Assembly: GCA_050084515.1 (NCBI GenBank) | Contig: CM114271.1 | Coordinates: 2,976,001 to 3,040,000, forward strand | Direction: 5' to 3' | Source: Blasia pusilla | Taxonomy: Eukaryota | DNA length: 64,000 nucleotides | Shown: in pieces, positions 1-64,000 of the stretch | How positions within the stretch are numbered: the first letter of the stretch is position 1 | Layout of the letters: the number at the start of each line of letters is the position of its first letter | Program-made: the position numbers and the translations under genes | The notes under the pieces: generated by a model | Told to the model about the DNA's origin: nothing | The model's database searches: none | What the model saw: the letters and a program-made list of their open reading frames with translations, nothing else

Positions 1-770
1 CCATCAACCCACCAATTCAAATTTCTCCCAACCTGCCTTCGTTCTCCGCTATCCCCTATCAATCGAACCCTGTCCTTCCCACTGTGCTTCCACTCCCGTC
101 ACTCTACATCCTCTTCCACACTTCACTCCTCCGCACTTCCGCGACTCCTCCACCCGATCCCCCACAATTACCCCTAATCACACGAACGACTCCCTCAAAT
201 TTCTTCCCCCAACTACTACGAAATCCCTGTGTCTCACCTCAGAGCAAATTCCCCAAAGATTCCTCGCGATCGATTGCCCTCATTCGCCTCACGAAAAGGC
301 TCGTCCGTCGGACAGAGAACCGCACCACCATCACCCCACCCCTTCCGTCCCCACCACCAGCACCTCCACCTCCACCTCCACCTTCGTCAACTCACCCAGC
401 TTCCCTTCATTCCCTCCTTCCCTTTCCCCATTTCCCTTCTCACTTCCTCAAGCTTTTCTCCTCCTCGCCCTCCTCTCCCACTTCACCTCAATCAATCACT
501 CCTCCCTCCCCTACCTTCCTTCCTTCCTCCTCCTCCTCCTCCTCCTCACTCACTGGACGTCTGTCTGTCTGTCTGTCTCCCTCCCTCCGCCTTTGTCGTC
601 GCCCGGTCCTCCCCCCTCGTCGTCGTCGTCGTCGTCGTCGATGTTCCGTGCTCTTCTGCCCTCCTGCTCCTCCTCTTCGTCCTCTCCCTCTCCTTCTCTC
701 TCTCTCTCTCTGTCTGCTCCACCTCCTGCTGTGCTCGTCTGTCTGTGTGTGTCGGGTCGCCCAAACGATG
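1..770. repeat. Pyrimidine-rich low-complexity tract (CCT/CT/CGT/CTGT microsatellites)
   Basis: Runs of (cct)n at ~523-545, (cgt)n at ~617-640 and (ct)n at ~696-710. The long ORFs over it are Pro/Ser/Arg low-complexity products of the repeats. Confidence 0.7.
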
Positions 771-3700
771 GAGGGAGAAGACGACGGGACGGGACGGAGA
801 GTTGGAGGACGGACGGACGGACCGCTAGCTACCGCTGTCGTGGACGCGAGCTGACGGGCTATAACGGGTGGACACCACCGCTTGCTTCCGGTCGGCGTCC
901 CGTCCACCTGCCCTAATCTGTCCTCCTTCGCCGTCTGCGGGAGCTTATCGTTGGGGTTATTGGGGTTAATGGTGGAGCAGCGTGCTGGAGGATGCATCCC
1001 GAATGGACTTACGAAGGCTTTGGAATCTTTGTATCTAAGTCGTCGGATCCCGGACTGGAAGGATGCGATTCAGTCAGAGGGGCTGTTGTTGCGCTACCAC
1101 ATCTAGAGACGCCGTTCGCGTTCCCATTGGGGGTACGCCTACGAAGGTGCTTACATCGTGAGTCTTTTATTAGCATTTCCCCAAGATGATGACGACATAA
1201 GGTGCATTTCGATTCGCATTTATTCCACTTCAAGATTTGATTCAAATTTTGCAAAACCGTCCCTTCATGCACCTTAGGGTATCCCCTAAGATGGATTATG
1301 GATCCCCATTAGTTACTTTAGACGTGAGAGGGTTCCATAGGGAGCCTCCCTATGGGCCTCAAACGCTACAATATTGGGTCTTACAATGGTCCATGTGTAT
1401 GGGTCTAGCCCGGGGATCCACTAGTTTTGTTAGGATTTGACACGAGCATAGAAGTGAAACTCAAGGCCATACCCATTCGTGGAAGAATAAAAGGGGAGAC
1501 ACCCTACAATCTAACTTCATCACCATTAGAAACAAGATCAATTCCAATTAAAGAAATATCATTAGCAAGAGGACCTTTAGTAGTGGTGTCTTCCACAACC
1601 TTAGCCCACCACATCAGCCCATTAGCTTGGGCATACTGCAAAACAATGGAGACGCATTGTCTATAATATAAGAGTGTAGTGGCTTATCAGATGACTATAA
1701 CATTTCCCAACTCCTAGCAAGCTTTCCTTCACTTTTACTAGGGAGCTCTACCAAAAATCTCATATGGGGTAGATTCACCTCGTGAGGGCGGAAATTTTTT
1801 TAAATCATAGTTCTATTCACTACTTACTTTGGTAAGGCATTGCACCATCCCAAGAAAATTTTGAGTGGTACAATAGTAGTAGGATGTGCAACAAGTTGTA
1901 GCCCGATGATGATAGAACAAAAGGTGCTATATTCATAGAACCATTCTCTTATGCCAAAATTTGTATTGAGTTTTACCTCTAATAGTTTGCATTGTATTCT
2001 TGCAAGTGTTGTAACAAGCTATATATTAGTTAGAAGATCCAACAATATGTCAAAGTAGACATGATTGCATACGGAAACATCAATTGACACAACATTGATT
2101 TCACCAAAAAAATCCCTTGACCTCACTTACTTCCCAGGGGCACATACAGAGTTGCTACAAAAATACAAATGCTCAACATTAGGGACTACACATATAAGTT
2201 GAGCTATTACACATGAAAATAAACATTTCGCACTTAAAAAATGAAGATTTTGAGGAAAGAAAATATTTTGGGCTCATTCCTTCAAGTTTGTAATATTCAC
2301 CACTAGAGAGTAGCTAGAACATGTAGAGCCCATGCTCATTCTTTTACCCATGAACATTTTAGAAAAATATTTGGATCTTATTCACACAAAGTGGACACAA
2401 GAATCCGACCCCGATTGCACATCCATACACATTAAAGTTATGGAGATCCCCTTCTCAAATGGATCTCCCATGATATGCAACAAAAACATGAAGATCAATT
2501 TAAGGTCTAAAACATATAATGTGATCTCAACTTCCTGCATTCAAGGGGTGATTAAGAGATACCTTTTGTTGAACTAAAGGTATGTATGTATCCTCTTATG
2601 ACTATCAATTAAACAATAGAAGTATACAATGATTCTAATTAACAATAATAATCAAAAGTCATGATCCGTGTGACCTCAACTTGCAAATGTGTTATGTTTG
2701 ATTTTTTTCAATTCATTTACATTTGAATGTCGCATTTAACTATTTTTTCACCTTCCTTTTTCACCCATATTTTCCTGATGTACACATATGTTTGTCCAAT
2801 AACTGCACCAGACTGGGTCCTACATATCTTCATTTCCATCGGATCCAATGTCCCTATAAAATAAGTACATCTTATAGTTCTTTGGATAAGATCCCTCTAG
2901 ATCCTTCTTAGTCATTAGTTTTGGTATCTCTTCAACACAAGATACATCCAAAAATTTGTACATGTAAAAATCCCGTTTGATTCCTCTTATCCACCAAATT
3001 AATTCGCTATCTCTTCCAAACAACACCCACCCAATGGCCTTCACTACTCAACCCTCCCAATCTTTCTTTTTCACCATTGTCAATATTTCCTTTACAAGTA
3101 GCACACCCTCAAGTTCTTTATGCAAGATCCCTCCATATCTAACATGTCCATTGGTTCCAATGTATTCTCCACAAATGATACCTTTGGTACAAAACCTTTC
3201 AAATCCTTCATTGGATCTTATGTCCTTTCCACACAAGTATTTCTAGTTCCGAACCTTTTTCATATTACTTTTCAATACGAATTTCTTGCACACCTTGTAT
3301 ACCTTGGTGTTAAGGAACTCCCTCCCCCCCAAATGCCTTTGTAGCCCTCTAAAACCTTTTTGGGTCATTTTTGGACCTAGGTTATTGCAAAGTCCTTTCA
3401 ATTTTTGTTCTCTTTGAGTGATTGTTGTCTTCTTTCATTTTCTACCGATGGAGGGTAGGAGAAAAGAAGGGGACCAATCAAGATGGAGGGAGGAATCCAA
3501 GAGAGAGTGGGGAGTTGATATATGCCCAAACTCAAGATAATTAACGTAGTATGAGGACATCAAGAGTGATATATCAAAAAAGGGAATAGTGTAGGTGCAT
3601 GTGATATGTGTACCCATCTAACCACCTAATTTTGTGTAAATTCAAAGGCAAGGATTCCTTGTCCCTACCTTTGTATATAGAAAGATTAATGAGGCTCATT

Positions 3701-5980
3701 TGTTCTCTTTGTGCACATTCTCATTCTTCTTGTTATGCAAGCTACTTCTTGGACTAGAAGTCCTAGAAAAGGAATGCTCTTTGAATGAAGTTGTATATTG
3801 ACTATATGTCATAAAGTTTTAAGGAGGAGGACATTAAGACTAATGTGGACCTCAAGATTGATAGAGAGATGTATGTGGAGCATGCATGATAAGAGATCTT
3901 GGATCATGTTCAAGGGAACTCTAAATAAGAAGGGTGGACCAATCTGAATCAGATGGCAACAATTTGATGGTCGATCGGGTGGTGCAAATACTTATTGGGT
4001 CACAACATACGCTATGTCTACTTGGCCATGAGAAATTTGTATCTACTACATATGAAGGCCCATCTAGAAAATCGTGTGGCACACTAGGTGCGTGCAAAAC
4101 CCATAAGATGAGTTGTCAGCTCCAAGAACTACAAAATTTGTATGCAATCATTTTGGATATGTATGATTCCATGTGATTTTAACCTCATTTGTTGTGATGG
4201 ATTGTTATTAATTGTCTTGTGGAATCATTTGTATTTGGAAACTTTTCTTAATGCCAATTAATTGGAATTTTGAGATTGTGTTTCAAGTAATTTGCGAGTA
4301 CGTTGTAGATCTCAAGACTCACAAACTTGGTCCATTTCTAGTAGTGAAAATTTGCAATGGTTTGGTTGTAAATTTGTACACCAATTCATTAAGAAAAAAA
4401 GGTCTTATTGGGAATTTGATATTTTATTAAAATATAGAATTATGAAATCATTTGAAAAAAATTTCTTATTTATATATTAATTTTTTTTTATAAATAGTGT
4501 ATTAAAAATATTATCTAAGTAAATTGATGTTATGTAAATATATATTTAAAATAATTATTTAATGTAAAAAATCACTATATATTTCATATTTATTAGAAAA
4601 ATATTATGAACCAAAAATTACTTTTTTTCATTGACTATTAAAAATTAATATTATAAAATATCATAGTAAAATAATTTTGTTAATAAAATGGCAGAAATTA
4701 ATATCTTGCTCTTGAGTATTTTTTGAAAATAATTAATAATTATAGAATATAAAAATTTAAAAAGCATAGTATGTACAAAAGAGGATGGGAAAACTCATCA
4801 AGAGCGCAAATTGGATGGGTGGACAACTCAAAAAGTCATAAACTCCAAGGCCATAACTAGCTAGATGGAGTATAAAAGGGGGAACCCTTTAAAAGGGAAA
4901 GAAAGATGGCTTTATAACATTACAAATAATGATGTGACTTCATATTGTAACTAGTTTGGTATGAGTTGAGGAACATGGAGGTAAGCTTCTCGAAACCAGA
5001 AATCTATATGCACTCCAAAGGGGAAAAAAAATGGGGTTCAAAGGAAAAGATGGATTAATTTATGAAAGAATCCATTCATATATCTCTAAAGTAAATTTTA
5101 TTTTGTGAAGTTATTGGAAAGTGTCCCCCAAGAGATTCTTGGTGCTTATGCTAATTTTTGGTACTTAAAATATTTTTCCAACTTCAGATTCAAACCAACC
5201 CCAAGGATATGTGTGATATTCATCATGTTATAAGTTTTGAAACACAAAGATATAAAATCATTTAACTTTTTGAGAAACATGATCTTCAAAAAGAGAAAAA
5301 GGCAAGAACACAAAGAACAATAGAAAAGATAGAAGAGAATATTTCAAATCAGCGTTAAATCTTCTTAGGCCATTCGATTATGTCTATTAAGGTAAATTTT
5401 CATTTTTCGAATTGAGTTCAAGATGTTATGGCATACTTTATCCTCAAATATTCAAAATCAATTCTCTTCAAGTTCCAATGACTCCAAATCAAAAAGAGAT
5501 AAGAAAGCTACATATAGTCCTCATTTTCTAAGCAAGCCTTGGAGGAGGGTTGTATACCAAATCTTCCAAAGGATTTGTATATCCTTATCTCAAATATATC
5601 ATGTAGTTCTATATAGAATATGGATATAATAAGCTCATCTATATATTGTTGAGTTAGGGGTTAAGGAATGTAAAACGACAAAGGAACATTTTTTTTTTTA
5701 GGAAAGAACAAGTGAACTAATCACTTTTTATATAGCAAAACCTAAAGAGGAATGCAAAGTATACACACGATGTCGTTAAGGAGTTTAAAGATGATATGTT
5801 AAGAAATAGGGTAACATGAATGTGCAGGTTATACATTATTTTGAGAAACTTACCGTTTTAGGTAAGTAACACTACTTGTAATACGGTTCACTTTCCATTT
5901 GAAATAATGATTTTTGACCCACTTTTTAGGTTTAGGTTGAAGAGGTGACATGTGTGTATTGGTCTCCGGGGAGAGGGTTT

Positions 5981-5981
<1 letters not shown>

Positions 5982-6021
<40 letters not shown>
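5982..6021. repeat. (GA)n microsatellite
   Basis: About 20 perfect GA units. Confidence 0.95.
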
Positions 6022-6027
<6 letters not shown>

Positions 6028-7329
6028 TTTGACATAGAGAGTTATGGAGAATTTTTTATAAAAGCATGCTTGTTGAAATATGAGTTTTTACAAATAGAGA
6101 ATATGAGTTGTATGAGAGATCTACAATACAAGAGCTTTGGAGCCAGAGGTTTGTCTCTTATTCCAAGAAATAAAAGACAAACCTCTGACTCTTATTCCAA
6201 CAAATAAGAGATTTAGTGGAGGACAACCTCAAGAGATCAAGGATGACGTGTTGAGGCCACAAGTAATCCGAGAGAGCAAGTTTCCCCTTCATTTAGGCTT
6301 ATTTAAAGCCAAATAGAGAAATTTACTATTTCAGTTAAGTTTCCAGATTGAGTATATATGACTTTTAACTTTAGGAAGTGGCCCTTGATCCACTACAACA
6401 GGTCAAGAGCCAAGGAGACGACATGCAAGCATAAGTTATCGTAGATAGAGCTTGGGAGAGGGAAGGAGATATACCTCCAAGAAAGAGAGCTTGAGTTCTC
6501 ATTCTCTCTTTGTTGAACCTCTTGGCATGAGGCGGCAGAGGTATGGTCCTCATTTCCTTGTGTGTGTAACCCAAACCTCCCATTAGGAGAGTGGGTTTGG
6601 TCTGACAGGAGAGAGAGAGTGTGAGTGTGCATATTTATGAGACCTTTTGATGGAGAATTCCACTTGATTTACAAAGAGATAATTGGGGATATTTTGGTTC
6701 TTCTCGTCTTGTTGTGTGGATTCCATAAGTCAGCATGGGATTGTGTGTGTTAATATGTGCATTCGGTGACAACGATGTATGTTGTGTAGCGACGTGTATA
6801 TGCACAATATCCACCTTCAAAATTAGTAGGTCTCAAAGTTTGGATATTTGTATATATTTAACTCAACTCAAGTGATTGTTGTTATGCATCTACTTTGATT
6901 GCTTCAATCTCCAACTTCGTCTTTAAATCCACAATTGGGATTGCATAAGCAAGCTTATTCTATGTTGTTGGTGCGATTGATCGACTTATTTTCTCTTTGA
7001 TGAGTACAACTAGTTGACTTTAAATGAATTTTTCTCAAGAACTATGCATAGGCTGGGTAGTTTCAAGCCATGCCAATAAAGCATACTTCAATATCTCTAT
7101 TCTAGCTATACTATTTGTTAACTCTTCCTTAAAAACTTCAAAGTTCTTGATTAGACATATTCGCTCTTCATATACACATTGAGCAATATCGATGATTTAC
7201 ACATAAATTATAATGGCTTTGGCTAAAGTTTGAAGACCTTGAGTGGCCAAATTGTAGGTGAGGAAAATGGTAAGATAGAAGGTAGGAGATACGAAGATAC
7301 AAAGTGAGATCTAGTCCAACGCATTAGGA

Positions 7330-8160
7330 TGCAATATAGGGTTAGATAAATGAACCCGCACCCTAATGAAATATAAGGTTAGATAATCTTAGAAACACTA
7401 CTCCATAAACCACATGAGTCATATTACTATAACTCCTCGACGTCTAAATCGGAACCATCAATCTAGGCTTCTACTCAAATAAGGAAGCCGATTAGATTAA
7501 TGATGATGAGAGAAGTGGATGTTGAGAATCCAAAACCCCCTCTCAATATCCACTCTCATGTGGACTAATGTCTTGGACCAATCTCAAGACCCTTCATATG
7601 TCGTTGAAGTTGATCTCAAGGCTTTGGTGAAGATGTTCGCACATTTCTCCTCTATTGGACAATAGACTAACTTCAAAACCTCTCTCTCGATCAACTCACG
7701 AATAAAATGATATTCAATCTCTATGTGCTTTGTACAAGTATGAAATACAGGATTATGTGATATGGCAATGCAACTTTGATTATCACACGACATTATAGTA
7801 GCATTCTGGTGCTTCTCCTATGTCCTCCAATATCCATCTCAACCATACGGCTTCACAAGAAGCATAATAAGCCGCCTCACACTCAACCTCTGTAGAAGAA
7901 AGAGCCTATGTAGGTTGGTTCTTGCTGATCCATGATACCACACCTGATCCTACCAAGAAAGAATAACCCAAAATAGATCTTCAAGAATGTGAGTCTCCTG
8001 CCCAATCCGAGTCACAAAAGGCTGTCATTTTTGTCCTTGCTCCGTAGGTGATGCCGTACTTGATAGTGCCTTTGATGTACTTCAACACACACATCCCTGT
8101 CTTCCAATGATTCTCACGAGGCTTAGTTGAGAGCCTACTCAACACTCCTATAGAAACCAA
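7330..8160 (-). mobile_element. Ty1/Copia 3' fragment: RT C-terminus, RNase H, polypurine tract and partial 3' LTR
   Basis: Minus-strand translation gives 'FCDSDWAGD', 'CDNQSCIAISHNPVFHTCTKHIEIEYHFIRE' and 'ANIFTKAL', typical Copia RNase H motifs. A polypurine tract (TTGAGAGGGGG, ~7536-7546) precedes sequence matching the LTR start at 62126. Confidence 0.9.
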
Positions 8161-9593
8161 CTATTGCTTGAGTCAAGCCAAGGAATATACTTGAGGAAAG
8201 ATCAAATAACAAGTGAGTTAGATGATCTTGCATCACCTTATCTTTGACCCAAATGATTATGTTGCTTAACATTCACAAAGGAAATTTGGTGCCTCTTCTA
8301 GAAACTTCAATATTACTTGTATAGGAAGGCATTAGGACAATAACATAATTATATTGAATAGGTTATATAGGGCTAATTGCTCGGACAACTTCACTATCCT
8401 TTGCTACAATTGGGAGCCTAAACCCTAATTAAGCCTACCTATCTATAATTGAGTTTAGGATATGTTAAGATACTTGTGAAGCAATTGGCATGGAGCATTA
8501 AACTATAGTCAAGTCTCCATTATGTGAGAACCTTATAGAAATTAAAAAAGAAATCTATATTGGAATAGTTAAATTCGAATGGGATTTGAATTTGGTGTAC
8601 TTTTGGATTCAATTTTCCATCTTTCAAATAGTGACATAGTTGAACGTTAGATCTTCGATGGTTGTGTTTTCTTTCACATTGTTGATCTCTTGTTGCTAGG
8701 GTTTAGTTCACTTACATAGCTGAATTTCTTACCCTCCTAAACCCTACTCTATCTTCAAGTCTCAGAAATCCTGGAAGTTATTTATCTAAAATGGTTGACC
8801 AAAGCCACTTCAAGTCACATGTGAATTTTCCCAAGATAGATAACTTTATGCTTTTTTCTTATCCTATCTTCATAACAAATTACCAACTCTCTCGGATCTT
8901 AATTGTGTCATAGAATACTGTCACATCTTAGGAGCCGATAGGTAGAGATCTATCGTGGCGACTACACACAGAGCCAACGGACTGTCTCAATTGTAACTTC
9001 ATTCGAAGGTGTCGGATGAGGTTGGGTATATGTTTGTTGTGTCACTAACGTCGTTTTTGGCGACTTTCATGTTAGGGTCTTTCACAATCGGGTGACTTGT
9101 TGAGCAGGTCATACGCCCTTGGTAACCTGTGCGTGCACGTTACCAGGAGGATTGCTATTTTTAGAGAAAAAGCCTTTTCGCTCTTCCCACACCTATATAA
9201 GGGAGAGAGATGGCTTTCCCAAGCCATCTTTCTCATGTTGGGCTCTGAAGCACCATTCTTGCTCGTGTGTGTGAGTTAGGACTAGGGTCTTAGCGTCCGG
9301 ATTCCCTGACAGCACAAGGTGGACATGCTCGATATGCCGATGTAGATTGAGGAGTGGAGTTTTAGGCCGGGTGTGCCATTTTTATTCTTACATGTAAATG
9401 CCTTTTTTCCTAGCCTTCCACTAAACTTGAGTGTATCATCTCTCATATGTAAATGTTTTTTTCAACTTGCTCTAGAGTCTAGAGGTTCTAGTCCCTCTAT
9501 GATGCATGGAGCATATGGTCTCTTTCAAAGATCTTCTCTATCTTTGGTTTCGATGATCCACTCACGCAAAGATTTCTCTTGATGGCTAGGACA

Positions 9594-9970
9594 TGTGAGA
9601 AGACAAAATGGGACTAAGTCACTAAAATATATTCCAAACCTTGAAGATACAAAGTGGCCTAGTCCATCCATGTACTCACAATAGAGCTTTGATGGAAACT
9701 CTATATAAAGATAACTTGACATATGAGAATGCGGGATCATTATGACTCCTTGATTATTTGACTACTTGGAAAACTAGGTTTTTGACCAATTTACTTGATT
9801 TCCATTAATAAATATTTTTTCTGATTCTTATGTAAGGACTCATGAGAAACCTAGATTAATGGTTTTGACTTAGAAGTCGAAGGAGTATGTGGTTTATATT
9901 GTAGGTAGGTGGTTTATGAAGTGGCATTGTTAGGATGATCTAAGCCTTTATTGCATTAGGGTGCAAGGAT
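9594..9970. mobile_element. Rearranged solo LTR of the same Copia family as 62126-62554
   Basis: 9594-~9820 is the reverse complement of the LTR 3' half (shared pseudo-translation 'PSKL..E..DGLGHFVS', ends TTCTCACA). ~9840-9970 matches the LTR 5' half in + orientation (cctagatt.atggtt..gacttaga). Confidence 0.7.
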
Positions 9971-12007
9971 TATTAGGGATTACCCTAATAATAGATGTTT
10001 TGACCTCATATTGACCTACACCGATATATGTACCAGAATAAAATCGCGGTTGGGACACAAAGTCATTGTCAAACATCCATATAACTCTTGCACAATATAA
10101 ATTCGAAATCCTTCGTCTATCACTCATACAACATGTGTGTTTGCCAATCTATAATTATCATCTTTAGTTGAATACATTGAATTCTTAAAAGTATTGATGT
10201 AATCTCATCCTTTGGGATGTTGAGCTTTGATACCATAAATCAAGGCTAGTATTTGTAATTGATACAATTTGAATTGGTTTGTAAAGTATGCAGATCGGTT
10301 TATCCAAAATCATTGTCATTGATAATAAAATTGATGCAAAGATGATTATTTTGAAAACATGATTCAAATAATATGGCGCTGATGGAACGTGTCCTCATAC
10401 GACATTTGTTGAACACATATCATGTGTATGTTATGTTGAGGCTACTATTGTATTAGCGTGCGCTAACATGCTATATCCAAAAGCTTAATTGAAGGAAAAT
10501 AAATCACATGGTCCGAAATCAATAGATTGGATTTGTGATTCTCATACTTTGCATATTATCAAAGCCAACATGACATGCGTCCTAGAATTCATTTATTGCA
10601 ACTCAACATCGTAAGTAAGTGCTAGCAATTTGGAGACAACTTGTGCCACAATCGTTGACTAGGTTAGTGTTGAGATCTTGGAAGAATTGAAGGAATCTTC
10701 CAAGCTGCCCTACCCACCATCAATCAACTTGAGACCAGATCCAAAAATATGATACTTGAAAGATGGGTGAAACTTGAGAAACCACAAATTTCTTCCGTTC
10801 CCGTTCTCTTATAACGTTCTTTATTGTATTTCCATTCAAATTGAATATATCAATTATTCAGATGCAAGTTGCACCAACTTTTGGTTGCGGCTATCATCAT
10901 GATAGTAGTTGAGGAACGTCCATTTGTAGCGGTGGACTAATTGGTGCTCATGATAGGAATGAATGAGCCTATTTTGGTTGTGGAGACATGATTTTTCCTT
11001 CGTCTATGATATTCTCTCTCAGTCCCATATTTCAATAATACTTTTCTAACTTCTTGATTCAAATGCATTTCTTGGAAGAAAGAGTCAATCTTCATACAAT
11101 CTTCATTCTCTTATGTGTGGTTGTAATTGTTGCATGTCATTTCCATTTAATCTCTTTTCTTTTTTTTTCAAAACTTCAACACAATCAGATGACTTTTTGC
11201 CACTTGACATAAGTATGTGTACACAATCAGAAATGATGAAATCTCTTCACATACTCTCTTCAACTTCGAAAAGCTTCATGGAACTTGGTCACCAAAATTA
11301 ACCCATTCTCCTATCAGCTAAAATAGTTGGAAGAATTGCAAATTGTAACTTCGTGAGATAGTGGATACTGAACATGCTACAAACATGCACAATGTAGTTG
11401 TATCACACTGCAACCCATAAGAAGAAATCAATCAATGGAATGGATCAATTGGCCGACTATAATGTTTCTGTACAACCTAGAGGTGAATCGTATTCCATGA
11501 TGTCATAATAAGACCCGATGCTAACCCCACTCATTCCTCACTTCCATAAAATACCTAAGTACTTTATGATAATGGTAATGAGTAAACTACATCCACCAAC
11601 AATGGTATCCAACTTCTATGGTGTTCCAATCTCCATCCTCTACTTGAGGACTTCCTAACACCAACTAATCTCATCTTTCCTTCTCTTCCAGGTTTTAGAA
11701 GAGACCCTCCTCCTTACTTATTCTCTAACTGATTGTCAGATTCTTTCTAAAACACAAGACCACAATCATCGTGGCATTTTAACTTCAGTGTTTTTAATTC
11801 ATTACACTTAACATTATGATTCTTTGTGTCATAAACGGTAGTCTTATATCACATAGTAACCACTACCTAAATTAATACTTCCACTCTTTTTGAAAAATGT
11901 GGTGGGATGTAGTTTTCAGATTTCAGTAAAAAGACCAAATTCCCATCGAGATTGAAAACTATTTCCAAACCTATTGCAATGATTCTTCTGCCCTTGGTTA
12001 TTTATAG

Positions 12008-12202
12008 GATCATCAAGAATTATCACTATGAACGACATGACTAGATGTATAATAGAGCAGCATACTGGATGATCTGCTAATAAGACCCTACAAAGAGTGC
12101 CATAGGATCATTGAGAACTATTACTATTAACGACATAACTATGGATATATAATAGGGCGGCATAGTGGAATGATCTGCTAATAAGACCCTACAAAGAGTG
12201 CC
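12008..12202. repeat. Tandem duplication, ~97-bp unit x2
   Basis: 'ggatcat...gatctgctaataagaccctacaaagagtgcc' occurs twice in tandem. Confidence 0.8.
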
Positions 12203-13633
12203 TTCTTGGGGCTTTTGCAACATTATGCATTAGGGAGATTCCTTCTTTGAAACAACTGCTGATAATAGCAGCTGAATTTGAAAAGCTATGGGCCACATCG
12301 GACATTTTTCACATCTCTTGGGATGTTACAATGAATCAAGACGTAAACATTAAGTTGCCGTGGGGAAGATTCTTAAGTGAAACTTTGGGCTACTCAAATT
12401 TATGGTCATTTTCATAAGCATTTTGTAATAATTGTCTCTGGCACAATGACATTTGCTTAACCTTTCAGAAGAAAGAAAATCCACTACCACATCAGAACTT
12501 AAAACCTGTTGCGAAATTGAATTGAAGAGATCTTTGCTCAGTTGTGAGATTAGTAGTTGTGAGATTAGTGAAGTGGATACTGTACAGATTATTTGTTGCA
12601 GTATTTAATAGCTTCATTCTATACTGTCTGACTCTAATGTTAGATGAGATGGAAGGTATCCCAAGTAGTCTGAAATAAAACATTCCAAAATAGGAGCTTG
12701 AAGAAGAGCTGCAAGACATCATCTCATGGGGGAACAGTGTTTCCGTAAGCTTTTAACATCATGCCCCCCTCCACAGTCTCACTCCAGCACTAAGAGACAC
12801 TCCGGCCAAGAAGATAATAAGACAACTATCAGTATCTCACCTCCAATACGGTATCTGTATTATGAGATAAAACATGTCCTTTTTCCTATTTTCAGAATCA
12901 ACGGTGATTCTAAATAGCAGAAACAATGGAAGACAGTCTGAAAACAGAAGCATACTCTAGATAAAAGAAAAAAAATAAAGGAAATTCTACATACAAAGCC
13001 TCACATCCAGTAATACAAAGATTTTGGAGACTTGTTCTGTACCCGAAGTGGACATGCTAAACTTGTCATCATCGTCTTGTCATCTGCTCTTCTGAATCTG
13101 TCATATTCCGCGCATGATCTGCCTTTGAAGTGATAAAACTGTTATCTTGAATAAAGCACCAGAAATCCCATTTCTCTAATCCAACAACCTTCCAGCAGGA
13201 GATTAATCACAAAACCAGTAGAACTTGCAGTATTTTCACAGCCCATCTCCGTGACATTCAGAGTTCATACAAACCATTTCAGTTCATGCTGGTAGTAATT
13301 AGTAGGAACATCAAAAGGTCCAACTGTTCATCCCTTCCGTTGATTCCAAATGTTCATGATGGAGATAAAGAATTGTAAAATGTGGCCTGGATGAGACACT
13401 ACGATTCCAGAATGGGGGGTTATTTACTGGACGCACCGAACACTGTTTCTTCATAAACCTTTACAGACAAGGACGAGTCTATGATACAGCTGGAGTGTGG
13501 ACTATGCTATGGTTACCATAATCAATTGGAGCACGAGCTTATGAAGGTGATGTGAAGTAGATTTGACATTACTTGCAAACCAAAATTCTTCTGTACCTCC
13601 AGTGTTGCACTTGCAAGGAACTCCTTCAGATCT

Positions 13634-16600
13634 TCAAAAGTCAGCATGGTATACACACACCAATTCAGGATGTGATACAGGAGACCGACACAAGGGGCAC
13701 TCTGGCTTTTCATTACACCATTCGGCAACGCAATTCCTGATGGCGAGGCCAAACAAGGAATTCATGGTCAACTAAGACTTGCCATCGTCAGCTCTGCCCA
13801 ACACTGGTCCTCCAGGAACAGAAAAAGTCACTCTGTACTACAGTGGGTCCAGGAAAGAAATGAAGAAATACAGCTGAGGAGACATGAAGTGCCAACCACA
13901 TTCCACTTAACATACCTGTTGACTGCGCTTCAGATTGTGATTGCACAGCATCATGCACATGTTGACATACATCCATGAAAGACGTTTACTCAAGCTTAGA
14001 TACATTTGAAGTATGTAACCTAAAAGGCTCAACGGCATCAACTTACCAGCAAAAAACATGACCACAGGGTGTAGCAGTTGGATATTGGCGAGGACTCAAG
14101 CACAATGGACATTTGCTTGAACCAGGAGCCTGTAAGGACAAGCACTCTCTACTATCAGATTATGATGTACTACTACTCACATTCAAGAAAATAAGAATAT
14201 GATGTATCCACCTAATAATGGAATTGTACAATCTTTCATACCTCCAGTAGATACTTCGAGTCAACTTTGCCAGTCACATTGGTACAAAAACAGTTCATGG
14301 GCACAGACCTGCCTTTATCATTAGAAGAGTGCACGACATAATACCTCCGAATCAACCCAAAAGCTTTGTTGCCTCATCACCCTCTTCTCATCCAATTTGT
14401 CACCGTCTTCATCTAAGATAGCAATTCCTTGGGCACCTGGCAATCCATATTTTGCAACTCAGAAGTCAAGCTTCGAACTAAGGATCGAAATGTATTTGAT
14501 CGGAACTGGGGTACATACAGCAAGAAGATGTAATGATCATCCTCCCAGGTAGAGCTAGGTTGAGAGGAGACCTGCAAATGTGAAGGAAGGATTTGTAGTT
14601 CGTGAGCGCAAGGAAGAAGTGATTGCTGGGAAGATAGTCCGAGTTATCCAGTCACCACAAACAAAGCTCAGCTGAATGAAGAGGAACATGCCCAGCATGT
14701 GGTACCTGGCACCATCCAAAGTATGAGCAGCCTGCTCTACAGCCCAAAAACAGACATCTACAGATGAACCCAGAATGAAATGGAAGCTGTCTGGCACAGA
14801 CATCAATCCCTCACAGCCACACGTAGTCAATGATTGGGTAAAGGAGTGAAGACCGTGGAGAGACAATACCTGGGCTTTTGAACACTAGGCTTTGCCATGT
14901 AAATGTAGCGAATACCTGCTGCACGCTTCCCTACATGATAGTATAGACCTAAAAAAGCCCAAACAGCTTAATTGGCTCAGCTCAATAACTACCAGAGGAA
15001 TTTAAGCATGAGACACACTGTAACGTCCTGAACGAAGTACAGTTCTGACCAAGACAAAATGGGCCTACCAGACTACAACAAACTTCCCTTCAGTTACCCA
15101 AAAAAAAAAAGTGGTGTAGTCTTACATAATTTTCGTGACTACCCACGAACCGAACACGAATGTCTTTGAGCCAACTGTATTATCTTGTCCCTAGGGTTCG
15201 CTATGGTTAGGACTTTTAACATAATGACTTGAGAGCATTTCTAAACATTTTCAATCTTGGAGGTCCAACCCTGCGATTTGAAGTACAGAAGAACAAGTAA
15301 TGGTGCCATTTGATATTAGGGCTACAGTAAACAAAATTGTACCTTCAAAGTAGAAGAGCATCAGATGTGTGCGCACAGCCAGCAACATTGCCTCACGCAC
15401 TGAGGGGAGCACCTGTTCTACACACCCAGATGGTCAATCAACATCTAGCCCTTCTATTTCCAGATCAAATTTACACTACAGTTGATTATTGCAGACTGAA
15501 ATGCAGACATAGTAGAGACCAAATAAAAGAAGCAAAAGGGGTTTCAGCAACTAGAAAATTTGACTGTGTTATGTTTTCACATGGATCTCTAGTTGAGGGC
15601 ATAAGTGTACCATAGGCCAGCGCTGGAGAGCAACCCTCCCTGCCTGGTGCAATCTGTCTGTCAAGGAAAGTCTCACACTGGATGCTGCACCAGGACCATC
15701 TCTTCGTTGCTGAACCAAATCTAGTCTTGATGAGTCCACTTCCTCCCTCGTGAGAATTTCTTCCGTTGCAAGATTATAAACAGCATTCACCTCACCCATC
15801 TGATTTTCAGCTCCCAGAGACATTCCCCGTGCAGCGGCCCTAGCACTGTGAACCATAATTGATATTAATTCCCCAAATGGTAGATGCAAAACACAGAGAC
15901 AGTCTCACCTGGATGTTCCTCAGGCGCTTGCAACCGCCGCCCTAGCAAGTGGTTTTAAAAAAATCACAAAAGAATCTTCCTATTCACAAAGTCTACTGGT
16001 GATAGTCTTACCTGAGCCGCTCTGTAAGGTAGGGGAGTACAGTCTGGTAAAACACGAGTAATGTTCTTCTAGCTGGGGAGGCAGGAAGGCTGGTAGCACC
16101 TGCAACCTGTTCAGCATTCACAGTTTATTTAAGCGGCAGCCAACTTTACATCATCTCCTCACTAGTTAAGCACATACCAGGAATACTCAGCACCTGAAAA
16201 TGAGACCTATCAGCACATGCTTGAAAGTTGTTAAAACCCTGAGTTTCACTAGTAATTGATTTCCCGATGCAAAAGTTAGGGTATGTCCGGTAAATCTAAT
16301 TTCATCTGTTCACAAATTAAGAGTCTACAATACAACCCTACACAAGGAGGAAAAGAAAGAATTTCGATCTCTTCGGGTTGCAAGCGAATCCGACGAAGCG
16401 ATTCTACGTCAACCCAAACGGCCCTCGACTGGTCAGGGATTACGAACTCCTGTAGATTTGCCCACCTGCATGATATCGCAATATTCTTCCCCGAGAGTTT
16501 GAAGGCCTGATCCTGTCGTTAAGAGATAATAAAGTACTCGACCAGCCAACTTCATCTGGAAACAAATACAAATGGACAGTAGACTTCAAGCATGAATAAC

Positions 16601-17238
16601 GGTAAAGTCAGGTCAGCCAGGAATTTAAGCCCGAAATTGCAAAGCTGGAGGCTACGAAGTCAAAATCGTGGCAACCTCATAAATTCCACTTGGACAGAAT
16701 TGGATACACATGGACGATGCTTCCAATAAAATCAGATTGCCAGAGATGCTAGAGATCCTATCTCACCTCGTTTTGGTAAGCCACAGCCAGTCTCGTCCCT
16801 GATGTCCAGAGAACAATCACATCAGGACTTCTCTAGAGTTGCGTTACATAGGATAGTCTTGGTAGAATTCAAACGGGAGATGAAATGTGAGCGGAAGACG
16901 TGACGAGGAAGGATCAAACATAATGATAAACTCCCTACGTCCGTGGAACAAGCAGGAACCAGAGGACTCAAAAGATGGTGCATCACCGTTGAGAGGGAGG
17001 GGAGAGACGAACCAAATGAGTGGCGAAATGCATCGTAACATGCCTCACACAACTGCGCTATGTATTGTTCATCTTTCTCTGCAGCCCGCATCATTTCAGG
17101 CTGAGCGGCTGCTGGAAATTGGACCATAGAATTTTCGTCTCTTTGGCTCCTGCTGGCATCAGTGGCATCATTACGGTCGGCGTCTGCAACAGTTGAACCG
17201 TTCTGAATCTCTGCCATCGAGGAGCTGCCCTCACTCAT
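13634..17238 (-). CDS. PEX10: Peroxisome biogenesis factor 10 (Pex2/Pex12 domain plus C3HC4 RING), 11 exons, 412 aa
   Basis: Hand-spliced exons, all with GT-AG introns: 17238-17013, 16798-16767, 16555-16466, 16106-16012, 15845-15611, 15412-15343, 14948-14870, 14705-14572, 14436-14345, 14129-14047, 13736-13634. Total 1239 nt, open through to TGA. Signatures: [41 protein letters not shown] and [43 protein letters not shown]...VYHADF. Confidence 0.96.
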
Positions 17239-17239
17239 C

Positions 17240-19100
17240 TCTCCTCAGGAACAAGGGTAGGTCGAGAGCGCACGCGTAAGAGAAGACCAGGTTCAACCTT
17301 AAAGGCGAGATGAACAATCTGCCGACGCGAAATTAATACCATCTTCTACTTTCCATGGCCGCCCCGCGTGATCTCCGCGATCCCAGCTTCCCTTCACTGT
17401 TCTAAAGGTCCTAAAGCCTTTCTTTCCATTCCTCAGAAAAGATTTGGAAATTTAAATCCGAGATTCTATGACCAGATCAGCTTCCAGACTTCGACCCGCG
17501 TAAGACCGTCTTGGCAACTCCTCCGCAATCCAAGCTTCCCATGGCACTGTTCAAAAAGTTCCATTAAATGCTCTAAAAGTTTTCTCTCCAATTCTCAAGA
17601 AAGATTTGTAAATTGGAAAACCCGATTCTTCGCCCGCCCCCGTGGTCAGTGACATGCCACTCCACATTGGCTGATCCAGTGCACACTCCTCTCGAGAAAT
17701 ATCCGAAAGCCTAAAGAAGAAAGTAGCACCGAAAAGATGAGGAGGGTCCAATCGCGTCTCAGGAATAATCCCCAAGCACCGGCAATTGTGTCCTACTCAC
17801 TGTCTCCAACTTTTCTGAACATGTGTTCGTCTGCCTATGCACTACTGTTCCGGGCCGGTCCTACGATACGCTGTATATTTGCGCACCGTACTTTCCCAGA
17901 ACCGGTCGCGTCTGCAGACCGGTCATCCATCGATCCATGCATGCAGTTCCGGGATACTATCTTGGGAAGGCATTGCGGTTTCGTGTTCCGCCCGCACATC
18001 CGAGGCGACGCGAGGATGCTTTCTCTCGATCAATCATGAGGGCGGTGCGTAGGTAAGGATCCCGGGTCATACATGTCAAACTTGGAGTATGGACAAGTGT
18101 CGGCCCATCATTATCCATCATAGGGTGATGGGTCTCTACCCCATATCCCCGACACGTGGCCTTCACGTGCTCGATATTCATCATTCCATGGCTGTGATCA
18201 TACACCATGGGCGGTATGGCTCCATCTTCTCATCAATGACTGTGTGCGTTGACGAGCCCGCCCTCCAGCATGCGGGCCAGCCTGCCCTCCCTCCCTTTGC
18301 CGGTTCGCCATCCGGCACTCCGTGGATGAATGGACGGACCGGCGGGGTCCTGGGCAGCTGCAGCGCCAACACCGCTGATACGTACGAGTTGGCGTGGCAG
18401 CGCCAGTACCTGTCAGGTATGGGAGTAGTCCTTCCCCGGCTGGACTCTGGGCCGGACGGGGGAAACCTTACGAGATACACAACAACGGCACGTGAAACCT
18501 TACGACGCCGGTTTTCCTCAGTGTTGCAGGGTCAGGAGAAAACACCGGTCCTTAGGTTTTGAGGAGGAGGACGATACATGCCGGCGCCGTCGTGAAGAGC
18601 GAGCTCTGCCACTTCTGCGAGAGACTTCGTGAGAGCGACGGCAGAGGAGAGCTGCAGCCTTCCGATGGCCAAGGGGGAAGCATGCGGAAAGCAAGCTCCT
18701 ATCAAACAACTGCTCCGCCGTGTCGAGCAAAGGGGTCATCAGTAGGGCTGCAGGGCGCAAGCACCACGTTGCATGCGCCGCGAGCCATGCTGGCCAATGA
18801 AGATTCCAAATTCATAATAGGCGAGACAGGAACACGCAGAAGGTACTGAGGTACTCCCAAAAGTGCGACGGACAAGGCATGAATGTCTTTCGAGATATCC
18901 CGGTGGAGGAGAAAGCCGTAGGATAAATATAGACGAGGGCATGGTCCGGTATGACAAGCCACTGGCCGGATTGCAGTACCACCAACGTAGGTCTTGGATA
19001 CGTGGGGGGGAACCAATGGAATCCTTGCTATACGTGGAGGAATCGCAGAAGCAATTGGATACGAGCAGAAGTCGAAAGGCACCCGGAGAAATGGACTAAA
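17240..19100. promoter_or_regulatory. CpG-rich island upstream of PEX10 (likely 5' UTR/promoter) with CACGTG G-boxes
   Basis: GC/CpG content is much higher than in the AT-rich flank beyond 19100. CACGTG occurs at ~18153, ~18164 and ~18489. Confidence 0.45.
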
Positions 19101-19203
19101 AATAGTTCACAAGTGGCACTAGGAACCCAACAATGTGTTAAATTCCCGCCTAGTTAAAAACAATTAAGCGAATACACAATTTTGATGAGAAATGTACGAG
19201 AAA

Positions 19204-19352
19204 GTAAACTGCTCATGCAGCGGTTTCCAAGAGTTTGGATTTTTTCATTTCATCTTATAATCTATGTATACATAATCTTTGGTAGTAAACTGCTCATGCA
19301 ACTGTTTCGAAGAGTTTAGATTTTTTCATTTCATCTATGTATACATAATCTT
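19204..19352. repeat. Tandem duplication, ~80-bp unit x2
   Basis: 'gtaaactgctcatgca...tttcatttcatct...atgtatacataatcttt' occurs twice. Confidence 0.85.
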
Positions 19353-20694
19353 TGCAATTTACTTCTTTCTTTGAACCCGTGGATGTCCGTATCCAACTCA
19401 CAATCATGTTTTAATCTTTATAAGAATTGAGATAGCATGCATAATCATTTATTAAAGATATTTTAATGAGTTTTTTATATTTTATTTCTAATAACAACTT
19501 AAAAATTCAAAATAAACCAGTGTGGCGGCCTCAAAATGGGGCAACATATTATTAAAAACATAATAATATTGAAATATAAATATACACATAGATAAAAGAG
19601 ACCCACAATTATAAAAATTTAAAAAGTGCAAAGAAGTATGAGAAAGAGAGACATAAAGAAGGGACACAAACCAATATACAACAATGTATTCAATCCAAAT
19701 AGGAGGGAAACATTACTTAGGCCTTCAAAGGGAGACCTATAGAGAGACTTTGAGGAGAAGAAAACAATAGTGTGGATACAAGTTCAATATACATACTATA
19801 CTAATCCAATGGCAATCACAAATTTAAAATATAATACGATTTAGTTCATAATGCGAATTTATGTATTGATTAGATCAATTACATTATCCATAGTACAAAA
19901 TTTGATTCCAATTTATGTTGTGGGGTGAATACATTAGTGTGAAAACCAAGACGATGAAAATGATAACATGATAATGATAGAGATCATAATATAGAAAAAA
20001 ATAAAACTCTATATGAAATGCTACAATTCATGACAAAATTTAATCAATACAGATGTATTAGTCAATCAGTAGGGCACATAATAAAACCACTATGTCTATG
20101 TCTCTAAACCCGAAGAAATGAAATGATTGTAGACAATTGCAATCCTCCAAAAACTCACAGACTTTAAGGATTGCTCGAATCCTTCAAGCCCTATGATTTA
20201 AAAGTGGATAGGTGGGGAGTAGCCGATCTAAACCACATACAACTAGGGGCGAATCAATAATAAATGCTATAATAGCAAAATGATGAAGCAACGATAAATA
20301 CATAAAGATAGCCAATACCCAATTAATATGAGTATAAGAGTTACGGATAATACATAAAGATGGCCAATACATTCATACACGAATAAAGAAGACAACAAAT
20401 GCCTTGAGAACCTAATCCTATTTATCCAATAGTTTTTTTCCACGTCATAATATGGATCCTGTGGAGCATTGTGGTACGACTACAAAAACAATATTATCTA
20501 CTACACGCATCTAAGAGGGACCACATAATATAGGCTTTAAGTTGGGGCCGTAATGATTTTCTCTAGCTTATTGAAAGATGGGGATAAGACAAGAGATAAT
20601 TTTTTTGAAAATTAAAATATGAAAATATATGAAATTTTTTCCTAAGCCAAGTTAGATGCATCATTAAAAAATATAACTTTCTTGTTTTTTGCTC

Positions 20695-21310
20695 TCTATA
20701 TTATCATGGGAAAGTGCCTTCTTAATTTACAAACACCTCTCTCTTTGACACATGGCAACTGGACAAAAAGAAAATGTTTCACATGCTACGGAAGCCAAAA
20801 ATTTTTTTATTTATGTGTGCCATCATGAATCTCTTCCCTTCACGGACTATACACTAGCTCTTAAAACACTTTTTTTTTTCCTTGCATCGCACGAGCACCT
20901 TATCTCTATTATTATGGGAGAATGCCTTTTTCATTTGCAAACATCTATGTGCTTGACACATGGCAATTGGGCAGCAATAAACTGTTTCATATGCTATGGA
21001 CAACAAGAAAAAAAATTGTATTTATGTGCAACATCATTAATCTCTTCCTTTCAAGGACTATTTATTTATTAAATAGGTTGTAGAGATATAACTCTATCAT
21101 TGTCATATCATCTATATTATTATGGGAGAGTGTCTTCTTGATTTGTCAACACCTCTTTGTTTGACATCTCGACAACAATAAAATATTTCACATGCTACAT
21201 ATAACAAGAAAAAAATTGAGTTTATGTGCAACATTATTGATCTCTTGAGCTTTACATGAACCCTTCAAACACTTTTTTATTTCCTATGCACCACACGGGC
21301 ACCTTATGAG
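20695..21310 (+). mobile_element. Head-to-tail array of about three non-autonomous mini-Helitrons
   Basis: Units start with TCTATATTATTATGGG-like sequence at ~20695, ~20905 and 21111. Units 1 and 3 end in a degenerate hairpin plus 'gcacctta'. Homologous to the intact copy at 26377-26599. Confidence 0.75.
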
Positions 21311-22724
21311 TCTTTTTTAATATTAAACTTTATAACACCATTAAGGGCATTAGCTCACTTTGAAGACCAATGAAACCTATTACATTTGTCCATAAAACCA
21401 ATTCGTGAAGTTTTTCTTTTAGTTTTATCATATACTACGCAAAAAACAAGAATGGGTACCGTTTTAATAAATTTTTTAATTTTTTAATTAAAAATAAAGA
21501 AAATTCAAACATCTTTCCTAGTGAAATCTTCTAAAGTATCTTCATTTTTATTACCTTTTCTTGTATGAAAATTTAAAATTCTTTTTTTAAGATTCTTGCT
21601 AACAAAATTTTGGCAACAATTAATATAAAGTTTAGTTTTGAATAATCATCCTTTTGGAAAAAAATGATGAGGATAATATGACACTAATGGGGCAAGTATT
21701 ATTATTCAAAATAATTGAAGATATTTTATTTATTTATTATTTATTATTTTCAAGTTAGATTGAGAGAAAAATTTAATCCCTATTTTGGGAAAAAAATTCA
21801 TCAAATTAAGTAAGTTTCTTTTACTTATTGAAAGATAGGGATTGGAAAAGGGATAAATCATTTTTTGACAATTAATAAAGGAAAAAATAGGAAATGTTGT
21901 CTTTAGCCAAGTTAGATGAATTCTAAAAAAGGTCCTCAATCTTTCTTTTTTTGGTCATCTTTTTTAAGATTAAACTTTATTCATCGTATGCCTCTAATTT
22001 CACATTATCATATATCCTCCATATGTGAGTCTTTTCATTCATGATCATCTCACCCGATGCATCGCACTCGCAAAACATTACTCGTCTACATTATTATTGG
22101 AGAGTGCCCCTTCATTTTGCAAACTTGACACTTGGCATTTCTAGCCAATAGAATCAACTCGCTTTCTAAGGCAATAGGATTTCCCGAAATTGATTTAAAG
22201 TGATATTTAAGACTTAACTATGAGAGGTAATTCAAACCCGTGCATCACACAGGTTTACACTAGTAATAATACATATGGAACATTTATTCACTTCTTGTGT
22301 TTTACCTTGGATAATATTACATACGTTTGCCCATGTATGACTATTATGCAGCCGCATTTTAAACAAATATATAAGGTACAAGGATTTGCATAGGTAAAGC
22401 TCTCAGACGATGTATTAATTTTACACAATATCCTTAATAACATAGGAATTCCTTCAATATTTCAAAATTGATATTTTTTAATAATATCAAATTGTGAATA
22501 AATATCTAAAAGTTTCTACTTTTTTTATTTTCATAATAAAAAAAACTAGGACATAGGAAAGGATGTGGCTAACATAGTAAGTATCCAATATGGAGAATAC
22601 GTTCGCAATAATGAAATTCAAAAAAATTTACATGGGATCCACACAAGCGCTAGAGCATGTGTTTTAATTCAATACAATGGAAAGAAAGACAAGGGCTTGA
22701 CCTACCGTGAATTTTCTTGTTTTC

Positions 22725-22820
22725 ATGCTTTATGAATAACGTCATTATCTTCACGAGCAAGATAACCTCCTTCATTACGTGCTTCTATGTAAGCTTATAA
22801 AGCAACTCGACTAGCAATTC
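22725..22820 (-). pseudogene. rbcL: Plastid rbcL 3' fragment (NUPT)
   Basis: Minus strand reads ASRVAL*AYIEARNEGGYLAREDNDVIHKA, matching the RbcL C-terminal motif [24 protein letters not shown]. Confidence 0.75.
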
Positions 22821-22893
22821 CAACACCCCCACGATGTTGATTGGTTATAATTTCTTCTATTTTGACATACGGTTCTTCTAAATTAAAAAAATG

Positions 22894-22971
22894 AAAGAGA
22901 GGGATTTGAACCTTCAATAGTTTTAAAATAATTGGTTTTCAAAATTGATGTCATAAACCACTCGGCTATCT
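22894..22971 (-). pseudogene. trnS-UGA: Degenerate plastid-type tRNA-Ser(UGA) (NUPT)
   Basis: Reverse complement 'agatagccgagtggtttatgacatcaattttgaaaaccaatt...gaaggttcaaatccctctct' shows a D-arm, TTGAAA anticodon loop, long variable arm and GGTTCAAATCC T-arm, with many apparent C>T/G>A changes. Confidence 0.7.
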
Positions 22972-25900
22972 AAAACCTAAGAAATTCAACTTTTTTATGT
23001 ATGATATTATTAAAAATAGATAAATTTACAAAAATAGGGTTCTATGGTATAATTTAAAATATGCGGCTATAATTATTTTTCTTTCTTTGTTGCAATTGAC
23101 CAGAATCCCCTTTATTTGAATGACATAAAAATGCTTACATGAACAAAAATAGTAATACATATGGTTTTGAGGACAACCTATGAAAAGTAGTCATAAAAGA
23201 CCTTACAAATCTTGTCAATACCTAACATGCTTAGGATCTCTCAAACTCTCAATGAACAAGATCATTCAAAGTTGATACAAGAGATCAATTAAAATTTTGG
23301 GGTATTTGTTACAAGTTAGTTAAAACATGGATCAAGGGATGATTAACTGTCATTTATTTAAATAACCTCGTGCATCACATCAACGTTCACTAGTTATCAA
23401 TAAGGGCATCAATTTCTTCTTGAACTAAAGGTGTTTTATAAAGCACCATAAAAAGCTAGATCTCCAAGTGTAAAGCCACTTTGTGCTAACGAATCAATTG
23501 CAGTAGTATTTATTTAAACGATTATCCTCTAAAGTTCATTTAAATTATATATTTTTAAATTATCCTTTATCTTAAAATTTTCCATTAAGACTAGCTATTG
23601 TTTGCTTGTTAAGATAGATAATACTATTAAACTACCATTAAATAGTGTTTTTGCATAGTAAATTTTCCAATAATTTTCATATTTTAATTCCACTACTATT
23701 TATTTAACTTTATTACTAAAAACTTAATTTATAACTTATCCAAAAAAAATTCCTTTTTATTAAAAAGATAAAACAATGCAAGAATTCATACGCAAATGAG
23801 TTGCTTTCTCCCTAGGGATCCTCTCAAGCTCCCATGGTATCTATTTTCCTCATTCCGTACCTCCCTTTCGACACAAGATAGGCTCATTCCGTCTCCCAAA
23901 GTTGAATTGAATTTTGGGAGGAATGGAAAGAATCAATTCCTATCCTTTGAGTGTCCATCTTTCCCCTCCTTCCCTCCTCTATATTTTCTATCTGATTTTC
24001 TCCATTAGGATACAAGGGAAAAGAAGGAGATATGAAGATGGGTTGGTTTCAACTCGCCTTCCAAATGGGTAGGGATTAATATGCCCTCCCCAATCTCCAA
24101 AGAAGCCATATTTATATTTATTGCTTTGGATAGAAAAGGGGATCTTCTCAAACTCTATATCTCCATCTTTCTTAAAATTTGAACACTTTTTAAGAAATTC
24201 CTTATAAATTCCTCACTAGCTTAGTTGAAAAATAATGCAACTCTTTCTCCCCTCCTCGCCCCTTCCCTTCCTTGTAGAAAATATATCCCTTCCTTCCTTA
24301 CCTTCCGCTTTTCAAAAACAGTCTATTCCTCTTTCCGTCTCATATTGAAAATTTTAACATTTGGAAAATAATTCTTTATGAAACTTTTACTTTATCTCAT
24401 AAGATAGTCAACCTTCTCTCTCCCCAAAAATATTATTTTGGTTAAAAATTAGCTTCTATCATATGGTATCCAAAATAAGAATAAATTAACAAACATTTTC
24501 GAAAGTCTTGGAAACAGTTTATATGAAAGCACTTTGAAATAAATGAGTAAATAAAGATATGTGAAATTTATAGAGAAATTTATATTTCTTAATCCCTAAC
24601 ATTCATGATCTCCTAGATTTTTATTTTAATCCCTTGCAATGCAAAACAAAAATAAAAAAATTGTATTCCAAATTTGCAAAAGAAAATATAACCCAAAATT
24701 GTTATTGGAACTAATTTTATATATTGAAAAGAATCACACATGGCATTCATAATGTGTTCTACATTCAATGATCCCTTCAATGAATAACTAATAAGTATAT
24801 TCGAACAAATTTATTGAGAATATTCTTTTAAAATACTATTTAAATAATTCTTATTTTAAATATATAAAAAAATATAATCCTCTATTGTTGATCTTGACCC
24901 TACCAATTTCCACCATCATCATGTTATCACTGTATTTGGTATTGATTCATAATAGGCTTTGTGAAAGCATGTTGACCACCTCTTCCTCCATATCCTTGGA
25001 ATCCACCATAATAAGTAATTATAGAAGATGTTGATTTAAAATTTGATTATTAAATATGACCTAGGGAATTATTTTCTTGATGTGCTTTTTCTTAGCCTAA
25101 ACATCTAGGTCTATTTCGTCACCTTTTGGTTTGGCCTCTATGTCTCTCATAAGCTTTCATAGTTCATTTACTAAGATATTGTTGCATTCGCATCCACTTT
25201 GTGAGTCATGGGATTCGTAACTTAGTTATAGTACGATTGTACTAGACTTACAACTTTGCAAGTGTTGCATTTGCATTTTATTGGAAAACCAAATAATTGG
25301 ACTATAAATTTATGACCATAACATGGCTTAATTTTATTTTCTTGCACTCGTAGTTTAGTCATAAAAGGCTCGCAAGGTGCTCATAAACAACTCACAAATT
25401 TTGACAACTTTGCAAGTCATTTGCAGACCTTTGCAAGTATGAGAAGTCGCAAAAAATTCACATAGTAGTGGCAAAACAAGAAAAAGCACTAGCAACAGAT
25501 TCACAATGGACTATTAAATAACTCGCTAAGAAGTGGTTTTCAAAATTCACATCGTAATTATTTTGTGCTTCTCTACAACTCACTTTGGACTTATTTTTGG
25601 TTTTGTAAAATACTTCTCCAAAAGGGGATTTGGCTCCTTCCAATTTCGTCTTTCGAATACCATTTCCTTTTCTTTTTATTCTTTCCTCATATATTTTGTC
25701 TAGTATAGATACAAAAATTATAGAAAAATGTAATATTATGAACCTGACTCGTATATATGTCCTTAAGCATTTCAAAAAATAAAACTTACCAAAAACTCCT
25801 CAAATCTTAGATCCATTATAGAAGAACCTAGTTCCAAAGTAAATAGGCAAGTCTTTGAAAGTTGGAAGGAAAAGAGAAAATAAAGATGTTTGGAAGTGAC

Positions 25901-26376
25901 GGGAATTTTGTATCAAGAATTTTTTTTTATAAGTGTATTTGCAAGTAATTTATATATTAATTTTGAGTCATTTGCAAGTGCATCTAAATTCTTACATTGT
26001 GAGTGTTTTGCAACTAAGTTGTGTCTCGTGGAAGTCATAAGTTATGTTGTCTCGTACTTGCATTCCATGAGACACTTACAAATCTCAATGCAAGATGTTT
26101 ACATATTACGGGACTCACGAATGGTCAAGATTGACTCACAAGGCTAAGAAGAAAATTCTAAATTGGTGTAAACTTGCTTTGGACTCCCAAATGGCTTGCA
26201 CTAAGTAGACTCCGGAATCTAGACTCTACTAGTCGTAGGCAAAAGAAAAGGCTTGCAAAATGAAAAGAAATTTTTTGTTGAGGAATATTCCATGAAGGCT
26301 AATTCCACTAATGAATCTTACTTTTATGGTTTGCATTGCTCTAAAAAATGAAGTACAGACTATAGTTATGAAAGAA

Positions 26377-26599
26377 CTAGTAAGGTGCCCGTGCGATGCA
26401 CGGGAAATACAAAAGTGGTTGAAGAGTTTTTGCTAATGTGTAGCCCATGAAGGGAATGCACTTATGATGCTCCACACAGATTCAATTTTTTTTTCTTCTT
26501 GCTCGTAGCTTGTGAGACATTTTCTTGCTGCCCGGTTGTCATGTGTCAAACACATAAGTGTTTGCAAATCAAGAAGCCAATGTCCCATAATAATATAGA
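26377..26599 (-). mobile_element. Complete 223-bp non-autonomous Helitron
   Basis: On the minus strand: 5' TC start (TCTATATTATTATGGG), perfect subterminal hairpin CCCGTGC-ATC-GCACGGG, 3' CTAG end, inserted between A and T with no target-site duplication. Confidence 0.88.
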
Positions 26600-26742
26600 T
26601 AAATATGGAATTCTCTAGAGTTTATGATTTATATGAGAATGTGGTTGAAACTCGCCTTTAGACAGAAAACTATAAAACTATTTTTTCACTAATTGCACTT
26701 TTCTTTTTAACCTCAAAGTGTCCAAATTATTTAATTCTTGAT

Positions 26743-28966
26743 CAAGTTTGCATACTCAAAAAGTCGGTGTCCGCGGACATGTTCATCTCCGCGGACTTAT
26801 GTTCGTCTCTAAGACAAACATGTTTGTGCAGGTCGGGATACCAAGTACCTGCATCTGAGTCTGCCTTCCCCGCAATGTAGACTCGAGCTTGGCTGGCTTG
26901 TATGTAGTCTAGGCATCCGTCGCCCATACTTGCCACCCATTTTTTAGCCCGCACCGAGTCTGCACTGGCCCGCCAGAGGCCATCATAAGGCCCGCCTAGG
27001 AAACTGCGTGGTTGCCCTAAACTTAAACCCTAAACTTGCTCTTGTAATTGCAACTGCAAGACCTGTTGGGCATGTCGGTCCCATGGATGGACATAATCGT
27101 TTCCGTGCAATCTTGTCCTTGATGCGTTGGAAAGACCTTGAAAAACTTTAAAATATTGTTAGAGCCGTCCTTTGGCACTATCTAATTGAGAACTATCTAG
27201 ATTTTCGAAACAACTACGAAGACCCTAGCAATTTTCTTCAAAATTAATTTATTCATCTTCAAGACTCACAACTAAAATCATCCACAACGTCAATTCTGAC
27301 TTTAATCTAATTGCAACAAATTGGAATTTGTTTCCTTCTCTTTCATATGTTCTCTCCTACATTAAGGATTTCAATTAATGCTCTCTTATTATTTTGAAGA
27401 TTGAAACTAACCTTTAATCAAGTGAAGGTTGTTTGCATGTATGCCAGAGGTAGTAGTTTGTGTATCCAATAATCTTGACTATAACTCAATCTTCCATGAC
27501 ATCTACGTGTCATTGATATGTAAAGAAATTCAGACTAATCACCAATTAAACAATTTCAAGTAGCCTTAATATTCTTCTCATTTTGAAAGTAAGCAAAAGA
27601 GTCCTTGAGGCTAGATGACATACATTGGACTTTCTCACTTCTTTTAAGATTACAACTAATTTTTATGGTTATGATAATGATATAGCAAAGCTTTGAGATA
27701 TTAATATATGCTTGTATGGAGGAGGATTATGGTCTAAATTTGACTTATATGAGGCATGCATCCTCTTGCATTCTTTTTACGTGTCTTTATGGAGAATGAA
27801 GATGGCATCTTCAAAGATGATTTGAAAATTTAATCATATAGTGGATCAAAATAATTTATTCAAGAAGAAGTTTAAGGCATACAATTTTATGATGGAAATA
27901 TGGAGGATTAAGACCATAGGTAAGGTTGTTAGCAGACATGGACAAGTATTACAACTTATGACCCATCATATGGATAGACTAGTCCATACAATAATATTTT
28001 TGCATAAAACAAAATTCCCACATTGAGCCTACATCCCATACCTTGGGATATGTCCCTTGCCTTTTTCGCCCATTTGTCCGCCTCCTTGATCCCAAGTCAT
28101 TATAATCATGATTTTGGAAATATGGAGGTGACCTATTATAGTCACAATATTAAAAAAATCTTAAGTATTAAAATAGAATGATGAGGCGTCTCTTTCCTTA
28201 TGAAGAGTTTAGATCTTTAATTGAAATAAAATTTTTAAATGCTCATTTCATTACAAATATAAAGGGTTCTACCATGCTAGAAACTTGACTTGGTACTAAT
28301 ATGGATACATTGTACAAGCCATTATTATGAGTAATCAAATTATATGATAAGTTTATTCTTGTGCTCATAATTTCTTCCATTTTTTATATTGATCGGATTA
28401 TGAATCTCAATATCATTTGTATTTCTAAAATTTTTGCAGTTTTTGCCTACTTATAATTTTTCATTCTTTATAATCCATGTCATTTTACAAGGAATCCATC
28501 ATCCCCGAACTTGTTTTCCTTGTCCTTGTCTCATACATTTAGTTTCTTAAACTTTCTGTGAATGTATTTTTCTTCTTTAAAATATTCATTCCAATATTTG
28601 GATTCCCAATCTACATGGAATTATAACTTCAAATAATTTTATGATAATGGATATTGATCGTCCACTTGCCAAGTATAGAATCTTTTACATTTAAAAACAC
28701 TTGGCGGGTGTATATTTCTTTTTTTTATCCTTCCTTTTTGTCATCAATATCATGGTTGCATGGCAACAGACATGTTCGTCCATGGTTGGGCGTGGGCTAG
28801 AGCATGCTCTGCGGAATACAAAATGGGCAAAGTGTTCTTAAACTACCTCTGGGTTGGCCAAGCCCGAGTGTACCTTACGGGCGGAGCAGACCTGGGTGCA
28901 GGCTGCGGGTACTTGGGCCCGCACGAACATGTTTGCGGACATGGACTTTGTATGTGTGCAACCTTG
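26743..28966. mobile_element. DNA transposon relic with ~200-bp terminal inverted repeats (possibly hAT or MULE type)
   Basis: 26743-~26950 and ~28770-28966 are inverted homologues (CAAGTTTGCA...TGCAACCTTG; pseudo-ORFs share 'QARVY.....D..AG'). Another terminus-like copy lies at ~29940-30030. No target-site duplication found. Confidence 0.6.
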
Positions 28967-30999
28967 ATCATTATATAGCCTACTCTCATCTTCCTATGAC
29001 TAGTTCTTATGCTGTCTCCACTAAAAGAAAGACCAACCTCAACTAACTTATATTGTTAAAGGAATGACGTGTGACATACTTGATTTTGTTTTATAATAAT
29101 TTAAGTGAGTATGTAATATTAAATACTTTGACTTTTCTATGAGATGCAATGAAGAAAAAAAACCTAAAGGGAGAAAATATGCACGAAAACACCCGTAGAT
29201 GGGAAACAAAAAATAGATTATAAGATAGATGATGTGTTATGCACACAAGTTATCTCATTTATCTTCACGTGAACATATAAGGTGAAGGTTTTGACCTGTT
29301 ACTCTAAATCATTTTGATATAGTAAATTATAGGATTTAACTTAAGTTTTTTTTCTAAATAGATTTCCCCTCAAACTCAACTCAACACAATATCCTTTAGT
29401 AATAGGACCTTTATTGCTAATAGATGAAACCAACAAATATTCAATTAATCCATAGACCATACATGAATGAGATATCAATACGATGTTCATATATGCTTAC
29501 AAATACAAATTTCATATTCAAATAAAAATTTCATATTAATTATTGATTCAATAGAGAGAATATAGACGTATGAAATTATTATTTCAGATGTATATATTCT
29601 CTCTATTGAATTAGTAATTAGTGCATCTAGATACACTATATCTTATGAAATACATAATTACCTAAATTTATAAAAAAATATTCAACCAAACTAATTCACA
29701 TGCTATCATGATTGTTGACTTGTTTCAAATTAATATTTATAAGAAGGAAATCATTTGCTATACACTTTTTTGAAGCATTGGTTTATAAAAGTACTTCCAA
29801 AACCAAAATCATTTCATATAATGGATCTTCTATCATGGATATTCTATGATTAAGATACATTAGTATTCTGGAATTTTGGGTTATTATTGGATGAAAATTT
29901 ATTTTTAAAAATATGTTTTTTTCCAAAGAGTATCACCACGATTGCATGTGGACAAAGTCCATGTTTATAGCCATGTTCTTGTCCGTGGACTTATGTCCGT
30001 CCTAAGGAAGAAATTGTCCGTATGGGCCCCATCTTTCCCTTTTTTCTCATTCCGCTTACAATGTCAATCGTGACCTAATTGAGTATGGGCAAGTCAGAAA
30101 GTGCATGGGCACTTCGTTGCTGATTTTGAGTGAGGTGTGATTGATTCTAGACCAAATCGGATGAATTTTGGATAGGAGGAAAATCAATCAAGAAGCGAAT
30201 GTAAGGAGGGCACAATGGTGTTCAATTGTGCAGGATTTTGTGAGATATAAACTCGCCATTGGAAAGCTAGCAAAAAACCGTGTCCAATTGTGAGAACGAG
30301 ACCAGAAATGAAGCTCATTTGAGGAAAATTCCAAAAAGATTCACCGCAACCATATAGATTCCCTTAGATGAGCGGATCACCGGTGTGGAAAGGGCAAGAG
30401 AGCAACGTTGGAGGTGCTGTGCGAGGCATCAAAACTTAAGTTCTGATAGTCCTTGTTTGGAAAGTGCGAAGGCGTGAGGAGGAGGAGAGCTCTTCATTCA
30501 ATCAAAACTGAAGTTTCGATACCACTTGTTGGTGAACGTGGTTCAGGCAAGGAAGACGGTACCATGTAGCTTTTCCTTGGTGAGAGGTTGAGAAAGGTTT
30601 TGGGTGCCGCTAGTGTGGAGGAAGTAGTGCCACTAATTTAGAGCCGTTACTAGAGCATAGCTAGAACTACTAGCCACAGAGTTAGTGGAGTTGAGGGAGG
30701 CATGTGAACTTAAGCTCCAATTCAAGAGAGCCCTCCCAAGAGGTAGTTTGGAGCAGAGTAGCGAAGTGAGAATCGGAAGTGAAGTTCTAATTCAGCAACA
30801 AGGGCCGAGTCATCTGAAGGGCGCGACATGGCACGACGCGGAAAGGGTGACAAGGAGCTGCAAAAGGGAAGTGAAACTCAAGTTCTATTTTGAGCACACT
30901 TGACACTAGAACAAATCATGGTTTTAATAAGTGGCTCATGTAATTCATTTTAGTTACATATAACCATAAATGATTGGCCATGACTGGTGACTTATGGAG

Positions 31000-31710
31000 T
31001 CACAAAAGCCTAGTCATGTACCATGTCATGACTAGAGTCATTTAGAGATGACTCATGGAGTTATTTTGTTATATGATTTACATGTCATCAAGCGATTGCA
31101 CGTGTGAAACCATAGTCATATAGTATGATTGCCATGTCAACATGTGATGTGGCAGCTACATAACGTGAACGATGTATGTGTGGACACGTGGTTATGAAGT
31201 TTTATGACTAAGTCATATTCATAAATGACTTATGTATATGACTGAGTCATGAAGCATGACTCAGTCATATTGATCATTGTGACTTGATTAAATAACTCGA
31301 TATGACTGAGTCATAACATTTAATTCAATCATATTGATCAATTTAAATTGTCAAAATTACTTGAGATTATTGAATCGGAAGATTCTACTAAGTCATATTG
31401 ATCACCTTAATTTGTCTAAATGACTTGAGATTATTGAATCATAAGTTTATACTGAGTAATATTGATCATCTTAATTTGTCTGAATGACAAGAGTTTATAC
31501 CGAGTCATAGTAATCACTCTAGTTTGTCTAAATGACTAGATGTGGATGAGTCATAGAGTATGACCAAGTGATATTGATGAGTTTGGTATGGATAAATAAT
31601 TCTATATACAAGTCATAATGATGAGTTTGCAATTCTTAAATGACTGATTTACATTAGTCATAAAATATGGACGAGTCATATTGATGGAGTTGCTGCATTT
31701 AAATGACTAC
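31000..31710. repeat. CACTA subterminal repeat array (TGACTNAGTCA motifs, ~58-bp period)
   Basis: Repeated 'atgactgagtcat', 'agtcatattgatca' and 'ttgtctaaatgact' units. Confidence 0.8.
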
Positions 31711-31799
31711 ATTTGCTTTAGTTGATTTGTGTAAATGGTGTTTTGAGCTTTAGTGTCAAAAAGAGTTTTTTTCTAGTATGTTTGAATGGTAGTGAGTTT

Positions 31800-32380
31800 T
31801 TCTTTTAAGATTTAGAAGATAGGAGTTGTCCCACTAAGAAGCTAGTCTTATAGTAACTAAGAGTGAGCTATAATAAATTGTTCTGTAGCATGAATAAGTC
31901 TAATATGAAACATTGAGAAAATGCTAATATAACATTGGAATATGGAAAATGCATCAGTTAGCTTTTGTTTTCATATTTCAACCCTTTCAAAATGTTAATC
32001 CCCTTCAGAATTGCTTGTGAAACATCAGTAACTTAGAGGAGTTGCAACAATAGGAACAAAACCAGTATGTCTGACTTGGTGTGAAAGTTTTTTTTAAAGA
32101 TTTAGAAGATAGGAGTTGTCCCACTAACAAGCTTTTCTTACACTAATTGAGAGTGAGCTATAATAAAAAATGTTGTAGCATGTAGCGTGAATAAGTCTAA
32201 TCTGAAACATTGAGAAAATGCTAATATAACACTGAAATCTGGAAAAATGCATGAGTAAGCTTATGTTTTCATAGTTCAGCCCTTTCAAAAGGTTAGTCCC
32301 CTTCAAAATTGCTTGTGAAACATCAATCATGAAGAGAAGTTGCAACAGTAGGAACAAAACCAATAGATCAGATAGAAAGT
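31800..32380. repeat. Tandem duplication, ~290-bp unit x2, inside the CACTA element
   Basis: 'agatttagaagataggagttgtcccactaa...gaacaaaacca' occurs at ~31808 and ~32098. Confidence 0.85.
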
Positions 32381-32593
32381 GGAAGAAAGAAAGTGCAATC
32401 AGAAACCAGAGAGAAAGAGCAAGCACAAACCAGAGAGAAAGAGCAAGCACAAACCAGATTGAAAGTGCAAGCATAAACCATTTTCATTATTGTAACCAAG
32501 TGATGTAAAGAGTAAAGCCGTTTCAAAATTCAATGTCAAGAAAAGAGACACACATTCAACAATAGAAGTTGGGTTTAGAATGAATCAAGATAT

Positions 32594-35500
32594 CTATCGT
32601 ACAACTTTCTTCAAGTTCACTTCAGGCCAAAGCATACTACTTCCAAGAGCATCACCTAAGGTGTATTGGGGCGGCATGTCTGCCTCATTTGCTTGCCACA
32701 GTTTATGATCCAGATAAGCCAACTGAACAAACTTCAAGTCTACTCGCACAAATCTTGGGGGGATTTCACTCCCATGGAATTTCTCACGTCCACTCAAGCC
32801 TATGACCACACCATTGCCCAAAATGGTCCTGCTGAGCTTAGGTTTAGTGAGTTGAACCTCATCTCCCACCCGAAGCTGCAAACAACCCTGAAAAGCGAGT
32901 CATCTTAGCGAACAAAAGCAAATAGATCATAGATTGACAAGTAAATACCAACTATTTTTTACCTTGGTAAAAGACCAACCCTTGAAAGGTATAGATCTTG
33001 AAAACTTCACATATCCCACTTGACATAAAAAGTCAGTTATTGATCATTTATAATGCAAGATCATAATACTACACATACCTACAAGTGAGGACCTGATGTT
33101 CATGGAGGATCAAAGAGTTCAGAATATATATCAAATGCTATTTACCTTTCCATTGTTCTTCTTGGTGCTCCCATACTTCACATCGTTCTCTTGTTCACTG
33201 CTTGATGTTGGAAGGGTGTCGGTCGTCACATTAGTTAAACGTATTTTTTTTCTGAGAGGCATCTTGCTCCTTTGGAATGCCATGTAGCACCAAGAATGGA
33301 AATACATTATATTATAAACTACTTTTCTGAAGTGAAATACATATAGGATGATAGTTGCAAAACATATTTAAGGAAGGTTGTACCATGTCCCATGCTACAG
33401 TTCGTGATGGTTGGAAGAGATTAGAAAGTAGTATGAGAATTTTCACACACATACCAGCTTGAGCTACACGTACATGCTTATCCGACACCCTTAACACCTC
33501 CTTTTTAGTTGCTCCAATATCAGCTTGATCTTTCACATGCTCTGTCTGAACCTCAGAGCGACCTGCCATCACAACTTTAAGAGTAGAGTGTCAATTTTCT
33601 AATAACATGATAGAAAACTATAGAAGAGAACAATGAAGAAAGGATTCCTTATATTCCTGATATTGGTTAAGACCACTTGCTGATGCTTTAGGCCTTTTAT
33701 TCTCTCAGAGCTTGTTGATCATATCAACAAGCATGCAAAAAGCTTCTTTGTGTTCTTGTTGGTTCTTTTCCAACTTTTGCTCAATTAAAGTGTGGTTAAT
33801 AGACATCTTATTTTCCAAAAGTAGTTTATTCTTTTCCATTTCTTCTTCAAGTTGGCCCTTGATTACACCCATATATATCTTCACTCCACTTCTTCTTCAT
33901 CTTCAAGAGTTGTGTGGTAATGTTTGATTCCACACTCTGCTGGAAACAAACAAAACTGATCCAATTATATTGCATCTTTGCTCTAACCATATAATAATCA
34001 TAAGAATTTAACACTACAAGAAGAAAAAAAATATAAAGAGAAACAAACAAAACCCAATCCAACTACATTTACCGAATTAATAGGATCGACTTAACTTACT
34101 CGAGAACCTCATGTGAAAAGGCTCTGACTTATTGTTGTTGTTTCCACTTCAGGTTCCTTATCCTCCATGCATGTTGTTGTACCTCTTCCCTAAGATTTTC
34201 CAAACAATGAAAGCAATGAGAATGAGGGTAAACACTAAAAGGAGAGTGATTTCCACAAGGTTGGATCCCAAGAAAAATGAAGACGTGTCATACAACTTTG
34301 ATTACACAAAAACCAACAAGTAACTTACAAGACTCCCTTGTGAAGCTCTTGGGCCACTATCATTGATACCCACATAGCTTGGTGTGGTTGATACACCTCT
34401 ACCCTATTATATATGAATAAGAGAACAAAGGGAAGTTAGATCAACCTGTGATACTTAGTAGACATCACTCCAAACTCAACTTGCATAAATCAGAGAACAT
34501 AGTAAATAAGAAAGCTAAGGATAACTTACAGAAAACCCATGTAATCCTCCCTTTCTGGTGTGATTTAAAGTGACAACCTTGGATCTTACGATCACCATCT
34601 TTTGGGCCTTCAACATGCCATCTTCAAAAAGCCAGTCCTCTACCAAACTAGGTTTTTGAAGAGGGTATGTTGAAGGCCCAAAAGATGGTGAGAATAGTAA
34701 CCACACTAATAGCGTCTTGCCTACTCATCTCAACACATGATAAGTCGAGATAGTGCATGGTCCATACCTTCAAATCATTCAACCATAGTTCATAACCAGA
34801 TACCTTCGTCTCAGGGACATCAGTAGGGTGCAATTCGCATATGGGTAGAAGGTTTTGCTCCTTGCATTGAGCAATGTCCCGATTCCACAAGTCTCTCCTT
34901 GTTCTACTTCTCAGTGCACTCGCCCTATCACCTGAAAAGAGAGTGGAGCAAATAAATATTTTTTCAACCAGCATGAGAAGACAATTAGTAGCGTCTCACA
35001 TTACAACATCCTCACCACACTCAATTGGAACTTATGCCACCCATATGAAGTGACTTTATGTAGACATTATATATCCAACTATTAATTATTGGTTTGGAGA
35101 GATTAGGGGCCATGAAAGACTGAGAGTCACTTTGCTGCGAATGTACACTCGTCCGAACAAATCCCGATGACCCATCAGAAAATGTTGAGTCAGAACCTTC
35201 TCCAGCTGCTGGATACGAAGGGGGTGGGCATGGTCCTCCATCCTATCATAAGAAAGAAACCACAAATCAGAACTCACTTATATATCTATACACGGAAATC
35301 CAATGCTACAAGTTATACTAGCTCAACTATGAGTCTACTCATTCCACTCAGGATCCCATATTAATTCTATGATATCTGGAAACCTATAATCAAAATATTC
35401 AATACAAGAACTCTCCAAGATAACAGATTTTACACTTTGCCTTGCCCATGGTTGCCCATGAAGGGCGGCACCCCATTGTTCTTGACTTTGGTTGGGACGA

Positions 35501-37350
35501 TGGTGTGCGAGGAAGCCAATATTCTTGAGTGTCTGTTTGTAAACCAGATTGGATATTCCCAATCCATTGATGATCTACAAGTCTTGGTTGTGACTAGGGA
35601 ATTCCACCAACCCATGGTTTTTGGGTGGTCATGTGTGGTGAAGGAGTTTGTGCACTCCATTGTGGTGGAGGGGGAGGGTGTTGCATCACATTGTAAGAGC
35701 CATCAGGTCCATGATTCACCATTGATGAATCATGTTCGGAACTGTACTACCTTGGGTCCATCCGAGTTCTCCAATATTGACTCCCAAATTGTGTCCATGT
35801 GGGATTAGGGCATGTTGGATATTGGCATCCTAATTCTTATCTCCGTTGGTGATGTATCTCCATTTGCTCTCTTTCTCCAATTACTTGGGCCTATGAAATA
35901 TATTTCAGAGTTAGTGTGGTTGAAACCAGAATGAAAACATGGATGCAATAAATCATCCTCCAATGAATCATGATGAAGATGGTTTAGAAAATATATAGTT
36001 ACCCTCTCAATCTGCTTAGGGTAGGTTGTAGGCCCACGATCCCATTTTTGATCTGGTTGATCAGATAAATCTTCCTCATCACCAAGATGATAATCCATAT
36101 TTTCAGATGGCATATAATGTGGATCAGTCAATCTATTATCCTTCATGCTTTCAAACATTAAAGGATTCTTGTCCTTTGATGTCAACCTTGAACTTTATCG
36201 CAATTGCACAACCTTTGGCACTACTGCCCTAGAAGATTGGGGTTTTCTGGGTGGCTTTGTTGCTCTCATCCTTTCCAAACAATCATTTTACCATCAATCA
36301 TCCTTAAGAAATAATGCAAACAACCATTTCTACAAACCATGTAAGAGCATGAAATACCTAGAATCCATGAATATGCTTAAATGAACCTCTCATAAGCCCA
36401 CATATTCATTTCTCAAGAGGGAGAACTCCTTACTCTACAGGAATATCACTAAGTATGCATGCTGCCAATCTTGTTTTGCCTTATCTTTCGTTCCCGTTCT
36501 TCATCAATTGGAAAGTCAGCATGAGGGTCCTTATCCATAAGGTCCCAACACTCAAATTCACCAATTTCAGAGTTTCTAGAGTTATTAGAGTGGGCTGAAA
36601 GGGCAAAAACCCTAATCAGGTTATTACCTTCCTTTTCTAACTCAGTGGTCATGTAGACAAGTGATGGTTCTCTCTCTTGAGCCACGTATGTTGCGTTTTT
36701 TCCAACACCTTAGGTGCTTTTCCCTCTTCTGAACTCAAATCATAAGCCAAAACTTTATCACTGCGATCAAGGTCCTCTTTGGAGGTACTTGTATGTGGAA
36801 AAGCTACTAGGCTAATTTCTCTATGTACACTTGAACAACTATTTTGGTTTATAACCATCACCGACTCACAGTCTTCCATATTTTTCCCCATACTACCATA
36901 AGTATTTTCCATGGATGTGCTATGAAATTTCTCACAACTTCTTAGAGGTACAAGAGAATCTACACCCCTATCTCTAACAAAAAATGCAGATATGATCCTC
37001 TCATCATTCTCTCCACTTATTTTCTTGGCTAATTCAAGCTCCCCTATCAACCCTCTCTCAGCCTCTTCGCCATTTGCATCTCCAACTCCATGGAGCTCAT
37101 AAGAATTAATGTACTCATTGGGGTTCATTGTATCCATATGACATGCACTCTCCTCTACTGCGCTCGGATAGGATGCCCAACTCTCATCATGTGGGTACAT
37201 GCGACAAACATGTATCTCAATCTTGCTTTTTTGACGTCTCCATTTCACCTACCAAACCTGATGGTTCTTCCCATCAAGAAGATCCCGCTTTGCTATTACG
37301 CGAGCCTTTAGAAGCAAGAATGGCCTCAAGTTCTGACCGAGCCCCCCCTT
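32594..37350 (-). pseudogene. CACTA second (TnpA-like) spliced gene remnant
   Basis: The terminal exon 32594-32881 reads 'VQLTKPKLSRTILGNGVV...KFHGSEIPPRFVRVDL...TLGDALGSSMLW', resembling the C-terminal domain of CACTA accessory proteins. Several intron-like GT/AG junctions lie upstream. The exon structure is not resolved. Confidence 0.5.
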
Positions 37351-37559
37351 GACCACCTAATGTGCTATCGGGGATGGCTTGGAATTTCACAATGTTTTTG
37401 CTGGAAAATATTTGTCAAGGAGCTCAATTAGGGCTCAATACAAGGTAGATACTCAAATGCAAAAAATCGATACTCAAAATAGTCAAGACTTAATATACCA
37501 TAGCTTATACTTCAAACTCACTACTTACAGCAAGACATATAGGCCAACTTACAACATGT

Positions 37560-40500
37560 TAGACATTACACCGTAATGAAAGATCTACATCGCCTTCCGT
37601 AATTTCATCTTCAGAAACCACTTCCATGGAAACATGGATGATAGGGACATTGTGAATATCTCTATTTGCAATCACCAGCTCCTCATCTGTGAGCTCTATG
37701 GCGCCGATAGTGTTTGCTTGTGGTATCCTATGGGGCATGGCTTCCAGGTGATTGAGGCCAATGGAATGGACCTGATCTGGGTTTCCACCATCAAAGATAT
37801 CAGAAATCACCCAACGAGATCTAGCCTCTTTCCTCACAACTACATTACATCCACTTCCCCTCATTTGCATCTCCAAAGAAAACTTGTTCCACTTGAGATG
37901 GGAACACAAAGGGTTGGTGGTCCACTGGCTCACATGATCGAAGATTCACGAGTAGCAAGTCTTCACGATCTCGCTGCATTGAGGGCATGCGAGAGTCCCA
38001 ATCTGCCCTCACCCACCTCCCTCTCATTAATATTATAGGTCTATCTAAAATCCCATAATCAAATGCAAGAATATCAACTAGGACTCCCACATATGAATAG
38101 GCACAATTTTGGTCCTCCTTCTTTTCATCCAAAAACATGGCTCCAATTCCACTATCATAAGTTGAATATGCATTCCATCCACCCTCTCCCTCTACTCTGA
38201 AGTGATTTCCATAAGCCTTCATAGACTTATATGATTTTACTTTGGGTTGCAGAGGGGTTGACGAGGCCAATGCCTCTTCATCCACCTTCCCATCATTCTC
38301 CCTAACATCTTGAAGGATGGCTGGTCTAATCCACTCTTGGAAAAGAATTGATGCCCTCTCCCTTTCATCTTTGTGGAAAGGAAGAAAATAACATCACCAA
38401 TAAATAGGGTGGCCTTGAAGATTAGAAAAAACAATAGGATTTAGGATAAAAGTTGATTATACTTGGAGAATGAGGTGACTCATTGAAAATGTACATGTGC
38501 CATACAACCATGGCCTCAATATTATGTAAGACATAATAGTGTGCCAAGAGTAGCATCTCTCGAGATAATCAAACTTTCTATCCTACACCTTCCAACTCTT
38601 CACCTACAACTCCTTCTTCTTCACTGTCATCCCAAATACGGGTCCTCAAATGCTCAAAGCTCTTCATATACTCAGTAACAAATCCCAATGCCTCATCTTT
38701 GACATACCCCTCACAACAAGCTTTACATCTCACATATTTTTTCGAAGTACCCATGTATCTTTCCATCACATACATCCATCAGCAATCTAATGGCTCACAT
38801 ATATCCAATTCTTTGATTACATGGATTAAGAGATGTGTCATCACATCAAAAAAGGATGGTGGAAAATGCATCTCTAAGAGACATAGGGTTATGACTACAT
38901 CTTGATGCAACTGTTGATAAGATGTAGGATCATACACTAAATATCTTGCTCAAGCGCATGACTCTAGAGCGGACTGACTCCTTCATAAGGCCGCGGAGGG
39001 CAAAAGGAAGGATTTGGTGAATGAGCACATGATAATCATGTGACTTCATGTTACCCAATTTTTGTTTTACCACATGTTTCCTTAACTCCCCACTATACCC
39101 TGTTCCGCACTTTCAAAAACTCAATCCTAGACAATAGTATGCTCAGATCTTGAGGTGATAAAACATAATCACATTGAGGTTTCACTAGTCCTTGAGCCCT
39201 ACTTGGATGTGGCTGTAACCACAAGTAAGGTCGAGTTCCACGAGCCTCCATATCTCTTCTACACTTCACTATATCCTTCATACCAAGCATAGTATTCACC
39301 ATGTTCTCACATATGTTTTTTTCCATGTGCATAACATCTAATGTATGTCGAATAAGAATACGCTAATCTTATGTTGAGGAAAATAGATTCCACCATGAGA
39401 ACTAAACTTCACATAACACATAATATGAACTTTTGCAAATATAAATGGATCAAGTGGATACTCTCCAATATGGCAAATCAAACAAAATACTTCGTCGCTT
39501 CACCCTTGTTCTCTTGTAAGGATCATTAGGAGCATCATCTCATCCCCAATGCTCCTCATATATTCTTTTTTCTTGGGCCCATCTTAGAATGTGATCAGCT
39601 GTAACCCTCTGAGGTGATACTTTAGATTCCCCTAAGCCATTGAATTGGGATCCATAAGCTCTCCCTCTCCAAGCATGCTCTAATGGAAGGTGTATATGAT
39701 GACAACCAAAAATAGGCTTCCCGCATTCCTTGGAGAAGTTTGAATTCACATAAGGTCCAAATTTTGTACATGCAAGTTTCCCACCATGGCTTTGCCCTGA
39801 GATTGTGCCATATGCTGGATAATCATTTATAGTCCACACGATCATGGCTCTAAACTTAAACTCCATCTCTCCCAAAGGTCTTCGGACATCAATGAAATCT
39901 ACCCCATTCCATAACTCCTTAAACTCATCCACTAAGGGAGCTAGGTATGTGTTGATATTCTCTTGATTCACACTCTCCTTACCATGAATGATTAAAGCCA
40001 ACATGACAAAGAACTTCTTTGTTTGAAGCCAAGGTGGAAGGTTATAGTTCACTAATAGGACTGGCCATGTTGACCATGAACTGGCCTTATTGGAATCGGG
40101 GTTCACACCATCAAGTGCTAAACCAAACCTATAATTTCTACTCTCCATTGCAAAATCAAGATACAAACGATCGATATGATCCCAAGCCTTGTTGTCTCCT
40201 ATATGTCTAACCATGCCATCTTTGGTTTTGTTATCAAAAGACCAAGTCAATAACTCTGACAAAGCCCTGCATCTATACATACACTGCATCCTAGGGATAA
40301 CAAGGAAGTGTCTTAAGACCTTGTTTGGTACCAAAGACCTTCCTTCTTTCTTAAACCTAGAATTCCCACACTTTGGGCATGTATCTACCTCTTCCAAGTC
40401 CCCACGAAAGAGAACACATCCTCTTGGACATGCATGGATAGAGTTGTAGCTCATACCAAGGTTACTGATAAGTTTATTTGCTGCATAGTATGATGGCAGC

Positions 40501-41150
40501 ACAAGATTATCAGATGGGAGTACCATCTTAGGTAAAAGTTTCAAAATCTCATCAATTGCAATGTTCGGAACGCCTTGGGTAGCACCAATATTGAAAATGA
40601 GCATGACAAAAGAAAGTAAGGATGTCTTAGCTCTTGTGAAGAGAGGCTTGCATGATGCTATAAGGTCATGGAAATTAGACTCCATACTCGGATCAGATGT
40701 GGCATTAGGGTTAAGATTCTCAACCCTTTCCTCTTCAATGATGCCATCCTCATCATGGATCTGATGATACTCTCTGAATATATCATGGAGCATTTGAGGA
40801 ACATCAATGTCAACATCCAAACGAGGATTTTCATGTTGAGAGAAAGTAGGAACCTGCTTCGATTTTATGATCTGTTCACGTTGCTGCTTCTCATTGCTCT
40901 CTTCATGTGCCAACCACTCCTTGTTTGATGAGTCCCACTCTTCCCTACTTTTTGGGTCTCTACATAGATGAGATCTCCCATTTTTCCTCAAATGCTCTTC
41001 CACGTTGCCCTATCCCAAGGAAGTCCCACCCTTACACTCAATACAAGGGCATCGAGCCCTCTTCCTTCCCAATGTACGACACTTCGTACATTCCCTTTTC
41101 CACAACTTGTAGTCATGGATTCTATCAGGATGGCTTATATCCATTTGTAT
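37560..41150 (-). pseudogene. CACTA TnpD transposase (Transposase_21/DUF4218/DUF4216-like), interrupted
   Basis: ORF 39540-41003 contains IHACPRGCVLF..CPKCG, ALDGVNP, STWPVLLVNYNLPPW and WTINDYPAYG. Downstream fragments include DVMHMEKNICE, KSHDYHVL, FPPSFFDVMTHL, WMYVMERYM and QPFVFPSQVEQVFF. Confidence 0.92.
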
Positions 41151-43024
41151 GCAAGTAGTTCTTTGTGGTATCATGATCTAGCTCACTCATAATTCTTCAA
41201 CAAAAAACCTAGATGAAAAATTCAAAAACTCCTGGTTGGCCTAAATACTATCACAAGTGCCAAGTCCCACTTCAACTCACAAAATTGGCTTCAAACGAGA
41301 AGACCTACCAAGTTGCTCTACTCCAACGCCACCAAATAGGGCCACAACAAAAATGAGCACAACAAGGGAAAAGTCTACCACTCAGGTTCTCCCTACAAAA
41401 GCCTGTCGCCATGCATATCTTCTCGTCATGTAGTCTCTCCATCCTCACATATGAGTACTAAAATCTGACGCTATATGCTTTTCTAGAATAGGAAATAGCA
41501 GCATGGATAAGAGCCAATGCCTTCCTCAAACTTGGTGAGGAATCCTCACCAAGAACTATGTCATCTGAATCATGGCAAAGATGAATGGTAATGATGTCTG
41601 CAACATCCATCATCAGCCAAAGAATGATGGAATAGCGATCCTCATGCCTACATACAAAATCGGAGAAGGTAACATATAGATGGCGCACCTTCGTATGAAA
41701 GCACCAATTCTCTACTCGTTTGTGCCAAGTCAAGTACCAATAGTGGCGTGCATGTAAGCTACATATCATGACTTGCAATTATGAAGGGAGACGTTGGATG
41801 TGTTGGACCAGCGTGCGCACTCTTTGGTTACCATGTAAGTATTCGTGGATTTCAATACCTAGATCAGGTATTGGCTGGCCATGTGTGTTCATCCTTCACA
41901 TAAAAAGCAAAGCCCTTTGAATAATACTTTTACTCCTTAGGAAATCTGGATGGCCAAATGACTTGTCCACTTCACAGCAGTCACTCTAAATTTTCTCTCC
42001 TTCAATAACCTGTTAGATAACATACAATCAATGGTTCATGATCTGCTTTTAATGGTTCTGTTATAACATTGTGAATTGCAACCAAGTAGAATTATCTAAA
42101 GCAACCAGCTACTAGTTTTGGTAGATCTTTAATCTTCTGAAGTGACAGATTTTAGCTTTAAATCAACACACTAATCCATATTTGAGATCACTAGTGTATG
42201 TGCATACAACTATAGTAGTATAAAGCATTCTACTAGTTCAGGAGTATAACAACTCAATTCAGCTAACAGCTCCTCTAGTTCATGAATGTAGACCCTAAAC
42301 CATTATGATACAAACTCAATTGCCAAATTACCGACAAACTTTCTTGCAAACACGAAAATTCTGATTCATCCTTGCAAAGAAAACAAGAATCCCAATGTGG
42401 AATACCTTTGTTGTTTTTGTCTCCTAGTGTGAACGCAATGTTTGTTTAAACCATTGAGGAGTTGTTGACATTAGGAAATGATAGCAAAGAGTTGCGTTCT
42501 CAACATATTCAAAAGTTAGGCATTGAGCAACGAAAGCTACGGTTGATGGAACTTCAATCTAAAATCCAGGATGAAGTTAAAGAGAAGCAACAAGAGATTA
42601 TGGCTATGGGAGAAAGCGCCAATTTGCAAGTTTGCCCATCTGTGTGAACGGCAATGGGCAGATCTCGCCAGGCATGTCATGATGATGCAAAAGAATTAGA
42701 GAGAAATGTTGCGCACCAATGTCGTAATGTGGCTTGTCAACTTGCTCTACCTGATTGAGGTGTGAGTTTAGTATCTAGTTCTTTAGCCCCTTCATTGACT
42801 GGAACCTGAGTATTGGCCAAACCAAAAAAAGACAGTTCACAAGTAGCAGGATTATCTGTGAGAATACCTTCTACTGGGAAGGAGGGAGAAGCCCTAGTGA
42901 GTAGGGAGACAAAGAAGATCCAAAGTCACCCATCTACTGTGGATGCCAACATTCTTAACCAACAAGATAAGTCACAATTGCCTTAGACTTGACTTTCTAT
43001 ATCTATTTGGTCAACCGGAACTAA

Positions 43025-44518
43025 AGGTCTGTGAATTCATGGCGAGGCAGAATCATGTTCAGATTGCTAAGTTTCTACATATTGCTAGGTAAAATCACAC
43101 GGCACTAAAGACCTCTCAGATCCTTGTTGTTTCCGGTACTTTCTTTTCAAACAGTTGTGATTTTTTCCAAACCTTAGTCCTATTGCCATGTGGGATCCCC
43201 GTGCACACTATCTCTATTCATTCATTTATTAATTCTCGTAGGTAAATTAGAGAGTGTTTTGAAGAGCTTCCTGGTCGACACTTGGAAGCTCTACACCAAG
43301 TGTATGGTCAGAACTCATACTATATGAGAGTGTGTCCCTCCTCTCATATGGTACCTTCTTCACTTGTTAATGTCTGCACCCATCCCAGTCTCAACAACAC
43401 TCAAACCAAGGGCCCAAGTCCATGGTGACAAGGCTACTGCAAGCACTACTTAATGAGTTGTCTCTCTCTGAAAAGTTTCGTCATGCATTATAGCTAGATT
43501 TAGGTAGAAGTCAACTAACCTTGAGATTGAGAAAGAGAAATTCTTATAGAAGAAAAGAGAGGACTGGAAAGTGTGGCTGATATATGTAGTCTCCATGTCT
43601 TCTATCTGATACATGAAGCTCTATTTCATCATATATGCCGGTTACACATCTCTGTCTAGGCGCTTCCGTCAATTTGTCATCACCCTATTTAAAGATCCAT
43701 CACATTCATTTCTGCATTATAGCAGCTACAACAGTAGCAAGTGCAACAAGAGAACCAGAAGTAGCATGTGCAACAACAACAAGAGGAGCTACAACAGCTA
43801 CAGGAAGAGCAATTGGTGCAACAACACAAAGTGAGGGCACAACAACATCAACAAAAACAACAAGGAGCCGAGCAACAATCTTCAAAACAGAAACAACAAC
43901 ATCAACCAGAACCACCTCTCCAAGAGAGCATGGGATTTACTAGGCATCAACTTGAAGGTCTGTGAATTTGTGGCTAGGCAGAATCATGTTTTGATTGCTA
44001 AGTTTCTACATATTTGTGTGAAGACTAGGTAAAATCACATGGCACGGTACCTTGCTTTTATTTCTTTTCAAACTGATGTAATTTTTTCAAAACTTAAGTC
44101 CTATGGCCATGTGGGATCTCCGTGCACAATATCTCTATTCATTCATTCATAAATGCTCCGAGGTAAAGTAGATAGTGTTTTGAAGAGCTTCCTGGTCGAT
44201 ACTTGGTAGCTCTACACCAAGTGTATGGTTAGAACTCACACTATATGAGAGTGTGTCCCTCCTCTCATATGGTACCTTCTTCACTTTTTTTTCCTGCACC
44301 CATCCCAGTCTCAAGTACACTCAAACCAAGGGCCCAGGTCCATGATGACAAGGCTACCACAAACACTACTTAATGAGTGTCTCTCTCTGAAAAAGTTCCG
44401 TCATGCATTATAGCTAGATTCAGGTAGAAGTCAACTGACCTCGAGATTGAGAAAGAGAAATTCTTACATAAGAAATGAGAGGATTAGAAATTCTGGCTGA
44501 CATATGTAGTCTCCATGT
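43025..44518. repeat. Dispersed direct repeat, ~570 bp (43025-43598 and 43955-44518)
   Basis: Both copies run from 'aggtctgtgaatt' through 'gaagagcttcctggtcga' to 'atatgtagtctccatgt'. Confidence 0.9.
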
Positions 44519-44569
44519 AGGGTGACATGGTATCCTCATCTGTGAGATTACCTTCTACTGTAGCAAAAA

Positions 44570-45105
44570 TTTATACAACATAAGCAACTCTTACAATAGC
44601 ATCAACAACAACAGTTGTTATAGCTCCAACATCATAAGAAGATTTTACAACAAAAATAACACCAATTACAGTAGTAGCAGCAATTACAGCCATACTAGAT
44701 GCAATAGCAAAAACACCAACAACAGGAGCTACAGTAGCAGAAGCAACAATAGCAACAACTTTTACTTCAGCAGCAGGAACAGTAGTAGCAATTGAAGGCA
44801 AAACAACAACAAAATCAACAAGTAGCCCAATAGCAACTTCTAACAACAACAAAAACAACCACCACCACCAAAGATTTTACAACAAAAACAACACAATTAC
44901 AGTAGCAAATGCAACAATAAAAACACCAGAAGCAAGAGCTATAGCAACAAGAACAACAACAAGAACAACAATAGCAACAAGTTAGAGCTGATAAAAGTTG
45001 TTGCTATTGTTGTTGTTGTTGTTGCTATTGTTGCTAATGTTAACAAAGTTGTTGCTATTGTTGCTATTGTTAACAAAGTTGTTGCTATTGTTGTTGTTGT
45101 TGCTA
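44570..45105. repeat. (CAA/AGC)n-rich tract followed by its complement (TTG)n, forming a foldback
   Basis: 'aacaacaatagcaacaa gttagagctgataaaag ttgttgctattgttgtt', centred at ~44988. Confidence 0.8.
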
Positions 45106-48100
45106 AGAAGCAGATCTACTCTTACCTTGTTTACTTCTTAATATGCAACTTATGGTTGTGTGGTATATTTGTAAAATCTGTGCTGCCCTTCTGAATCCTG
45201 AGTATCGAAATTGGAAATACATCTTGCCAAAATTGGTGAATACATCTTGCCAAAATTGTGGCTGCTTCCAAGAGTCGTATTGTTTTACTACAAGAAATCT
45301 GAAATGTAGAGACATACTTGTGGATGCAAGCTACAAATGCATCATGAAATTACTGTACACCTACTCTAAAATTTCAATCGGGCCAATTCTCAAGTCCCTA
45401 ATAGTAATCGATCCTTATCTTATTTCCGGCTCTATTGTAAACACAACACCACAATCAAATTCCTATCCTCCACGAGTTCATACCCTAGTGTTTGGAGAGA
45501 TCTCATCTCAGGGAGATGATTTTTATAGGACATTGGTGGAAATGGAGAGCTACCACCAACAAGTTGCAAATCCTTCTCTTTCTGCGCAATGATGCCAGCG
45601 ACACCCACAGCTCAAAATCCCAATCTTCAAATCTCCCTCCGAAATTGCAATCTGCAGCTGCTTCCAATGTCTCACTCCTAAACCCACTCTTGCTTAGTCC
45701 AACTTGTGCTCTCCTAAACTGGCATGCTCTCTCTTCCTAGAGCCTTTGCTCTATGCCTTAGGCGATCAAATGCTCCTTTCTCTGCCGCCTTTGCTCGCTT
45801 CCTTGGCTCTAGCGACCTACCTCCGAAGCTCCCTCAAAAACTTAAGTCCTTGGCTGCTTCCAAGAATCAAAGCTCCCTAAAAAACTCTAGTGTGTGGCTG
45901 CTTCCAAGACTTGATGTTGCTCGAAAACTCCAATGTGCGGCTGCTTCCAAGACAATGACTCACTCCTAACCTGGATTTGTGCCTCATCCAACTCCTGCTC
46001 ACCTAAACCCGTGCGGTCTCTATTCCTCGAGGCCTTTGCTCTCTACCTTAGGCGATCGATTGCTCCTTGATCCCCCAACTTTGCTCTCGGTCTTGATCCT
46101 TGCCTCAATCCTGCCCTCTAGGTTAGCCTTGATCTTGATTTAGTTTTGGTGTAAACAATAGTTCTTCGGATCGTGCCTTAGGAACTCCTTCTTCAGAGTA
46201 TAATCAAATTCTTTCCTTTTCCTTAGTGAAAATCTCTCTAAGCTTTCTTAGTGAAGGAGGAAAAAAATATTATTATTATTATTATTAATCTAAAATCCAT
46301 GTCATCTATCATTAACTCATAATCTAAACTCACATGACTTAAAATGACTAAGGAGGAATCCAAAGTTATTCAATGATTCAATCTTATTCTTATATGAGAG
46401 AAATAGTATAGCTTTATGCTTTAAAATGACTCAATAGTTTGGAAGTCATTTTGTGATATGACTCAGCTATACGTCCAATTTCTACAATGACTCGGTCATA
46501 TTGCAATAAGATTACACCATAACAAGTTGATGGAAAGATATGACTACTATATGACTAGTGGGCATTATAGTCATACATGCTAGCGGCGTAGGGAAGTGAA
46601 GTGAAGTAAAGTGAGGAGGCAATTGGAAGTTCACTTCCCATTCCGCTCTTCAAATGTGGGTCTTCTCTACAAGGAGGTGGAGAGGAGGAAGGAGGTAATC
46701 GGAACTCTAGTTCATTCCCCTCCTGAATTGTGGTGTGTCTTCTCTACAGGGAGGTGGAGATGACTGGAAGGAGGCAATCAGAATTCTAGTTATGATTCCG
46801 CTCCTCATTTGTGGTTTCTCTTCAGAGAGGTGGAGAGGATAGTGAGGGAAATCACAACTCAAGTTTTGATCCCCTTTGGAGGGGCCCAAGAAGTGGGGTC
46901 GGCGTGACTCTCAATTTCAGCACGGCGTTCAGAGGAAGGAGAGGAGAATAGGAAGTGAAGTTCCTATTCCGCGGCCTCTCAAGCGGGGCGCGGCTCTTCT
47001 TCTAGCGTGGCGAGGGAGGAAGGAGAAAGAATTGGAACTGTAGTTCCAAACCGCGGAGTGTCAAATGGGCGCAGCTCTCCCTACCAAGGTGTGGCACGGC
47101 GTGTGAAGCAGAGAGGGAGGAGTGAGCAATTGGAACTGAAGTTCCAATTGCGTCATTCTTTTGTGAGGTCAGGAAGGAAGGACTGAGCCAAGAGCATTCG
47201 GAACTGAAGTTCAATGCAACACTCTTTCAGGCAAAGGATTTTCAGACGTCCAAGTTATGGGCAAGTTGGCAAAGAGGCGCAACAATCAGAACGCAACTTC
47301 CCATTGGGATCAATCCGTCACCCTTCTCTATCCCGAGGTAGTCTCTTTCGGTGAGGGCGAGAATCGGAACTGAAGTTCCAATTCCCACCTTGGTCTCCCC
47401 TTAATCCGGAGTTTGTAGTGCGGCGCGAATCAAAACTAAAGTTCCCATTCACATGTGAGTTTGACATAGCAAAGCGTGGCAGAGAAGTGAGTGGGAGGCA
47501 AGGTGGGTGAATCACCGGTATTCTTGGTGTTTAGAGGCTTCAAAGGTGCGAGTACGTGGGCGTGAGAGGCGTCAAAGGCGTGAGGCGCCAACAAGCAAGC
47601 TCGCTGGCGGGCGTTAGGACTTGGCAAGCTGATGCTGATCCAATTCAGCATAACTTCCAAGTCACCCATCCCTGTTCTATTCCTCCAGAGTGTGCTTAAT
47701 TGGAGAGTTCTTTTGCATGTTGTGTTACCAACACACCCACAAGGAAGTGTTGGCAAGTTATTGCACACAAGGGGATTTATTCACTTACCTTGCTGCTTAT
47801 GGAGATGTTTGAGGGGTGATTTTTGGGTGACACACATTGTGGATTAGTGCGTTGGTGAGTGTACGGCACTACCGCGACTATTGTAGAGAGCTTGGTGGGA
47901 TGAATGTATACCACACAAGTCGGGAGTGACTTAGTGTGCGGGCTATTTGCCGAGTGTTGATCTCAAGTGAGATAAGTGGGGACGTGTCCAAAATTTGGGC
48001 ATTGTCTAGTGCAGAGCTAGTGGCTCGGGAGTAAGTAATAGTAGTTTGCAGGTTTCACCACGACGCATCCACCGAGTATTGGGGAGCGTGGTAGTGGTAA

Positions 48101-50960
48101 AAGTGGCAGAGGATTTACATGGAGTGGGGCTAGGTATCGAGGGTTTCTACATGAGGAACCACCTTAGCCGCCCGTTGAAGTTACTCTAGAGGTGATGTCA
48201 GCGGATTCTGAGTTACCTGAGAGGCCACGGAGTGTCGTGAGTGTCGCCACACGGTTGTTGTGGGACATGGATGATCGCAATACGTGTCTACAAGGGGACT
48301 CCGATGGTTCTCAAGCATGGTGGGAACCATCGAGTTGGATGATTTTATGGAGGAGTTTGATAGTTGGTGCAATGCATGGAGGACGCGGAATCAGCAAATA
48401 GTCGACCCCTTTATGGATTGGAAGGGACTTTTTCAGCATTTGGAGAGCCCTCCCATGGATGATTATCATGAGTTTTGAATTCTCCATGAGGCGGAGATCT
48501 AGGCGTGGAGACTATTTTGGTCTCCAAGATATGTGTCTCTCACAAGGCGTGCGATGTATTATATGGCGGCTGCAGTAGCACCCACTAACCGCACGGAGGA
48601 GACACTTGGAGGAGTTGTCGACCTGAGTCTTATGAGTATTACCAACCAGGTACCACCCGTGTTCAACCCCTTGGTTGAGTTCTTCCGAGAGTTGGGGAGG
48701 AACGCTCAGGGGGTGAGGACCGACAAGCTGAAGTCGATTCATGAGTTCCAGCGGAGAGCGGGAGACTTAGGGTTGATCACAACGACTCAGGAGTGTGACG
48801 GAGGTACAAGCGGTGTAGTTCTGGTATGCAATGCTAGACCGTGAGTTTCGGAAGAGAGTGTGACATGCAACTCTCTTACATGTTGGTTTTCCTACTCTCA
48901 AGTCTATATTTTTGTTGGCGGAGCGGATTGAGATCAACTTACTTGAGGAGAGAGTTTTGACGACATGCGTGTCATCTTCAAGGGAGACGACACAAGTGAC
49001 GGTATCTCCATCAATACCGCAGCGCACTACTTGAGATAGAGTCATGGGACCGAGGGCTACGGGAGCATGGGCCACGACCAGTTCAGTCATACGCTTGGCA
49101 GCAGGGCTCACATATTTCTTGTTGGACGTGTGGAGGATCACATTGTCAGTGAGATTGTAGACAACAAAGTGGAGAGCAGGCAGCACCAATAGTTGTTTAT
49201 GATGCGGCCCAGGGGAGGCCACCCTTACCTTCGTGTGATCATTTCCAAAGATATGGGCGCACACGTGAGAGATGTTTCAAGCTCCACCCCAAGCCCTACG
49301 CCTAGAGGGAGGTCGAGGATCTGGAGGTGGCAGAGGACGAGGTGTAGAGGGTCGAGGACTTGGTGGAGGCAGGACCCCAACACCTTCTTGAGCGAGTGCA
49401 ACACTTGCATCATAGGCAGCTTTGGCGAGGATTTCTCAGTTGGAGCAACGCTTTTAGGCTATTACGGCCTAACATGCATCTACTTCACGTGCAAGGGGCG
49501 CGTCGACTTTTGGATATGATCATGCCCTTGATATGGCGGTAGATCTAGGAGGTATGGGATTTTTGTGCAATAGCGCACAAGTGGATCCACATGCAGTGGT
49601 TATGACACGCGCGGTGAGTGCTTCTGAGCCACAAGGATCCGGTGTGGAATTGGATTCCCAGGGGGGAGAAGCTAGTAGGCAGGCTAGACTTCCCCAATCT
49701 TTCACATTGTCATAGGCCCTTCACACCCCATTGATGGTCCCTAGACAGCCTTTGAGGAGCGTTGTTGTCGCATATGCCAATGTTCTTAGAGGAGCGGGTG
49801 AGGCAAGTACGTCTACTAGGCCTATGCAACATTCGACACCGCCTAGCACTGGCATGTTACGAGAGATGGAAATGGCTTTGTATAGCATCCCACTATTCAC
49901 AGTCAAAGATTTGTTGATTGTTTATGGTTGGCGGTTCGATAAACATACGATACGAATGTTTATTGGTTGGCGGCGATGCTCTATGAGAGCGATGAGTTTG
50001 GTTCTTCTAGTGTTGAGACTTGCACAAAAGATGTGGCACAGGCATCCTTGGAGGAGGTGCTCGGGATGAGGCCCAGAGATAGTTGGCAAGCAGCAGCGGC
50101 TAGAGTGGCGGAGTTGCTAGCTAGACCTGCTATAGAGTGTGCAACTGTCTCACCAAGAGTTGTTGTGTTGGACAACCGAGATGAAGTTTTCCAGTTGGTT
50201 GGTCCATCCGGAGTCGTGTATCGATCGTAGAGAGTGCGACTTGATTCAAGAGCACAACCCCTTATGTTGGGGAAGGCAACCTATGTAGCGATGGGATTGC
50301 GTAAGTGTGAGATCACTCCATGTCCATTCCAGATTCAGACTTCACTAGGAGGCACATTCCCGACACAGTTCATGACTTGCAATGAGATTGCAGTGAGGAT
50401 TCGGCCCGATCATCTTACGGATAGCGCGATGGTGCGGACGCGAACGATTGTGACACCCACCGAGTCTTATAATGTTTTGGTAGGGGCAAGGGTATTGTAT
50501 CCTCTAGGGTTCACACTTGACTTTTGGGAGGAGACAACCTCCTATCAACCAGATTGGTAGTCATGTGAGGGACGAGCCAGTCAGCTACCCCTGCAGTATG
50601 CACGGAGACTTGATAATTCACTCCAAGGGTCGACCACAAAAAGTTGCTGCTTATTGTGGCACATTATGTTGGATTGGAGATTAAGTGGAGGGGAACTGCA
50701 ATGTAGAGGATATTGTTGTAGAGGATAGTGCTAAAGAGAGGCATGCGATGACGAGCATGGCTACATCTATTGGCGATACTTCTTCAGCTTTGTGAGGGAC
50801 GAGCATCGATTTGCAGAGGAGAGTAGATGAGCTCGTGAGGAAGACATGGAGCCGAGCCTATGCTCTAGAGCAAGACGGGACAGAGTTACCACCTGCTCTA
50901 GGAGTGGAGACGTTGATAACCTTGGACACCACACCGATTGTGTGGCAGTATCCCGAGGAG

Positions 50961-51910
50961 GGTGTACATAAACTTGATGTCTTTGGAGGGATTAGAACAT
51001 CATTGGGTGCAGTGTTGCAAGCCGGAGTACAAGTATAGTAGTACTTTTATGTTGAGAGAGATGAGATTGCATGTAGAGTCTCATTACATCATGTGTTGAG
51101 ACTAGTCCAACAGTATCCTCAATTATTGCCAGTGTCTACGGTCAGGGGATATCAGCATTTATTTAAGGCGGACATTTTGTTGTTGGGGGCGCCAGATATG
51201 GATAGGGTTGGTCCGATACACTTGGTGGTGGCAGGGTGGCCATGTCATGGTCATTCTTTGGCGGGTCGGGGACTTGGTTTGCAAGACCCGAGGTCGGCTA
51301 TGTTTTGGGAAATATTGCGAGTTCTATGATGCTTGCAGACTACCCGGCGATGTTCTCTAGCTTAAATTTTGGAGAACGTCCCATTGTTAGGTGACACTTG
51401 AGCGTGAGTGATGGCGAGTGTAATCAAGTGCGGTCATGGATAGGATCGGCAGTGATGTTGGTTGCGGCGAGTATTGGATTGCGCGCACACCGTCCACGAT
51501 TGTGGTGGATCAACCTTTTACCATATGAGTTACTCAGACAAGCTCATGATGGAGTCGAGAGACCATCACTACTTACAGTGGATGCAGTCTTGGATCCAGA
51601 GCGGCGAGCTTAGGTTGTTACTTGTAATGATGTACCACCGTTGGCAATGGCCAATCAGGTGGACCAACAGAGGGCATCATTGCCTACGTTGGTGAGTTTC
51701 TTGTCATCTCATGTTTTTTTGTTAGGGAGGACCAAGCATGATATGGGATGAGCAAGCACGTACACAGGTGGAGCCCAACGCCGACGAGCGAGAGGGAGCT
51801 ATGGGGTTCTCTATAGGTACAACGGGGGTGCCTATGATGCATATTGCAAAGGCATCCTGCATACAAGTATTGGGTCAGGCTATGGACTTGAACTATCTTA
51901 CTTGGGTGTT
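50961..51910 (+). pseudogene. C5-cytosine DNA methyltransferase domain (DNMT3-like motifs) embedded in Gypsy pol
   Basis: Motifs in canonical order: I 'LDVFGGI', II 'YVERDE', III 'ADI', IV 'LVVAGWPC' (PC at 51240-51245), V 'DPRSAMF', VI 'ILENV' (ENV at 51372-51380), VIII 'AHRPRLWWINL', IX 'EREGAMGF', X 'LGQAMDL'. Confidence 0.9.
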
Positions 51911-54900
51911 CAGAGGTGTGGCTAAGCAGCAACGGATGCAAGAGGCATCTGTGACATTACGTCCACTTTACAACGCAGCGTCTATCGGGACGGGTAAGAC
52001 TTTGGTTGGGGGCACAATGGTAATGGAGAGGCATCCATGGAGTTCATGGGACATGTCACGAGAGCATAGAGTGATGGGAGGTCATTTTTTTTATGCAAGA
52101 CATAGTGGAGTGCCTATAGAGTTGGTGTCTGATTTGGGAGCTCATGTTGCTACTCCAGAGGTTGCTAGTTAGCAGCCACCACCCTCTTCTTCTCCAAAGG
52201 TCATGAGAGAGACTTGGGAGCCGGTGATCGGTCCTAGGTTGACAGGAGCGAAGAGGAGACAAGTGTTGCAGTTCTTGTGGAGATTCACGGACTGCTTTGC
52301 ATATAGTATGCACAACTTGGGTACAGTACAGGGTCCAAGTAGTCGGATCGAGTTGGATAATGATACACCTATCTTCCGAAGATCCTATAGGTATTCTGAC
52401 ATGAAGCAAGCCTTGATTCAGAGTAGGAGTCGAGACTTGGCTGACGCTGGACTGGTGGAGAGATCACTCGGAGAGTATGCATTTGCCACAGTTATGCCGA
52501 CAAAGAAGGACATGCATAGCCCGTGGACTCATAGGCGGATGTGTGGCAATTATTGTCCGATCAATCGACATACAAAGGCCGATCGCTATGCTATGCCTAC
52601 TCCCGAGGAGATCTTTGATACGGTGGGGCATGCAAGGATCTTTTGTTGTTTGGATCTCTGTGTTGGCTATCATCGTTGCCCATTCGAGTGGAGGACAGAG
52701 AGAACACAACATTTTGGGGGATAGATCCTTTCGGGAAGGATTGTTTGTACCACTGGCGGTTCTTACCATTGGGATTGAAGAACGCCCCTACGGGTTTTCA
52801 GCAAGTTACGGATAGGATTTTGGCTAGTTTGGATTATGCGAGATGTTACATCGATGATATTATCGTCTTCATTGCCACGGTTGAGGATCATGAGAGACAT
52901 CTTGAGGAGATGTCTCGACGATTGCATTAACATGGGCTGAAGTTACATCTAGGCAAGTGCAGGTTCTTCCATGACCAGATCGAGTATCTTGGACACACCA
53001 TTAATCCACAAGATATTGGAGTTTAGCTGACAAAGGTGGAGGCCATAGTGCGCATTCCCCACCCTAAAAATGTGAGTCGAGTTTGAGTTTTCATGGGATT
53101 GGCAAACTACTACCGACGGTACGCTAAGGGTTTTAGTATAATTGCGAAGGCACTCGCTTTGCTGACTAGGTTGGACCAAGAGTGGTTTTGGGGAGATGAT
53201 GAGGAGCAAGCATTTCAAGAGCTCAAGGACATGTTGACGTCCTCATCCATTTTGAGGAGACCTTTGCATGGTCGTCCGTTCCAGTTACATACGGAATTAA
53301 GTATATTGGGGTTAGGAGGGGTGCTCACTTGGAGAGATTATGAGGGGAAGGAGTTCGTAGTGGCATATGCAAGCCGCTCGAACAATACTCCAAAGGCAAA
53401 GTATAGTTCCTATGAGGGGGAGTGCTTAGCTGCAGTGTGGATAGTGGCCCATTTCAAATGTTATTTGTTCGAGAACCCTTTCATGATCATCACTGATCAT
53501 CAGCCACTCTAATGGTTGATGGAGTGTGACAAGCTTACAAGGAAGCTTGCCAGATGGTCACTCATGTTGCAGGAGTATGATTTTCATGTTGTCCAGCGCC
53601 CAAGACATCTGAACCAGGATGCAGACAGGTTGAGCCGTAACCCATGCACGAGCGTAGTGGCATGGTGAGAGTGATGAGGAGATGGTGTTGGGTTGGCATC
53701 CATATGCCTATTTGTGTTTATTGGCTATGTCAGGTCAGTATGAGGCATCCGTTCCAAGAGGGATATTGGATGGTGAGTTCTCAGATCCAGATGCTCATGA
53801 GGATTTGAAAGGGACTGGAGACATCCACGGCGATGAGATGGTCTTGGAGTACCTGCGCACTAGTGTCTTAGCAAGCACGGTGAGTGCTAGAGAGCGGGAT
53901 TGAATCCTACAGCGAGCCAGAAGGTTCAGGTGGGAGAGGACGCATGTGCTTCGAGTTTGGGAGGATGGAAAAGTGCGGATGGTGCTGCATCCTTCGCAGC
54001 AAGCACAAGTTGTGAGACATGCTCACAAGGAGTCAAGCGTACGTATAGCTTGATTTAGATTCAATATTGGTGGCTTGGTATGCAGACTGATGTTCATAAG
54101 TTTGTAGCTAGATGCATTGTATGTGATAGGATGAGGGCATCGTTCAATGCTCCGACACCACACTTCCACCGATTACCGATCATGGCATTAGGGTGTTGCT
54201 GGAATTTAGACTTTGCATGGCCTTAACCATTGACGGGATGCCATAGTTGGTATGTGTTGGCCATGATGGAGCACTTATCCAAGTGAATTGAGTTGGTAGC
54301 ATTACCGGATAGATCGAGTGAGGGAGTGGCTTATGCATTTCTTGATAGAGTGCCTAGTCATTTTGGCGTACCAACAGAGGTGTTGACGGACCAAGGTAAT
54401 GAGTTTAGGGGTGACTTTTTGGCCTTGTGTGATCAGACACTGATAGATCATCGTACAACTTCTCGAGATCATCCGGAGGCAGATGGTTTGGTAGAGAGAG
54501 TTGTGTAGACGGTGAAGAGAGGATGCGTAAGTATGGACTGCAAAGAAGACAATTGGGAGATTAGGATGTACAGTTGCTGTAGTTGGCGATGGGTTACCGC
54601 TTTAGTCGGCAGGCATCCTTGGCAGTATTTTCACGACATTTCTTGCTCTATGGGAGAGAGCCAAAGTTACCATCATCGATTTGACAAGATGTGGTTGAGG
54701 TACTTGACCTTGATGATCCAGACATATGGGTGCGAGTATATTCTCAACGGGCTGAGCTCTTTTAGAGAGTCATGCCTATGGCGTTTGAGAACCTGGCTAT
54801 CGCTCAGCATCATGATATTATGAGGTACGCGACTACGTGTGGAGGAGGCTATCGACGAGGGATTTGGAAATTGTATCATGGAAATTATGTCTACCTACAG

Positions 54901-55099
54901 TAGACAGCGCCGACGACATTGGACATGATGGCCAGACACACTATTCTGCAAGTGCGACATATTTTACCTTCAGGAGTCATTATTCTAGAGGGCCGTGATG
55001 GTATCGATTGGAAAGATCATGTGCATAACTGTGCACCATGTCTCTTCTCAACATAGATGGGAGCATTGATTTGAGCTTGGCAATTGTTCCTGCAGGCTT

Positions 55100-55238
55100 A
55101 AGATGCATGTTGTGTGGATCTGCCAGAGGCACAGCCACGATGCTAGTTTGTGATGGGTGTTCTCGAGGATGGCATATATCGTGTTTGACGCCGCCTCTTG
55201 ACTTGGTTCCTCAAGGACATTGGCTTTGTCCCAGATGA
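55100..55238 (+). pseudogene. PHD finger at the integrase C-terminus
   Basis: CMLC...MLVCDGCSRGWHISCLTPPLDLVPQGHWLCPR* fits the C4HC3 pattern with the conserved W. The last Cys position is now a TGA. Confidence 0.88.
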
Positions 55239-55409
55239 ACATAAGCGTGACAGATAGATACAAGATGACTCTTTATGTTATGGATTGCAGGAAGGTGACT
55301 ATCAATGGGGCGACATAACATCCGACCTCCTCATCTTAGCACCAAAAATATGCATAGCATTTAGGCTTATTTTTTAGGCTATCTGGAGTTATAAGGACCT
55401 AACCACCAG

Positions 55410-55530
55410 CTAGGGGGACGATTGTCAAGTCATTCATGTGTAGAGATGTTAGGATTCATAGCTAGATGGATCTTAGACATGTGTGTGCATGACAACCGAT
55501 GTATGTTGGCATTGATGTGTATTCGCAAGA
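55410..55530 (+). mobile_element. Putative polypurine tract and start of the Gypsy 3' LTR; this ~105-bp start recurs at 56169-56271
   Basis: 'agggggacga' is followed by TGTCAAGTC. A near-identical block 'tgtcaagtc.ttcatgtgtagagatgttagg...gtgtattcgca' begins at ~56169. Confidence 0.55.
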
Positions 55531-57079
55531 AAACCATCATGGTAGATGAGATGTAGGGCGAGATAGTATTGAGGCCTTAAAGGGGTCTTGTACTTCCCTA
55601 TTTTGAGAGGTCATATGTGACCTACTCTTAGGAGGTGACCTACGAGTGTAGGTCACTCTTCCCTTCATGAGGAGTGGCAACCTTGGAGAGGTTGACCTTC
55701 CCAACCATGTATGGCTCCACTTGGACCTATAGGGTTGTGGGTTAGTTGGTAGTTGGTCTCATGAGAGGACCACATGTATAGTTGTTAGGGAGCTAGTATG
55801 GATGTACTATAGGTTGCTAGTGACCTGCTAGGAGGGATGTTTCCTGTGAATACATGTCAACCATGGAAGTGCCCATGGGGGTATACCTCGGATGAGGCTT
55901 ATTTGGAGCTCATCTCATTAGGATTACAGACACTTGTTGGGATCCGTGATACAACGCGGCTTGCATGTATTGAGCCTGGATTCTCTCTTTAAGAGTGGGC
56001 TAGGAGTGATCAATAAGGAGATCACATATTTTGGGAATCCTTGTGTATACTTTCTTTTGGTGTTACAACAGTGTGTATCAAAATCATGAGTATGGTTGTT
56101 TGGATGAAGCACGATTGATTACAGATTTCATCAAAGCTTACAGTGCGTATTCCACTTTATATTGGGGTTGTCAAGTCGTTCATGTGTAGAGATGTTAGGA
56201 TTCATAGCTAGATGGATCTTAGACATGTGTGTGCATGACAACCGATGTATGTTGGTAGCGATGTGTATTCGCACAAAAAAGGGCTTAGATTTACTCGTGA
56301 CAAGCGGTCTACAAAGTCCCTACAATGCAAAATCTCTTTTCGGGGCAACAATTTTATTTGCAATATTTGCCGCCTTGTCCACATTCTTTGAATGAAAATG
56401 CCTTAACATACAAAAAATCATGGCGATCTATTAGCATGATGACAGCAAAGTGGAACTAGCATCCACGCTCTTGAGAGAGCCCAAGGCATGTGCTTTGGCT
56501 TTGTAGCCTACTACCCTTGCCCCCTTTGAGATGAATGTTAAAAGCAAAGACCTTGTTTGGCAATGAGGTCCAAACCGACATTCTATACCCATGCAGTCCC
56601 TATGTGCACGAGTATCGAATAGTGATATTGTTGTGTCCACATTAATCAGTCTTACTATTTTAGAAAGAAGTATGGAAATATGGTTTATGTTCTTCATCAT
56701 GGATAAAGTCATTCGCCCTTTTTGTTGGAATTCATGCCTCTTTTTTGTGACCATACCATGTCAAATATTCACTTTAGGAAAGGTGGAGGCAAGGGGTTCT
56801 AGATAACATCACATTCTAATGCACGGGAGTCTTTTTTGTACTTCACCATGAAGACAGACCATAATGGTATTTTGAAGAGCTTTGATAAATTGCAACCAAA
56901 GAAGAAGACAAGAATGCCGTGAGGTAAGTGTTTTGAAGAAAAAATTAAGAGAATTGCTCATATCATGAGCATGTGGATTACTTAGTGTGATTCACAAATA
57001 AATTATGCATGCGGGTCAAGTAGAGATTGATGTGGTGGTGATTTTGATGACTCATTGTGCTACAAAGTAATCAAGCCAT

Positions 57080-58130
57080 CGAGAGGTGGGATGGAGATTG
57101 ATTCACGAGAGCGGATCGGTGGGCGGTAGGCCAAGGTTCCACAATCTTTTAGGTTTTCAGAGGCCCTTCACGCACCATCGATGGTGCCTAGATGACCAGC
57201 AGTGCCCATAGGTGGTATAGATGCATCGATATCACGAGGAGTTGGAGGGACGACACATATGCTTGCTCGTGTGAAGTCAGTGTAGACCACGGTGTTGGAG
57301 AAGGCCACCTGGGTGAGCGAGACTCCTTTGTTTTCCGCCATGGAGTTGGCGACAGTAGGAGTTAGACCATCAGAGGTGTTCGAACTGGCCGTCATATTTT
57401 TTGAGCGTGTAGAGGTGACTACCTCTCATTCAGCGATGGTTGAGGAGATGGCGGAACTATCCTTGGACCACTTGCTCAAGACATCCTCCAGTGAGTCATG
57501 GCATGCTGCCGCGGCAAAGTTAATAGATATGCCAGCTAGGCCAGCAATAGAGCAAGCCATGGTGACGCTTGGTGGAGTGTTGTTAGATAATCGAGCTCGA
57601 GTGTTTTTCTTGGTTAGTCCAACAAGTACGGTGTACCACCCGCCGTGCATCCTACTTGATTTACGAGCAGAACCCTTGATGTCAGGGAAGGCGGCCTGTT
57701 TGGCATGGGGGTTACGGAAAGGCAACATTGAGCCTTGTCCCTTCTAGAAACAAACCTTTATTGAAGGCGTATCACCCACACAGTAGATGACTTCATTGGA
57801 GATTGTTGTTTGAGCGTAACTAGAGCATGTGATGGATAGTGCTATGGTGCGTACACGTGCAATTACAAGACCAGTTGTGTCGTACGATATGTTGGTGGGA
57901 AGTAGTGTCTGATATCTCTTAGGATTCATCTTGGATTTTTGGCATGAGGCGGTTGCTTATCGGCGAGGGTGGCAATCGTGCGATGGAAGGATGAGTCAGT
58001 TACCCATACAATTTACAAGATGAGGTGCTATACCGTGTAACAATTCAGTGACCACGTTGTAAACTTTCACATGTGGTGTTAGTTGGCCCGGAGTTCCTGG
58101 AGAGGAACACACATGCGCATGACACTTTGG
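57080..58130 (+). mobile_element. Second, truncated copy of the same Gypsy family (protease region)
   Basis: 'SWHAAAAKL..RPAIEQA..VLLDNR..VF.LVSP..LLDLRAEPLM.GKA..IEPCPF' parallels 50080-50560. Confidence 0.85.
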
Positions 58131-60500
58131 TAAAGGATAGTCCCACGAATAGATTGATGAAATGTGAATTATTGATGGTTCCATCAGTAATTAGATTAAA
58201 TCAAATATAAGTAGGAGACCATCATCTTTTCCTTATCTAAGATTTTGGTCTAAGAGTTCATTATTGATGTCCTTATATCCTCATACCATTTCTCCTTCAC
58301 TCTCAAGTTGTGTCTCCCATGATGTCATTTTCCATACTTTATGGCCTATAAAGATTTATGACTGGCATATCAAGATGATGGTCTCCTTCTTATATTTGAT
58401 TTATACAACAAAAAGAAAGTTGGATATTTCTATTTTAGATTGGAAAAATGTTCTTATTATGTAAAAGTTATATGTTGACTGATTCCTTTCATCTTCACTT
58501 TCAAGAAGAAAATCCAAGTATAGGCTTTTTGTATTATAGAGTCATCAATTTATAATTATTCTTGTTACATTTCCAAATTTCCTATCCATTATTTTCTTTC
58601 TATTAGTGGAAAATGCATCTACCAAAAAATCAATTTGAAGTTGAAAAAAACATGAATAATGAAGATATTAGAGTTGTTTCCTAATATTTTTAAGTAGTCC
58701 TTTCAATTTTTAATCCATTGTAGTGAGCTTTTCAAAGAAACTAAATGAGATTTTTTTCAAGTCCTTTAATAAGGTTAAGTTTACTCTTACTACTGGTTAG
58801 AGCAGCCTAGATCATTGTTAGTGAGATTTCTTACGTTTTCACGTAACCAATTATGCTAATTAGGACAAACTATTGTTGATGCATAATGTTTTTAAAATGA
58901 TCTTCAAGAAATTTTAATGGATTTCATATTATAACTCAAATACCAATATGGTTCATATCTGTCAAACCCTTTATTTCACGAATTTTATTTCATCAAAATT
59001 TAAAGAATTATGATTTTGTACTCGGCATGAGATTCTGTATGTTTGTGAAAAGAGAACCCAAGTGGGATGAAGCTAAAAACTGTTCATAAAATATTTGTCA
59101 ACAAGCTCCCTTAATGGTGAATATTTTTCTTAGTTTTTTGTACTAATATCAATAAAATAGGAATAAAAATTTTTCAAGCTATTATCTAAAGTAGAATTGA
59201 TGTTACAAAAGTACATTTTTTAGAAATATTTGATTTCTCAATATTTTTCTTCCAACATAATGATTTTCATAGATTAAAAATATATCTTTTGGTTCAAATA
59301 TTTAAATAAAAAATCTATATATTTAATTGTAAAATGATTCTTTTTCCTTTATCCTATATTTTTTTGGAGTTTAAAAAAGGTGATCATGATTAGAGACATT
59401 CATGATAATGCTTACTTTAAAGTTTGGGAAGGCTAGGAGTTAGTACAACAAAAGTGATTTGGGTCATGCAGTCTTTGCCTTGATTACTTCACTTGAGTAG
59501 AAAAGATATGGATCATAACTTATCTTGATCACTTTTATTGCTTCACCCATATAAAAAATCATTAATTTTAAAGCGCCATAAAACTAAAATTGGCTTGGGA
59601 TAAAGTTTTTTTTAACCATGCTAATCCTTTATTTAATCCAAAAGAATGGAAGGTTGGATCAAAGAGAGAAACATACTCTATAGAAAGTATACAAGGTTTT
59701 GATAAAAGGGTGATGGTGGAACCCATCGAAAGTACCAAAAAGGGAGACTTAGGGAGTCGAGAACGGCAAAACCACACTTGGCTGGGGTAAAAGAGAAAAG
59801 GGGCACCTCCCTTCTATAAGGTAATTTAGAAAGGAAAAATACTTGTAGAATATGGATTTAAGTTTTAGACCCTAAAAATCGTTGGGAAAATTTAACTTAA
59901 ATTAATTTTTTTCTAATCATAGTTAACTTTTAGCATTTTTAGTATCCTAACCACAATTTCAATATTCTTAATCCTAAGAATTTCATAGATTTTGAATAAA
60001 TTTTATTATTATGATCTCAGATCACAATCAAATGCAAGTTTTTGGAAGATAGTTAAGAAAGATTGTGATTACAATCACTTTTTTGATTCAAAAAATTCAT
60101 TCTTCAAAGCCTAATTTAAAAAAATCAAACCACATGGCTATAGTTTTACCATCAAGTTTTTTCCAATGGTAGCTTAAATATTAGGTTTTCTTGGTGTCAC
60201 ACCTCTCCAACAATGGCTTATTTGCTAATGGAAAATTTAGCCCCAACAAGCAATGGTTGAAGTAGAAATTGTGTGTTAGATTTCACTTGTATGGAACCAA
60301 AGATTAAGGTCAAGGAAGTAAAATTATATACTAGTAAAATCACAAGAAACGGTATTGAAAGAGCATAATTTCAATACAGATGTGTCTTCAACTCTTCGAT
60401 GAAAAATCTTGGAACTATCCAATTATTTACAGGTGATTCTGGACCATACAAATCAAGCCAAGATCCTTGTATGGCAAACATGAATGATAATATTGAGAAA

Positions 60501-62125
60501 CTAGTAAGGTGCCTGTACAATGCACGGAAGAGACGAAGGGTTTTGTTTTGGTAAGTTGTTAACGATTTTGGACATAAAAATCAGGTTCAAGTAGGGTCTT
60601 TGCCCTAAATGCGTCTAATGATGGGATCTCTAAAAAAAATATTTCATCTTTTTATTTCTTTGCACACTATATTTTGTGTATAACCACCTTCCTTATTTGA
60701 ATGTTCATCACTTCTAATGGTGATATGGATGGAAATTTTCTTCCCTACTCTAGATAATGCTCCATACAATTGACCATGAGAAAATACAAGAGTAGGCAAG
60801 TAAATGCCAACCTTTTGCAAAGTGTGACCTTCAGACTTATTAATAGTCATAACAAAAGTTGACCGAATAGGGAATTGAAACCTATGTAAATCAAATGGTA
60901 AAGCGGAGTCACATATAATCACTGGGATACGTGGAATAAAAACTCGATCTCCAATATTCTTCCCATGATGATTCTAGAATCAATGCAATGTTGCATAACT
61001 TCATGAATCACCAATCTAATCCCATTTACTTGTCCATGTGAGCCATTCATATTTTATAAGGGCATGATTGGTGCACCAATCTTCAAACACAAATGATGTT
61101 GAGGCAATTCAGAAGGCAAGCATGTGTTAACAAATTTCAGTTGGATAGATGTGACTCATCTTCTCATTCGGAATAGAATCAACGCAAAAGTAAATATGCT
61201 TGTGTACATAATATGCAGTGAATTGGTGAGAAGAAGTAATATTACTATCCAAACTTCCCCAAAATAAAAGTTCCAATAAGAGAATAGATATACATGTATG
61301 TATGGTAAAAGGATAACCTATCCAAGAAACCAAGATCTGACATCTCTATTCATTTCCTCAACGTCGCTATTTATTGATGTCAAAATAGCTGTATCTCTCA
61401 AGAAATCAATGGCATGGAATCGGCTAGGAGAATTGTCATAGATCAAATCGATAAGATCGCATATCTTGTTACTTCAAGTGACAAGTCCATGTGGTAATTA
61501 TATAATTTCTTCTCCCAAATGAGGATGCAAAGGTACACGATCCTCTCCCACTTCCAATAACAAATGGGCAAAATCTTGTTGTTCCATACGCAAATGATCT
61601 TCTAACCTTTGAACTTGCATGTTTGTTGTCAACTTCATGACCTTTGCATTAGACCAAAGAGATGACCTCTTTCTAGAGGCTTGGAAAATTTGTGGGCGAT
61701 CCCCATGACGAACAACAGACAAAACTTGACGAAAGTCACCACCAAATATTATGAGTTTTCCACCTAATGGTACTTGTCGTAAAGACCGTTCCCATAATAT
61801 CTTGTAAAGTGGAATTCACACCTTCCAATGCATCATGATGAGTCGTAGGTGCTTTTTCCTATATAATGAGGATCGCATCACGAATTAAGCGCGCTTTGTC
61901 AATATCGATTCATAAACTACAAACAACATATGGAAGTAAATTAGCGTATGCAATACTTATGAAATTTTATTACTGATAGAATTGGACGTAATACAGGTAA
62001 TGACACTTACTTGCAAGTAGAGCTTTTATTCACATTCATAGGGATCTTGAAGCGTGAATGGGCAATATGTCCTCCATCTAACAATAGAGCAGCAATTTGG
62101 GATGATACTACGACCAAAGGTATAC
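60501..62125 (-). mobile_element. Helitron 3' portion: PIF1-like helicase pseudogene and 3' terminus
   Basis: Minus strand reads 'AALLLDGG...HSRFKIP', 'FGGDFRQVL' and 'RFQFPIRSTFVMTINKSEGHTLQKVGIYL..VFSHGQLYGALSRV'. The 3' hairpin (ccgtgcattgtacagg) and CTAG lie at 60501-60527. Confidence 0.9.
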
Positions 62126-62554
62126 TGTTGGATTCTCAACATCCACTTCGCTAAGCACCATTAATCTGATCGGCCCGCTTGTATGAGGAGAAGCCTAGAT
62201 TGATGGTTCCGACTTAGACGTTGAAGGAGTCATAGTAATATGACGTAGATGGTTTCTGGAGTAGTGTTACTAGGATTATCTAACCCTACATTGTATCAGG
62301 TTACCCGCACCCTGATGCAATAAAGCGTTAGATAATCTTAGTAACGAAATGAAGAAAAGTAGGTAAAAAACCCTAGTTTCCCGAGTAGTGAAAGAGTCGG
62401 GAGTCGCAACGGTAGCGCATTCTCGTATGCCAAGTTATCTCCATGTTCAGGTTCCATCGAAGCTCTTCTATGAGCGCACGGACGGACTAGGCCACTTTGT
62501 ATCTCTAAGTTTTGTAAATATTTCAGTGATTTCATCATTTTATGTTTTCTCACA
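62126..62554 (+). mobile_element. Copia 5' LTR (429 bp, TG...CA)
   Basis: Starts TGTTGGATTCTCAAC, matching the sequence after the polypurine tract of the copy at ~7535. Ends CACA directly before the primer-binding site. Confidence 0.85.
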
Positions 62555-62566
62555 TGGTATCAGAGC
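62555..62566 (+). promoter_or_regulatory. Primer-binding site complementary to tRNA-iMet
   Basis: TGGTATCAGAGC immediately follows the LTR end. Confidence 0.92.
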
Positions 62567-62626
62567 ATGAGGTTTTCCAATATTTTGTATATGGCGATCT
62601 AGTGTGTTTGCACGAAATCTTGAGAG

Positions 62627-63940
62627 ATGGCTACTTCTTCATCAGTTTGTGCTCGCCCTCCTCCGCTTGATGAAGGGAAGTTACATGGGTCTAACTATCT
62701 ATTTTGGAAGTTCAAAATGAGGACTGTCCTCGAATCATTTGAGATCTAGGAGACAGCCACAAGGGATTGATTCGAATTCACAAGCTACTTTGAGTTCTGC
62801 ATATTCATCTTCATCTGGTGATATCGATCTTATTGTAATGCTCGCATGGAAACGCAGAAACGTGGATACTCTATATGCGATTGTCACAAATGTAACTCTT
62901 TATGTCATGACTCTCATTAAAAATACGACCACTGTTACTGAGGCGTGGAACATTTTGAAGAATCAGTATGAAATGAGGACTGAGACTGGGATTCAAAATC
63001 TGGAGAATCAACTTACATCCAAGAAATTTTCAGAAGGAGAAAGGGCGGAGCAATTTTTTACAAGGATCAAGAATCTTCAAGATCAGATGGCGTCCGTAGG
63101 AATTTAAAAGTCTAGCGAAGATTTGGCACGTCGGTGCATAAGGATTTTGCCTCCAAGGTATGACAATTTGGTCACTGCATTGAAGACTCAAGTAGGACCC
63201 ATGCCACTTACTTTTGAACAATTTAGTGCAATGTTGATAGAAGAGGAAATGGGCTTCAAAGCAAGAGAGTGATGGGGTGATGCACCATTTGCTGCCAACG
63301 TACAGAGAGGTAGAAATCAGGATTACAGTGCAAATGTCAAGAAAAAATTTCCAAGGAAATCCTTCAAATGCTTTTATTGTGGTAAGCTATGTCATCTTAT
63401 CAAAGATTTTAGAAAGAGGAGTGAGGATGAGAAGAATGGTTGTTTAAGACCTAAGAAGGAGTCTGGAAATTCTGTAGAACTAGGAGAACATGAAATAGAT
63501 GCTTGCGTAGCAATCGAAGAGTTTTGCACACAGCCCGAACATTCCACTAAATCAAAGAGTGAAGATAAGGATTGGTATAGCTCCTTACAACCTCTATAGG
63601 AGCCCATTGTTATTACTGTTGGAAATAATGTAAAGTGCCCTATAGAAGGGAAAGGCATAATTTCTTTAGTCTCACAAAAAGGAGATGAAAAGAAGTTAAC
63701 TGATATACTATACGTACCAGAGTTGAAGCGGAATTAGATTTCAGTAGCAGTATTATGTGATTGTGACCTAGAAGTTTGTTTCAAGAAAATAGAAGTTGTC
63801 ATTGAGGATGCCAATGGGAAAGTAGTGGGTGAAGGTATACGACGTAGAAATATGTACGAGTTGTATGCTTTCACGACAAGTGTAGGTACAAATCTTAGTA
63901 GCCGTAAGATGTGGCATGAAAGAATTGTTCACCTAAGCTT
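62627..63940 (+). pseudogene. Copia gag-pol 5' part (gag, zinc knuckle, pre-integrase region), degenerate and truncated
   Basis: 'GSNYLFWKFKMRTVL', 'AWNILKNQYE', CFYCGKLCH knuckle, 'LYVPELKRN' and 'MWHERIVHL'. The sequence switches to a GA-rich tract at ~63945. Confidence 0.88.
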
Positions 63941-64000
63941 TCCTTGGGGGCTGGTATTTTGGCAGGAGAGAGTAAGAGAGGAGAGGAAGAGAGGAAGAGA

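Follow-up and report, generated by a model that had tools for sequence, protein, structure and literature searches.

A dead Ty3/Gypsy-type retroelement from a bryophyte family with a DNMT3-like methyltransferase between protease and reverse transcriptase

Positions 48281 to 56279 (plus strand) of the window, which is the entire 64,000-nucleotide stretch of Blasia pusilla DNA that we analyzed, hold a dead Ty3/Gypsy-type retroelement. Very probably, it is a copy from a bryophyte family in which a DNMT3-like methyltransferase (DNMT) is a standing part of the coding region, with the plan and the readthrough proposed below. This kind of element was known before from one alga; here, mosses and liverworts, the model plant Marchantia among them, have a whole family of such elements.

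The element and its methyltransferase domain

The window has profile matches to RVT_1, RT_RNaseH, RT_RNaseH_2, Integrase_H2C2, and rve, which is the same set as in the related locus L080. The Ty3/Gypsy order of Pol domains (protease [PR], reverse transcriptase [RT], RNase H [RH], integrase [IN]) is present, with Gypsy-type profiles (Table 1). The protease remnant carries the motif RLDSRAQPLMLGK at 50237-50275, upstream of the methyltransferase, and the RT motif YIDDIIVF lies downstream of it, at 52847-52870. Three relatives (P0002, P0006, and L080) match Asp_protease_2/gag-asp_proteas, with scores under the Pfam cut-off.

Table 1. Features of the element and of a nearby fragment (positions in the window)
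Feature	Positions	Strand	Evidence
Gag remnant, two decayed CCHC zinc knuckles (49120-49143, 49234-49275)	48281-49930	+	tblastn with P0011 and L046 Gag-PR: 36-52% identity, frames 2, 3, 1, 3
Aspartic protease remnant	49958-50677	+	45% identity to P0011 residues 582-822
DNMT part 1: motifs I, IV (PCH), VI (ENV); 6 in-frame stops	50802-51421	+	PF00145 28.7 bits; 60% identity to L046 DNMT
DNMT part 2, shifted frame: motif VIII and variable (target-recognition) region	51422-51724	+	tblastn frame 3 to 2 at 51422; 54-56% identity to L046, P0011
DNMT part 3, first frame again: motifs IX, X, ORF1 C-terminal tail	51726-52169	+	Open 148-aa stretch; matches P0011 residues 1174-1318, where that ORF ends
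Native ORF1 stop and context TAG CAG CCA (UAG CAR YYA)	52170-52178	+	Stop in 56/57 related loci
RT and RNase H, one frame change near 52680	52173-53668	+	RVT_1 E 1.4e-20, RT_RNaseH E 1.3e-28, RT_RNaseH_2 E 7.6e-26; 61-70% identity to L046
Integrase (H2C2 zinc-binding, catalytic core, C-terminal region; all decayed)	53978-55041	+	Integrase_H2C2 E 2.3e-9, rve E 1.5e-8; 52-54% identity to L080 Pol
PHD finger, integrase C-terminus	55104-55235	+	PF00628 E 2.1e-10, 40.9 bits
3' split direct repeat: B1 55422-55533, A2 55534-56167, B2 56168-56279	55422-56279	+	B1/B2 112 nt, 94.6% identical
Second fragment, truncated, from a related element: C-terminus of Gag, and PR	57052-58089	+	38% identity to P0011 residues 482-823, one frame, 10 stops

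The copy had been predicted to be dead, which is borne out by its decay: 30 stops lie in frame within the tblastn alignments, and the reading frame changes 12 times from 48281 to 55235. In addition, two motifs are altered: motif IV retains its PC but reads PCH where PCQ is invariant in the family, and the protease DSG reads DSR. The window copy is incapable of any of the functions that we propose for the family.

The relatives have split direct repeats (A1...B1-A2-B2) in place of simple LTRs, and this arrangement is complete in the related loci L062, L065, and L071. We looked for the 5' copy (A1) of the window element in the window and did not find it. We also found no LTR pair, such as flanks Ty3/Gypsy LTR retrotransposons, and no target-site duplication for this copy in the window. 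The second fragment in Table 1 ends before the expected start of a methyltransferase.

The original prediction placed the motifs of a C5 methyltransferase, including the catalytic PC and ENV, in order between protease and RT. Translation bears this out: motifs I (LDVFGGIRTSLG, 50973-51008), IV (AGWPCHGHS, 51231-51257), VI (ILENVPLLG, 51366-51392), IX (EREGAMGFSIGTT, 51786-51824), and X (QVLGQAMDLN, 51864-51893) are in one frame (start modulo 3 = 0), and motif VIII (AHRPRLWWINL, 51485-51517) is offset from the others (modulo 3 = 2). The catalytic order I, IV (PC), VI (ENV), VIII, IX, X is kept. As predicted, the segments that start at 50811, 51093, and 51738 and the RT ORF at 52203 share a frame (modulo 3 = 0), and the motif VIII segment is frameshifted. 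A comparison to PF00145, which had been proposed as a check on the domain, gave a match for 50802-51392 (stops read as X) with E = 1.2e-6 and 28.7 bits (cut-off, 22), and the same stretch used as a query retrieves PR-DNMT proteins at E = 3e-67. Therefore, the motifs are not due to chance.

By sequence and by predicted fold, the domain is a DNMT3-like C5 methyltransferase. When a profile of the domain was compared to PDB sequences, the E values were 8e-23 for DNMT3A, 8e-20 for DNMT3C, and 3.5e-19 for DNMT3B; for other classes, they were 9e-14 to 1e-9 (DRM), 1.6e-9 (HhaI), and 4e-4 (DNMT2), and DNMT1 was absent at E ≤ 0.01. For an AF2 model of the L046 domain (pLDDT 83), the best Foldseek matches were DNMT3A/B/C (E = 1.5e-21, TM to target 0.79 to 0.83), and all of the matches listed (ranks 1 to 49) were DNMT3A/B/C entries, with about 20% identity between the model and the solved structures. 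Motifs I-VI precede VIII-X both in the window and in every relative that was aligned, without the circular permutation of DRM. Both this order and the PDB search support the original assignment as DNMT3-like and not of the permuted DRM type. The catalytic domains of cellular DNMT3A/3B/3C share the I-X order and the motif VIII pattern (AHRxR..W.NL) with the element, but in the alignment their motif IV is PCN versus PCQ. Also unlike cellular DNMT3, the domain forms part of a retroelement polyprotein, and Pfam identified no PWWP or ADD domain in the related proteins and loci that we scanned.

Relatives in mosses and liverworts

All of the relatives were retrieved with the methyltransferase itself as the query, so the set comprises DNMT-bearing elements only, and sister elements without the domain are invisible in it. 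A profile search at E ≤ 1e-5 gave 313 proteins, with relatives in Marchantia, Calypogeia, and Sphagnum; among the 120 matches listed of the 313, 15 are from Marchantia polymorpha, 5 from Calypogeia fissa, and 5 from Sphagnum. At E ≤ 1e-30, the profile search gave 457 representatives, and in a metagenome scan, a relative was encoded by 155 stretches. That this is not standard for land-plant Gypsy elements, as the original prediction stated, holds in that the domain is unusual for land plants; however, with at least 15 proteins in M. polymorpha, it is not rare in bryophytes. In a tree, the window copy falls within a clade (support 100/100) with named proteins from Calypogeia, Marchantia, and Sphagnum.

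PF00145 matches all nine of the related proteins that we scanned, eight of them at 31.8 to 46.1 bits and P0004 at 19.8 bits (cut-off, 22), as well as the loci L046 (49.0 bits) and L080 (46.2 bits). P0011 (1319 aa) and the Marchantia protein P0027 (1248 aa) each consist of one Gag-PR-DNMT ORF, which ends at the position of the window's TAG. In L080, Gag and PR-DNMT are followed by a TAG and then by an in-frame 1047-aa ORF for RT-RH-IN-PHD; L046 is organized likewise, within a single frame.

The conservation pattern is as expected of an active enzyme, and it suggests that the family's methyltransferase is one. Across 27 diverse members, whose alignment has a mean column identity of just 24%, there is no variation in the C and Q of PCQ, in the E of ENV, or in the Ds and Es of motif IX, and the residues of motifs VIII and IX are invariant or nearly so. 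The rough dN/dS between open copies is about 0.2, with dS saturated. We also considered whether the domain might be kept as a non-catalytic module (for DNA binding, for multimerization, or as a decoy for host factors). KnitGypsy-Dnmt3, from the charophyte Klebsormidium nitens, gave no de novo methylation in yeast, which is the only published test and which its authors describe as inconclusive (PMC5890265). Although this result would fit such a module, the conservation of motifs IV, VI, VIII, and IX makes it unlikely.

The stop codon at 52170 and the expression of Pol

The ORF at 51726-52172 ends at a TAG (52170-52172), and the RT ORF (52173-52724) begins immediately after it, with no change of frame. 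The original prediction noted a lone TAG between the motif IX-X segment and RT and implicitly read it as decay. The position and the frame are correct, but the TAG did not arise by decay: it is the native, conserved border between ORF1 (Gag-PR-DNMT) and ORF2 (RT-RH-IN-PHD), because the homologous codon is a stop in 56 of 57 related loci (TAG in 39, TAA in 17, and TAC in the remaining one). There is also a stop at this codon in L046 and L080, and the ORFs of P0001, P0002, P0005, P0011, and P0027 all end there. The domain had been described as fused into the pol polyprotein. It does lie between protease and RT; however, given the conserved stop, it belongs to the Gag-PR frame and would join Pol only via readthrough.

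RT continues in the frame of the stop in 53 of the 57 loci. The codons from the stop onward are TAG CAG CCA in the window, TAG CAA CCA in L046, and TAG CAA TCA in L080, all of which fit UAG CAR YYA, described as the plant type I readthrough context (PMC2754532, PMC11166343). Since the stop is conserved, RT is in frame, and this context is present, RT-RH-IN-PHD is probably made by readthrough. The signal is not uniform across the family: the largest subfamily, which groups with Sphagnum proteins, mostly has TAG CAA CCC, with CAR YYA in only 1 of its 57 loci. Furthermore, five distant type A members (P0145, P0154, P0185, P0288, and P0289) encode DNMT and RT together in a single uninterrupted ORF.

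If the stop is native, Pol might still be produced by splicing out the stop or by separate translation of ORF2. A gene model from Marchantia (P0032) joins DNMT to RT across a predicted intron, so that both the tail and the stop are left out, and the Sphagnum-type context deviates from CAR YYA. However, the P0032 intron was predicted automatically, at a locus that contains a stop. Neither route needs ORF2 to begin in frame directly after the stop, as it does in those 53 loci, where no requirement for an ATG is evident; and UAG CAR YYA is kept in three divergent lineages. Thus, we consider these routes improbable. That the TAG is a mere decay mutation in a former single Gag-PR-DNMT-RT-RH-IN ORF is very unlikely: the window copy does have about 30 other stops, and the distant type A relatives do lack a stop between DNMT and RT, but independent decay is not expected to strike the same codon in lineages between which only 44-61% of the DNMT residues are shared, and the stop recurs at the homologous codon in nearly all of the loci and ends the five protein ORFs.

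We give almost no credence to a one-off capture, in which a fragment or pseudogene of a host DNMT3 lies in a single Gypsy copy or is flanked by element fragments: the window copy has decayed heavily, its borders are marked by neither an LTR pair nor a target-site duplication, and another element fragment is close by (57052-58089), but PR-DNMT-stop-RT occurs with homologous junctions in proteins from Marchantia, Calypogeia, and Sphagnum and in 80 fetched loci, and the linkers on either side of the methyltransferase align between copies. The methyltransferase between protease and RT is a feature of the family, not a one-off capture. Its occurrence at the same place in several bryophytes and in many metagenome loci agrees with the ancestral PR-DNMT-RT fusion, and not a random insertion, that had been proposed from the window.

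Proposed function and comparison with known systems

We propose that an intact member of the family comprises A1; ORF1, encoding Gag (with two CCHC knuckles), protease, and DNMT; a leaky UAG; ORF2, encoding RT, RNase H, integrase, and a PHD finger; and B1-A2-B2. Most ribosomes would halt at the UAG and give Gag-PR-DNMT, and a minority would read through it and give the full polyprotein, as for TMV replicase or gammaretroviral gag-pol. With this scheme, the level of the methyltransferase would be similar to that of Gag, and the particle could take it up. Within the particle or the pre-integration complex, it would most likely methylate the element's own new cDNA or the insertion site de novo. 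The PHD finger of the integrase would probably direct integration by reading histone H3 tails.

Green algae encode Gypsy polyproteins of another kind (type B: RT-RH-DNMT-IN-PHD), with named examples from Scenedesmus, Haematococcus, Monoraphidium, and Chromochloris. These share their DNMT lineage with the bryophyte family (profile E down to 1e-80), and their integrase also carries a C-terminal PHD finger, which is at the equivalent place in L080, P0165, P0174, P0210, and P0224 (the last four being type B polyproteins). Unlike the window's type A, type B encodes its methyltransferase after RNase H and before integrase, all in one giant ORF, and a supported branch of the DNMT tree puts all 72 type B rows on one side, apart from type A. 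We suggest, tentatively, that there may be one ancient Gypsy-type superfamily across green plants (chlorophytes, zygnematophytes, mosses, and liverworts) with a DNMT3-type writer and a PHD reader. Its writer would have made a single move between two places in the polyprotein; in bryophytes, it would sit in the Gag-PR frame before a leaky UAG, be made at capsid-like abundance, be packed, and methylate the element's own cDNA before or at integration. This is a possibility that we regard as doubtful. If it is true, then open copies in M. polymorpha make it directly testable, and the kinship of element-borne enzymes to the plants' own DNMT3 genes, in either direction, is raised as a further question.

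KnitGypsy-Dnmt3 has a Gypsy-type domain set and a non-permuted, DNMT3-related domain in its coding region, and this domain is under purifying selection (PMC5890265, de Mendoza et al. 2018). None of our searches brought back a K. nitens sequence; as compared by published description, both the Gypsy domains and the DNMT3-related domain are shared with the bryophyte family. Its repeats are DIRS-like (A-coding-B-A-B; PMC5890265, Fig. 4c legend), a layout that matches L062, L065, and L071; the window has the B1-A2-B2 part only. The hosts differ (land plants, namely mosses and liverworts, versus a charophyte alga), and so does the position of the methyltransferase, which is in ORF1, after the protease and before the conserved, putatively leaky stop, in the bryophyte family versus in the Pol ORF in KnitGypsy-Dnmt3 (PMC5890265). 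PHD, chromodomain, and readthrough do not occur in the main text of that paper. Two dinoflagellate retrotransposons, SymbioDIRS-Dnmt3 and SymbioLINE-Dnmt, also encode a cytosine methyltransferase, and SymbioDIRS-Dnmt3 performed de novo CG methylation in yeast (PMC5890265). These belong to other classes of elements than the bryophyte family (DIRS with a tyrosine recombinase and LINE, respectively), and in the authors' view, the dinoflagellate acquisitions were independent (PMC5890265).

As in TMV replicase (UAG CAR YYA) or gammaretroviral gag-pol, an in-frame UAG in the element would part an abundant upstream product from a rarer, polymerase-containing extension. In contrast to TMV-type readthrough, that of the element is a prediction from a sequence match, and the Sphagnum-type copies have CAA CCC. 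We know of no report of the type I readthrough signal in plant LTR elements. Finally, in chromoviruses, which are Ty3/Gypsy elements, the integrase carries a C-terminal chromodomain. Like them, the bryophyte family has a chromatin-reader domain at this position, but it is a PHD finger (a predicted reader) instead of a chromodomain.

Domains and decay of the copy in the window

We read the domains of the decayed Ty3/Gypsy-type element from the three forward-frame translations of 48.4-55.4 kb, and the coordinates and frame statements of the original prediction were all correct. With stop codons replaced by X, the predicted cytosine methyltransferase (DNMT) scored 28.7 bits against PF00145 (E = 1.2e-6), above the cut-off of 22; the same scan found RVT_1 (E = 1.4e-20), RT_RNaseH (E = 1.3e-28), Integrase_H2C2 (E = 2.3e-9), and rve (E = 1.5e-8). 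This copy is dead, as had been claimed: alignment to near-intact relatives over 48281-55235 meets 30 in-frame stops and changes frame 12 times, and motif IV has PCH where the family has an invariant PCQ.

Features of the element copy in the window
Feature	Position	Strand	Basis or remark
CCHC knuckles (two, decayed)	49120-49143, 49234-49275	+	translation
Protease remnant RLDSRAQPLMLGK	50237-50275	+	translation
DNMT motif I	50973-51008	+	translation
DNMT motif IV, AGWPCHGHS	51231-51257	+	translation
DNMT motif VI, ILENVPLLG	51366-51392	+	translation
DNMT motif VIII, AHRPRLWWINL	51485-51517	+	frame shifted
DNMT motif IX	51786-51824	+	first frame again
DNMT motif X	51864-51893	+	first frame again
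TAG	52170-52172	+	RT follows, frame unchanged
RT, YIDDIIVF	52847-52870	+	translation
RNase H, then integrase	downstream of RT	+	translation, Pfam
PHD finger	55104-55235	+	PF00628, E = 2.1e-10
B1	55422-55533	+	3' arrangement
A2	55534-56167	+	3' arrangement
B2	56168-56279	+	94.6% identical to B1

Over the same 48281-55235, the coding strand has a G>C skew of +0.21. We considered strand-specific decay as the source and rejected it: near-intact relatives (the metagenome loci L046, L062, L071, and L080) have skews of +0.13 to +0.26, so the skew characterises the family and does not mark decay.

At 57052-58089 lies a further, truncated piece of a related element, with 10 stops. It comprises the C-terminus of Gag and the protease and ends just before the expected start of the DNMT, so it is uninformative as to whether a DNMT was present. 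Elsewhere in the window, a 489-aa open frame on the reverse strand (39543-41009) encodes a CACTA-type tnp2 transposase (PF02992, E = 4e-56), whose closest Atlas clusters are streptophyte. A direct duplication of ~575 nt (43024-43598 and 43955-44518; families D2, D4, D8, and D9 of the repeat search) has copies ~920 nt apart and ~91% identical. There is also a microsatellite-like GTT/GCT-rich array of period 9-12 nt (44989-45122), and positions 1-1069 are low-complexity and GC-rich (50%), with long Pro/Ser/Leu-rich open frames on both strands.

Related elements and the stop between DNMT and RT

The 197-aa stretch of the window that covers motifs I-VI matched six longer proteins (E = 3e-67 to 2e-37; 49-61% identity), and the top match was a protein of the liverwort Calypogeia fissa. 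PF00145 was precomputed in five of the six; when we rescanned them, five were above the Pfam cut-off and one (P0004) was slightly below it, at 19.8 bits. In the related protein P0011 (1319 aa), one ORF contains Gag with two CCHC knuckles, the protease (LLDSGAQ), and the DNMT. Scanning metagenomes with the family alignment identified 155 stretches that encode a relative; we kept 80 of them as loci, the majority of which are decayed. L080 is nearly intact, with Gag at 504-2609, PR-DNMT at 2477-4663, a TAG, and a 1047-aa RT-RH-IN-PHD ORF in the same frame. In L046, Gag-PR, DNMT, and RT share one frame, which is broken by two stops. Since P0011, L080, and L046 share this plan and 155 metagenome stretches encode a relative, the prediction of an ancestral PR-DNMT-RT arrangement, rather than a random insertion, holds: the DNMT is a feature of the family and not accidental.

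In a profile search, 313 proteins reached E<=1e-5; 120 of them were listed, and of those 15 are from Marchantia polymorpha, 5 from Calypogeia fissa, and 5 from Sphagnum species, and one carries a bacterial MAG label. In our careful tree of 56 DNMT domains, for which the window copy was entered with X at every break, it lies within a clade of 11 sequences (support 100/100) that includes named Calypogeia, Marchantia, and Sphagnum proteins, L046, and the related protein P0002. In the same tree, the Marchantia domains join those of Sphagnum (100/95) and not those of the fellow liverwort Calypogeia, which points to old sublineages or to transfer between bryophytes.

The original prediction also noted a single TAG between DNMT and RT. 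Its position and frame stand, but it is not a lesion, as the stop is native in relatives. The ORFs of P0001, P0002, P0005, P0011, and P0027 (a Marchantia protein) all end at the position of this TAG. In 57 loci the match extends to the last residue; the codon after it is TAG (39 loci), TAA (17), or TAC (1). RT then begins directly and in the same frame (N-terminus ...ETWEPLIGPKLTG...) in 53 of these 57 loci. The TAG of the window copy is native. It is followed by CAG CCA in the window, by CAA CCA in L046, and by CAA TCA in L080, all of which fit CAR YYA. Directly 3' of UAG, this hexamer is the type I readthrough signal of plant viruses, according to the accessible portions of PMC2754532 and PMC11166343. 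Among the 57 Sphagnum-type loci, 49 have CAA CCC at this place, and only one has the full hexamer.

Because of the shared ORF ends, the counts of stops, the frame of RT, and the CAR YYA contexts, we infer that the element consists of ORF1 (Gag-PR-DNMT), a leaky UAG, and ORF2 (RT-RH-IN-PHD). However, remoter relatives with the same domain order lack a stop at the DNMT-RT junction. Alternatively, though less probably, splicing might remove the stop: the Marchantia gene model P0032 spans it by a predicted intron. In both P0032 and P0063, which are automatic models, the predicted intron links DNMT to RT and omits the tail of ORF1 along with the stop.

The enzyme and its two positions in green-plant elements

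The motif order of the element's DNMT is non-permuted, as predicted. The prediction also called the enzyme DNMT3-like, and this agrees with its ranking against solved structures, where DNMT3 enzymes came top by both profile and fold; on that basis, we call it DNMT3-like. When P0005 alone was compared to solved structures, E was 6.9e-11 for DNMT3A, 1.3e-3 for DRM, and 0.01 for HaeIII/HhaI. A profile of 27 members gave, against PDB, DNMT3A (E = 8.1e-23), DNMT3C (8.4e-20), DNMT3B (3.5e-19), DRM (9e-14 to 1e-9), HhaI (1.6e-9), and DNMT2 (4e-4), and no match to DNMT1 at E<=0.01. For the L046 domain, AlphaFold2 gave a model (mean pLDDT 83) whose first matches were the catalytic domains of DNMT3A, 3B, and 3C (best E = 1.5e-21; TM-score to target 0.79-0.83; ~20% identity).

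The mean column identity of the 27 members is only 24%. All 27 nevertheless have the same Cys and Gln in motif IV, Glu in ENV, and acidic residues in motif IX, and the RxR of motif VIII is almost invariant. For open copies, dN/dS (Nei-Gojobori) is roughly 0.2, from four comparisons of which two gave no estimate, and with dS saturated (pS 0.66-0.82).

Searching 1.84 billion representative proteins with the profile gave 6892 matches at E<=1e-3, of which 1726 reach E<=1e-10 and 457 reach E<=1e-30. We classified the best 150 representatives by using phmmer with segments of L080, and checked seven with Pfam. The order found in the window (type A, PR-DNMT(-RT...)) is present in 21 of the best 150, while in 75 (type B) the DNMT lies between RNase H and integrase, usually with a C-terminal PHD finger; 52 have the DNMT alone and 2 are other. 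The named hosts of type B are the chlorophytes Scenedesmus, Haematococcus, Monoraphidium, and Chromochloris, and a Closterium protein lies within a type A clade in the 56-domain tree. A quick 125-domain tree places all 72 type B sequences on one side of a branch (SH-aLRT 95), together with 21 unassigned sequences and no type A. The PHD finger at the C-terminus of the integrase (PF00628, E ~1e-10; also in the 7631-7765 region of L080) is conserved in bryophyte-type and green-algal relatives, and because it is common to both types, it suggests that the elements themselves are akin, and not the enzyme alone.

Repeats, possible mechanism, and comparison with known elements

For the window copy, a repeat search, self-blastn at word sizes 9 and 7, and a search with the A2 region gave neither an LTR pair nor an A1 repeat at the 5' end. 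Three metagenome loci (L062, L065, and L071) have an A1 repeat of ~340 nt at the 5' end and A2 ~8.5-8.8 kb downstream, bracketed by the ~115-nt repeats B1 and B2; the 3' arrangement in the window, B1-A2-B2, is the same. Sequence 5' of A1 varies among loci and sequence 3' of A2 is common to them, as expected if B2 is part of the element. The 3' end of the B repeat (...CGATGTATGTTG...ATGTGTATTCGCA; window 55500-55533 and 56246-56279) resembles that of Sphagnum-type loci (L062 14570-14603) and may be a conserved cis element; the remaining B and A sequences of the window copy do not align with those loci. Upstream of the Gag remnant, at the expected place of the missing 5' repeat, a tandem array of imperfect repeats (period ~75-150 nt) lies at 46614-47212. 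The 5' region of L080 (127-414) has 144-nt tandem repeats.

Methyltransferase-bearing retrotransposons had been described in dinoflagellates and in a single charophyte alga (Klebsormidium, since 2018), according to the accessible text of PMC5890265 (de Mendoza et al. 2018), and in the accessible parts of later papers this kind of element is mentioned merely as from "streptophytes". We found no report from bryophytes, Marchantia, or Sphagnum, nor the names of the gene models, in the accessible literature; the DNMT lists in the supplements of PMC5890265 and PMC12344493 may already contain these Marchantia models. We consider as new the land-plant hosts, the DNMT in ORF1 before a conserved stop of the leaky type, the PHD finger, and the split of one enzyme lineage over two positions across green plants.

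The hosts include Marchantia polymorpha, which is genetically tractable, and Sphagnum, which is ecologically dominant; in these plants the enzyme could be studied by knock-outs, methylomes, and reporter assays. Also, automatic gene models of both name copies of the element as host "DNA (cytosine-5)-methyltransferase", so counts of DNMTs in comparative studies can be inflated.

The question of the enzyme's role is sharpened by its placement with Gag-PR, by the PHD finger of the integrase, and by its other position in green-algal elements. If the UAG is read through, termination there would yield abundant Gag-PR-DNMT and readthrough would yield the full polyprotein. A DNMT in the Gag-PR frame would be made at high dosage and possibly packaged; in or near the particle, it would probably methylate new cDNA or the insertion site, and the PHD finger would probably guide integration. 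Chromoviruses have a chromodomain at the C-terminus of the integrase, where this family has the PHD finger.

Published precedent for the activity of element-borne DNMTs is mixed. As described in the accessible text of PMC5890265, SymbioDIRS-Dnmt3 performed de novo CG methylation in yeast, but KnitGypsy-Dnmt3, from Klebsormidium nitens, did not methylate de novo in yeast, a result that its authors judged inconclusive. The Fig. 4c legend of that paper gives for KnitGypsy-Dnmt3 the same repeat layout as in L062, L065, and L071, with DIRS-like repeats and Gypsy domains.
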